This document shows positions 1-64,000 of a stretch of 64,000 nt of DNA, piece after piece. Origin of the DNA: Flaccisagitta enflata (lineage: Eukaryota). The translations under genes were made by a program, and so were the position numbers. The stretch covers positions 31,558,001-31,622,000 of the forward strand of contig OZ231126.1 of NCBI GenBank assembly GCA_965153355.1, given 5' to 3'. The notes below the pieces were generated by a model. The model ran no database searches. It saw nothing but the letters and a program-made list of their open reading frames with translations, and was not told the DNA's origin. Position 1 is the first letter of the stretch, and each line of letters opens with the position of its first letter.

Positions 1-505
1 CAAATCTCAGCCAAAAGACTAAAATCTAATTTCGAAGCTCAAATCCCACCTTCAAAGCTCTGATTCCACCTTTGATGCTTCAACCCAAGCCTCCATGCTC
101 AAATTCAAGCAGATTAGAGGCCTCTTTAGGGCCACTGCCCCTCTCACTACCTGATCCTAACTTAGGGGGCGTTTCTACTTCTGGTTTTTATGGGCCACGG
201 AACTGTACTCCTTGCCGTGTCAGTCCGTCCATCCATCTGTCAGTCCATCAGTCACATTTTAGTCACTGGCTAAGCAACTCCATAGGAGGCTGTGAAGTTC
301 CATAACAAAAATTCTGAGCGACGCGGAATCCACTGAAATTCTGAGCATTACGGCCCCTGCCTAGGCACATTACAGCCCCGCCCACCTACAAACTGCCCCG
401 CATTTGGGCAAGAGCTTTTTGCAAAAACCACCGGTAAATGCCAAAAAATTTAATAGTGATGGGCTGACCAACAGGTATAGCGGGCTAAAGAGTGCATGCA
501 ACTTA

Positions 506-1097
506 CTATCTAGGAAATAAGTTTGGAAACACCTTCAAAAAGATATATCTTGACTGAGATTGAGATAAGTAAATAAAATTCATAAGTATTTCAAACTGCT
601 TAAAATAATCTACAATCTGAGCCTAATCTCGTTTCTGTGCATCAAACCGTTTAGAAATGCCACTAGTTTGAAGTTGATCATATACTTTTAAAAATGACAA
701 AATAAGTGGGAATTTTTTCTTCTTCTACCTTTCCATCTTTGAAATGCTCTCAAATTCATTTAAAGAGAGATAGAAACATGCGGATTGCATCACTGGTTAG
801 CTCTTGAGCTTTAGTTTTTTAATTCTATGGATTTTTAATCAGATTTCAAGAGGGAAGTAGCACAATTTTACTGCCAAAATGACTATTATCCACTATGTTT
901 ACCACAACTATTTCTGAGTTGTGATAAACTAACTAAACTCGCATGCCCTAAACTGGATTGAAGATTGTTTTTCTCTTTTGTTCTAGTTAATATGAATATA
1001 AAAATGATCAAACACGATTAGGTACAAAATTTTTTAGCACATGAAGGGAGAAAATTACTATCAACCCTAAGTGTTTCCAAACTTTTTTCCTAGATAG
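506..1097. mobile_element. MITE with ~27-bp TIRs (CTATCTAGGAAA...GTTTGGAAACAC), TA flanks
   Basis: Inverted termini and TA dinucleotide on both sides; same family as 16014 and 61761. Confidence 0.75.
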
Positions 1098-1877
1098 TAA
1101 ACAAGGCCAAGTGAAGGCCAATAAGTGCACCTCGCTTGTTTAAGAATTTGTAAATGAACGTTTTTGATGAATGAATGAATAAATGAATGAAAGAATGAAT
1201 GAATGAATGAATGAATGAAATTGAATGTGGTGAGGCATGAAAGGTGATAGGAAGAAATACGTCAGAATCAGCCGTTTTGCGAATTTCTAACGTTTGCGTG
1301 ACCGACCGACCGACCAACCGACCGACCGACCAACCAACGGACATGACCTCTTACAGAAGTGCGAGGACGCACTGAAAAACATACAGGATATAAATTTGCT
1401 AAATACACTTAAAATAAAGCCGGGTACATGGCTAAGCTGCATGTGGGTGGGCGGGGGCAATCAATTAAATGGTTAACAAAGCATTCGGGCAGCAGCAGTA
1501 ATGCAATAACCCCCAAAAGCCAAAAAAACAGTGATACAGACCAACTGACCAATGGATGGACTGACAGACACCAATGGGCGCGACTGGTTACAGAGTTGCG
1601 TGCAACTAAAAAAAAGAAAAAGTGATATACTAAAAGATGTCTGTCACCAACGCGGCGCAAGTGCCAAATAGTTGTAAGAATGAGAAAACTCAGTAGTAAG
1701 GAAAGCATTGCATAATCTCACTGCACTGGTTACTCCGCGACAGAGGGTTTCGTCATGCCAAGGCTGCAATATTTGACAATTCAACTCAGTGTGTCATGTC
1801 TTACCGACCGAGTATCTGATACATGACAGAATCTAAGAATTTAGATTGCCGAATCAACGTAGTGATTATGTACTTAC

Positions 1878-4304
<2,427 letters not shown>

Positions 4305-4999
4305 CTGGAAAGAGAAAAGATAACAACGATGAGAGGCTGTTAAGCAGGCTTGATTTTAGACTTCTGGGCTCGCTACGTAAGATTTTACCGAGCCGGATAG
4401 AAAAACAGCGAGGCCGTAAAGGACATCACTCATCAATAAGGAAGAATTAGACCTTGATTTGCATATAAAAGTTACGATGGAAAAGATTACGTTCGAAAAG
4501 AAAATGAAAAAAATTCCTATTAGATTTAGTCTTATCCTCAGTCTTTAACCTAGTTACTACAATATACTCATCTCTGGCATATGCCTTTGTCCTTTTGTTG
4601 TAATAGGATAGTGTAAACAAACTCAGTCAATTTTCAAATTTGTAGCTCGACTCGCTAACTGACTTGCTTCGCTGGCATCGCTTCGCTGGCATCGCTAACC
4701 TATTTGAAACGATCTGGGAAATCAGGTCGTCAGAACATTTGTGGGTGCTGTCATGACCTGTCTCTAGCGAGACAGTTATTAAGCATAAGGCATATGGATC
4801 GCGGACGGTTGGGCAGGGGCAGTACTACAAAACCACAGTACAACCGTTGTTTCACACCTTCAGACCTTACGATGACCTAAAACACTTTGAAAAAAGACAA
4901 AAATGACTACATTTCGAGAATATTACGGACCAACCGTAGGCTAAGACACTTAGCAATGTGTAGAGTCGCGTGTCCGTGTCAAAAAATGTCAGCAATTTC

Positions 5000-5410
5000 T
5001 TGGTTTGTCACGGGGGCACAATTCCTCCTGGTCACATCTCTCAGGCCGGATCTTCTTTTTTTTTTTTGTGAACGAGATTACGCGTACTGCCATCATATTT
5101 GAGCTAACCTGTCCATGGGACAGAAATATTGATCGTAGTCACTCATACAAAGAAGAGATGTATGCCCCCCTTTCCGCTGATCTTTCTGTGGCTTTTAAAG
5201 TTTTCACATTTTCTGTTGAAGTATCTGCACGCGGCCAGGTGACTGTTCAAAACAAGGCCCGCTTAAAAGCTTTCGCATTCAGATGCCAAATTAGCCACAA
5301 ATCTCATGGTAAAAAATGTTTCCAAAGCTGCGTTGCTTACGTCCTTTAGCCTATTTGCTGCTCGAAAAGAGCCATCTTGGATCGAACCCCCGCCTCTCGT
5401 TACTCGTTAA
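5000..5410 (+). mobile_element. 3' fragment of an RLE-type non-LTR retrotransposon (restriction-like endonuclease) in DNAAF9 intron 3
   Basis: LRPDL...(frameshift)...IIFELTCPW...KEEMYAPL...VEVSARG matches the PD-(D/E)xK RLE signature of R2/NeSL/HERO-type elements. Confidence 0.75.
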
Positions 5411-5649
5411 TTATTTATCATTGCGTACACAATCCAATGATCTGTATCAGGCTTTGTCTTGCCATTGTTGCACGTATTCCAACCTGATAATCTGATAAGT
5501 TTAGTGTTTCGCCATGGCTGTTTTTATATTTCATGAATGTAAAACATACTACTTTATTGTTCCATTTATGTTGGAAAGTAGCTTCACACGCCAAAAGCAA
5601 AAAAAGAGAAGAAATGACGCAAAGAAACAGCAAATATAAATCGACGCAC

Positions 5650-5982
5650 CATGGTGAAAAATCCTGAAGACTTGTTTGAGAAGTCGTCCAAGTTGTTCTC
5701 GTCGTCGTCATCGAGACCTTCGAGAGCGAAAGCTTGAATCAACGGCCACTTCTCCAACGTGAAAGGGTCAAACGATGATGATGATGTTGATGTTAATGAC
5801 GATGATGAGGACGCAGACGCTGACGTTGTCGACGCGTCATCCATATTCTTTCTCCTCTCCTCAAATGCTGCGAAAGCCGGGATTCCGACTTTGTTGCCGC
5901 ATTTCCGCATCATTTTCTTGAAGGCGCGAATTTTGAATTCCTCCGCCAAATCTTCGGCATCTTCAGACTCGTAACCTTCAGT
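5650..5982 (-). CDS. DNAAF9: DNAAF9 orthologue, exon 3
   Basis: TEGYESEDAEDLAEEFKI...FDPFTLEKWPLIQAFALEG...GFFTM resembles human TENEYEDEEAAEEFKI...FDMFVVEKWPIVQAFALEG...GFFTM; phase-0 acceptor ccctccag and donor ATG|GTGCGT. Confidence 0.88.
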
Positions 5983-6020
5983 CTGGAGGGAATTAGAAGG
6001 TTAAGCTGTTAGTTTAGTTT

Positions 6021-6111
<91 letters not shown>

Positions 6112-6231
6112 CGTTGTCGTTGTTTTTCTTGTTAATGTCGTTGTCGTAGTTGTTAATGTCGTTGTCGTTGTTGCTGTTGCTCTTATTTTTGTTTTTGTTT
6201 TTGTTCTTGCTTCCGTTTGCACTCAACTTAC

Positions 6232-6396
6232 CATGCAGTGCGTCGTCAGATTGGGCCACAAGGCCACTCGGCTGCAGATGCCGGTGACGACCCAATTGAC
6301 GGGATTGCAGTAAAGATGCACGGAATTTGGCAAAACGAGCAAAACAAAGTCTTCTGCATAATCTTCTGGAGAATCATCTTCTTTATTTGCTGAAGG
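6232..6396 (-). CDS. DNAAF9: DNAAF9 orthologue, exon 2
   Basis: SVHLYCNPVNW...WPNLTTHCM resembles human SVHLYCNPVNF...WRNLHFHCM; acceptor ttttttctatccag, donor ATG|GTAAGT. Confidence 0.85.
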
Positions 6397-6460
6397 CTGG
6401 ATAGAAAAAAATGTGGCAATTGACGAAATTTCTGCGACAAACATGGAAAAAAACAATAAC

Positions 6461-6562
<102 letters not shown>

Positions 6563-6619
6563 GCAAATACAACAACAACAAAAACTAAAATAACAACAAC
6601 GAAAACGAAAACGACAAGG

Positions 6620-6692
<73 letters not shown>

Positions 6693-6693
6693 C

Positions 6694-6915
6694 CTTTGGA
6701 GATAAATCTGTCGATTTGAAAGCGTCCAGCAGCAGATAATTGGCAAGTTCTAGAGATCCTTGATGAAAGCGACCGTCGATTCCAAGGATGCACAACACCC
6801 CGTCAACGGAGGAGGAAGAGGAAGGGGAAGATGAGGAGGAAGAGGATGACTTGATCAGTCTCTGCAGCTGCCGCAGCCGACAGAGTGAAATGAAAGCCAA
6901 GTCAGAGACGTCCAT
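6694..6915 (-). CDS. DNAAF9: DNAAF9 (C20orf194) orthologue, first coding exon
   Basis: MDVSDLAFISLCRLRQLQ...DGVLCILGIDGRFHQGSLELANYLL matches the recalled human N-terminus (SCSRLRQVQ...[25 protein letters not shown]); donor AAG|GTTGTT at 6693. Confidence 0.85.
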
Positions 6916-7465
6916 TTTAGATGATAATTCTGTAGACAGAGACAAAAAGAGAAATATATCTGCGTCTTGGGCAGTGTACTACTGTAACGGCGAAAGGTCG
7001 TCGAAGGAGTGTTTGTTTTTTTTCACCAATAGACAAACCGACCAACAGACATAGTGTGCCATGAAGTCGCGTACGCGTACACGCGACATACAATCCTGAA
7101 CACCTTGACACAAACAGTGAGGAAAGCCGACAAAGAAATTAATATTCTGTGGTGAGTAATTGTGTTTCTTGTCAACAAGAGATCTGTTTATTGCCTTATA
7201 CAGGCTTTACTGCTTCACTTTCTATGTTTATCAATATCCTTTGGAAAAAAATCGAGATTTGAAGAATCGAAGACTTTTTGATTTCCGCGAAGAAAAGTTG
7301 TTTTCCCTTTTTTTCATGAGGCGTTTTAGGAAGTTGGTCAGTTTTGGAAGCCAAATGAGACTACGTATGAAATTAATAGCTAAGAAAGAGCTAATTCTCC
7401 TCTTTCAGATGACGCCAAGCAGAATTATGTTCAATCAATAGTTTTGGAGCTATGATTTTTTTAAT

Positions 7466-7913
7466 CTTTTTAGATGCGTCCTCGCATCTCTATAAGAGGG
7501 AATGTCCGTCGGTCGGTTGGTCGGTTGGTTACACATTCATCACAATCCACTATATCCATGCCATATCACATATAAATCACAAGAAAACCACACCATATCA
7601 TTTTTAGATGCGTCCTCGCATCTCTATAAGAGGGCATGTCTGTTCGTTGGTTGGTCGGTCGGTTGGTTACACATTCATCATAATCCACTATATCCATGCC
7701 ATATCACATATAAATCACAAGCAAACCACACCATATCATTTTTAGTTGCGGAAACGCAACTCTATAAGAGGCTCTGTCCGTCCGTTGGTTGGTTGGTCGG
7801 TCGGTCGGTCGGTCGGTCGATCCGTCGGTGAGCACGAGTCAAAAAGTGTGGAAACGCGCACTTCCGCTCCTGCCCACCCGTCCACAACTGGTGGCCGTGT
7901 ATCCGGCCTTGTT
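7466..7913 (+). mobile_element. DINE-1/HINE-like non-autonomous elements (tandem partial copies). Related copies near 1100-1380, 1417-1620, 13620-13930, 15070-15252, 17790-17973, 37330-37672, 54568-54751, 54995-55122, 56138-56410
   Basis: T-rich 5' flank, 5' hairpin (agttgcg-gaaa-cgcaact), (GTCN)n microsatellite core, 3' ggccgtgtatccggccttgtt hairpin, no TSD. Confidence 0.6.
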
Positions 7914-8899
7914 AAATGCGCCACGCATCTCTGGAGTAACCCCATTACCATATTTCTTCATATTATATTCCTATTTTATATCAGTGCCAGCCCCCATCCC
8001 ACCTACCATAGGGTTTCATTTTTTTATTTCATTAAAATTCATGAACTTTATCTCATTGATCTAATGATTATCTTTCATATCAGCTTTGACTTTCAAACCT
8101 GTCATCTTAAGATTATGATGCACAATTTGTAGCCCTATAAAAGCAAACCTTTCTAGATCTTAATGAATTTTTTGTGTCATTTTCTGTAGTAAGATTATCT
8201 ATAATAAAAGATATTTTTACTGCTTTATGCAAACGTCACTATATCAGATAGGTTCATAAACTGGATCAATAAAGCAGAGCATGATTATCTATATCAAAGA
8301 AGCCACTTTTAAGGATATTAAAGTAGAACCATCAAGTAAAACCATATAAAGGAAGACATATAAAGTAAGGTCACATAAAGCGTTAACATAAGTAAAATCA
8401 TATGAAATGGCACTTCATACAATAAGACCCTAAATGTGAAACTATTATAAAAGACAATTCAAAGTATGACCATATAAAAAAAGAACATATACAACATAAA
8501 CAAAGATGAGGACGCATCGTTGGCCTACTTGGCCTTGTTTTATTTTTCCGCATTTTTCGCGTTTTCCCGAAAAACAAGGAATTGAGTTAGTTGAAGTCTA
8601 CTTGAAGTTTGAAATGTCCCAGGTGGTAATTGTGCATCCTGGCAGCACAGTATCTCTCTCATTTCAACTAAGGACTCTATGAGAGGCTTTGTCTGTCAGT
8701 CCATCCATCAGTCTGTTGGTCCGTCTGTCCGTCCGAGTTGAAAAGTGGAAAAACAAGCAGTCTAGATGCTTGTGCGTGGGGGTTGGGGTGTGGATGGGGG
8801 TTGGATGCCCCTGTCCGCAACGATATTGTTACCCCGTGTTATATGTTTTTCTCTGTTTCTCTATCTGTCTCTCTCTTCCCCTATGTCTCTCTCTCCCCC

Positions 8900-8985
<86 letters not shown>

Positions 8986-9942
8986 TCTCAGCATTTACGA
9001 CTTTTTTCCTACGGCGATTAGCCGCCTTTATTGGTATATAATCTTGTGAGTTTCAAACCAGAAATTGATGGATTTCAAGTGCTCTCGTTTCCAAACCACC
9101 CAAAAAAATAAAAGAGTAAAAAGGTGACAATTTTGTTCAAAATTCTGGCGTTCATAGCGACAACCGTTGGCATGCATCTTTTGTTCTCATTTGTAAGTTT
9201 TTAAGGGAATAGCCCTCCTTCATTTTAGGAACTGAGGCATGTTAAAAAAAAAACAAAAGAATCGACTCAATACTACAGCTATAGGGACGCATTATTTTAA
9301 AGCCAGCATTGAAATACAGCTGAACCCCGCAATAACGGATGTCAAGGGACCAACGAATTATGTTTGCATAAGGCAGATTTCTCGCATCACTAATAAAAGT
9401 TTTAAAAAAAGTGATGCTGGTCACAAACTGACAACACCTCTGTGGATGGATAGGCACAGCAAAAAACTTCCATCCATACCCTCCCCAACCCCATGCTTAC
9501 TCACACAGACTGACATTGTCCGACAATCAGCACTGCAGCATCATAAATGCGTGTTTTTACCCTTTTCAACTCAATCATCACGGACCAACATATGATGGAC
9601 GGACAAAGCCTGTTAAAGAGTTACATGTTAAAAGGAATAACATGAAGACCCAGATTAAGTATCCATTATCTCCTTAATAAGGCACTTCGAACCTTAGTTA
9701 AATTTCATAAATTGATGTACTGAGGTCATTTACATAAAAGAATTCAATAAGAGATGATTTTTCCACAAGTGTGGGTTCATTATCAAATATTAAACCTCGT
9801 CAGCAACAACATCAGCTCACTGAAGAGACTTTTTAATGTCTTAAGTAGCCTGACAGGGGTTAATTCAGACCTGCTAATATAGTTTAGTCAATCAAATCAC
9901 TGGAGTAAATCAGTGTTTAAAATTCTGCCCTAATCACTGCTC

Positions 9943-10833
9943 TTGGTTTCGTTAAAGCGAGGTGTAACTGTACCCCCAGCCAGCAGCGTTCCAGAATGGA
10001 CGTCATATGATGGTTCAGGTGGGTTGGGTAGTTTCCATCGTTTTGAAGAAAACCGGAAAAGAAGAGAAGAAAGGAGGAGAGAGATAGAGGAGAAGGAAAG
10101 GTCCAGAAAGGAGAAACAAGAAAAACAGCAGGAAGCATATGAGAAGGTGCAGAATAAGAAAGGAGAAAGGAGGGAAGCATTAGAAAAGAAATGGAAGGCG
10201 GAAGAGGATTTAAAAAGAAAAGACGAAGAATTGGAAGAAAGCAAGAGAAAACTATGGGAGGCGAAAAATGGCAGACCCGCGGCAGGCACGCATCGCTGGG
10301 GTCACCAACGTGAAGACGGTCAGCGATACCAACAGCATCACCACGAGGGCGATCAACGTCAACAACATCGCTCCATCTCCTCCGCCTCTTCTACTCACAG
10401 CGTGAGGGCGTCTCGATCCCGATCCCCACCCCGTGCCCACCATCAACAACGCCAACCGCGACCAATCAACCGACGTGGAGATGAACAACAGCAACAACAG
10501 CAACAACAACAAAGTCAACGACATCAACAACAGCGACATCAACAACAGCGACATCAACAACAGGAACAATCGCAACACGAAAATCGACTAAGGTCGAGAT
10601 CAAATCTCAGCCGTCAGTCTCAACATGACAACGGCCAGCAACAACAGGAGCAAAGGGAGGAAATGCCGCCGCCGCCGCCGCCGAGACGAGAACAACAACA
10701 ACAGCAGCGGCAGCAACAGTCAGATGAGGTCGCGGAGCTTAGAGCGGAAATGACGAACTTCATGTCGGAAATCCGCGAAGCGATGGCCTCCGCTGCACGA
10801 CCACCAACAGATCGTCAAGCGGAGAGACAATGA
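9943..10833 (+). CDS. Uncharacterised low-complexity ORF (charged coiled-coil, then Q/H/R-rich); exon or TE relic
   Basis: 296-codon open frame in a GC-richer island, TTG start, no recognisable domain. Confidence 0.3.
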   Translation: MVSLKRGVTVPPASSVPEWTSYDGSGGLGSFHRFEENRKRREERRREIEEKERSRKEKQEKQQEAYEKVQNKKGERREALEKKWKAEEDLKRKDEELEESKRKLWEAKNGRPAAGTHRWGHQREDGQRYQQHHHEGDQRQQHRSISSASSTHSVRASRSRSPPRAHHQQRQPRPINRRGDEQQQQQQQQQSQRHQQQRHQQQRHQQQEQSQHENRLRSRSNLSRQSQHDNGQQQQEQREEMPPPPPPRREQQQQQRQQQSDEVAELRAEMTNFMSEIREAMASAARPPTDRQAERQ

Positions 10834-12178
10834 GAAATGGAGAAAGAATCGGAACAATAGGAGTGGACAATGTGCTGAAAATGGACAGTAGGGGAGGGGA
10901 ACCGTGTAAATTTCGCAGTGGGACTTTTTTAGAATGTAGATAACGTGAACTTGATGATCTCCAGACCAACAGACGTTTCGTCTTTCTTTGCTGGAGCAAC
11001 TTGAACTTGAACATGAACTTGAATGTTTGCATCAATCAGTACCAAATCCACAAAGATAAGCTTTTTATAAATTTTCTCTCGCTTTTTGAAGAAAATTTTT
11101 CATAACCGATCTCAAGCTCCTACACGATATAGAATTAGCCACCGTTAGCCAATCCCTGAAATGTAGTATTCTCTTGTAAAGCGTATCATCTGAAATAATG
11201 AACCTCACTCTTTTAATTGTTTTATTTACTTTTGATTAATTTCTTTTCCTGCTCTGGCTGATCAAAATACTTGTCTGAATGGGTTATCCAATAAAGATTG
11301 CAGTAGAGTATTTTTTTTCTTCTCAGCCTAAGGAGTGACAGACTTTTCTAGTTTTCAATCTAAAAAAAAATGATCTTGAAAAAAAAATCGAATCTGGCTA
11401 AGATTAAGACAATATAAGCTTCACCTAAGCAACGAGTGTTCTGAGAATTCTCCTATGGTAACTGTTTTTGTAAGTTTTGTACAACTGTCGGAAAAAATGA
11501 ATGATTCCCCGCACGATTTTGTTTTTCTTTCCGAATCCTCCGCCAGAGCGAATTTAATTCGAAGAGCTTAAGGCCATAATACATAAAACCCAGCCAACCC
11601 TTAGACCTAAAGCTAACCCTGTCCCTAACCCTAACCCTAAAACTATCCCCAACCCTGACCCTAACCCTAAACTTACCCCTTACCCTTATTTAGAAAACCG
11701 CTTAAAAAGTCTTAAAAACAAAAGATCACAGATGATCCTACATTTGCACCCAACTGGCAACTGATCTCAAATTCCTAATGAACGCCCAACAAAACAAAGC
11801 TTTGAAGAACTTTTTAATTAAAAGGTAGAAAGCAACACCTGATGATGTGGTTTAGATAGCCGTTCATCTCAGCCTTCTTGCGTGCGAGTGTAACAAGCAT
11901 TGACACAAAATTTGAACGAACAAAAACTAATAAAAGGTTGACAAAATCAACACACCTTGCAGCTTGAGCTTGAGCTTCAGCTATATCACTTATCAGTGAT
12001 GACAACATTACAATAACTAGAGAAATGAATGCAACCCTAGGTAGGGCTGAGCTGGGCTTGACAACCCGTACATCAAACGCATTGGAGGAAGAAATAGTGA
12101 GGTTGCTTCAGAGTCGTGGTGGTAGAGGCAGATGAACGATGTTTAAAGACATACACGGTAGACTAAAATTGAACAATT

Positions 12179-12749
12179 TCAACCAAAGAGTTTGTATAAA
12201 TTAAAACCAACAAACGGCATTAACATTACAACGATGATAGAAATAAATACGACATTCAGGCAGCAAAGACCCTTAAAAGATGCTAAGCTGTGTTGCCACC
12301 AAAATCCGTGAGCCACAATCGCCTCACGACTCAAATGATGAACACTAGGGTGGGCCAACGCAGCTGCTTGAAGACCAGAACATCGCACGCATTGGGGGTA
12401 AAAGAAATAAGACTGTTTTGAGGGGTTTGTGGTGGGGGTGTTGGAAGAGAAGGAGGAAGACAAACAATTAAGGGCCAAGTTGCAGGTGGAAGTGAACCAA
12501 GAAACAGCTCGAGGCAAAAAGGTGAATGTATCGAGTGTTGACGCAGCGTTTGAGGTCGTTTTCGGAGCGCTTCTAACCCGCAGCCACGAGGAGGAGGAGG
12601 AGGAGGAGGAGGAGGAGGAGGAGGAAGAGGTTTTCGAGGCATGGAGAGTCTGAGGAGTGACTTGTGCCTTGAGCCAATTCCAAGTGGAGGTGAAGACTGA
12701 GAAGCGGAGATTTGGTTTATTTTTGACTCGAGAAATCGCAGGGAAACGC
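12179..12749 (-). CDS. Putative HNH/His-Me finger nuclease-like protein, terminal exon (QSYFFYPQCVRCSGLQ plus C-terminal TM helix)
   Basis: ORF 12179-12946 holds FYPQCxxCSxxQ, the expected C-half of the GCHTC/DHQPP motif; acceptor cccttcag|G at 12750 is phase 2, compatible with the 56721 donor (TG+G = Trp). Confidence 0.6.
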
Positions 12750-12947
12750 CTGAAGGGATGTTGGGAAGTGTGCGGTTGTGTGTGTGGGGGGGGGGGGGAC
12801 AAAGTGAATTTAAATCCGGGTGTCGGGTGATACGATCTGTGAAAGTAAACGTCTTGATAGTCCAAAGTGACTCTAGACCATAACCAGATCCCATTGTCAG
12901 TGCATTCAAAACAACAAATAACGATGCACATTATCTGATTAATCAAT

Positions 12948-13075
12948 AATGTAATTATGTGATTACGTAATTATGTAATTATGTAATCATGTAATTATGT
13001 AATTATGTTATTATGTGATTATGTAATTATGAAATTATGTAATTTTGTAATTATGCAATTTTGTAATTATGTAAA
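12948..13075. repeat. (ATGTAATT)n 8-bp microsatellite
   Basis: Directly visible. Confidence 0.9.
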
Positions 13076-13213
13076 TATATGTGTAGAGGTAGGACGGAGC
13101 ACGCGACTGTTACTCTTTAGCCAATGGCTTGTCTTTCTGTTCCTTCGCCGTTTGCCTGTTGTGTACTTCTTTTTTTATCGGTAGCACCAATTTAACGAGT
13201 ATTGATCAATCTG

Positions 13214-13350
<137 letters not shown>

Positions 13351-15391
13351 CAACAGGGATGGATGGAATAATTAGCTCATCTGTTTGACCTAGTAACTAT
13401 CATTGTTAATGCTTTCAATATTTATATCATAGATTGCTAATCTCCATAAGAATCACAACTTGAGCGCAGAGATTCTATTTGATGCTGAAAAATATTTGCT
13501 CATCGCCAAAAGAATCAGTATTTGAGCGCTGAAAATCAGATAGGGGAAGAGAAAATTGGATGAGACAATAGAAAATAGAATTGGGAAACCCATCAATCGA
13601 AGTACCACGCGCATAAAAACAAGCGACGCGGGGTCACAATATCGTTGTGGACGGGTTGGCAGGGACATCCAACCCCCAGCCTCACCCCAACCACGCCCCT
13701 AACCCCCCTCCAACACACACACACAAACAATTCCATCTGCAGCATCCTAAATACGCGTTGTTCGCGTTTTCAACTTGAGTGTGACGGACCAACGGACGGA
13801 CCAACAGACGGACGGACGGACAGCCTCTCAAAGAGTTGCGTTTCCGCAACTAAAAAACAAGGCCGGATACATGTCTACCTAAGTCGCGTGCGATCGGTAG
13901 GGTTCGGACCCCCAATCGCGGATAGGTAGGCAGGGGCTCTAGAGAAAAACTGCTCACACTTGATTAAAATTCTAGAATGTTTGAAAGATATTCATAAGAT
14001 ATCTCATTTCAAAATCATCAGTTTTAGTATTGACAAAGTACTACCCTGGATCTAAGTTCATCGCAATTCTTATATTAGCATTTATAACAATCAATAAATT
14101 TCATGAAAAAAAATGGAGATGTGTTGAACCTATTTAAAAAAATCCTACATATGTCGCAATCTACATTGATCTATGTTTAGCCAAATTTTCATGACTACAT
14201 GTATGTTTAGCGTAAACAAGCGTGCTTCAACAATGCGATTAAATTGTCTCTAAGATTGGAAGTTTATAAGACCACGCCCTTATTGGATTGTGGCACATGA
14301 AAATAGTTAAGTAATATTTTCTTAGTTTGTTATCATCATAAAAACAAGGCTGCATTCAATATCAAAAATATCAAGGAAAGGGTAACAAAGCTAGGTAGTT
14401 ATACTTTTGAAACATCTAACCATTGCACTGCTGTCTGGTAAAAAAAAGTGTTGACCCAAAATTGCAACTGAACAAATTGATCATGACATTTATGCTCTTC
14501 AACCGATTTCAAGGGCCAAAATGTCAAAATATCAAAATAAAACGAGTTATCTCTGACTCCTAATTGCAAGAATTTATCAGATAAAGAAATGTAACGTTTC
14601 TTATGCCATGAGTGGGCCAGTCACATGAATAAAACACTGAAAATTTTCTAAATACTTTGGATTGTAGTGACCTAAAATACGGTCCCTGCCCACCAGCACG
14701 CGACAGCATTGTTGTTTTTGTGGGACACCCAATTTTCTGACTTTATATTTAACGCTTAAGTATAATATTTCTTCCATTTTCGTATTTACGTCATTTCATC
14801 CAAGTTTTCTTGTTTGTTCTGAAACTTCAACCAAATCGGGAAAGAAAAGGCAGTGGTTTGTAGATTTGGTACATTTTAGTCGACACACACTATCACATCA
14901 CTATCACTATCACATTATCCATTACTGTATTGATACAGCTACCGATCTTCAGAGATCAAGGGTCCATTAGTATCAGTATCACCAATAACAGGTGCGGTAT
15001 AGGATTTCATTAAATAGTTTGTATCCATTGGTATTTTTTTTCGGCAGCTAACCCCACAGTTAAAACATAACACCCCGCTTTGTCGGTGCCTCCGTCTGTC
15101 GGTCCGTCCATCCGTACGTCCGTCACACTTTACTTTTCCTGCGTTTATGGTTTTTTTGGCTATACCGCTCCTGCCCAAATGCTCCACTGACCTCAAATAT
15201 GGCCCCTGCCCACCGGCACGCGACTGAGGTAGCCGTGTATCCGGCCTTGTTTCTGTTTTTGGCGGATTTCTGTGATCGCCAATTAAAGGAGAAAAAAAAT
15301 GTCTTGAAAGGACTAAAATTTGATGATAATAATAGGTGATTTTTATTATAGCAGATTATAACTGAATACTTTTTTCTGTGAATAAGTGGAA

Positions 15392-15617
15392 ATGGCAGAT
15401 ACACAAGATTGGTCAAGCTTGCTCAAGACATGGAACGACGCCATGGTTTTCAATGAGCATACTTCATTGGTGGCCACAATAGCCTTGATATCGTTTTACA
15501 TAGTGTGTTTTGTACTGATGGCCTTTTGGAGGAACAAAATCATCAGCCACGCATTCATGATCAAATCTATGATTTTTACGACGAAGATTTCAATAGATAT
15601 TGCCCAACACCATAAAG
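15392..15617 (+). CDS. Divergent 7TM/GPCR-like membrane protein, exon 1
   Basis: ATG at 15392, hydrophobic helix SLVATIALISFYIVCFVLMAFW, donor AAAG|GTTAGT phase 1. Confidence 0.6.
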
Positions 15618-16013
15618 GTTAGTATGAATGCGAGAATCAATTTGACAAAAAACTTATGATACAATACTATCTTGCTCAAATTCTCATCGGGTGTTTGCAT
15701 AAAAAGTGTAAATGTTTTCTGTTGACTACGCCCACTATGGAGCACATAGAGATGCAAACAAGGTACCATTTGATAGTGGTCAATTTGTTTTACATTTTGG
15801 TATATGATTTTTTGTTTGTCCACTGAAGATTTCCAAGTTAATCAAGGTAAAAAAACTTCCCCAAATCAAACTTTCAGCAAAAAACCAGGCGAAAAGAGCT
15901 GTTTCCCTATTAAATGCTTCTCTTTAACCTTTGAAAAGGACCACTTAGACACCAGCTAATGCAAAAATCTTTTAAAATAATGAATTGGGAACAAAAAAAA
16001 CCGCACATTTCTA

Positions 16014-16620
16014 CTACCTAGGAAATAAGTTTGGAATCAAAAAGGGTAAGATTTGATTTATCGATTGAATTTTGTTTAAAACATGATACTGATAGCATGA
16101 GCACTTCATGTAACATTTCTTTTAACTAACATCTTCAGTTTTGCAGGTGGACGGCGGTCTGTAAAGATTTTCATACAGTTTAGCAAGGTCTTGTTCTGGC
16201 ATCTGTGAGCAGTTACTGCCAGCTTTTCATTTAATGGAGTGTTTACATGGTTTTGTTTGTCATTTCTAAATGGTTGAAGCCACGGAAACCAGATTGCGCT
16301 CATCTTTAAGATTTTTCGATGTAGATTAATTTGCTTTTTAAAAAAAAGTTATTTGCTTTTCTAGAAGTGGAGATATTTCAAGAAGAAGATAACGTTTAGT
16401 TTCTTACATCATTCTCAATATTTTTTACCCATTTTGGAAATGAAAATTTTCACTCTTTTGCTTGCCATTTCTAAACGTTTTGAACTACAGAGACCAGATT
16501 GAACTCATCTTGAAGATTTTTTTATGTAGATTAATTTGCTTTTTTAAAAAAGTTATCTGGCTTTTTTAAAAGCCAAGATATCTATGGTAGAAGTTGATTC
16601 CAAACTCATTTCCTAGGTAG
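16014..16620. mobile_element. MITE, CTACCTAGGAAA TIR family
   Basis: TIRs ctacctaggaaataagtttggaatcaa / ttgattccaaactcatttcctaggtag; internal tandem duplication. Confidence 0.7.
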
Positions 16621-18403
16621 TCGCTGCTTTCGTTACAGACTTACTTTTTTTGAGCACCTGTTATAATGTGAGCTAATTATAAAAAAAAAAACATATGGAA
16701 ATTAGTGACTGTAAAAAAGCTCTGCAAAAATGCAATCAAATGCCACCAAGCAGAGTTTTGTAGTTCTATTCGTGTAGATTTAACAGCAGGAAGAGTAAAA
16801 TGATTCACCTAGACTTACGAAGTAACAAGGCCATTAGACCTAAGTTGCGTGCGTCGGCACTTTCAAAAAAAGTCAGGCAGACAGACAGACAAACTTTATT
16901 TTTAAAAAGACATTTGAAATAGTTGTTTACTACTTTAAGTATCTTCTCCACTATTCAGAGTCATAAAAAATGTGATAAAAGGCCTTTAAAACGACTTTGT
17001 TACGGACCGACAGACCGACCGAACAACTGACGGACCGAAAAGTGGCTAATAGAGTCGCGGAGCACGCGACTAAAAATCCTCCTAGGAAATTCTAGTACTT
17101 GCATTTTGATATGTCCTATATACATGAATCATAGAAGCTTAGGAGAATCTGTGACTGTTGTAAAGATCTTGGAAAGATGTTTCATTTGCCTCCAAGCAGA
17201 GCCCATTTGCTCAAATTGTTTAGATTTTACAACAGAATTAGTGGAACTCTCTCCCTAAAATCAGAGTGGCAAAAACTGATAAAAAGGTGAGAAACATGCC
17301 ATATGCAAATCAATGATACAGTTACATGACACCATAACAAATGCTATACAAGCAGTAGTTGGTGCCAAAATATGCTAAAATAAACTTTTGTCATGGAAAA
17401 ACAAGTTTTGTTAATCAATATTTAAGGATAAATGTCTAAATTCTATTGCGCGGATTCTTACTTTGAGCAAGATAGTAAATTAAGAATTAGAATTTTGATA
17501 AAACTTTAACAGCACTGATCTATTGCGAAATGCAATCTGTACAAAAGTAACCGCCAAACATAGTCCAATATGTTGAGATGTGAGTTGTTGCCAAAAAGAT
17601 TATATTTTTGGGATTCAAAGATAGAATTTTAGTCTTTGATTTTTCCTATCACTGCCCCTGCTCAAACACTTTTTCATCACTGTCCCTAAACAGCTACACA
17701 CCTTGTTTCTTAAAATTGAATTTTTTTAGTTGCGGGCTTCGCACATGGCATGGTTGAAACCTTTGAAATACTAGCAGTACCTGGCTGGATTATTAGTCGC
17801 GTGCTACGCGACTCTACACCCCGCTTTGTTGGTCCGTCAGTTGGTCCGTCAGTCCGTCGGTCCGTCCGTCCGTCGGTCTTTGGCCTCACTGCTCCTGCCC
17901 AAATGATCAAGTGACTTCAAATATGGCCCCCGCCCACCCGCACGCGACTGGGGTAGCCGTGTATCCGGCCTTGTATCATTTTCAGTCTGCCAATTAAATG
18001 GGCAATGAAATGGGCATTTCCAAGGATCCATTTGAATAAAATGCTTCTTTTATGGATGAGTAGACAACAATCAATCAGCGGAAAATCAAAAAGATCTCTA
18101 CATCTATGCAATGTTAGATCAAAATGAATTTTGAAATAAGAATGTTTTTAAATCAGGATATCTAAGTTTTAACTACAAGCGGATTTTCCCACCACCTAGA
18201 GCTTGTTAGATATCTATTTTGCTGATAATTCTTTCGGTCTCAATAATTAAAAAAGAGGTGTTATGCCAATATATGAATAACTACTGAATTTTCTGCAAGC
18301 AAAAATGCTTCATCAGCGGTCGCACTTTAATGAGTTGCAACTGCATTTTAATGATTTTGTGCCTGCAATTTGTTTTATTTGTTTGTTTGTTTTTTTCTTT
18401 AAG

Positions 18404-19119
18404 TGATCGGCTGCTCTCTGCGACCAATTGTGGTACGATATCTCCAAACAGCCTTCTGTTCGTATCCCCTAGCAACCAAAGACGTATTGTCTACTTTTGA
18501 CGAAGCAATGACCATCTTACTTTTCCAAGAACTGTACTCTTGCATTTGTGGCGTGAAAAAACGCAAATACAAATGGTTTTCACTGCTGCTGAAAGCGGCG
18601 CTGCTGTTTTTGCTTAGCGGCGCCTGGGCCGTCGGGTTAAGAGCGCTTTACCTTAATACAAGCGGATCTCTGTGGTGTGACATTCCCAAAGTAATCTGGA
18701 GCGCCGTCGTAGCTTCGCTTTTATTCTACTTTTGCTGGAAAATGGCTCGTAGTCTTTTTGAAAGTTTGAAATTTCGTGGTTCGCTCGATGGCGGAAATTT
18801 TTTCCTTTTTGGTTTGATGACGATTACGATCGTGTCTCAATGGGCCAAGTTGACCATGAATGCGGCGCGTTTTGTTATCGAGTTTCAAACCTACAATCGG
18901 TTTTTGAAATGCCAAGATGACCGAGCAAGTTCTATCGATACCAAGCTTTTTCCCAGCGACAGTTTGAACGCTTTCGTTAACAAATTTTTTTGTCTCGCCA
19001 TCCTGGAAAATAAAGGATGGTCCACGATTTTTCTTTCTCCTGCATTCTGTAATCTCCTAGAATCCGTTTTCTGCATTGGTATTATGATTTACAGGAAGAT
19101 ATTCTCAAAGCAACCATGA
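18404..19119 (+). CDS. Divergent 7TM/GPCR-like membrane protein, exon 2
   Basis: Acceptor ttttttctttaag|TG joins G+TG = Val in frame; about five further hydrophobic helices; ELYSCIC sits at an E/DRY-like position after helix 3. Confidence 0.6.
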
Positions 19120-20741
19120 GGTGAGCGCTATCTTTTTTTTTCCCATATACTTGCAGTCATGTACGCATAACTATTTCTAGATGCCTTGTTTGTCCCTTTA
19201 CAAATATCATCACCCTTGAATGCAAAAACTAGATGGCCCAGCAGCTTTTTACCTGAGACGCACATACTAGATGTAATTGGCTACCTAAAACTCGTTGCTT
19301 TACAAAAAAAAAAAAAAAAAAAGAATCTGTAAAGCAATTGATTGTCTCTGGATGAAAACTGTTTCTGGTTTTTAGAGGGTCTGTCCGTCGGTCCATTTGT
19401 CCGTCGGTATGTCCGTCGGTATGTCCGTTATGCTTCCTTAAAATCAGTCCGGACGCATTGTTACCCGGTAGGGCTGTTTTCTTTTTTGTACTCTAATATT
19501 TTCCTTTCTTTTTGCTTCAACTATTTCGCTGTAATAATTTTTGGGCAGCGGGCCGATGACCAATGCTTCCATAAATGGAGAATTTCTTCTTTTCCTGCCC
19601 CTTCCACTCCGTCCATCCGTCACCCCCCCCCCCCCCCCATTTATATCCCAGCCTTAAAGCCCAAATTCCTGTTATGAAGCCCAAATCCCAGCCTTGAAGC
19701 CCAAATTCTACTCGTGAGGCTCAAATTCCAGCCTTGAGGCTCAAATTCCTGCCTTGAGGCCCTAATCCCAACCACGAGGCTACAATCTCAGCTTCAAGGA
19801 CCAATTCTCATTCTTAAGGCCCAGGTCACAGCCTCATGACCCAAATCCATGTCACTTTTCTTTAACGCCTAAATTCCGGCCTCAAGCTTGAATCCCAGCC
19901 TTGAAACCCTAATTCCGGACTTGAGGCCCAAATCCCAGCCTCGAGACCAGCCCGCCTAATGTGCCAAATCTCAACCTTGTGGTCCAAATTGTTTCCCAAA
20001 GGTCTTTATAAATCTTAACCTAAAAGACCGAAAGATTCACCCTGATTCCTATAAACCAATTTATAGGTCATAAGTCCCTTCGAGGCCGCTGCCCATCTCA
20101 CAATCTTAATTTTACCGAGGAAGGATGTGATTTCGACCAGCCCAAAACGAGGCCGGATACATGGCTACCAAAGTCGCGTGTGGGTGGGCAAGGGCAGTGA
20201 TAAACAAGGCTCATCAAACATTTTGGCAGGAGCAGTAATGCGAAATGATAGAAATTATCAATGCAAAAACCAAGGACCAGCAAACGATTGTGCTTAGTGT
20301 CATGTATTCAACACTGTCATTGTCAATGTTTGGATAACTTCTTAACTGCCTGTGCTATATCTATGAATATCTATGAGTTGTATCCGCGAGTTTACCTTTC
20401 TGCATCTGCTTCCGGTACCTAATTGCAGATCTAGCCATTGAAACTCAAAAACGTTTTTAGCATCAAAATGAGTTTTTTAAAAAGAGTTGTTTTTTTTTTA
20501 AATTACAGGGAAAAGATATTTCAGTAAAATTTGTAAACAAAATCAAAAAATATCATAAAACTTCATGAGAGGGTGAATGAAAAGAAAGATGAACAAGTGG
20601 CGTTCGCCAGAATGTGTTCCACAATAACTTGATGGAGCATGAATTATTAAGGCAATAATTAAAAAAGATCAACCAATATCTATGTTAAGAGAAATCTGTG
20701 TTATATATATTGGCCGCCTGTGGGCGGCCCTACAGCCTGTC

Positions 20742-20940
20742 CTTATAACTGTGGGGCTTCTAACTGCGAGGTTTATAACCATGGAGCTTATAACCACAGG
20801 GCTCATAACCCCGGGGCTCATAACAGCGGGGCTCATAACCGCTGGGCTTATAACCGCAGGGCTCATGACCGCGGGGCTTATAACAGCGGGACTCATAACA
20901 GCAGGGCTAATAATCACAGGGCTCATAATCGCAGGGCTAC
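20742..20940. repeat. 15-bp minisatellite (GGGCTCATAACCGCA); second block at 22322-22455
   Basis: Tandem units visible directly; they give the LITAG peptide repeats in the ORF track. Confidence 0.9.
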
Positions 20941-21284
20941 TATCTTGGCCATAAATATAAGCACAGTAGATGTATAAGTTGATTTATTGACTAGAAGTGA
21001 GCAGCAAACATATCAGACTGCATCTATTATTTAGTATGACCATGTTGGTAGGCCTTGATCTACAACTTGGAATTTCTAAGGCTGAAAGCGGATCTCGCTT
21101 TGAAAAAAACTCGCCCCCTGAAGTGTTGACTGTTGTTACAGGCTCTATACGCCACCGATCTAGGCGTTCTTGGTCTTGTTTGACGGAGATTTGATTTCTC
21201 TCGCCGTCGGCTTTAACTAAATATTATTATTTTCTTCTTAGGGGCCCCTAAGGGCCCCCAAAAAAGCCCTTATTGAGAATTTTT

Positions 21285-21700
21285 TTTTGAAAAAAAAGTG
21301 GGGTGCAATCAATAGGAAATTGTTTGATTTGCCTAGATCCAAAATCTTGTATTTTCAATTTTTTCAAAAAACTTAGAAAATTTTTATGTCGCGCGTCAGG
21401 GACTTAGAAAAAAAATCACAAAATATTTTTTTGAAAAATGTTTTTTAAAAGTGGGGTGCTATCAATAGGAAATTGTTTGATTTGACTAGATCCAAAATCC
21501 TGCATTTTCATTTTTTTTTTCAGAAAACTTAAAAAAAATTTCTGTCGCGCGTCTGAGACTTTGAAAAAAAAAATCACAAAATATTTTTTTGAAAATTGTT
21601 TTTCAAAAGTGGGGTGCAGTTGATAGGAAATTGTTTTATTCGCCTAGATCCAAAACCTGTAAAATGACTTTTTTCAAATAAATTTAAAATTTGATTGGGG
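21285..21700. repeat. ~155-bp tandem repeat, about 3 copies
   Basis: aaaagtggggtgc...ataggaaattgttt...ctagatccaaaa recurs near 21295, 21450 and 21607. Confidence 0.8.
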
Positions 21701-22455
21701 GCGAGTTTGAAGAAAAAGCGGAAAAAAAGAACGTCGGTTTTTTCTTTTACTTTTTAAGTATGAAAAAGGCCGTAGCTTCAAAACTATTGATGCGATTGTC
21801 CTGAAATTTGAAATACTAGCTGACGTCATGCTTCTCAACGTACGAGCTAAAAATCTCGATTGTGAACCGTCGTAAAGTTGGACACACTTCTTTGCCTAAT
21901 GTTGGGTATCTACCACTGCCTGCATGCACTTTGGCGTTGACTCGTAGAGAGACTGGAGGTACTTTGGAGTTATGTTGTTTCAAACCGTTTATGCGATTTA
22001 TTTCCACTCTGCTTTGCATGTTATTTTCCCCTGTTTTTGCAGGTTTTTTGTTTGAATCTTTGAGTTCTCAATTAGATTAAGATGCAAATTGATGTGGGCT
22101 AACCCTGGACGAGCTTAACTTGTCAATCTTACAGTATATTTGGCGCAGTGTCACAGTGCACCATAATCCATAAACTAAGAAAAATTTACCCAACCATACT
22201 TGCAAAAGGCAAATGTTTTATTCATTTGGCTCTCATTTCTAAACGAATAAAGATACAGGAACCAGCTTGGTCTCATTTGATAGATTTTTCGAAGATGCAA
22301 ATTTTGAAAAAAAAATCATCCCTAACCGCAGGGCTCATGACCGCGGGGCTTATAACAGCAGGACTCAAAACAGCAGGGCTAATAATCACAGGGCTCATAA
22401 TCGCAGGGCTAATGACTGTGGGGCTCATAACCACAGGGCTTATAATCCCAGGGCT

Positions 22456-25215
22456 GTGTGACATTCATTGGTGAAAACTGGGTGGCGTGTGAAAAACATT
22501 GGAGAATTTTGGGTTGTGTGACATACATCAGAGAAAACTTGGTGGTGTGACATACATCCGAGAATTCTGGGCTGTTTGACCCGCCTGTACTTGGGTCTTG
22601 GAGGTGTATATATATGTATGTGGATACTTTTGTATGTGGTGGGACCAATATTCAGAGAACCTGGGTGGTGAGAATGACATTAGAAGAAACCTGGGTAGTG
22701 TGACAGACTCTCAGAGAAACTGGGTGGTGTGACGGATATTTGAAGAACAATGGGTGGTGTGATAGAGACAAACAGAGGGAGAAAACTGTGTCGTATGTTA
22801 AACACTGGAGAAAACTGGGTGGTGTGACAGACATTTGGAGAAAAATCAGTGGTGTGACGTACATTTGGAAAAAATTAGGTGGTGTGACAGACATTCAGAG
22901 AAAACTTGGTGGTGCAGCGGACATTCAGAGAAACCTGGGTGGTGTGACAGACATTTGAAGAAACCTAGGTAGTGTTACAGACAATCAGAGAAAATTGGGT
23001 GGTTTGACAGACGTTTGGAGAAAACTGGTCAATATGTTAGACATTTGGAGAAAGCTGGGTGGTGTGACAGACAATTGGAGAAACCTGGGTAGTGTGACAG
23101 ACATTCGGAGAAAAGTGGGTGTTGTGACAGACATTCGGAGAAAAGTGGGTGTTGTGACAGACATTCCTAGGAAACCTGGGTGGTGTGACAGACATTCCAG
23201 AAAACTGAATGGTGTGAAAGAGATCTGGAGAAAACTGGGTGGTGTGACAGACACTCCAAGGAAACTGGGTGGTGTGACAGACATTTGAAAAAAACCTGGG
23301 TGGTGTGACAGACATTTGGAGAAACTGGGTAGTGAGACAGACATTAGGAAAAAAATGGATGGTGTCATAGACATTTAGTAAAAACTGGGTGGTGTGACAG
23401 ACATTCCAAAAAACTAGGTGATGTGACAGACATTTGGAGAAAACTGGGTGGTATGACAAATATCTAGAAAAAACTGGGTGGTGTGACAGACATTCCGAGA
23501 AACCTAGGTGGTGTGACAAACATTTGGAGAAAACTGGGTGGTGTGACAGACATTCAGAAAAAAACTAGGTGGTGTGAGAGACATTGCAGAATTCCAAGTT
23601 GTGTGACAGACATTGAAGAAAGCTGGGTGGTGTGACAGACATTTGGAGAAAACTGGGTGTGTGTGAAAGACATTTGGAGAAAACTGGGTGGTGTGACAGA
23701 CATTTGGAGAAACCCAGGTGAGGTGTTACAGACATTGGAGAATTCTGGGTTGTATGACAGACATTGGAGAATTCTAGGTTGTGTAAGAGACATTGGAGAA
23801 ATCTGGGTTGTGTGACAGACGTTGGAATATACTGGGTTATGTGATGGACATAGGAGAAAACTGGGTGGTGTGACAGACATTTGGAGAAAACTGGGTGGTG
23901 TGACAAACATTAGGAAAAACCTAGGTGGTGTGACACATATTTTGGGAAAACTGGGTGGTGTTACAGACATTGGGAGAAAACTGGTTGGTATGACAGACAT
24001 TTGGAGAAAACTAGGTGGTGTGTCAGACATTTGGAGAAAACTAAGTGGTGTGACAGACATTTGAAGAAAACTGGATAGTGTGACAGACATTTGGAGAATA
24101 CTGGGTGGTGTAACAGATGTGGGAGAATTCTGGGTAGTGTGACAGACATGGGAGAATTCTGGGTACTGTGACAGACATTGGAAAAGCTAGGTTGTGTGAC
24201 AGACATCGGATAATCCTGGGCTGTGTGATAGACATTGGAGAATCTTGGGTTGTGTGACAGACATCGGAGAATCTGGGGTTGTGTGACAGATAACGGAGAA
24301 TTTTGGGTTGTGTGACAGACGTTGGAGAATCTTAGGCTGTGTGAGAGACATTGGAGAATTTTGGGTTGTGTGACAGACATTGGAGAATTTTGGTATGTGT
24401 TATAGAATTTTGAGTTGTAACGGGTGGTCAAAAAAAAAGTGTTTTTTTCATTTTCTCATATCTTTTGTAAAAACATGTTTAGAATAAAACTTTTTTTTTT
24501 GCCACTAAGATATCGTGCAGGAAAATTTTTTTCATCATTATGATTTTTGAATATTTTCTATACATTTCAAATTATTTACAAAAAACTAGTTTTGATTTTG
24601 GACCACCTTCATTTTTGCCAATAATTTTCTGTAAAAGAATTAAAATTTTTTTATAGATTCACTATTTATAGTTAAGGACGACTCAAAAGCTGATAAAAAA
24701 CCAAAGAAAAAATTTAAAAATGCAAACATATAACAAAATAAAAAATACTTCTAAAAACATCCTTTTCTAATCTACTCAAATCTCTTAAACCAAAGCTTGG
24801 AGGCTTATAAATAATTACATCTATTTCAGATAGGACCTAATTAACATATCTGTTTCTTAAAAACAATTGATTATCTATGTTAAAACTGATTTATGCAAAC
24901 ATTTCAGTTTTTTGTATTAATATAGTCATCTATTTCGAAAGATTGACAAAATTAGATTTTTTTATACACATTACTTTATTTTTAAAATATCAACTCATAA
25001 AAAAAATTTCAAACTTATTGGAAAAAATTCTAGCTTAGTCACTTTTTTTTTGACCTCCCGGTATGACAGACATTGGAGAATCTTGGGTTGTGTGACAGAC
25101 ATTGGAGAATCTGGGGTTGTGTGACAGATATAGGAGAATTTTGGGTTGTGTAACAGACATTGGAGAATCTTGGGTTGTGTGACAGACATTGGAGAATCTG
25201 GGGTTGTGCAATAGA
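22456..25215. repeat. ~29-30 bp minisatellite (GTGTGACAGACATTTGGAGAAAACTGGGTG)
   Basis: Dozens of diverged tandem units, interrupted near 22580-22650 and at 24420-25061. Confidence 0.95.
24420..25061. mobile_element. Tc1/mariner-type MITE inserted in the 30-bp satellite
   Basis: TIRs cgggtggtcaaaaaaaaagtg / cacttttttttgacctcccg, TA on both sides, satellite resumes after it. Confidence 0.8.
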
Positions 25216-25809
25216 CAGCTTCAAAAAAATCTTTCTTGTGGGATATGAGAAGACCAGAAAATGAGTAGTCTTATTCAAATCACTGTAGCTTCCAAACCAT
25301 TTGAGCTAGAATTTCCAGACACAACTCAAATGAAAGATTTTTCGAAGAGCTTTCCAGGCATCACTAATTTTAACCTAGTTTTCTTTTGTTGAGGTTCAGA
25401 AGAAAGGTAGTAAAAATCCGCCACTTTTTATTTCCCCAAGGTTAATCTCTAAATCTGTAAAACCACATAAAATTACATTTGAAAAACTCAAACTAGAAAT
25501 AAAAGTTTATCACAAAATTTTAAAAAACTCGGAGTTTTTTTTATAAAACTTTAAAAAACCTAATTGCAGATATTTAGAAAAAAACTTCTGGAATTAAAAA
25601 AACGCATTTGCAGATTTTATAAATTATCTGTCTGCAAAACGTGACGCCTTCAGCCTTGTTGAAGCCCCAAACTCATCACCAACGAATCATCACCAACGTT
25701 CACTTAATCTTATTACACAAAATACGAATAGTCTCGTTTGATCGTTCACCGTTTTGTTTTTATTAGAACAAGTTGGCGATGATCGATGAATAAACTATTA
25801 ATTAGTAGC

Positions 25810-26364
25810 TGTGAAGAACCGTAGAAAATACTGTCTCGTACCGTCATTAGGATCTTGCCGTCCACGCAACTTCCGACTGAAGACGCCACTTCCGGTTTGA
25901 ATACGCCATCGCAACGCCAATCACGCCGATAACGTCACTTCCGGTGGCGCTGGTTCCAACGTCAGTCTGTGGATGCTATCTCTAATCACTAGGTAAGAAA
26001 GTGTATTTAAACTATTATATACAAGGAAGAGAAAGAAAGAGAAACAGAAGAGAGAGGGGGGAGGGGTTGGTTAATACCTACCTACTAACTAGCTAGTGTG
26101 TATCATCAGTAACTACCTCAATCAATTCACATCAATTGTCAACAAATGTAGCCAAGTACACTCACCACAGGTTCCACTGTAATCCCCAAAGTGCTTCCAG
26201 GTTGAATTGCTTGTTAAAATACACTGATTAACTGAAAGAAAGAATGCATCCAGAGAATCAAATATATCACCACAAGCAAATGAATAGCAACGCCAACGAG
26301 AGGACAATGAAATAGATCGCGGTACAAAGGCGCCAAGTGCCAAAAATATCAACGATATTCCACA
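25810..26364 (-). repeat. 3' LTR (555 bp)
   Basis: Direct repeat of 35195-35729; preceded on the sense strand by CCAACGGGGGGAC (PPT-like). Confidence 0.95.
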
Positions 26365-26490
26365 GTCCCCCCGTTGGAATCCCATTCCAACCAACACCGT
26401 CGCCTCAAAAAAAAAACGAGGAGAGACCAAGGACCAAGTCACCTGAATGAGCGGACGAACGGACGGCGAAAGGAGCGGCGCGAAACGCGC

Positions 26491-28377
26491 CTAGCGACGC
26501 GAAGGCGCCGCGCCACGCTGTCCTTGTGGCTGCGGAGCGCGCTGCGCGTCAGGATCGGCGGCAGGGGGCTGCTGATGCCGCTGCTGCTGCTGATACCCAG
26601 GACGCTGACCACCGCGTCCGTGGTGTCGAGGACGAGATGCTGACGGCGACGAGGTGGCAACAGGCGCCATCGCTTCTGTCGCCGCAGTTCGCCCGAGGAG
26701 ACAAACCCCGCGAAAAAAGTCCTCGAAACTCGACGGGGGGGTAGAGAAGGACGCGTTGGGGAGGAAGGGGGTTGCCTCCCTATAGCGTCGCGACAAGTCT
26801 TCATCATCAAGAGTCTGATTGGGCCGATATCCGCCGTGGTCGCGGCGCCAGCCTCCACGGCCGCGGCCATTACCACGGCCAGATCCACGGCCAGCTTGCC
26901 GATGATGTCTTTGAGGGTTGGGGGACGGCGCCGGTGGGGGGATGGATGAATCTGCCGCCGAAGCGGCAGCCATCGCCTTCCCCCCCTCCGAGTGCTTCCC
27001 CTGCTTCTTTGAAGAGGATGAAGAAGACGACTTGGGTGGATCAGCCTTCAAGGAGGCCTCAAGAACTCCTCCGGCTGCACCCTCCTCCTCCTGCCTCTTC
27101 TTCTTCTTGGAGGGCTTCTCCCTCTCCTTCCTTTCCTTCGCCTTATCCTTCATCTCCTTCTCCAACTCCTCCATTTCCCGCTGCATCCCTTCCAACTTCT
27201 TCTTCTTCTCCCGCTCAACCTCCGCCTTCACCTCTTCCATCTGCTTCCTCTTCTCCTCAATCTGCTCCTTCAACCCATCTCTCTCCTCCTTATACTCCAG
27301 ATGCCTCTTCCTCCTATTCTCCCTAAACTTTATATTCTTCCTCTTCTGCCTCTCCTGCTTCTTCGTCATTCCTCCCCGCTCCCCTTCTTCCTCATCCTCC
27401 GCTCCTCCTCCCTCCCCCTGTCTACGCACCACCACGTCCTCCGCTTCCAAGTCCCTCGGCTCCGGCCCCACATTCGCCACCGCCCCCGCACCACGCCACT
27501 CAGGAAGGAGAGGGCACCCCCACAATTGATTGGGCATCCTCACTGCCCTTTCCGGCCCCGCGTCACCCTTCGAATTCCACACCATCTCCCTCTTCCTCCA
27601 CTTATCCATCTCCGCCGTCAACAACCCATCCAACTCCGCGATCCTCAGCTTCCCCTTCCTCTTCTTTGCGTCTTCCGTCGCCACCGCCTCCTTAAACCGC
27701 ACCACCACCTCCGTCTCCTCCATCGCCGAGTCGCCGCGCAAACACGGCCACCGCGGCGGCTCCCTCGTCTCCGGCTCCCACAGCCCATACGCAGTACACA
27801 CCCCCGGCTTCTTCGCAAACCTCCGCATCGCCATCTTCACCTGCCCCTGGCTACACCACAACAACACCGACAGGTGACGCAGGCCTGAGCCCATCGCATG
27901 GCCGATCTTGTAGATGTCGAAGCCATCCTCGACCAGGACCCAGTCCATTTCGCCATCGACCTTGATCAGTTGGGCCACGTACACATTGGGGTAGCGCTTC
28001 TGACCGACATGGAAGAACACCAAGACCGCTAAATTGGTGGCCATGATGTCTCTCTGCGCTTCGGTCGAGAACTGCCACTCATCAAATTCTTCCGTCAATG
28101 CGTTGGAACCTCTACACATCCGGAAGGATCCCACCATGTCTCCTACTTCCGTCCTACTCTTCTTCTTCCTCTCCCCATCCTTCTCCACCGCCACCGCCAA
28201 CTGCGGACCCCCTGGCAACACCAAATCACTATTACTATACTCCACCGGCACCTCCTCCGACTCCACCCTCCTCGGCTCCATCGCCTCATCCTCCATCTGC
28301 ACCAAATCAAACTCGTATCCTCCTCCTAACGCCTCCTCACACTCCTCTCCAGTCACACCGACATGATGGGATGACAT
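26491..28377 (-). CDS. Extra ORF3 of the BEL/Pao element (~628 aa from ATG), unknown function, not env-like
   Basis: Intact ORF between pol and the 3' LTR in the same orientation; globular-looking N-half, E/K/R coiled-coil, RG-rich and Q-rich tail; no signal peptide or TM evident. Confidence 0.75.
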   Translation of the reverse strand: MSSHHVGVTGEECEEALGGGYEFDLVQMEDEAMEPRRVESEEVPVEYSNSDLVLPGGPQLAVAVEKDGERKKKSRTEVGDMVGSFRMCRGSNALTEEFDEWQFSTEAQRDIMATNLAVLVFFHVGQKRYPNVYVAQLIKVDGEMDWVLVEDGFDIYKIGHAMGSGLRHLSVLLWCSQGQVKMAMRRFAKKPGVCTAYGLWEPETREPPRWPCLRGDSAMEETEVVVRFKEAVATEDAKKRKGKLRIAELDGLLTAEMDKWRKREMVWNSKGDAGPERAVRMPNQLWGCPLLPEWRGAGAVANVGPEPRDLEAEDVVVRRQGEGGGAEDEEEGERGGMTKKQERQKRKNIKFRENRRKRHLEYKEERDGLKEQIEEKRKQMEEVKAEVEREKKKKLEGMQREMEELEKEMKDKAKERKEREKPSKKKKRQEEEGAAGGVLEASLKADPPKSSSSSSSKKQGKHSEGGKAMAAASAADSSIPPPAPSPNPQRHHRQAGRGSGRGNGRGRGGWRRDHGGYRPNQTLDDEDLSRRYREATPFLPNASFSTPPSSFEDFFRGVCLLGRTAATEAMAPVATSSPSASRPRHHGRGGQRPGYQQQQRHQQPPAADPDAQRAPQPQGQRGAAPSRR

Positions 28378-28632
28378 TCTCTCCGGGATGTGGCGTCCAC
28401 AACGATTGACGATTGTGCAAGAGATTGTCCTTAAGCGTGTTGACAATGTTAATGAATTTTTCCTACAATCCTTCAAACAAAGGGGCAAAATCACAAATGC
28501 AAATTCAATGTGGCAAATCAAAAACATGGGGGCTGGGGCGGGTTGGGGGGGCACGAGGGAAACACACCTAAGGAGAAAGGGGCAAAAATAACAAAATATC
28601 ACAGGCCAATTGAAGCAAAAAACTCGGCATAG

Positions 28633-31600
28633 TCACGCCGACAAACGCGCCGGGTCAAGTTCCAATCGGACTACTTTACTCCTATCACGTGTGAATTTCT
28701 TCCCATTTGCCGTCCTCACTACCACAGTCCGCACGACGTCGCCTCCATCAACTTCCGTGATGACGCCGGTGCGCCAATCTCCTCGTCGACATTGATCGTC
28801 TACCAAGAGGACGACGTCGTCAATCTCCAAATCTTTCTCCACCCTGCGCCATTTTGGTCGCGCCTGCAAGGCCGAGACGTAGTCTCTTTTCCACCTTCTC
28901 CAAAACGCATCGGCAATTGCGCGTGATTGGCGCCAAGTATATCGAAGCGCTTCTGCATCTGGAGGTGAGGGGGGCACAAGGTCGCAACCGGAAGACGCGT
29001 ATACACCAGGGCAAAGAAAGTCTATTGGCCGCAAAGCCTGGATCCCCGGCTCATCACCCACATAGGTAATCGGCCGTGAATTCATGGCCAGCTCTGCCTG
29101 GGCCAATACTGTTGCAAAGGTCTCGATGTGGAGATTGTCTTGGTTCAGTCATGAACGCCAAATGTCTTTTGCAGATTGAACCAAGCGCTCCCATACTCCA
29201 CCTCGATGTGGTGCAACAGGTGGATTAAATGTCCATTGTATGCCCGTCAGCCTCAATTCAGGTTTTGCGGACAAATTCCATGCTTCCATTTCCGCGCGCA
29301 GTTCTTTGTCGGACGCGGTGAAGTTGGTGCCGTTGTCCGAATACAAATGGCGAATCGCAGGGCGGCGAGCTTGAAACCGCAAGAGGGCGTCGATGAAGCA
29401 AGAGGCGCTCATGGATCTCAATATCTCGAAGTGCACCGCGCGGCACGCAAGGCAGGTAAAAAGCGCGACGTACACTTTGTGAGATGCTCTCCCGGCGATT
29501 TTGCAAGAAGCAGGTCCAAAAATATCCACCCCCGCGTTCTCGAAGGGCAGACACTCGTCACGCTGGAGTCGTCCTCTGCATCGTAGCAAACCGGCGTCGT
29601 CAACGAAGGGGCATAACGCCGCCAGGGGTGATTTTGCGGCGACTTTTCTAGCCCCAACCGGATCACATTGTTGCAGGGATTTAATTTCCGCGTGGAAGGC
29701 TTGGGATTGAATGGCGCTGATGATCAATTTTTCGGCGTCGGCCAATTCGACGCCGGTGGGCGCCTTAACTTTGTCGGCGTCGTTGTATAACGCTCGGCGT
29801 CGATTGCGGACGATGCACATCATGATCGTGCGTTTCAGCAGTGCGATGCGCCTCAATTTTCCCGTCCAAGTCGCCACCTTTTCGCTGACGCGAATCACCC
29901 ACAATTGAGGCGGCGTTCTTTTCGGCGTCGCCGTCGTCGCAAGGATGTGAGCGGGAAATGGGCGTGTCACGATCTGCTTTTCCGGCCATTCGTCTTCGCC
30001 TCGCCAAAGATAATCCGGGCCGTTGTGGAACTTGCCCCAATTTGGATCTTGGGCGAGCATCCCTTTGGACGAGTAGTCGGCTGGGTTGAGGTGGGTTGGT
30101 ACCCACCTCCACTCCTCGACCTTCGTAAGCGCCTGAATTTCAGAGAGACGATTTGCAAAGTAAACCTTGAACCTTGTTTCAGTGTCATTTAATTGCTTAA
30201 TTACACATTCAGAATCGGTCCAATTTACATAACCATCATAACTCCCTGTTTCTTCAATAATGGTGGCGCGCATTCTGGCCGCGAGGCGTGCTGCTTGAAG
30301 CTCCAAGCGTGGCGTCGACTCCATGTGACCCGCCTCCACATCCTTCAGAGGGACGACGTGCGATTTGGAGCATACAATGGACACATGGATTTCGCCATTC
30401 GGACCCTCGTAGCGGACGTAGTACACGGCTCCATACGCCCGTCCACTCGCATCCGAATACCCGTGGAGGACCTTTTTGCCGTCCTGCGTTTCCGGCGTCG
30501 CCGTCCATCTCGTGATGCGGAATGACTCCAAGAATTTGAAACTCGCCTGCCATTCCACAAACTCGTTGAGGGACACGGTTGGAATGTCTTTGCTATCCCA
30601 ACTTTCGACGACGCGTAACACTTTTTGCAGAATTAGCCTTGCCCAAATCACGAATGGCTCCAAAAAACCCAGCGGGTCAAATATAGACGCTATTAATTTG
30701 AGCATTTGTCTTTTGGTTTGCACATTCAATTCGGCCTTTGATTTATCTGGCAAAAAGGAAAAAGCATCGGCAGAAAAAGAGTATCTAAGGCCTAACAATT
30801 TCGTCGTGTCATCAGTGGCGCCGGATACATCCATTGGCGCCGCCGGCGCCGGATCCGTCGTGTCGCCTTCAAGAACTTCCGGATGGCTTGATCTCCATTT
30901 GCATAGATTCATGCCGGCGTCCTCGAGGGCGGCCGTGATGCCCACGCGAAAGTCTTTAGCCACTTTGGTATTGCGCAGTGATTTTATCAAATCATCAATG
31001 TACATGTTCCTCATCACTGCTTGAACCACGAGTGGGCCATATTCAGCCGAGTGCTGTTCCACGTGGTGTTGCAGAGTGAAGATCGCTACACAATTTGATG
31101 ATTTTGCACCGAAGACGTGGCCGAGAAACTCGTTCAGGTCGATTTCCTCCATTTTTTCATCGCGAAACCAATAATAGCGGAAAAGTCCTGCGTCTTCTTC
31201 GGTGACATAGATCTCGTGGAAGTAATCCTTAATGTCCGCGCCCACGGCGACGGGACCTTCACACCGGAAGCGCATCAACACGCCTCTGATGTCGTTGGCA
31301 AGTTGCGGTCCGTCCAAGAGCTGGTCGTTAAGGCTTGATCCACCCACTGCTGCTTTACAATCGTGGCAGATGCGGACTTGCCCGGGCTTGCCGGGCTTGT
31401 CCGCCACATGGATTGGAATTGTCCATCTAGGTCGATCTGGTGGCATGTTGGCGTGCACATTTGGATCTATTTTCCTCACGCGCCCTTTTTCCCAGAATTT
31501 TGCCATAGTTTCGAATGTTATTCGGCGCCTTTCCGGGTCCCGCATTAATTGTTTTTTCAGTCGAAATAAGCGGTCTAGGGCCATCGTTGGGGAATCCAAA

Positions 31601-32399
31601 TTGTTTAGTGCATCGCAAGTTGCTTGCCTTCCACCTTTATGAAGGACAGGGGTCCGGTAGTGTTCCGTTTTCGGATCCCACCTAATGCCTTCCTTCATTT
31701 GGCGGATGGCAAACTTATCACTGAGAGACATATCTCGCTTATTTTCGTCCACTTTTTCAAATTCACCGGCATTTATTCTTTTTATGGTTTTTGCCAAATC
31801 TGAATCAATGCTGTGAAAGGAGCAAAATTGCAAACAAAATATCGCGAGTCAGTGTTGTTTCTAGGGCCGATCAGACCGGCGCCGAGCGGCGTGGAAATTC
31901 CCATGGGCAATCCCTCGGCGCCTTTGTATGTCTCTCCGCCGATCCAGATTCGAGCGTGCTCCGCGCCGATTATTACGCCGATAGAGCATCCGTCGTCGCC
32001 ATCCGGAAACGCAGGAAATTCCAGGTCGACGAGATGCTCCATCCCGGCGGCATCCTCAGCGCGTGGTGGTCTGTCGTCCTTCGATGCGATTATCTCCCCG
32101 AAGATGGCGTTGTTGAGAGTGATCCTGTAGCCGTTGGTACCTTCAACTACCACATCTGCCACTTCCCTCTCTCCCTCCACCATCTTCTCAAGGGTGGTTA
32201 TCGTCATCGTCGTTTTCCTCCCACTTAGTTTCAGTTTTTACATAAGTCCTTCGACACGACGTGTCGGTTGGCGCCGCCATCCATCAAAGCAAAAGTTTTA
32301 CTTTTCTTTCACCGTCGTTATGTACAGCGGCAAAATCAACCTCCACGCTCCGTCGTCGCCGCCAACTTTGAAGACGGAGTTGGTCGAAGGCGCCTCATG
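28633..32399 (-). pseudogene. pol: BEL/Pao Pol (protease, RT, RNase H, integrase) broken by several 1-bp frameshifts and an internal deletion
   Basis: ALMDGGA protease, YIDD RT, YSDAS/PRLELQAA/WTDS/NPAD RNase H, GVDIFGP/SDNGTNF/GGVWERLV integrase, FWRRWKRDY C-terminal domain. Confidence 0.92.
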
Positions 32400-35099
32400 T
32401 CACGCAGGCCCAGATCCTTTTTCGCCGGCGTCTTTGTTTTCAACAGTTTGTTTTCCCGCCGGGTTAGGTTCCGGGTGCGCTAGAGGGTGATGGAAGCCGT
32501 TGCACTTGTCGCAAGTGATCGTCGACGGACATGCCTTGGCGAGATGGCCTCCTTCGAGGCATCTGAAGCAGATGCCCAAGTTTTTGTTGAATTTCCGGCG
32601 GTCCGACGCGTTCATCTCGCTGTAAGTGGGGCAATCCGCTAGACCGTGTTTTCCGTCGCAACGAGGACAGAGGCCCGGCGTCGTTTTTGAAGCCGGCGTC
32701 GGCATCGCGTCCTTCTTTGCGGCGGCGTTGGCGGTCGTCGCGGAAATTTTGGCCGATGCAGCGGGCTTGTTTTGATTGTTGTTGCGATGGTATCCTGACA
32801 ACATTTCAGATATGGTTTGCTCTTCATCAATGAAATCAAGAAAATCAGCAAATTTCAAATCTGAACCATTTTTCTTCCTATACCTCACAACTTTCTTTGC
32901 CCACTTATCTTTTAGGAAGGGAAGCTTCTTCTCGACGATCGTCTTGACCACCAACTTGTTCTCGAAGTCGTCCGCCTTTTTCGTCTCGGTTGCGAACGAG
33001 TGGACACTCATCAACCGCGCGTAGAAATCGAGCATTCCGTTGTGATCTTTTTCGTCGATCGCTTTTCCCTGCAGCACTTCGTCAAGCATCTCCAACGCGG
33101 TCTCTTGGCGCATCCCGAACTTTTTCGTCAACTTTTCCAACGCCTCGTCGACGGCCGACTCCGACTTCTTCAGCGTCTCCGCCTCGATCAGCTTGAAGGC
33201 CGATCCCTCAAACCAATGCTGCAACTCGTTCAGCATTTGCTTCTTGGATACGCCCGGGATCTCCATCGCCTCGTTGAAGATTTTCATGTGCTTTTCGAAG
33301 TCCATTCTCTTGGTCGTATTTCCGGAGAACTTTTTGGCGGGTCTTGCTTCTTTCAGCTGGTGGATAGCCGTCTGCTTTAGCGCCGCCTCCAACTGTTGCC
33401 GCTGCAGTCGCAAGATGCTCGTCATTAGCGTGTCTGAGACGTTTGAAGCATGGCTGCTCGCACTGCTGGAAGCTATCGACGGCGCCTTCGAACGTGTTGA
33501 CGATGATCTTGACGCGATTGACGAGCGGCTGGGGCTTTTCACTTTCTGAGGATGTACCGTCGCCGGTGCATCTGTCTTTGCCCCTGGCTTTTCGTCTTTC
33601 GTCTTGATCCCTCTCTTTGTTCTCTCTTGTTCTCCTGACTCCATTTTCTTTGGCTTCACGTCACCCAATTTACGGTAAGGCATTGTCGGTGGTTTTTTGA
33701 CCTCCGTCTTTGCCTCTTTTTCCTTGTTTGGGTCTTCGGCGTAAAGCTTCTTTTTTGACTTTCGCAGTGGATCCGGTAGCGATCTCTCTGTGATTGACGG
33801 CGTCTTCACCTCCTTCTTAGCCGTCGACGTCGGTCTCGACGTCACTCCGTTCACCCACGCGCTCGTCAATGCATCCGGAGTTTCGCCACCGAATGCTGCA
33901 CCTGCGGCGGTCATCTCCAATCCGGCGCCAGCGTCCCTCGACTTTTCTCCCTCCTCGACGGCGCCGCTTGCCGTTGACTGTTCGCCTTCATTCGCCGCTA
34001 TCAAGTCCTGCAGCTCCGCCGCATTTTTGTCGATGTTATCCATTTCTTTCTCGTGGAGGGTTTTGTCGAGGTCCTTTTGCCTTTGTATGTCTTGGATAAT
34101 GCTTTGATGATACGCAATATCCGCGTCCGCTTGCGCGTCGTTGGATTTTATCCGTTCCTTCTCGGCTTCCCTTTTTCTCTGTCTGTCTTTCTCCACCTGC
34201 CGTGACATCACCGTCGACGTTTTGCTCCTCTGGGATCCCTTTTCTGACGACCTCGTCGAACGTATCGTCGACCTGGCATTTTCCGCGTCGTCGTCGCGTT
34301 CGGGATCAGCACGTGGAGTAACAGAGGTGGTCACGCTTTGAGGTTTTTCGGCCTCTTTGTCTTTTTTGTTGGCCTCTGCCGCTGTCCGCAGTTCATTTTC
34401 GGCCAATTGGAAGCCGGATGGAAGTGGCCGAGCTTTCGGCCGAATGGAGTCATCTATGGTGAGTTCTGCTGCCGCCGCGGGGGGTGTCGCTGGAGGAGGA
34501 GGAGGAGGCGGATGTGACGGGTTTTGGCGTCTTTCCGGCGTCTGACCGCCGACTACGTTTTCGAGTACCTTTCTTCCGGCAGTCACTGTCAACGATACCC
34601 TCTTTTTCAATGAGTTCAGCATCGACGCTGGAGGCGCCGTCTCTTTCGTCACTTCCGGTCTCCTCCTTCTTTCCTCTTCGCCTTCACCTCTTCCGCTCGT
34701 CCTGCTTTCGTGCAGCAGCGGTAATCCCCCCAACGCCCCGACGTCCTCCGCCGGGTCGTCAACAGTCTCGTCGACGTCCCCTGCCGATTGCGTCTTGAAG
34801 TGGGATTCGAGCGTTATTTTGTAACGAACCATGTCTTGCATCAATTGTCCGGCCATTTCCCTGGCGTTGGGCTCGTTCTCAATTTTGCAGGCATTATATT
34901 CGTCTAAACGCTTCTCGTAGAGGTCGCAGAATGCGTCGCTTTTTAAGTTCAATTCGGTTTGCGCCTCCTCCGACGGTGTTTTTGTCGCGTGGTCGAGGGC
35001 TACCGTCATTGAGTTAAAGCTTTTCTCCAATTCTCGCCTCACGTGTGCCACGATGCGCAGGTCCCATACTGTGGCTTCGATCGGTCTGATGTTCGCCAT
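32400..35099 (-). CDS. gag: BEL/Pao Gag (899 aa)
   Basis: KFSGN...DFEKH capsid-like region and triple knuckle CPRCDGKHGLADC / CFRCLEGGHLAKAC / CDKCNGFHHPLAH, typical of BEL/Pao. Confidence 0.92.
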   Translation of the reverse strand: MANIRPIEATVWDLRIVAHVRRELEKSFNSMTVALDHATKTPSEEAQTELNLKSDAFCDLYEKRLDEYNACKIENEPNAREMAGQLMQDMVRYKITLESHFKTQSAGDVDETVDDPAEDVGALGGLPLLHESRTSGRGEGEEERRRRPEVTKETAPPASMLNSLKKRVSLTVTAGRKVLENVVGGQTPERRQNPSHPPPPPPPATPPAAAAELTIDDSIRPKARPLPSGFQLAENELRTAAEANKKDKEAEKPQSVTTSVTPRADPERDDDAENARSTIRSTRSSEKGSQRSKTSTVMSRQVEKDRQRKREAEKERIKSNDAQADADIAYHQSIIQDIQRQKDLDKTLHEKEMDNIDKNAAELQDLIAANEGEQSTASGAVEEGEKSRDAGAGLEMTAAGAAFGGETPDALTSAWVNGVTSRPTSTAKKEVKTPSITERSLPDPLRKSKKKLYAEDPNKEKEAKTEVKKPPTMPYRKLGDVKPKKMESGEQERTKRGIKTKDEKPGAKTDAPATVHPQKVKSPSRSSIASRSSSTRSKAPSIASSSASSHASNVSDTLMTSILRLQRQQLEAALKQTAIHQLKEARPAKKFSGNTTKRMDFEKHMKIFNEAMEIPGVSKKQMLNELQHWFEGSAFKLIEAETLKKSESAVDEALEKLTKKFGMRQETALEMLDEVLQGKAIDEKDHNGMLDFYARLMSVHSFATETKKADDFENKLVVKTIVEKKLPFLKDKWAKKVVRYRKKNGSDLKFADFLDFIDEEQTISEMLSGYHRNNNQNKPAASAKISATTANAAAKKDAMPTPASKTTPGLCPRCDGKHGLADCPTYSEMNASDRRKFNKNLGICFRCLEGGHLAKACPSTITCDKCNGFHHPLAHPEPNPAGKQTVENKDAGEKGSGPA

Positions 35100-35194
35100 A
35101 GTATCTGATGTTACCTGCGTGTTGTGCTCGTGTATAGTAGGGGGTTATAATATAGGGTTAGCAACTTTCACCAGCGGCTTTGGTGTTTAAATAC

Positions 35195-35729
35195 TGTGAA
35201 GAACCGTAGAAAATACTGTCTCGTACCGTCATTAGGATCTTGCCGTCCACGCAACTTCCGACTGAAGACGCCATCGCAACGCCAATCACGCCGATAACGT
35301 CACTTCCGGTGGCGCTGGTTCCAACGTCAGTCTGTGGATGCTATCTCTAATCACTAGGTAAGAAAGTGTATTTAAACTATTATATACAAGGAAGAGAAAG
35401 AAAGAGAAACAGAAGAGAGAGGGGGGAGGGGTTGGTTAATACCTACCTACTAACTAGCTAGTGTGTATCATCAGTAACTACCTCAATCAATTCACATCAA
35501 TTGTCAACAAATGTAGCCAAGTACACTCACCACAGGTTCCACTGTAATCCCCAAAGTGCTTCCAGGTTGAATTGCTTGTTAAAATACACTGATTAACTGA
35601 AAGAAAGGATGCATCCAGAGAATCAAATATATCACCACAAGCAAATGAATAGCAACGCCAACGAGAGGACAATGAAATAGATCGCGGTACAAAGGCGCCA
35701 AGTGCCAAAAATATCAACGATATTCCACA
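35195..35729 (-). repeat. 5' LTR (535 bp)
   Basis: Direct repeat of 25810-26364; by eye it differs by one 20-bp indel between ACGCCA repeats and one substitution. Confidence 0.95.
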
Positions 35730-37558
35730 GTAGCTTTGATAAGTCATTGAATATTGTGAAATTGTGAATTGTGACAATTGTGTCAATCCACGATAAGTAA
35801 AATACCATTCCTGTGTCTAACCATGGCAATGAAAAAAAAGACAGTAATTTCAATATGTCACAGTGCAAACGAATACAAAATTTGACAAGTCAAAACGATT
35901 TATACGATATTTCTTATTTTATATATTCAAAGATTTTTTATTGAGATAAAGGATTTGTGGTTGGTAATCATCAATTTTTTGCATAGGAAAACGTTTTTCT
36001 GTACCATATGCTTAGGAAATGTGAGAAAAAAGGATGCGAAATTGATGGATTTTTTATAAAAATTGATTCTTGTGCATTGACAAGTCTCGCGTGAAAAACC
36101 GAATCTGTCTCTGAATTCAAAATTTTGCATTTTGAAAAACATGGCATCAGTCTAAACACTTTAAAGAAACAGGCCATGTGTTTAGAAATGCAAAATTTTG
36201 CATTCAGAGACAGATTCGGTTTTTCACGTGGTAACATCTCATGTTTTCCGTGTAATTATTTTTAAAGAATTCTGTTGTTTCACTAAGTATGCTGCGACAT
36301 TACCGATGCAAGATCAATACCATTGGTCAGTTAACCGGTTTTTAATAAATCTAGGGAGTATTAAGCATGCATAAGACTCTAGTTTTTGTTACATTTTCGC
36401 TGCATAGCAGCATATTCCATCACAGAACAGAACGATTTGTCAAATTTGACGCTGTTCTGCACCACGACATATGCTCCTACGCACTCATTTTTTTGATCTT
36501 CTCAAAATCCTTTTAGGGAGTAACAGTTAATCAAATTACCTACTCAGCAAAAAAATCAGAACTCAAAAAAGTTAATTTTGAGCCTGTAGCATCATTTTTT
36601 GTGAAAAAACGTCAGAAATTAAAGAAGGGGAAAAAACACCATATTTATAATTTTTAGAAAATTCATTTTGACAGCTTTTACAAAAATTGATGCTACAGGT
36701 ACAAAAATGAACATTCTTGAGTTCTGATTTTTTTTCTGAGTCACAAAATCAACATTCTAAGAACGCCTGAGAAGATTTTTGAGGCTGCTTAAAAAAATAA
36801 GCTTGCAGTTACAATTGTATGTCAAGTGCAAATCATACGCCATTGATGAATCATCATTTGACAAATTATGCAAAAATTGTCGCTACAGCCACAAAAATCA
36901 ACTTTTTTGAGTTCTGATTTTTTTGCTGGGTCACAAATTTGTCATACCACTACCACCTAAAAGGATTTTAAGTTATTCCAAAAAATGGGCTTGTAGTGCC
37001 ACTTTGAAAATCACTGTCTTTTTTATTTTTACCATAGTTATTCTACAGTCTACACCATACACCATGGCCTTTGCGTTTTTTGTTCCTGACCGACCAACTG
37101 ACAAACATAGTGGTTTGCAGGGCCGCGTGCACGCGACTAAAGATGTAAAATGCAATGTGAGTTTTTGAGCAGTGTATGAAAACACCTTCTCTAAAGAGTT
37201 GGATGACTCAAAACTGAATGTCAGACCAATGCGATGATATGGCACACAGACCAACCCACGGACCGACCGACTGACCAACTGTTTCATTTTCAAAATTGGT
37301 TTGAGCGAAATTTGTACCTGTAGTGAAAACAAAGCCGGTCACACGGCTACCCTAGTCGCGTGCGGGTGGGCATGGGCAGTGATGGAGAAGGTCACTGGGG
37401 CATTTGGGCAGGAGCGGTGAGCACAAAATGCTAAAAAAACGCCAAAAAAGTAAAATGGGGACCAACGGACGGACGGACGGACGGACGGACGGACGGACGG
37501 ACGGACGGACGGATGGACGGACAGACGGACGGACGGACGGATGGATGGACGGACAGAC

Positions 37559-37601
<43 letters not shown>

Positions 37602-38207
37602 AAGAAAGACAGATGGACGGACGGACGGACGGACGGACAAAGCGGATTGTAGAGTCGCGTAATACGCGACAAACAAGATAATAGACAAAAGCAAAGAAAA
37701 AACTGTTTTGGCTCCAAAATCTTGAGCAAAGTTGTAGTAATTGAAGTTCGGAAGTCTGAATATTTGGGTCAAGATGTTGCTTTTTCAGTCGGACTGTCGG
37801 ATATTTGCCGGAAGGAAATCTAAGACGATTCGGAAATTTGAAAGATCATAAAAACACTTTTCACTCTTCTTGGCGATCTCTTCTGCTTCTTTTCTTCCTG
37901 TGCCTTTTTCTACCCATCTCTCCTTACTTTACTCTGGCATTTCTTATTCTATTCACCCCACCCACCCTCCCAATTACCCCTATCAAGTCCTTGCTGCTAG
38001 TTCCTCCTTCCTTGGATTCTAATACTATATTTTCTCCTTTGTGCCCCTTTTTTCTAAATTTTAGTCATTATAAATTTTCTAGTTATCTTTCCCTTCTTAT
38101 GTCCCTTTTGCATTCTCCCCTGATCATACTCTACTTATTTCCAACAACTACTTAACATTCTTCCGGAATTCCTCTTCTTCTTTCTCGCCCACTTCCTTTT
38201 CCTTCCT

Positions 38208-38572
38208 TTAGTTTGGGTATAGTGAGGGATGTTGTTCCACCTGTCATACTATTCGGTACCTTGGATCAGAATGTCCGGCGGTCGCATATAGCTTGACCTC
38301 GATTCTATCCTTCAAGGGTATGGTTTCTTAACAATGTTACCCTCGGGTGATTTGTTGAATTTTGGTAACTCTGGTAACAATAATTAGCCCTTATCTATTT
38401 TGGTAAGCATTAGTGTTTTGGGTTAAACTCAGAATGGATGTTTGCTAAGTTAGTTTTGCTAAATGGAAAACTAGGAGTGATGCGCGTAGTGGCTAGTCAG
38501 TGAGGGCTCACAAGGCCCTCTTCCATATTTTTAGTTTGGGTATAGTGAGGGATGTTGTTCCACCTGTCATAC
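38208..38572. repeat. ~320-bp unit with partial tandem repeat; related diverged copy at 55190-55600
   Basis: Shared core aatgtccggcggtcgcat...gggtatggtttcttaacaatgttaccctcgggtgatttgttgaattt; each locus is 1.1-1.3 tandem units. Confidence 0.75.
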
Positions 38573-38936
38573 CTTCCATGTTACTCCTCTAACCCCTCAT
38601 TCTCAACCTTATGCCCTTACCCAGTATGAATTGTTTTCAGCTCTCTCTCCCTCAGCATCCCTCTCCCCTCCGATTCAACCCCCGGCCCTCTCCCTCATCG
38701 TTCCCTTGTACAAGAACTCGATCCCTAAATCCCAGTCATTGTTTTATGAATCTGCTTAATGATCAGTGACTGTCTGCTTATCTGTATGTTTATCAGCATT
38801 TTTCTCTGAACATTTTGCAGGTACGAAGTTGGGACATTCTTATTCACTTTTTCCCAACCGTTGATCTTTGGTGTGATTGTTTGTCTGTTTATTTGACTGA
38901 CTGTCATTCTGTCTGTCTGTCTTTCTGTGCGTTCTC

Positions 38937-39722
<786 letters not shown>

Positions 39723-40243
39723 GACGCCAGCGTTCCGTAATTTAATCCTTGCTCGCGTTTGTTATTTATTCCTGCCACAAGATACACAAAGGCCCAAATT
39801 GGATGTGTTTGGACGGTATTCACGATAATGACGGAAATATGATGATTTGATATCAGAGTGAACGCCCCCATTGATATGCCTTTAACATATATTTTCATAG
39901 TAAGGTTGTTGTTTCTGCGTGGCGAATAATAATCATAATTGGCCCAATCCATTGTTTACCACAATTATGAATACTTGACGTATCATTGATGTTACTGTGC
40001 GTGAAGTTGAAATAAATCTAATGGAAGAAGCACTCTAGGAGCCTTCTCTTGAGGGTTCATTCTTTCCTTTCCACCATTTCTCTTACTTTTCCAAGCTTTT
40101 TGCTCTCTAATTTTCATACTTTGTTTTCACTCTGTTATCCTCATGTACCTTTTTGCTTTCACTGTACCCTTCTTTTCATCTTTCATTTTCACTGTAACAT
40201 TTCCTTTTTCTTTTTTCTTTGTTAATAACAGAAGAGATGCTTA

Positions 40244-40676
40244 CAGTACGGTGGGAGCAATGAGGGCAGTACAAAGAGGGCCTTCTATATTCTTAATGTT
40301 TGAGAACTTAAAGCTTTAGTTTTTCTGAAAGCTGATGGTCCAAGGCATTGAGTGAACATAAAATCCCACACCAAGTGATTCAAAACAAAACTGACAATTG
40401 ATTTTTTAGCACTGCATGTGGCGCGATAGCTCTGTTGGTAAAGTGCTGAACTTGAGAGAAGATATTTCTTCTCTTCAGAGTCACAGGTTCAATTCCAGAG
40501 AGGTGTTGCACTTTTTTTCTTTTTGGTCAACAGTTACAGCTAAAGGTATGAAACTATATTCACTCAAAGCTCTTGCCCATCAGCTTTCAGAAAAACCATA
40601 GTTCGACCTACTTCATTAAGATAGTGTGGCAGAAAATGACCCTCCATCTGAGGTTCTCATTGCTCCCATCGTACTG
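40244..40676. mobile_element. MITE with TA TSD carrying a tRNA-like internal segment
   Basis: TIRs cagtacggtgggagcaatgag / ctcattgctcccatcgtactg flanked by TA; inner inverted pair ttttctgaaagctgatgg / ccatcagctttcagaaaa. Confidence 0.8.
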
Positions 40677-41147
40677 TACCTTCATATTGGTTATTCTTCA
40701 ATTGGCATGTGTCAATTGGTGAATGATAGGTACGATATGTAGAGCTCTTTTCAAAATTTTTACCAGAGACAAATTGGGGATGGAAGCTTTAACCCAGCCT
40801 TATTTATTTAAGACGGTCCACAGCCCGCTCTGGTTAGGCTTGTCTTTCTTTATTTTCCTCCTTTAAAACTAAAACTTTCACTTTCACGTACCTTGTTAAG
40901 TTTCCTCTCTTTTACTTTCCTTTTGTTAAGTTTCTTCTCTGTCTGAACTTTTATCTTTCCTACTTCTATTAACCACAGATAATACGGGTTGATAACTTGA
41001 TTTGTTAGGCAAAACCACCGTAAAATAAAAAAGTGCTGTTTTGTATCGTCGTTGACATTTCAAAGCGTTGTGACTTAGTTTCTTTCAACCGATTGGCGTT
41101 ATCAAAAAGAAGGCGCAAACGGGCAAACAGTTGATTTGTTCATTCCT

Positions 41148-41220
<73 letters not shown>

Positions 41221-41452
41221 TATGCAGCTTCGAAAAGGGTTTTTGAAGGGGCGGTCGAATCCGATCGATGTGATCTATTTTTTCGTCCATCCGGTGGACG
41301 AAATGGTGATGCCTTATTTCGCCTGATCGAAACAAAAAGTCGATACGAAATGAGACAATGAGCGGCAATGATGCCATTATCAATGGTACACAATGGTGCC
41401 AATCGATTTCCCTATCTTTTTTCTCTTCCTTACCCTCTTCCTCATCAAATGC

Positions 41453-41529
<77 letters not shown>

Positions 41530-41533
41530 CTCT

Positions 41534-41569
<36 letters not shown>

Positions 41570-41759
41570 GGTTGTCTAAACGAAAAAATATATACTCTTT
41601 GCCATGATAGGTTTTAAGTTCCCTGACTGCTGAGCTCCCATTGGAATGTGTGGCAACCCTCCGCAAAAGAGTCTCAGTGAGGTCGAGAGCTATCTGGTTT
41701 TCCTTCTCTCTTGTGTTGGAGACGCATTTAGCAAGTTTTCCGAGGTAGACATTCCAATA

Positions 41760-42092
41760 ACTAGAAATTAAGAGGAGGACGGAAATAAATAGTGTCGTCA
41801 GTCAGTCAGTAGTGGGTCTTTTAGAAAACGCAATGAAACGAGAATAAATAGCTATTTGAAATTCTGGTGGAGGCAGCAATCAAATGACTAGAAGTTAAAA
41901 CAGACACGGAAATAAATAGTGTCGTTAGTCAGTAGGTAGTGAGTCATTTAAAAGAATCAACGACGCAAGAATAAATAACTAATCTAAAAGCAATAATCAG
42001 ATGACTAGAAGTTGAAACAGACGCGGAAATAAATAGTATGGTCAGTCAGTCAGTAGTGAGTCATTTAAATATCAACGAAGCGAGAATAAATA
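41760..42092. repeat. ~120-bp tandem repeat, about 3 copies, abutting the Tx1 3' end
   Basis: actagaa...ggaaataaatagt...agtcagt...gaataaata recurs three times. Confidence 0.75.
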
Positions 42093-45000
42093 ACCGACCG
42101 ACCCAGCAAGCCGGCCACCAGGACGCGAGACTCGAATAATGCCACACTTCCCTCGAGTCTCGCAGTGTACCACTCTTCCACCAACTCCTTCTTGAGACTA
42201 TGGAGAAAGTGGGACCAGATCCGATCCACAGTTTCTCCAAAGCCTCCTGCTCTCACAGCTCTAAGGGACATCACCGCTGATCGGAGGGTAAAACCCAGTC
42301 TGTTACGTAAGGCAGTCCCCCTATCCCTTCCCTCCCTACCCAGGGCCATTTCTACCACTTCCACCTTTCTCTCTCCTCCCAGCGCCTCAATCTCTACACC
42401 TAGCTTTCTCCACAACTCCTTAACTATGGCACACTCCGTGACCACGTGCCATCTCCTCCTGGCCCATTGCCCACACAATGTACAAGTCCCATCCCCTCTG
42501 GCAATATAGGCATAGTCCATGTATGCAGTCCAAAAATTCAGGTTAAGTTGCCTCCAGACTTGGGATCTCACTTTGAAAGAACAATTTGACTCGTGTACTC
42601 TCTTCCAAATATCCGTCCATGTCACTATCACTCCTAGTGCCTGCTCCCACTTTTCTTCAAAATGTCTAGGATTGTCCACCTTGGCTCTAAAGCTGAGGTA
42701 GAGCTCTTTGTAAGAGGCCAACCTCACATCTTTATCACCAGCTGGACCTGACAGAATGTAGTGGGGTCTGTCACTCAGAGGGACAGGGGGGATTCTTTGT
42801 CTGAGGTACACCAGTTCAAACCATTGCTCTCTTGTAAGTCCCAGGCCTGAAAGACTGTCCCCACTCTTAGGATGCCCTTGCGGGTCATCCAGGGTTTGGG
42901 TGTTAAAGGGAGGCCTGCCTCATCGGTTATCATGTGGTTATGAAAGATGTGGTCATGTCCTAGCTTACCCAACCCACCTTGTGCCCTAACGGTTAGCATG
43001 GACCAAGCTTTTATTGCCTCCCAGTAAAAACCACCAGGGGCCATGGTACTCCCTGCAGTTCTTGAGCGCAGCTTCAGCTGTCCCAAGTCTGCCTGGAGGA
43101 CCTCTAGCCCACGGTAGCCGGCAGCATGACAGCCAATCAATTCTCCTGCCAATAGCCTGGGAAAGGAATCCCATGGCATTGCCAGGAGTTTGGCCAGCCA
43201 TGCTACTCTCTGGGCCCTCACCTTGTCCCTAACGTCCGCCAGTTGGGCACCTCCTAAGCCGTATGAGTCCCTTAGCCTTGCTGCCGACACCTCCGGTCTA
43301 CCTCTAAAGACCCAAGCTGCCACCTGTCTTTCTACCTCCTGGTACCCTACGGCGCCGGCAATATCAGGCAAGGGGGGAAAGATTGCGGTCCTATACCACA
43401 GCCTTGAATAGAGAAACATGTTCGCCACCTTGACCTTGCCAAGCTTGGACAGTGGACGACAACGCCACGCCCTTAATTTGGCCAAGATGGAGACATAATG
43501 CTCCTCAAAATTCGCAGCCGCAGCAGTAGAGTCCCCAATCCATACCCCCAGCACTTTAATGCGAGTGCTTTTCCAGGTGAAGCCATAAGGTTTGTCTCCT
43601 CTGCCTCTCCACCTACCTAGCCATAACCCCTCTGTCTTCTGCTGATTCAACTTGGACCCCGAGGCACGCTCAAAGAGACGTACCTCGCTCAAGAGGGCAC
43701 CCATTGACCCCACCGTTGACACGAAAACTTGCGTGTCGTCGGCATACCCACCTACCTTCTTCTCCGTCCCTGCAACTGTGATCCCTCTGATGTTGGAGTT
43801 CCTCCTTATCTGACTTGCCATAACCTCGGCCACCATAACATAAATGTGGCCGGACGGAGAATCCCCCTGCCGGTTTCCCCTCCCAATTTGTACCAAATCA
43901 CTCATCTCCCCATTAACCAGGACCCTGCTGTAGACCCCACTATAAAAGATCCTAACCCATTTGACAAAATCATCCCCATATCCCATTTTAGCCATAACCC
44001 GGAGCATAAACCCATGTTCCACCCGGTCAAAGCACTTCTCTTGATCAAGAAACAGCACAGCACCTTCGGTGCCAGTGCCGTCACAATACTCGACAACATC
44101 CCTCAATATGTGGATGTTGTCGCCGATGTGACGCCCAGGCACACAGGTTTGATCCTCATGTATTAGTTCAGGCAAAACAGCTGCCATGCGTCTCGCGATA
44201 GTTTTGCTGATAATTTTATAATCAGCGTTGACTGAGGATATGGGCCGGTAATTTCGAACATCCAAACGGTCACCCTTTTTATAGAGCAACCTTATGATAG
44301 CCCCAGCCATAGACTTAGTCAGCTGACCACTGCTGTAGATATGATCCACCACCATTTTGTACAAGTCGCACACGTCACCCCAGAATACCTTCCAAAATTC
44401 AGCAGGAAAGCCATCTGAACCAGGCGACTTTCCATTTTGGAGGGTTCTGAGAGACTCCCCGAGCTCTCGCACAGTCACCACCGCATCACACCGTTCACGG
44501 GAGGTGTCCGATAGTGTCTTTGTCAATGAGCCCAAGGCTTCGTTGCGTGCTTGGTCATCGTCACCCTGACTAGTAAAAAGGTCCGTATAAAACTCGTGCG
44601 CTATGTTTAGTACTCCTTCAGTGCCATATCTAACTCTCCCCTGGCTGTCTTTCAATGCGTATATCAGGTTCCTACCTGAAGCTGATTTCTCCATCCTGCT
44701 GATATACGCAATCCCGGGCTCTTTCCCTTCAAAATTCGGCACCCTTGCCCTTACCCTGCACCCCTCCGCCCTCCTTGCCTCTTCCTTTTCTAACAAGTGG
44801 TAGATCCTCTTCAATTCCTCCCTCGCCTGCTCCTCCTCTAGGCCGTACATCACCCTAGTCTCTAACTCCTCCTTTTCACGCATCAAAGCCGACACATACC
44901 ACCTCCTCTTACACTCTTTCTCCTTACTGTACTGCACCGCTTCCGTTTTTAGGGAGAACTTGAAGTGGTCCCACCACTGTCCTGGGTCCTGCCATTCCTG

Positions 45001-45840
45001 CCACTCCTTGTCCTGTTTGACCTCCCTGATTCTACCCCGTACAAGTTCAATGAAAGACCAGTCTTTCAACAGGCTCGCATTGAACTTCCAATATCCCCTC
45101 CCTACCTCTATCTGCTCATTGATCTCCAACTCACCCAACCTGTGCCCTCCTTCTTCTCCCAGTACTCGCAGGTACTGGCACCCCTTAACCCTCCCCTCTA
45201 GCTCACCACTCACGTAAAACCTATCTATCCTACTCCTTGCATGGCCCACGAAGGAATACCCCCTATCATCTGGATGTAAGAGTCTGTAAGGGTCAGAAAG
45301 TTCAAGTCCACTGATGATCGTCCCCAACTTTGCCCCCTGTCTCACATCATACACATTCATCAGCTCAGTGTCCCTGTCCCTTGGGTCCGTCACAAAGTTA
45401 AAATCCCCCATAACTACCGTCGGGACCATGCTATCCACGGCCCCTTCCATCTCACCCAACCATTCCTGGCGACCCGCAGGGTAGCCATACACCACCACCA
45501 GGTCGAAAATCGACCCATACACCAGACTCCTGACCCTAACAGCCAGGACTCTGCCACCAAGCATGACCCGCTCCGCCTAAACCTCGTACTCCCGTGAGAT
45601 CACCAAGGCCACACCCGCATATGAGTCGTCCAAATCTGGCGGAGAACATATCACAGTATAACGTTCAGCAATATCACGAAAAGCCTGACAGAAATCCTGC
45701 ATGCACTGACAATGAGTTTCCTGTAATGCCAAAGCCACCACATCACTGTTAGCAGAGAGAAAAGACAGGAGCCAGTTGCCCTTCATTTGGCCCCTGGCTC
45801 CCCTCTTTAAACCCCCTGCATTATACGTCAAAAACCGCAT
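42065..45840 (-). pseudogene. Tx1-like ORF2 (APE-RT-zinc finger) with an in-frame TAG at ~45577 and a frameshift near 42800
   Basis: Three consecutive ORF pieces (45577-45870, 42775-45564, 42065-42811) form one collinear APE-RT protein. Confidence 0.88.
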
Positions 45841-46030
45841 AATGCGGGCAAAAAAGGCAAACAAAACCAACAGGCCCCCACATACAGCGGGGCCCCCTTA
45901 CACAAGCGCCCGGAGGCGGCCCTGCATAAGCAGGAGAAAAAACGCACACCAAGCGGCAAAAAAAAGCCGGCAGGAAAAAAAACAGAAAAGGAACAAGGAA
46001 ACACGGAGGAGGAAAAAAGGAACACAAACA

Positions 46031-46114
<84 letters not shown>

Positions 46115-46388
46115 CAAAGGGAGAGAGAGAGAGATCCAGAGCAGACAAAAAGCAGCCAAAAGCAGCAACCAAAAGGCAACGGCCACACAGCAGCAAGGCA
46201 GAAAAAGGGCAAACGACCAGGACAGGCCAAACACAGCCAAAGGCCAAACAGTAAGCCAAAAGGCGCAAAACACGGGCAGCAAAAGGCCAAAAGGCCACAA
46301 GAGGCAAAGAACGCAAAAAAAGAGGCCAAACGGCCCAATGAGGCAAAAAAGCCCAAAGAGGCAAAAAAGAGGCAAAAAGCCCGCCAAC

Positions 46389-48782
46389 TTACCGCGCCGT
46401 GGCTCCCGGTTTTGGTGCGATAATCCTCTTTCTACACTCAATAATCACAGCTCTCTGTTTTTTCAAAACGTCATCGCCTTTTAAACCTTTCTCCATTAGT
46501 TTCTGTTTTTCCTGTGACATGCCGAGCGAAACGAGAGTGTTCATATTTTGCGCATATTCCAAAAAATAGTCATCCGTCAGCTTTGCCTTTTTTTGCGATT
46601 CACTTTTGTCTCTCGCAGTAACAGTGGAAGCTGCGGTCTTCCTTTTGATAGATGTGGATCTACCACGCCCTGCACCGTTCACCACGCCGCCCATCGCGCC
46701 ACCTGTCGTCATGACTGGCGTGACTGCCAGCGCCGTTGGACCGGAAGTCGGAGTCGCGAAAGTTGGCTCCAGATTGGTTGAGGATGCGCTGGTTGCTGCT
46801 GCTGCTGCTACCCCGGAAGATGCTGCCGCTGCTGCGGAAAATGATGCCGCTGCTGCTGTTGCTGTCGGTGAAGAGGCCACATTTGCGAAGGATTTCTTCC
46901 TTAGCTCCGCCAAGGCCGCTGTTGCTGCTGCTTCTCCTGCTGCTATCGCCACAGCACTCGGTCTCGAGGCATCGTCTGCTGCTGCTGCATCCGCCGCTGC
47001 TCTTGTTGCTGCCGCGTCAGCCGCCTCGCATGCTTTTGCTGCAACAATGATGTCCGATGGAATCTGTGATGAGTCGTCGAAGTTTGGTTGTTGGAGAAGG
47101 GCGTCGAAGTTGACATCATTGAGGTCGACTGTCGCCGCTATCTCCGCTGGTGAAGCCCCTAGGTCACGAATGCCGTCGCCCGCGATGGTTTTCACCACTT
47201 CCGGTGTAAGCTGAGGAGGCGTCGGTGGGGAGACTTGGTCAATTCCGCTCCCAGGAAGAGGTGAGAGATGGTGCTGTTGCTGTTGTTGTTGCTGTTGCTG
47301 CAGTCTCCTTTTCTCTTTTTGGTTGAGCTTTTTTTGCTGCGACTTAGTGAGCGCGCTGCTGCTGCTGCTGCTACTGTTGATGTTGGTTGTTGATGGTGGT
47401 GGCGTTGCTGATGACGATGCTGTTGCTGCTGCTGCCGCCGCTGTGATTGTCGTTGCAGCCGCAATTAGCCCGTTGTTACTGCTGCTGCTGCTGCTGCTGC
47501 TGTTGCTGCCGACGTGAGGTGTTGCTGGATGTTGTTGGATGGAAGGAGGACAGATTCTGCCTTGGTGCAGACGCGTGCACCTGTGGCATCCTACCTTATA
47601 GTGGAGTCTGACCCCAGCATATGCTCTTTCCGCGAGTTTGAAAGAGCCGAGAATATCCTTCCCGGTTTTTTCAAGGACAGATGTCTTGATGGCATCCAGG
47701 ACCCCCTTTGTCCCCTTCTTACTCAGATGGACGTCATCGTCATCCTCAAAGTCGTCATCTTCGAGGTCGAGGTGATGAAGAGGGATGAAGCTAGCGCCAG
47801 CCTTTGTGGCGCAGCGCTTCATCTCTGCGCGGAGGAAACGAGGCTCATCTGCTTCTTCCCCATCTGGGATGATGCCGCAGACAGGGTCGACGACAAAGAC
47901 TTCCTTGTCATCCTTGTACGGTTGAAGAGCTTGAGCAAGCATGTCGGTTTGAGCTGTTGCTGTAACTTTTAACTCTGCCATCGAGTCACCCCCCATATTG
48001 GCCCCTGCCCAAACCACAACGACTTCCGCTTTCGGCAGGATGCTGACGTCGTTGTCAATGTGACCAATTCTTGCTCCCGGGATGCAGTCAAATCGCGCCT
48101 TATCCGTGTCAACAGCACGTCGTAGCATGGAGGACGAGACGAAGAGGAACTTCTGTTGTCCCTCCTTCTTTTCCCAATTATTTCTATACTTTTCGCGTTT
48201 GGGACAATTGCCATCGTCGTGCCAAATGGCACACTGACGACAATGATATGGTTGGGTATTATATGTCACCCAAAAATCCGCTTCCTTTCCATCTTCAAAC
48301 TTCCAGGTAAGGTTCCGGTCGATGTGGTCACCAAGCTCCACTCTTACCTCTCTCATCCCATTCAGAACGATCGACTTGAAGTGAGTAGCGCGTTTTGTCG
48401 GAACGAGGATAGTGGCACCTAGATCTTGAAAAAACTTGTCAAAATCCTTATTCTCCACTTCGTTTAGGACGCCCCTGCAAACGTCATGGATTTTGATCCA
48501 TACATTCTTCGCTGGATTGGTCTCGCGTAATGGGATGTCAAACTTGCGATGACCTTCTTCGACGCGAAGTTGGAAATTGGTAAGGAAATTCCTAGCCTCG
48601 TTGGATTGAGCCGTGACAATAAAGACGCCACGACGACGTTGGTCTTTTACAACCTGAATTCCATGTATACCGTTAGATTGTTTTTCCAAATGTTGAACGA
48701 CCTTGTTGACGGTCATGTTCCACTGCGAGGGAACACCGCTGAGGCCCGTGAAATCAAGGGTGAATTCCTTATCCACCCCCAT
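46389..48782 (-). CDS. Tx1-like ORF1: RRM-like region, Cys/His knuckle, SGNH esterase-like domain, second knuckle, disordered tail
   Basis: VTYNTQPYHCRQCAIWHDDGNCP knuckle; SGNH blocks VSSSML / IPGARI / WAGANM / DDVHLSKKG; CHRCTRLHQGRIC. Confidence 0.8.
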   Translation of the reverse strand: MGVDKEFTLDFTGLSGVPSQWNMTVNKVVQHLEKQSNGIHGIQVVKDQRRRGVFIVTAQSNEARNFLTNFQLRVEEGHRKFDIPLRETNPAKNVWIKIHDVCRGVLNEVENKDFDKFFQDLGATILVPTKRATHFKSIVLNGMREVRVELGDHIDRNLTWKFEDGKEADFWVTYNTQPYHCRQCAIWHDDGNCPKREKYRNNWEKKEGQQKFLFVSSSMLRRAVDTDKARFDCIPGARIGHIDNDVSILPKAEVVVVWAGANMGGDSMAELKVTATAQTDMLAQALQPYKDDKEVFVVDPVCGIIPDGEEADEPRFLRAEMKRCATKAGASFIPLHHLDLEDDDFEDDDDVHLSKKGTKGVLDAIKTSVLEKTGKDILGSFKLAERAYAGVRLHYKVGCHRCTRLHQGRICPPSIQQHPATPHVGSNSSSSSSSSNNGLIAAATTITAAAAAATASSSATPPPSTTNINSSSSSSSALTKSQQKKLNQKEKRRLQQQQQQQQQHHLSPLPGSGIDQVSPPTPPQLTPEVVKTIAGDGIRDLGASPAEIAATVDLNDVNFDALLQQPNFDDSSQIPSDIIVAAKACEAADAAATRAAADAAAADDASRPSAVAIAAGEAAATAALAELRKKSFANVASSPTATAAAASFSAAAAASSGVAAAAATSASSTNLEPTFATPTSGPTALAVTPVMTTGGAMGGVVNGAGRGRSTSIKRKTAASTVTARDKSESQKKAKLTDDYFLEYAQNMNTLVSLGMSQEKQKLMEKGLKGDDVLKKQRAVIIECRKRIIAPKPGATAR

Positions 48783-49529
48783 CGCAAAGCCGGGAAGAGG
48801 CGGCGTCGATGAGGAGGAGGCGTTGGAGAGGAAGAGACGTTGAAGAGGAAGAGACGTTGAGAAGGAAGAGATGTTGAAGAGGAAGAGACGTTGAGGATGA
48901 AGATGCGGAGGATGAAGATGCGGAGGATGAAGGGTCGGAATATGCCGGGACGTGGCACCGTCAGGAAAGGAAGATGCGCTGAGGCGGTGGAGGAGGCGTC
49001 GAGATGCGGCGCCGTTGAAGAAGAAGACCGGGAATGGAGAGAAGAAGAAGAGGAAACCAATCAGAAGACGGTAGTATCCTATGTTGACTGAACAACATAT
49101 ACGTTCTCTCTCACCTTAGAAAAAGGATAATGATGTCCTGAAGACGGGAAAGCCGGCGTCGTGTCGGCGTCGTGTCGGCGCCGGAAATGGCACCACGAGG
49201 AACGCCGGGAAAACGCCGGAAGAGAGTCGGGGAACGTCAATGAAACGCCAGGGAAACGTGGATGTGGAAGTCGCCTCTTTTATCGTAGACGTAGTATTTT
49301 TATTTACTATTTGACTATTCTAGTCTTTCAATTTATTCGTTTCTAGCCAGCCAGCCGATTCTTTTTATATTTTCTAGCCGTTAATTCAATTAGACGTAGC
49401 TTCTATTTATTACCACTTCTAGTCGTTATTTAATTAGATGTAGCTTATTTATCTATTTATCGTTTATTAAGCCGCTTACGCAATCTCTTATGGCACGAGA
49501 AGAGGACCAGACGTTGTTGTTGTTGTTGC

Positions 49530-49608
<79 letters not shown>

Positions 49609-50035
49609 GAAACACAAAAACAATAAACGCTCGCGTCGAAAAACAATCTCTCAACAAAAAAGAGGGCGATGAAGAAGGGAGGGGAAACAAAATTTACACA
49701 ATTATGTACAAGTCGTTTTGTTGATGTTGTTGTTGTTGTTGACGTTTGTATGAGTCGTATATAATGTTTTGTTTTTGTGAAGTAGACGTAGCAATTAATT
49801 ATCGGATCTTAGGATTTTAGTTATTATTCTCAACACTGTGCTCCTTTAGTTGGAATGGATTAGCGAACGTCGCCGTTGAAAAGGACGCCGTTGTCGCCAA
49901 GGAGACCGGAAGTGACGCAGAGAGCGCCAAAAAGACGCCGACAAGCTAGAATCACCTCAAGATCCTCAAAATTTAATGCTAGAACGGTCCCGTGTCTTGT
50001 CTCGCGCGTAGGAAACAAATTTTAATTGTTTTAAT

Positions 50036-50177
50036 TAGGGATGTGGAAGCGATTGAACGCTTACAATTTGGAGGATGGGATAGCTACTAGTATTTGAACT
50101 GTAAATTGGAAGCGGAAGCGGAAGCGGAAGCGGAAGCGGTGGAAGCGGCTTGAAAATCGACCGCTTCCACATCCCTA
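50036..50177. mobile_element. hAT-type MITE (142 bp)
   Basis: 16-bp TIR TAGGGATGTGGAAGCG, perfect 8-bp TSD GTTTTAAT, internal (GGAAGC)n. Confidence 0.9.
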
Positions 50178-50854
50178 GTTTTAATTAAGCAAATATGCGG
50201 GAATGAAAGGTTGAGCGTTGTTTGAATGCAACTGAAATGCGGCCACGGTATACGTAGAGTCTTAAATGGGAATGTCTTAAATGCAATCTGCGGGAAATCT
50301 TATCTCTTATCGTCCTCTCCTCGAAAAAGTGACCATTTTGACCCAACTCGAAAATATTGCCCAAAAACCGATTCGAAACAAAGTCGAAACATATCGAAGC
50401 TGCTTAATAGATAGATAGATGGATACTTGCCGATGGATAGATGCTAGAAAGAGTTTGCTTCCCCAATTTGCTCACAGTAATGATGAGTTGGTAACTTGCC
50501 TGAATAGGCTATCCTTTCCGGAATCTACTTCGATATAAGAATTCCGCTTATTGAGCCGCAAAAAAATCAGCCACAATACGTTCACCGTTCTTTTTTTTTT
50601 CTGCAAAGAAATCAAGAAGACAAAAAATGAGCCCAACGGTGAAAACCCTACTGACTCATTGGCATAGTGAAAGTCCGTCATTTGGTCATAGTCTGCAATC
50701 CCAAGGGGAACGCCCCTGACATTGCCATCAGCAATAGTAACAATGTTTTTTTTTTGTAAGGTATCATCAAAACAAAATGTAACAGAATGAGAAATGAAAA
50801 ATGAGAAATGAGAGAACGCGAAAAAAAAGAAACAAATGAATTTTAGTATGTACA

Positions 50855-50938
<84 letters not shown>

Positions 50939-51342
50939 AACAAAAACAAACGGAACCGTAAAAATATGTTTAAGGGGAACGGCAAGAGAGGGAGAGGGGG
51001 AGAGAGGGGGAGGGGGGGGGAGAGGAGAAGGGGGGGGAGAGGAGGAGGGGGGGAGGGGGAGGGAGGGGGGGGAGAGAGAGGGAGGGAGGGAGGGAGAGAG
51101 TGAGGGAGAGTGTAAAACTACATGTGTCGTATGCATAGAATTTGCAAGGGAAGAAAAATGTTGTGGAGATTGTTCCAAGTCATCCATAATCTCGGAAAAG
51201 TTGATAAGTAATTATCAGAATATCGAACCGGGATACGTAGTAAGCAGGAACATAAGGGGAAGACGAGACCACAAGCATTATCAAATAGGATTAAAAGGAT
51301 AACTTCAACTATTTTGAAAAACTGTATGAGGAATATTTTACT

Positions 51343-54297
51343 CTATCTTGATGAAATACATGAACGACAGCCACGAACGTGACATACAAAGTTATGATAA
51401 GGTGCTAATAAATCAGATTTCGACTTCTCTTTGAATGTCGCGATACTTGTAGAATCCTTCAATGAGGAAGAAAGAGAATTCCAACACCTTGGGGCGATGC
51501 TTTTTATTGATTTACCATCCGAGTGACAAACGAAAAAGTTACTCTTTGCCCCTCTAGTAGAATAAACATGCTTCACCGAACTAACCATGGAGGTCATATC
51601 ACCCGGCAGCATATCCTTGGATAACTTAAAAGAAAAAATCCTAACACTCTGAGCAAATAAATCATCAATCTTAAGGGTTGCCAATTCGGCAAAAAGTGGG
51701 TCCGCATGAGAGATCCGGCTTGCACCACATATTATTCTTACCAAACTTTTCCGAAGGGCCAGTAACCGATCCCTTAACCCGAGATTACGATCCCCCTTAA
51801 AATTCCCCCAGTTAAGCAAACAGTACTGAAGATGGGGAAGGACCATTGTATTATACAAAAGGAAAAGTTGGGACTGATTCATAAATCCCCTGGCTCTTGC
51901 AATTATTCCTACTGTCTGACTTATTTTTGACACAATCTTACCAATATGAACCCGCCAGGAGATATTCTTATCAATATAAACCCCAAGGAACTTAGAGTTT
52001 TCGACTTCGCGAATCGCCTTACCATCTATTCTTATGTCCCATCCATCCCCGGCTATGTTTTTTTTTTGGTTTGCTGAAGTTTACAAATTCGGTCTTATCA
52101 TAATTCAAAGTAAGTTTATTGTGCGCAAACCAATCTGACAATTTATCAAGTTCTGAATTTAACCCCCTTAAAAGACTATCCCCACTTTTATCTGATGCAA
52201 AAAGGTTTGTATCGTCAGCAAAAAGGATGTATCTAAAGTAAGACGATGCCGCTGAGAGGTCATTTATATACAAAAGAAAGAAAAGGGGTCCCAATATGCT
52301 GCCTTGAGGAACCCCTACAAGAACCTTCCTGTGGACAGATTCAGAGGTTCCAAAGACAACATACTGCTCCCGGTCACTGAGATAACTTTTTATAAGTTCC
52401 AGGGGCAACCCCCTTATTCCTATATGTTCCATCTTAGCCAAAAGAATTGAATGGTCCACAGTATCAAACGCCTTCTTAAAATCTATAAATACCCCTAAAC
52501 AGTGCTTACCTTCTTCCCATGCTTTTCGGATATTCTCAGCCATATCAAGGATAGCCATGTAGGTGGAATGACCCCGTCTAAAGCCATACTGACTAGTCAA
52601 AAAAGTATTCCGTTTCTCCAAGAATCTAAGAAGTCTTCCTTGTATGATTCTTTCAAAGATTTTCGATAAAGCAGGCAAAACGGAGATGGGTCGATAATTC
52701 CCCAGCTGGGCTGGGTCTCCAGTTTTAAATACCGGTGTTACTCTAGCCAACTTAAGATAGTCAGGAAAATATCCTGTCTCTAGACATCTGTTAATAAACG
52801 CAGATAGTGGTACGCTTATCTCAGCCGCAACATAGCATAGAACACCCGGAGAAATTTCATCATGGCCAGGGCCTTTAGAACAATCAAGGTCCCGGCAGAG
52901 GGACTCAATCTCACCAGGGGAGGTAGGCGCAAAAAAGGCAGATGAGATAGATCGAGGGCCGAGGTAGTCACGGAAAGAGCCTGTTGTCGGCCGCTGAATT
53001 TTCTTAGCTAATTGAGGACCGATACCACTGTAAAATTCACAAAAGGCCTCCGAAATACTATGGTCATCAGTGACCACACCATTACTCGTAGAGAAAGTGC
53101 GGGACGATGGGTCTTTAGTCCGTCCAGTCTTACCTATGAAGTCATGTAGGACCCTCCAAGCTGCCTTGGAGTTTTTTCCAGCTTCATTTAGTTTTCTAGT
53201 GAAGTACGACCTCTTTAGATGCAGCCTAAGGCGACCAACCTCCTTAGTTAAGGACTCAAGGTGGGCCGCCTGTTCTGTCGGAAGTCCATCAGTAGATTTT
53301 AATTTCAGTGGATAGAGCCTGTTCCTTTCCTTAATTTTTTCCTTAAGAGTGTCATCATCCAGCCAAGGTTTCATTAGGTCAATCTTACGCATTTTTACCC
53401 TTTTTTGTGGAAAGCAACCATTATATCCATCCCTTAACTCATTTCTGAGCCTTATTGCACTTTCCACCACTGAAACACCCTCAAGGGAAAAATTCTTACT
53501 CCAGTTTGATACCCACTCTCGAAATTTCTCTTTATTTTTTATCCCAGTCTCCCTTCTTATGACAAATCGGGGACCTTTCTCCAGGTTTATCCCTGATTGG
53601 CCGAATATGGCAAAAGCCGGGAGATGGTCGCTGATTGCAGAAAAAATCATTCCTGACGAAATAGGTCTACAAAAATCATTCGTAAAGATGTTGTCAGTCA
53701 GCGTTGCGCTTGAGGGTGTGATTCTAGATGGAAGTGAAATAAGCGGGTGGAAGCCTACACTATTCATATAATCAAGGAACTTACCAGTGGCGGAATGATG
53801 TTCACTCTTTATTAGATCTAAGTTAAAGTCCCCCATGAGGTAGCACCTCTTGTCCTTTATTTTATCTACTACAGTTTCTAAGTGTTGAGAAAACAATGAT
53901 ACATCAGAGTCCGGGGGACGATATATGACTCCAACTATAAAGCTTCCGCTCTTATCTTTTACTTCTACAAATACAGACTCAAATACACTCTCTACAAAAA
54001 TGTCCAAGTCTGTCCTAGGTTTATAGGTTAGGTGGCGCCTAAGGTAGATGGCAACCCCGCCCCATTTTTTGTTCTTTCTTGAGTTTGCTATCAAATTATA
54101 GCCCCCCAGATTGCCTAATTTTTCGGAGACCTCATTAAAATGTGTTTCAGTAAATCCTAAAATATCAAACTTTGATCTCAGGGTCTCCTGCAGTAATTCA
54201 AAATCCTCTAGCTTCTTTGACAGACCATTTATATTTAAACAGAGCAGTGATAGCTGCCCTCCATTTTTCTTATTAAAGTCCTGTCTCATCTTACAAT
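51343..54297 (-). mobile_element. CR1/L2-group (Crack/Daphne-like) LINE ORF2 (APE-RT), lacking ORF1, one frameshift near 52060
   Basis: CLNINGL, FTETH, IYRPP, GDFNLD, SDHLP, NYRPISVLP, DFKKAFDTVDH, GVPQGSILGP, FADDT; C-terminal part lies in ORF 51343-51933. Confidence 0.88.
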
Positions 54298-56720
54298 ATC
54301 TATTATGGCAAGTAAAACATTCAACCGACCCACCGACCAACCAATCAACGGACCGTAAAAAAAGTTTTTAAGCATTTTGGCGCGGCGCTCACTCATGACT
54401 GATAGGCGTAACGGCGATTACAGCATGTGAAACAACCGACCAAATCTATTCTTTTTTTTTAATTTGATGAACATCATTTAGTCCATGCATGCAACCATTC
54501 ATTTCATTTTTTTTTTCTTTTTTTTCAAAATACAGCACTTTTCTCGTTCTTTTTTTTTCGTAATTTTCAGTCGCGGACTAGCGACTCTATAAGAGGCTTT
54601 GTCCGTCCGTCCGTCGGTCGGTCGGTTGGTTGGTCGGTCGGTCGGTTGGTTGGTCGGTCCGTCACGCTCGAGTCGAAAAGTGGGAAAACACGCATTTCCG
54701 CCCCTGCCCACCCGTCCGCGACTGGTATTGGCCGTGTATCCGGCCTTGTTTAATCATAATTCATATTCGACCTTTTTTCCCATGAGTTCTTTTGAAAACA
54801 AACTTTGAAAATTGATAAAAATCATTCATCCATCCATTTGGAATGTTCAAAAACAATTGTTAAAAAGGGGTCAATGGTTCACTGATATGGATGGTAGCTA
54901 TTTCATTTATTGACTGTCGAAAGATTTCATGTGGAAATTATTATAAAAGTTATAAGATAAATGATTATAAAAGTTTTAAGATAAATCCTTTTTTTTAGGT
55001 GCGACAAAGCACCTCTATAACTGGCTGTGTCCGTCGGTCGGTCGGTTGGTTGGTTGGTCTGTCTGTAACGCATTCGTTCGACGATCCACACGTCGCACCT
55101 ATTGGCCTACTTGGCCTTGTTTAAATATCATGAGGAGATGAATGTATAAGATGTAGTAGGAGTTAAAACTATCGTACCATGAAATATCCTAAGAGTGGTG
55201 CGCGTGTTAACAAGTCAGTGAGGGTTCACAAGGCCCTCTTCCATTTATTTCAGTTTGGGAATATTGAGGGATATTGTTCCACTTTTCATACTACTCAGTA
55301 CCTTGGATTGGAATGTCCGGCGGTCGCATTAAGCTTGACCTCGATTCTATCCTCTAAGGGTATGGTTTCTTAACAATGTTACCCTCGGGTGATTTGTTGA
55401 ATTTCGGATGATAAAGTAACGATCATTGTCCTTATTGCTTTTGGTAAGTATTTTGCTTTTGGGAAGGAATGTTTTTCATATTCTGTTTTTCGGAAAACTA
55501 GGAGTGGTGCGCATATTAACTAGTCAGTGAGGGTTCACAAGGCCCTCTTCCATTTATTTCAGTTTGGGAATATTGAGGGATATTTTTCCACTTTTCATAC
55601 AATAAGTTTCACGGGTATCATTTCCTTTAAACGAAATATCACGTGAAAATAAATGTGTTAGACAACAGTTATTGAAAGTATCGTTCCCTTTTAGCCGCCG
55701 TCCAAAAAAGTAAAACGTGTATGCATCAAATTTAATGGTGAGAGAAGGTAAAGAAAAAAGGTTTTAGGGCACTTTCCCCCTTCTCCGCTCACTCATGATG
55801 GATGGGCTTTACGTCTATTATGGCAAGTAAAACATTCAACCGACCCACCGACCAACCAATCAACGGACCGTAAAAAAAGTTTTTAAGCATTTTGGCGCGG
55901 CGCTCACTCATGACTGATAGGCGTAACGGCGATTACAGCATGTGAAACAACCGACCAACCAACCGGCTAAAAGACCGATCGACCGACCGACCGTAAAGTG
56001 GCCCGTAGCATGTAAATAAAAAAAAAGTCTTAAGCATTTCCCCCTTTGGCGCTCATTCATGATGGATGGGCGTTACGGCGAGTACGGCATGTGAAACAAT
56101 AAACGCAAACTCGCGTAGATTTATGATTGATTTCTCACTTTTTAGATGCGTCCGTCAGGAACGCATCTCTAGAAGAGGGTCTGTCCGTCCGTCGGTCCGT
56201 CGGTCCGTCGGTCCGTAACGCCTGTGCAAAAACCGCGTTTCTCGGTTGTTTTTGGCCACAGTGAGATCTGACACTGAAACAAATGATCAACCTACATGTT
56301 TTGAGACTCTTTTCACCCGTCTGTTCGTCCATCTGTCTCTCCAATATGTCACATGATCAATACACGCTGAGATACAGCCCGGACGCATCGTTGCCCGGTC
56401 GGGCTTGTTTTTCGAATGGCCACATGAAAAACTTGATGAAAAACACCCGCCGATGTTGTTTATCTTTTATTCCTTTCTTTTTTTCATGGTTAAAAAAATT
56501 GTTTTTGAGCTACTGGCACTGGTAGTGAACCTACCAGTAACAGTGATACATCTGAAAAGGATGCTTATCCTGTGTCCCTTTTAACGGATTTTTTTTCCCC
56601 AGAAAATAGATTTTTACACCCTTGCAAGTCCATCAGAATGGGATTTAGCTGTGGATAATACGTCCAGCTATACTAACTTAATCGTCATGTCTTTACATTG
56701 ATTATTTCTTTTCTTCTCAC

Positions 56721-57666
56721 CAGAGAGTTGTTGGAGCTATGAGATTAGACTTGGCCAGCGGCGGCTGATGATCGGCGTAGAACTCCACTTCTTCATCCGC
56801 CACCTTCGAGGATATTGGAAACCCCGATGCTGCAGCATTCACAGTTGCTGTAAATGTCGATGCAGCCGCATTAGCTGTCGCCGCAGTTGGCGATTTCTTC
56901 CCAACTCTTCTTCTGCCGCAAGTGTGGCATCCAGTTTGAGCGCCGATTTGTCTGATGCGGCGTTTTTGTTTCGGCGTCGCGTAAGAAGCGCCGGCGGGAA
57001 GACAATCGGCCGCAAAGGCGCCGATACAAACGGCGTTACTCGGCAGCAACACGCGGTACCGACTGCGTGGGGAAGAGCAGGAAGAGGAAGAGGAGGAGGA
57101 AGAGGGAGATGATGAAGATGATGATGAGAAGCAGGAGCAGTCTCCGACTTTCCACCTCAATAAACGCTTGATGAATGACGGTAGTTTAAAGACGGCGTGA
57201 AGGAACAGAAAATGTCTCACGACTCCGTTGGAAGACCGGAAATCGACCAAAAACGAGATCAAAGGCGTCGAGCGACAAATGGAAGGCGTTGAGCGCCAAT
57301 CGACGGGCGGTTGCAGTTGAAGACGGAGGTGATTCAAGATGCTGTTGAAGGAAGCATCGACGCTTTCGGCGAAAGGCTGCAGCATCCCGCGAAGATGTAA
57401 TGAGATCGCGTAGAAGATACCGTCGAGACCGAAGATGTTGAGGACAGGTCGCAGCATCCAATAGAGATGCCCCCAAATGGCGCTGAAGAGATCGATAATT
57501 TTGTCGACGAAGATGAAGACTCCGCCCTTGATGTTGACGGAAGCGTCGGGGAAGAGGAGGAAGCGGAAGAGGAAGAGGAGGAAGTCATGGAAGAGGAAAT
57601 GAGCGGAAAAATAAGCGAACGTCAGGCTGATGAAACCCAAAAGGGAGGAGAAGGGACGGAGATCAG
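56721..57666 (-). CDS. Putative HNH/His-Me finger nuclease-like protein, exon 2 (hydrophobic segments plus LPS...GAFA...YAT...GCHTCG...ADHQPP)
   Basis: 307-aa ORF; acceptor ttttttatttcag (phase 1), donor CTG|GTGAGA (phase 2); CxxC followed by DHQPP is the N-half of an HNH-type treble-clef nuclease. Confidence 0.7.
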
Positions 57667-57689
57667 CTGAAATAAAAAAATAGAGGATG

Positions 57690-58200
57690 GTAATGACAGT
57701 AATCCAAAAGTAAATGGTCTAACTATGGATCGTAGTGGACAAAATGGGAAAAGCAGTAATCAGAATAGAAAGGGCTGTAATCACAACGGGAATGGCAGTT
57801 ATCAAAGTGATAATGGCAATTATCAAAGTGGTGATGGCAATATTTGAAATAGTTATGGCAGTAATCAATGTGTAAATGCTGAAAATCAAAATGGGAATGG
57901 CAGCATTCATAATGGGCACGGCAGTTATCAAAATGAGAATGGGAAAAAAATTAATTGTGGATGGTAATAATCAAAGTGGAATGGCGGTAATCCAAATGGG
58001 AATAGGAATTTCTTTGGGAATTGCAATCTTTTAATTGTAGATGGTAATAATCAACGTGGAAACGGCAGTATTCAAAATGAGTGTGGAAGTAATTCAATTG
58101 TAGTTGGTAATAATAAAAGTGGCGGATGAAAGTAGTCAATACGGTAATGGCAGTATTCAAAGTGGAAATGGCAATTCAAATAAAAAGAATGGGAATTGTA
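57690..58200. repeat. Degenerate ~21-bp minisatellite (aatggcagtaatcaaagtgg)
   Basis: Periodic motif in intron 1 of the HNH-like gene. Confidence 0.7.
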
Positions 58201-58560
58201 GTCACCAAAATGTGTGGGGAGGAAGATGAATCAGATGATATTTTCTCACGATTGTCAGATCCTCAACGTGATAACTGAAAAAGGGTCATTCTTGATTGTC
58301 TGAACTTCCAGAAACCAGAAATCGGTTCTTGGTTACTGGTCTGTTGGGCAAAAGTTGAGAGCCAGACAATAGATACCGACTCATCAAAGTGACGAAGAAC
58401 AGGAAGAAGGTTTGTTATGATTGCGACGTGACTGTGACTGTAACTGTAACTGTGACTGTAACTGGGATACAACAACTGAACTCCCTCCCACCTTCAAAAC
58501 CGGATCACAGCTCTCCTTCAAAATGGTCAGATCTTGATTTAGTGTTGTTTGTTTGTATGT

Positions 58561-58634
<74 letters not shown>

Positions 58635-59266
58635 TGTGTCCCGATTTGTGTAAACAACTCTCACGAGCTCCTCACCGATGAAGAGAGAGTGATATTTCGA
58701 CTCAAAAAGTGAGCGAGTTATGACTATTTTTTTCTTTCTGTTTTTTAAACTGACTCTGTCTCTGTCTCTGTCTCTATTTTGAATATCTTATACCAGCCCT
58801 GCTGTCTCCGTCTCTGTATCTCTATCCCTCCCACAATGACGATTAGTACTACAGTATCTCTTATTCGTTGTCACACAATTTTATCAGCTGAGTTGACACG
58901 AATTTGGAGAGCTCCCAATATGCAAATAGGACTTGCCTAAGTAGCTGGAAAACATTGTGTCGAACTATTTACTTTTAGTGGGGAATGTTGTTCTATCAAG
59001 GTTTGTAATGTTGTCAAATGGTTTGTGATACAAGCATGATGGGCAACAACAATTACATTTGCGAATCACAAGGTCACAATTCCGTTTTACAGCAGAAACA
59101 CTCGCTTTCTTCTATAAGGATTGTAGACACAAAATGTCAATTTATAGATTTTGCTGCTCTCTCTCTTTCTTTCTTTCTCTCTTTCTCTCTTTCTTTCTTC
59201 CTTTCTTTCTTTCTTTCTTTCTATCTTTCTTTTCTCTCTCGCTTTCTTTCTTTCTTTCTTTCTTTT

Positions 59267-59311
<45 letters not shown>

Positions 59312-59340
59312 TTCTTTCTTTCTTTCTTTCTTTTTTTTTT

Positions 59341-59437
<97 letters not shown>

Positions 59438-59462
59438 CCTCTCTCTAACTCTCTCTCTCTCT

Positions 59463-59517
<55 letters not shown>

Positions 59518-59536
59518 CTCTTTCTGTCTCTCTTTC

Positions 59537-59638
<102 letters not shown>

Positions 59639-59663
59639 CTCTCATTTCCATATTCACACTCAC

Positions 59664-60501
59664 CGGTAATCCCGAGTCTTTTCCATCCTCGATGAATCAC
59701 GAACAGAAAACCGGCGTAAAAAATCGACCAAACCAAAGACAAACAAAACAAACAAAACAAAACACGCAACAAATCCGAGGGAGACGATGAGGATGATGAC
59801 GATGGAAACGACGAAGACGATGATGAGGAAAATAGCGATGATGACGACGACGATGATGATGATGAAAATTCTCTCCTTAACTTGGTCGTCATCCCCAAGA
59901 TCATTTGTCCGTAGGATTGAACCAATTCATTCCACTGCGTCGATCGGCGATTGTCCGAAGCCGAAGCCGAGGCGCCTTCATCATCGCCAACAAAGGACTC
60001 AAATCCCCAATCCGACGCCCGAACCGATAGACGGGTCAACCCCCAACAAAGGGGGTGGATTTCAGAGGAGAGAATGTCCAAATTTGAGGCGATTGGTGCC
60101 ATTTGCCGATTGGGGTACGGTTTTGGGAGAGAGTGAAGGGTTTTTTTTACTTTTGGGGGTGGATTCCCGCATACAGTACGTCCAAAGTCAATGCGATTGT
60201 CGCCAGTTGGCGATTGAGGTCGGTCTGATAATGAAGTGTCGATGTGAGTGGTGCCATTTGCCGATTGGGGGGTGTTTGAGAAAAGAGTTGACAATGGAGT
60301 GTCGGGAGATTGGACGCTATGTGGGGGTTTGGTTTCAGAGTGTTTTAGATTTCCTATTGTAAGAGACTCAATGATACGAGTCTCGAGATAACAGGCGCCA
60401 TGTGGAGGATATTTGACTTTCCTTTTTCTAAAGAAAGAAGAAAGGAATACAAGAGTGGTGGTTGACTGGTTGTTATTAAAGGATGCTTTTTGTGATGCCA
60501 T
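59664..60501 (-). CDS. Putative membrane-anchored HNH/His-Me finger nuclease-like protein, exon 1 (low-complexity N-terminus plus hydrophobic helix); start uncertain (60501 or 60528, or upstream exons)
   Basis: ORF 59221-60528; TM-like LLRVLFCLFCLSLVWSIFYAGFLFVI; strong donor ACCG|GTGAGT (phase 1) matches the phase of the next exon. Confidence 0.6.
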
Positions 60502-61244
60502 TGCTACAGACAAGTAACCAGAAAGCATTGATAGAGCTACGGGACAAAAGAAATGGGCTTTTGGTTAGGTTAATTAAGCTGTCAAATTGGCACTAAGCAA
60601 AGGTTAACTCACCTTCATTTTCTATGGGTAGTCGAAAAAATAGAAACGAACAGAATTCTTAGCGTGATGAATGTCATCATAATGATCTTATATATCTTTA
60701 CTCTAAATAAATTAATACCATCAAAAGTAGAAAGCTGAAAAAAGACAGGACAGTAGAAGACGTACAGCTTCTGACAGAAATAGACATGCTAGACAAGATA
60801 GACAAACAGGCTCATAGAAATAAGAGAGCTAGATTGAAGCTTTTTTTGAACATGACAAAATTTGGCATGGGAAAATCGAAGACAAACATTGAATGTTTGA
60901 TCCAACAGAAACAAGATCGAAGATCGGCCGCCAACCTGAGATTTGCTCTGTAGGAATGACTCACGCATATGGAGGAAGAGGAAGAGCAGGAGGAAGAGAA
61001 AAAAGAGGAGGAGAGTAGAAGGATGGAGTTGGGGAAGGATGGGGAGGTGACAGATCGCAAGGGGATAGCAGCAAAGAGTTCAGTAGTAGTCAGATGTAAA
61101 TGGTAATAAAGCTGATGGTGATGTACAGAAGATCACATCAAATTTCTCCCATAACTTAGCAAACAAATACAGAAACAGAAATCACTGCCTATCTGCCGTT
61201 CTGTCTATTTGTCTGTCTGTCAGGCTGTCAGTATCGGTTTGTGT

Positions 61245-61340
<96 letters not shown>

Positions 61341-61893
61341 GGCAAAGGAGAGACAGAAAGACAGAAACACTGTCAAGCAGACAGACAGAAGGAGATGACT
61401 AACGAGAGGCGAGCAGAGTGGGTGACAGATGGAGTTGGAGCGTGGGTGACAGATGGAGTTGGAGCGTGTGCACGTGTCTGCCAGTCGCCTCAAAATGCCT
61501 CAAAAGCCTCAAAAGCCTCAAAATGCCTCAAAAGCCTCAAAAGCTTCAAGGCGCAGCCCAAAAGTGTCACATTACAAATCAAATCTGCGGACTGGAAATT
61601 GACGATGGAAAGATGTTGTATGCATTAGGGACAAGCCCAAAGAGTTGCATAAAGGGTTTTTATATCGGGAATATGCGGAGGGCATGATGCACGGTTTTGT
61701 GCGTTTATCTCACGAAACCTCATGATTAAGTCACCCTTTTCAAGAAGAAAAAGACATTTACTATCTAGAAAAAGTATATCTAAACCTTCAATTAAGGATA
61801 TCTCCGCTTCTAGAAATGCTAGATAGATTTAAAAAAAAAACAAATCAAACTCCATCAAAAAATCTTCAAAATGAAGCTAATCTGATTGGTGTA

Positions 61894-62467
61894 CAGTAGA
61901 TGTCGTCTAGACTTGGAAATACGGGGGAATTCATTACAGGAAGACAAATAAACTTTAGACAGTCATATTTGGAATATAGACTAATAAAAGGATGCTTTAT
62001 TACCCATGGGTGTTGGTTGCTATGGAAACACATTTTCACGTATTTACGCTAAAGTATCAATATTTTGAGAAATTTTATGAGGGAACATTGTTTAAAATAA
62101 AATTTGCTACAACTTTCTCACAATATCTTCTGTAAGAATATTGCTAGTTTCGCTGTTGCTAAGGAGCGTAACTATGTGTGACAGCCCTGTGATGCTCCCT
62201 AGCAACCGCCAAACGAGCGATATTCTTACAGAACATACTGTGGGAAAGTTGTAGCAAATTTTATTTAAAATAATGTTCCCTCATAAAATTTCTCAAAATA
62301 TTGATACTTTAGCGTTGATACATGGAAATGTGTTTCCATGGCAACCAACACCCATGGGCAATAAAACATTCTTTTATATGTTTATATTCAAAATATCACT
62401 GTCTTAAGTTTATTTGTCTTCCTGTTATGAATTCCCCCGTATTTCCAAGTCTAGACGACATCTACTG
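61894..62467. mobile_element. Foldback (almost fully palindromic) MITE, TA TSD
   Basis: cagtagatgtcgtctagacttggaaatacggggg... is mirrored through to the centre near 62180. Confidence 0.9.
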
Positions 62468-62582
62468 TATCTTAAACGGTTTAGAAATTACAAGCGAAAA
62501 TGTAAAAAACATTTATTTTCAAAATTAAGAAAAAATAAAAGACAGAAGATGCAAAAATTATAAACAGCTTTAAATCAACATA

Positions 62583-63369
62583 CAGTGGGAACCCGATTTA
62601 ACGACCTTGAAGGGACTGGGGAATTTTGGTCGCTAAATCCGAGTGTTGTTAAATCGAATTTATAATTTTAGATGCATGTAGTTAGTTTTGAAATATGTTT
62701 TCATATGTTTGTATATGTATTCACTATAGTTTTTGTGCAACTGGCCTACGAACCATCACATAAGCTTTAGTATTACTATAGAATATTTGTATATAAAAGA
62801 ATATCACATGTAATGAATCTTATATCAAATTGATTACAAACCTCTGTCCATGGCATCATTTTTGAAAATGTCTTTGCTTGACCCTGAGTTTATTTTCATG
62901 GGCCGTCACTGTGCAAGCTTGCAAAAAACAACAAATTTGCCAAGATTCTTTACTTTCACTTTGCAAATTATCATCAGAGACAGAGAAAAACTAAAAAAAA
63001 AAATAGAGAATAGAGATGAGGTCATTATGTATAGTTTTTCAGTTCTTTTTTAAAATATTTGTATATCTATTTTTTTCTTATTTTTTGTATTTTTTCTGTA
63101 AATGTATTCAAGTATATTAAGTCCTATAAATATCAAAATCAAAATTTTAGTTCTTATTAATTAAGTGGTTGATGTTACTAAATCAGGTTAAGGTCATCCA
63201 TGGGACTCAAAAATAGCGACTTTAAATCAGGTTTGGATGTTAAATCAGGTGTTGTTAAAGCGAGTAAAATTAACATTACAAAAGCCTGTAAAAATTTGGG
63301 ACTAGAGAAGCTTGGATGTTAAATCCGAAATGTCGTTAAATCAGGTGACGAAAATGCGGTAGTCCACTG
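62583..63369. mobile_element. pogo/Tigger-like MITE, TA TSD
   Basis: cagtgg...gatttaacgac / gtcgttaaatc...ccactg termini, repeated gttaaatc motifs. Confidence 0.75.
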
Positions 63370-64000
63370 TATCTCCACTTCTAGAGCAGCTAGTACAATT
63401 TTTAAAAAAACAAAATCATGTACATCAAAAAATCTAGAAGATGAACTCATCCTGGTTTCTTTGGTTTTGTACGTTTGGAAATGGCAGATATAAATATAAA
63501 CTTCTTCCCAAATTGTTAATTTGCCTATGAGTGATAACACTATATCCTTTGTAATAAGTTAGAATTGCTTTAGATATTGCATACAAAAACTTTCATGAGA
63601 ATTTTTAGTTTAAAAAAAGTTATTTTATACATTAACACTTTTTGTATAATAATTAGATAAATATTAGGTCACTAAATCATATTGTATCCCAGGTGTAGAT
63701 ATACTTTTTTCCTAGGTAGTACCGTCTGTATCTCAAATGCTAATTATCAACAGAACTCATTTATAACGGAAATAGCCGATAAGCAAAAGAGAGGTCTCCT
63801 GAAACTAAACCCTCGAAGTTTTGAAGTATAACATTGTGCCATGCCATCTGGAGGGCGGATTAAGAATCGCGTCGGGCGATCGCAGGAACAAATGTTAACG
63901 TGTAAACAGAAAATGAGCCTCAAAGAACAGGAAAAGAAAATGAGAACTGTCGTGTTTTAAGTCATGGCCATTGGAACTTGGTCATCAATTTAGAGTCACG

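Follow-up and report, generated by a model that had tools for sequence, protein, structure and literature searches.

A BEL/Pao retrotransposon of Flaccisagitta enflata with a candidate self-primer in its long terminal repeat

Introduction

What primes reverse transcription of a BEL/Pao retrotransposon whose 5' LTR is not followed by a tRNA-type primer-binding site (PBS)? The question is raised by a 9,920-bp LTR retrotransposon on the minus strand of a 64-kb stretch of the Flaccisagitta enflata contig OZ231126.1, the whole of which was analysed and is referred to here as the window. Directly past its 5' LTR the element carries a short sequence that is complementary to a stretch within the LTR itself, a geometry familiar from retrotransposons that use the 5' end of their own RNA as primer.

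One of these is Tf1, whose transcript anneals to the PBS through its first 11 bases and is cleaved by RNase H between bases 11 and 12 (PMC7175516); priming of Tj1 is similar (PMC4600332). Neumann et al. (2019) distinguished three primer types and predicted self-priming in Tcn1 (Ty3/gypsy) and TAR (Ty1/copia), using as their rule a complementarity of at least 10 bp starting 0–5 bp downstream of the 5' LTR (PMC6317226). For Belpaoviridae, the ICTV account gives priming by a host tRNA (Arg or Gly) at an 18-nt site, while describing BEL/Pao replication as poorly understood and assumed to be tRNA-primed (PMC8742986), and the BEL/Pao element Achilles has a tRNA-Tyr site directly after its LTR (PMC4580426). 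A full-text literature search, judged by its listings and by the passages checked, returned no paper linking BEL/Pao with self-priming, in keeping with an initial sequence-only reading of the locus that did not know such priming to be established for the group; De la Chaux and Wagner (2011) and the Sinbad paper make no mention of tRNA or primers.

Results

Structure and classification of the element

The features of the element are collected in Table 1. Its LTR boundary is fixed independently, by LTR–LTR alignment and by the 5-bp target-site duplication (TSD) GCTAC. The two LTRs differ by a single base (35608) and by one 20-nt indel behind 35267, which corresponds to a single unit of a short tandem motif (35255–35320; 25889–25910).

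Table 1. Features of the element. Coordinates are those of the window; all features lie on the minus strand, so that the sense strand runs from high to low numbers.
Feature	Coordinates	Strand	Remarks
TSD GCTAC, 5' side	35730..35734	-	5 bp
5' LTR	35195..35729	-	535 nt, TGTGG...TTCACA; LTR–LTR alignment and scripted coordinate check
TATATAA	35380..35386	-	sole TATA-like motif in the LTR, ending 2 nt before the 10-mer (-9 to -3)
Candidate self-primer GTTTAAATAC	35368..35377	-	inside 5' LTR; proposed start of R
AATACA	35367..35372	-	poly(A)-signal-like variant overlapping the 10-mer
Candidate PBS GTATTTAAAC	35185..35194	-	directly adjoins 5' LTR end ...TTCTTCACA (35195)
TGGTGAAAGTTGC	35161..35173	-	holds the only TGG (35173–35171) in 65 nt post-LTR, offset 21
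gag ORF	32400..35099	-	ATG 35099, TGA 32402–32400, 899 aa, CCHC knuckles, weak DUF1759
pol remnants	28636..31848	-	RT/Peptidase_A17/rve ORF 31848–29149; DUF5641 past in-frame stop
Third ORF	26494..28632	-	713 aa, charged, low-complexity, between pol and 3' LTR
Polypurine-tract region ...AACGGGGGGAC	26365..26375	-	G-rich; immediately upstream of 3' LTR
3' LTR	25810..26364	-	555 nt, TGTGG...TTCACA; LTR–LTR alignment
Second GTTTAAATAC copy	26003..26012	-	equivalent position in 3' LTR
TSD GCTAC, 3' side	25805..25809	-	5 bp

Pfam searches found Peptidase_A17 (4e-33) and DUF5641 (2.6e-21) in the element, together with weaker matches to rve (3.9e-4) and DUF1759 (0.0023) that both fall below the Pfam cut-off, and the named protein homologues include a 'bel12' polyprotein. 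TG...CA LTRs, a 5-bp TSD, a CCHC-bearing gag, Peptidase_A17, rve and DUF5641 are all shared with canonical BEL/Pao elements (genus Semotivirus), and the length of the element lies within the 4.2–10 kb reported for Belpaoviridae (PMC8742986). Judged from its domains, LTR termini and TSD, which all fit, assignment of the element to BEL/Pao (Belpaoviridae), already made in the sequence-only reading, is sound. Membership of the Tf1/sushi clade was considered and rejected, since pol has BEL/Pao domains, although the element may work like Tf1. The third ORF matched no Pfam family.

The copy is defective. The protease region upstream of the pol ORF is out of frame and contains stops, in-frame stops interrupt the pol region at 29149–29151 and 28633–28635, and the integrase H2C2 zinc-finger segment, present in 16 of 16 aligned relatives, is absent. 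These defects (28633–32400) are found despite near-identical LTRs; either the insertion is young and derives from an RNA that was already defective, or the copy is non-autonomous. No further copies or solo LTRs of the element were found elsewhere in the 64-kb window. The remaining window (1869–6978, 42068–54367, 20700–25300, 38780–39830) contains a DAAF9-like minus-strand gene, two LINE-like elements that have endonuclease and RT domains, one of them located downstream of an ORF that weakly matches GDSL lipase, and long tandem arrays whose repeat periods are 8–30 nt.

A 10-bp complementarity that stops at the LTR boundary

On the sense strand the 5' LTR runs straight into GTATTTAAAC, which is the exact reverse complement of GTTTAAATAC within the LTR. 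The pairing is exactly 10 bp long, being bounded on both sides by A:A mismatches (A35195:A35367 and A35184:A35378), and its PBS-side end coincides precisely with the LTR boundary. A search of the window for the 10-mer gave 3 matches, against 0.14 expected from shuffles. The first 20 nt past the 5' LTR contain no TGG, and hence no 18-nt tRNA site of the ICTV type. The sequence-only reading had described this arrangement: the placement of the putative PBS, its reverse complement in the LTR (which we find repeated in the 3' LTR), the end of the complementarity at the LTR boundary and the absence of a TGG-starting tRNA site all held when the coordinates were checked, as did the location of the TGG-bearing TGGTGAAAGTTGC some 21 nt into the leader.

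We assessed how often such a complementarity would arise by chance. Among 20,000 LTRs simulated under an order-1 Markov model, 13 had a complement of at least 10 nt at offset 0, and 105 had one when offsets 0–5 were allowed. Real sequence gave comparable figures: 12 of 8,800 pseudo-junctions in the element interior reached 10 nt (the true junction included), as did 228 of 107,718 in the rest of the window on both strands, a rate of 0.14–0.21%. The match is thus unlikely by chance, with a coincidence probability of roughly 0.001–0.002 for a single element, which is meaningful but not decisive across a scan of many windows.

Constraints on the primer

In LTR reverse transcription, minus-strand synthesis begins at what becomes the outer end of the 3' LTR. 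Because the start of the minus strand defines that end, the 3' end of the primer must pair within about 0–2 nt of it. Here the LTR end is set by the TSD and the junction reads GTATTT, not TGG, which rules against the 3' end of a mature tRNA (...CCA); on this sequence such a primer is very unlikely. The primer must instead end in ...AAAUAC-3' or one or two bases short of it, and to our knowledge the sole RNA with the required ...AAAUAC sequence is the element's own LTR transcript.

We can hardly credit ordinary tRNA priming at TGGTGAAAGTTGC, 21 nt past the LTR, and rejected this sequence as the PBS. It does hold the sole TGG among the first 65 post-LTR nt, but with priming at that point both U5 and the 3' LTR would be 21 nt longer, contrary to the observed 3' LTR, which ends ...TTCACA beside the TSD. 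The site also varies within the family, position 35165 differing in all contigs that cover it and 35178 being variable too, and the acceptor stem implied by TGGTGAAAGTTGC is A/T-rich, unlike those of cytoplasmic tRNAs. The expectation of a tRNA site comes from the 18-nt site that the ICTV account gives for Belpaoviridae (PMC8742986). No tRNA genes were found in the 64-kb window, and an Rfam search of 34900–35800 returned nothing close to any threshold.

A primer generated from the 5' half of a tRNA, as in copia-type elements, would share with the present junction a PBS that does not start with TGG. We therefore compared the post-LTR complement with the anticodon arm in 33 registers (PBS offsets 0–2 combined with primer ends at tRNA positions 34–44), applying the rules Y32, U33, R37 and stem pairs 31–39. 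Basic anticodon-arm rules were broken in 32 of the 33. The single passing register (PBS offset 2, primer end at tRNA position 38, loop TTTAAAT) was judged by only three weak rules, under which chance alone should yield about one pass.

The junction within the family and among relatives

Contigs of two DNA runs were mapped on 34600–35800 at a likeness of at least 85%, giving 811 pieces from one run (X1) and 98 from the other (X2). The family is very abundant and diverged: the X1 pieces are 85–100% like the window (34600–35731), the summed word depth in that run is 10^4 to 4x10^5, and all or part of 34600–35800 occurs in at least 20 runs, most of them marine metagenomes, from 11 studies. Variant positions lie close to the junction (35165, 35178, 35198, 35318, 35320 and 35324), the window having G on the sense strand at 35165 where all contigs covering the site have A, and none falls in either 10-mer (35185–35194, 35368–35377) among the 40 variant rows listed of about 61. 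The non-TGG junction is thus the sequence of the family and not a private mutation of one copy. With about 61 variant rows over some 1,130 bases, roughly one would be expected in any 20 nt, so that conservation of the 10-mers within the family is not significant and is no evidence for pairing.

Protein relatives (P0002–P0015) were found at identities of 92, 84, 76–77, 69 and 45–50%. Metagenome contigs yielded 10 loci at 26–57% identity, none of them with nucleotide similarity to the LTR or leader of the window element, and genome contigs yielded one locus (L012) without an LTR; a search of viral contigs with the pol alignment gave no relative, and a hit to the junction 17-mer among viral contigs (L011) was rejected as an unrelated chance match. 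None of the 12 loci compared is a close relative with a definable LTR. Two LTRs are present in only one metagenome locus, L005 (26% identity), where a single base separates the LTR end ...CTACA from TGGTCCC..., a normal tRNA-type site; as L005 has its TGG 1 nt past the LTR, whereas the window family has none within 20 nt, the window family departs from the usual pattern.

A second metagenome locus, L002 (34% identity), has the gag–pol–ORF3 layout of the window element, with an ORF at the ORF3 position (9031–10560, open at the contig end) that shows no similarity to the ORF3 of the window. Upstream of its gag (ATG 2277) lie a perfect 16-nt inverted repeat (1149–1164 / 1636–1651) and, nested in it, a 12-nt inverted repeat (1231–1242 / 1537–1548). 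They might represent a long-range structure of the leader, a pair of self-primer and PBS, or the insertion of a nested inverted repeat. We rejected them as a second case of self-priming, since the LTR ends of L002 are undefinable and an inverted-repeat insertion explains them equally well.

The relatives also differ in how gag and pol are arranged. In all three fetched relatives with separate gag and pol frames, the two lie in the same frame with one stop between them (L001 2068–2070, L002 4965–4967, L005 1493–1495), a layout that suggests read-through expression, and in L006 gag–pol is one continuous ORF. In L012 a single frame (2–3514) encodes rve, DUF5641 and a phlebovirus G2 fusion glycoprotein domain (E 3.3e-91), which by these domains marks it as an env-carrying BEL/Pao element of an animal; its filing under a Cytophagales MAG probably reflects eukaryotic contamination of that MAG.

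Signals for the transcript ends

Self-priming of the Tf1 kind depends on where the RNA begins. The sequence-only reading had cautioned that TATATAA lies just upstream of the 10-mer, and this caveat stands. A working TATA box directs a start about 25–30 nt downstream, and the placement of the motif 2 nt from the 10-mer thus argues for a start further downstream. Neither AATAAA nor ATTAAA occurs in the LTR; its poly(A)-like hexamers are AATACA and TTTAAA alone, both at the 10-mer. As the TATA-like and poly(A)-like motifs are all located there, the U3/R/U5 borders probably cluster in this single AT-rich block. A scan for bacterial promoters and terminators, not relevant to a eukaryote, was empty.

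The family is apparently expressed. One RNA-library contig (X16, record 10, 270 nt) spans 35378–35129 in one piece, joining the 10-mer, R–U5, PBS and leader and ending 1 nt upstream of the 10-mer; compared with the window it has three other letters and the 20-nt long form of the LTR indel. If this contig is a true transcript, the start cannot lie downstream of 35368. It is one contig from one study, however, contigs cannot show starts, and DNA may contaminate RNA libraries. Among the DNA contigs listed for X1 some also end here, at 35379 (2 pieces) and 35371 (1 piece), and the tract beside these ends (35385–35417) was skipped as repetitive in contig mapping. Since DNA contigs stop there too, the break may be an assembly effect of the variable, low-complexity tract upstream, and we rejected the contig end at 35378 as a mapped start because it comes from a single contig and DNA contigs break at the same spot. 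Cover by a further RNA run (X15) is confined to 34671–34907, and that of X16 begins at 35378, gaps in cover carrying no weight.

Two arrangements of these signals fit the sequence. Transcription may start at A35378 or G35377, in a context (ATAGTT) that we take to be weakly initiator-like, with the poly(A) signal just inside R; a perfect TATA motif then lacks its usual function. Alternatively, TATATAA may be the TATA box, with the start some 25–30 nt downstream and the 10-mer in U3. The 10-mer would then be outside the 5' end of the RNA and Tf1-type priming would be excluded; such a start leaves the primer unexplained, and the X16 contig is hard to obtain from true RNA that begins there. The tandem motif of the LTR carries what we presume to be ETS-like sites (CCGGAAGT / TCGGAAGT), which would sit downstream of a start at A35378 or G35377.

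Predicted pairing of the RNA 5' end with the PBS

When RNA 35377–35170 was folded, the helix between the 5' end and the PBS was present in both the minimum free energy (MFE) and the centroid structures, with a pair probability of 0.40–0.96 (starts at 35378 or 35377, four 3' extents). In the MFE fold this 10-bp helix closes a multibranch R–U5 domain. As a bimolecular helix the duplex has a free energy of -7.6 kcal/mol, 8 of its 10 pairs being A–U, which bears out an earlier caution that the match is short and AT-rich. The R–U5 fold is not more stable than shuffled sequence (z -1.48; 13 of 200 shuffles equal it), and the predicted fold contains no second, U5-IR-like coaxial helix beside the duplex of the kind found in Tf1. 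On these models, pairing of the 5' end with the PBS appears plausible but weak.

Discussion

We consider Tf1-like self-priming of the element from its own RNA to be the best explanation of the junction, with a probability of about 0.5. Transcription would start at or just upstream of G35377, A35378 being our best guess, and the 10-mer at the 5' end of the RNA, GUUUAAAUAC, would fold back on the complementary GUAUUUAAAC directly past U5. RNase H would then cut after C35368, and the freed 3'-OH would be extended with A35195 as the first base copied, so that the end of U5 produced in this way would be the LTR end that is observed. With 10 paired bases beginning directly at the LTR, the element falls under the published rule for self-primers (at least 10 bp, 0–5 bp past the 5' LTR). 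The proposal in the sequence-only reading that the element primes from its own 5' end is therefore upheld in part: the geometry, the absence of a mature-tRNA PBS and the family-wide junction, in an element with defined LTR ends and TSD, speak for it, and the transcription start, the RNase H cleavage and the priming itself are what we infer from them.

The arrangement is that of Tf1, Tf2 and Tj1, Tf1/sushi chromoviruses of the Ty3/gypsy superfamily, insofar as the PBS adjoins the LTR, is complementary to an LTR stretch at which the transcript is proposed to begin and replaces any tRNA-type site. The complement, at 10 nt, is close in length to the 11 nt of Tf1 (PMC7175516, PMC4600332). The element differs from Tf1 in belonging, by its Pfam domains, to another superfamily. 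Start and RNase H cut are in our case predictions from sequence, the fold is without the second helix, and a TATA-like box stands immediately upstream of the 10-mer. The closer parallel in the kind of evidence is with plant Tcn1 and TAR, which were likewise predicted from sequence alone by the same computational criterion; there the feature is common to most members of the lineage, whereas one family is examined here (PMC6317226).

What competes with self-priming is above all a cellular RNA other than the 3' end of a mature tRNA, whether a 5' tRNA half of the copia type or some small RNA. The 10-mer in the LTR would then be a chance match in its only AT-rich block, and the RNA would start about 25–30 nt past TATATAA. 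That motif, the sole TATA-like sequence of the LTR, speaks in favour of such a primer; half-tRNAs are, moreover, among the three primer types recognized by Neumann et al. (PMC6317226), and one of the 33 registers does fit minimal anticodon-loop rules. Yet that lone pass is what chance would give, the other 32 fail, and the complementarity would have to be a coincidence of about 0.001–0.002. A start near 35355 would also leave R very short, the poly(A)-like motifs being confined to 35386–35367, and a true RNA beginning there could not run from 35378 into the PBS in the manner of the X16 contig, unless that contig derives from DNA or read-through. We accordingly regard a cellular primer of this kind as unlikely, if worth keeping in mind.

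It is improbable, to our judgement, that the complementarity was selected for something other than priming, such as PBS masking, genome cyclisation, packaging or strand transfer, with another RNA serving as primer. The PBS would in that case engage in long-range pairing with the 10-mer either at the RNA 5' end or in the U3 of the 3' LTR. A structural role would suit a predicted helix that closes the whole R–U5 domain, and the long inverted repeats of L002 (16 and 12 nt, one nested in the other), which precede gag, might be seen as a parallel, but that locus has no definable LTR ends and an inserted nested inverted repeat could account for what is seen there. The primer would moreover be left unexplained, and the end of the pairing coincides exactly with the LTR boundary, as priming requires and structure does not. 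Self-priming, by comparison, accounts for that boundary.

If the element does prime itself, a known mechanism would be extended to a third LTR superfamily. It may tentatively be counted, at slightly less than even odds, as the first self-primed member of Belpaoviridae, and so as a third independent origin after Tf1/sushi in Ty3/gypsy and TAR in Ty1/copia; confirmation would mean that self-priming arises repeatedly, in all three superfamilies of LTR retrotransposons. Families of this kind would be systematically missed or misjudged by annotation pipelines in which a tRNA-type PBS is obligatory. Since the present family is both abundant and apparently expressed, its transcription start and its replication intermediates lend themselves to direct testing. 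Self-priming would also bear on the success of the family itself, which has multiplied to a very large number of copies in a planktonic marine animal: independence from host tRNA would be compatible with such massive amplification, and might even favour it.
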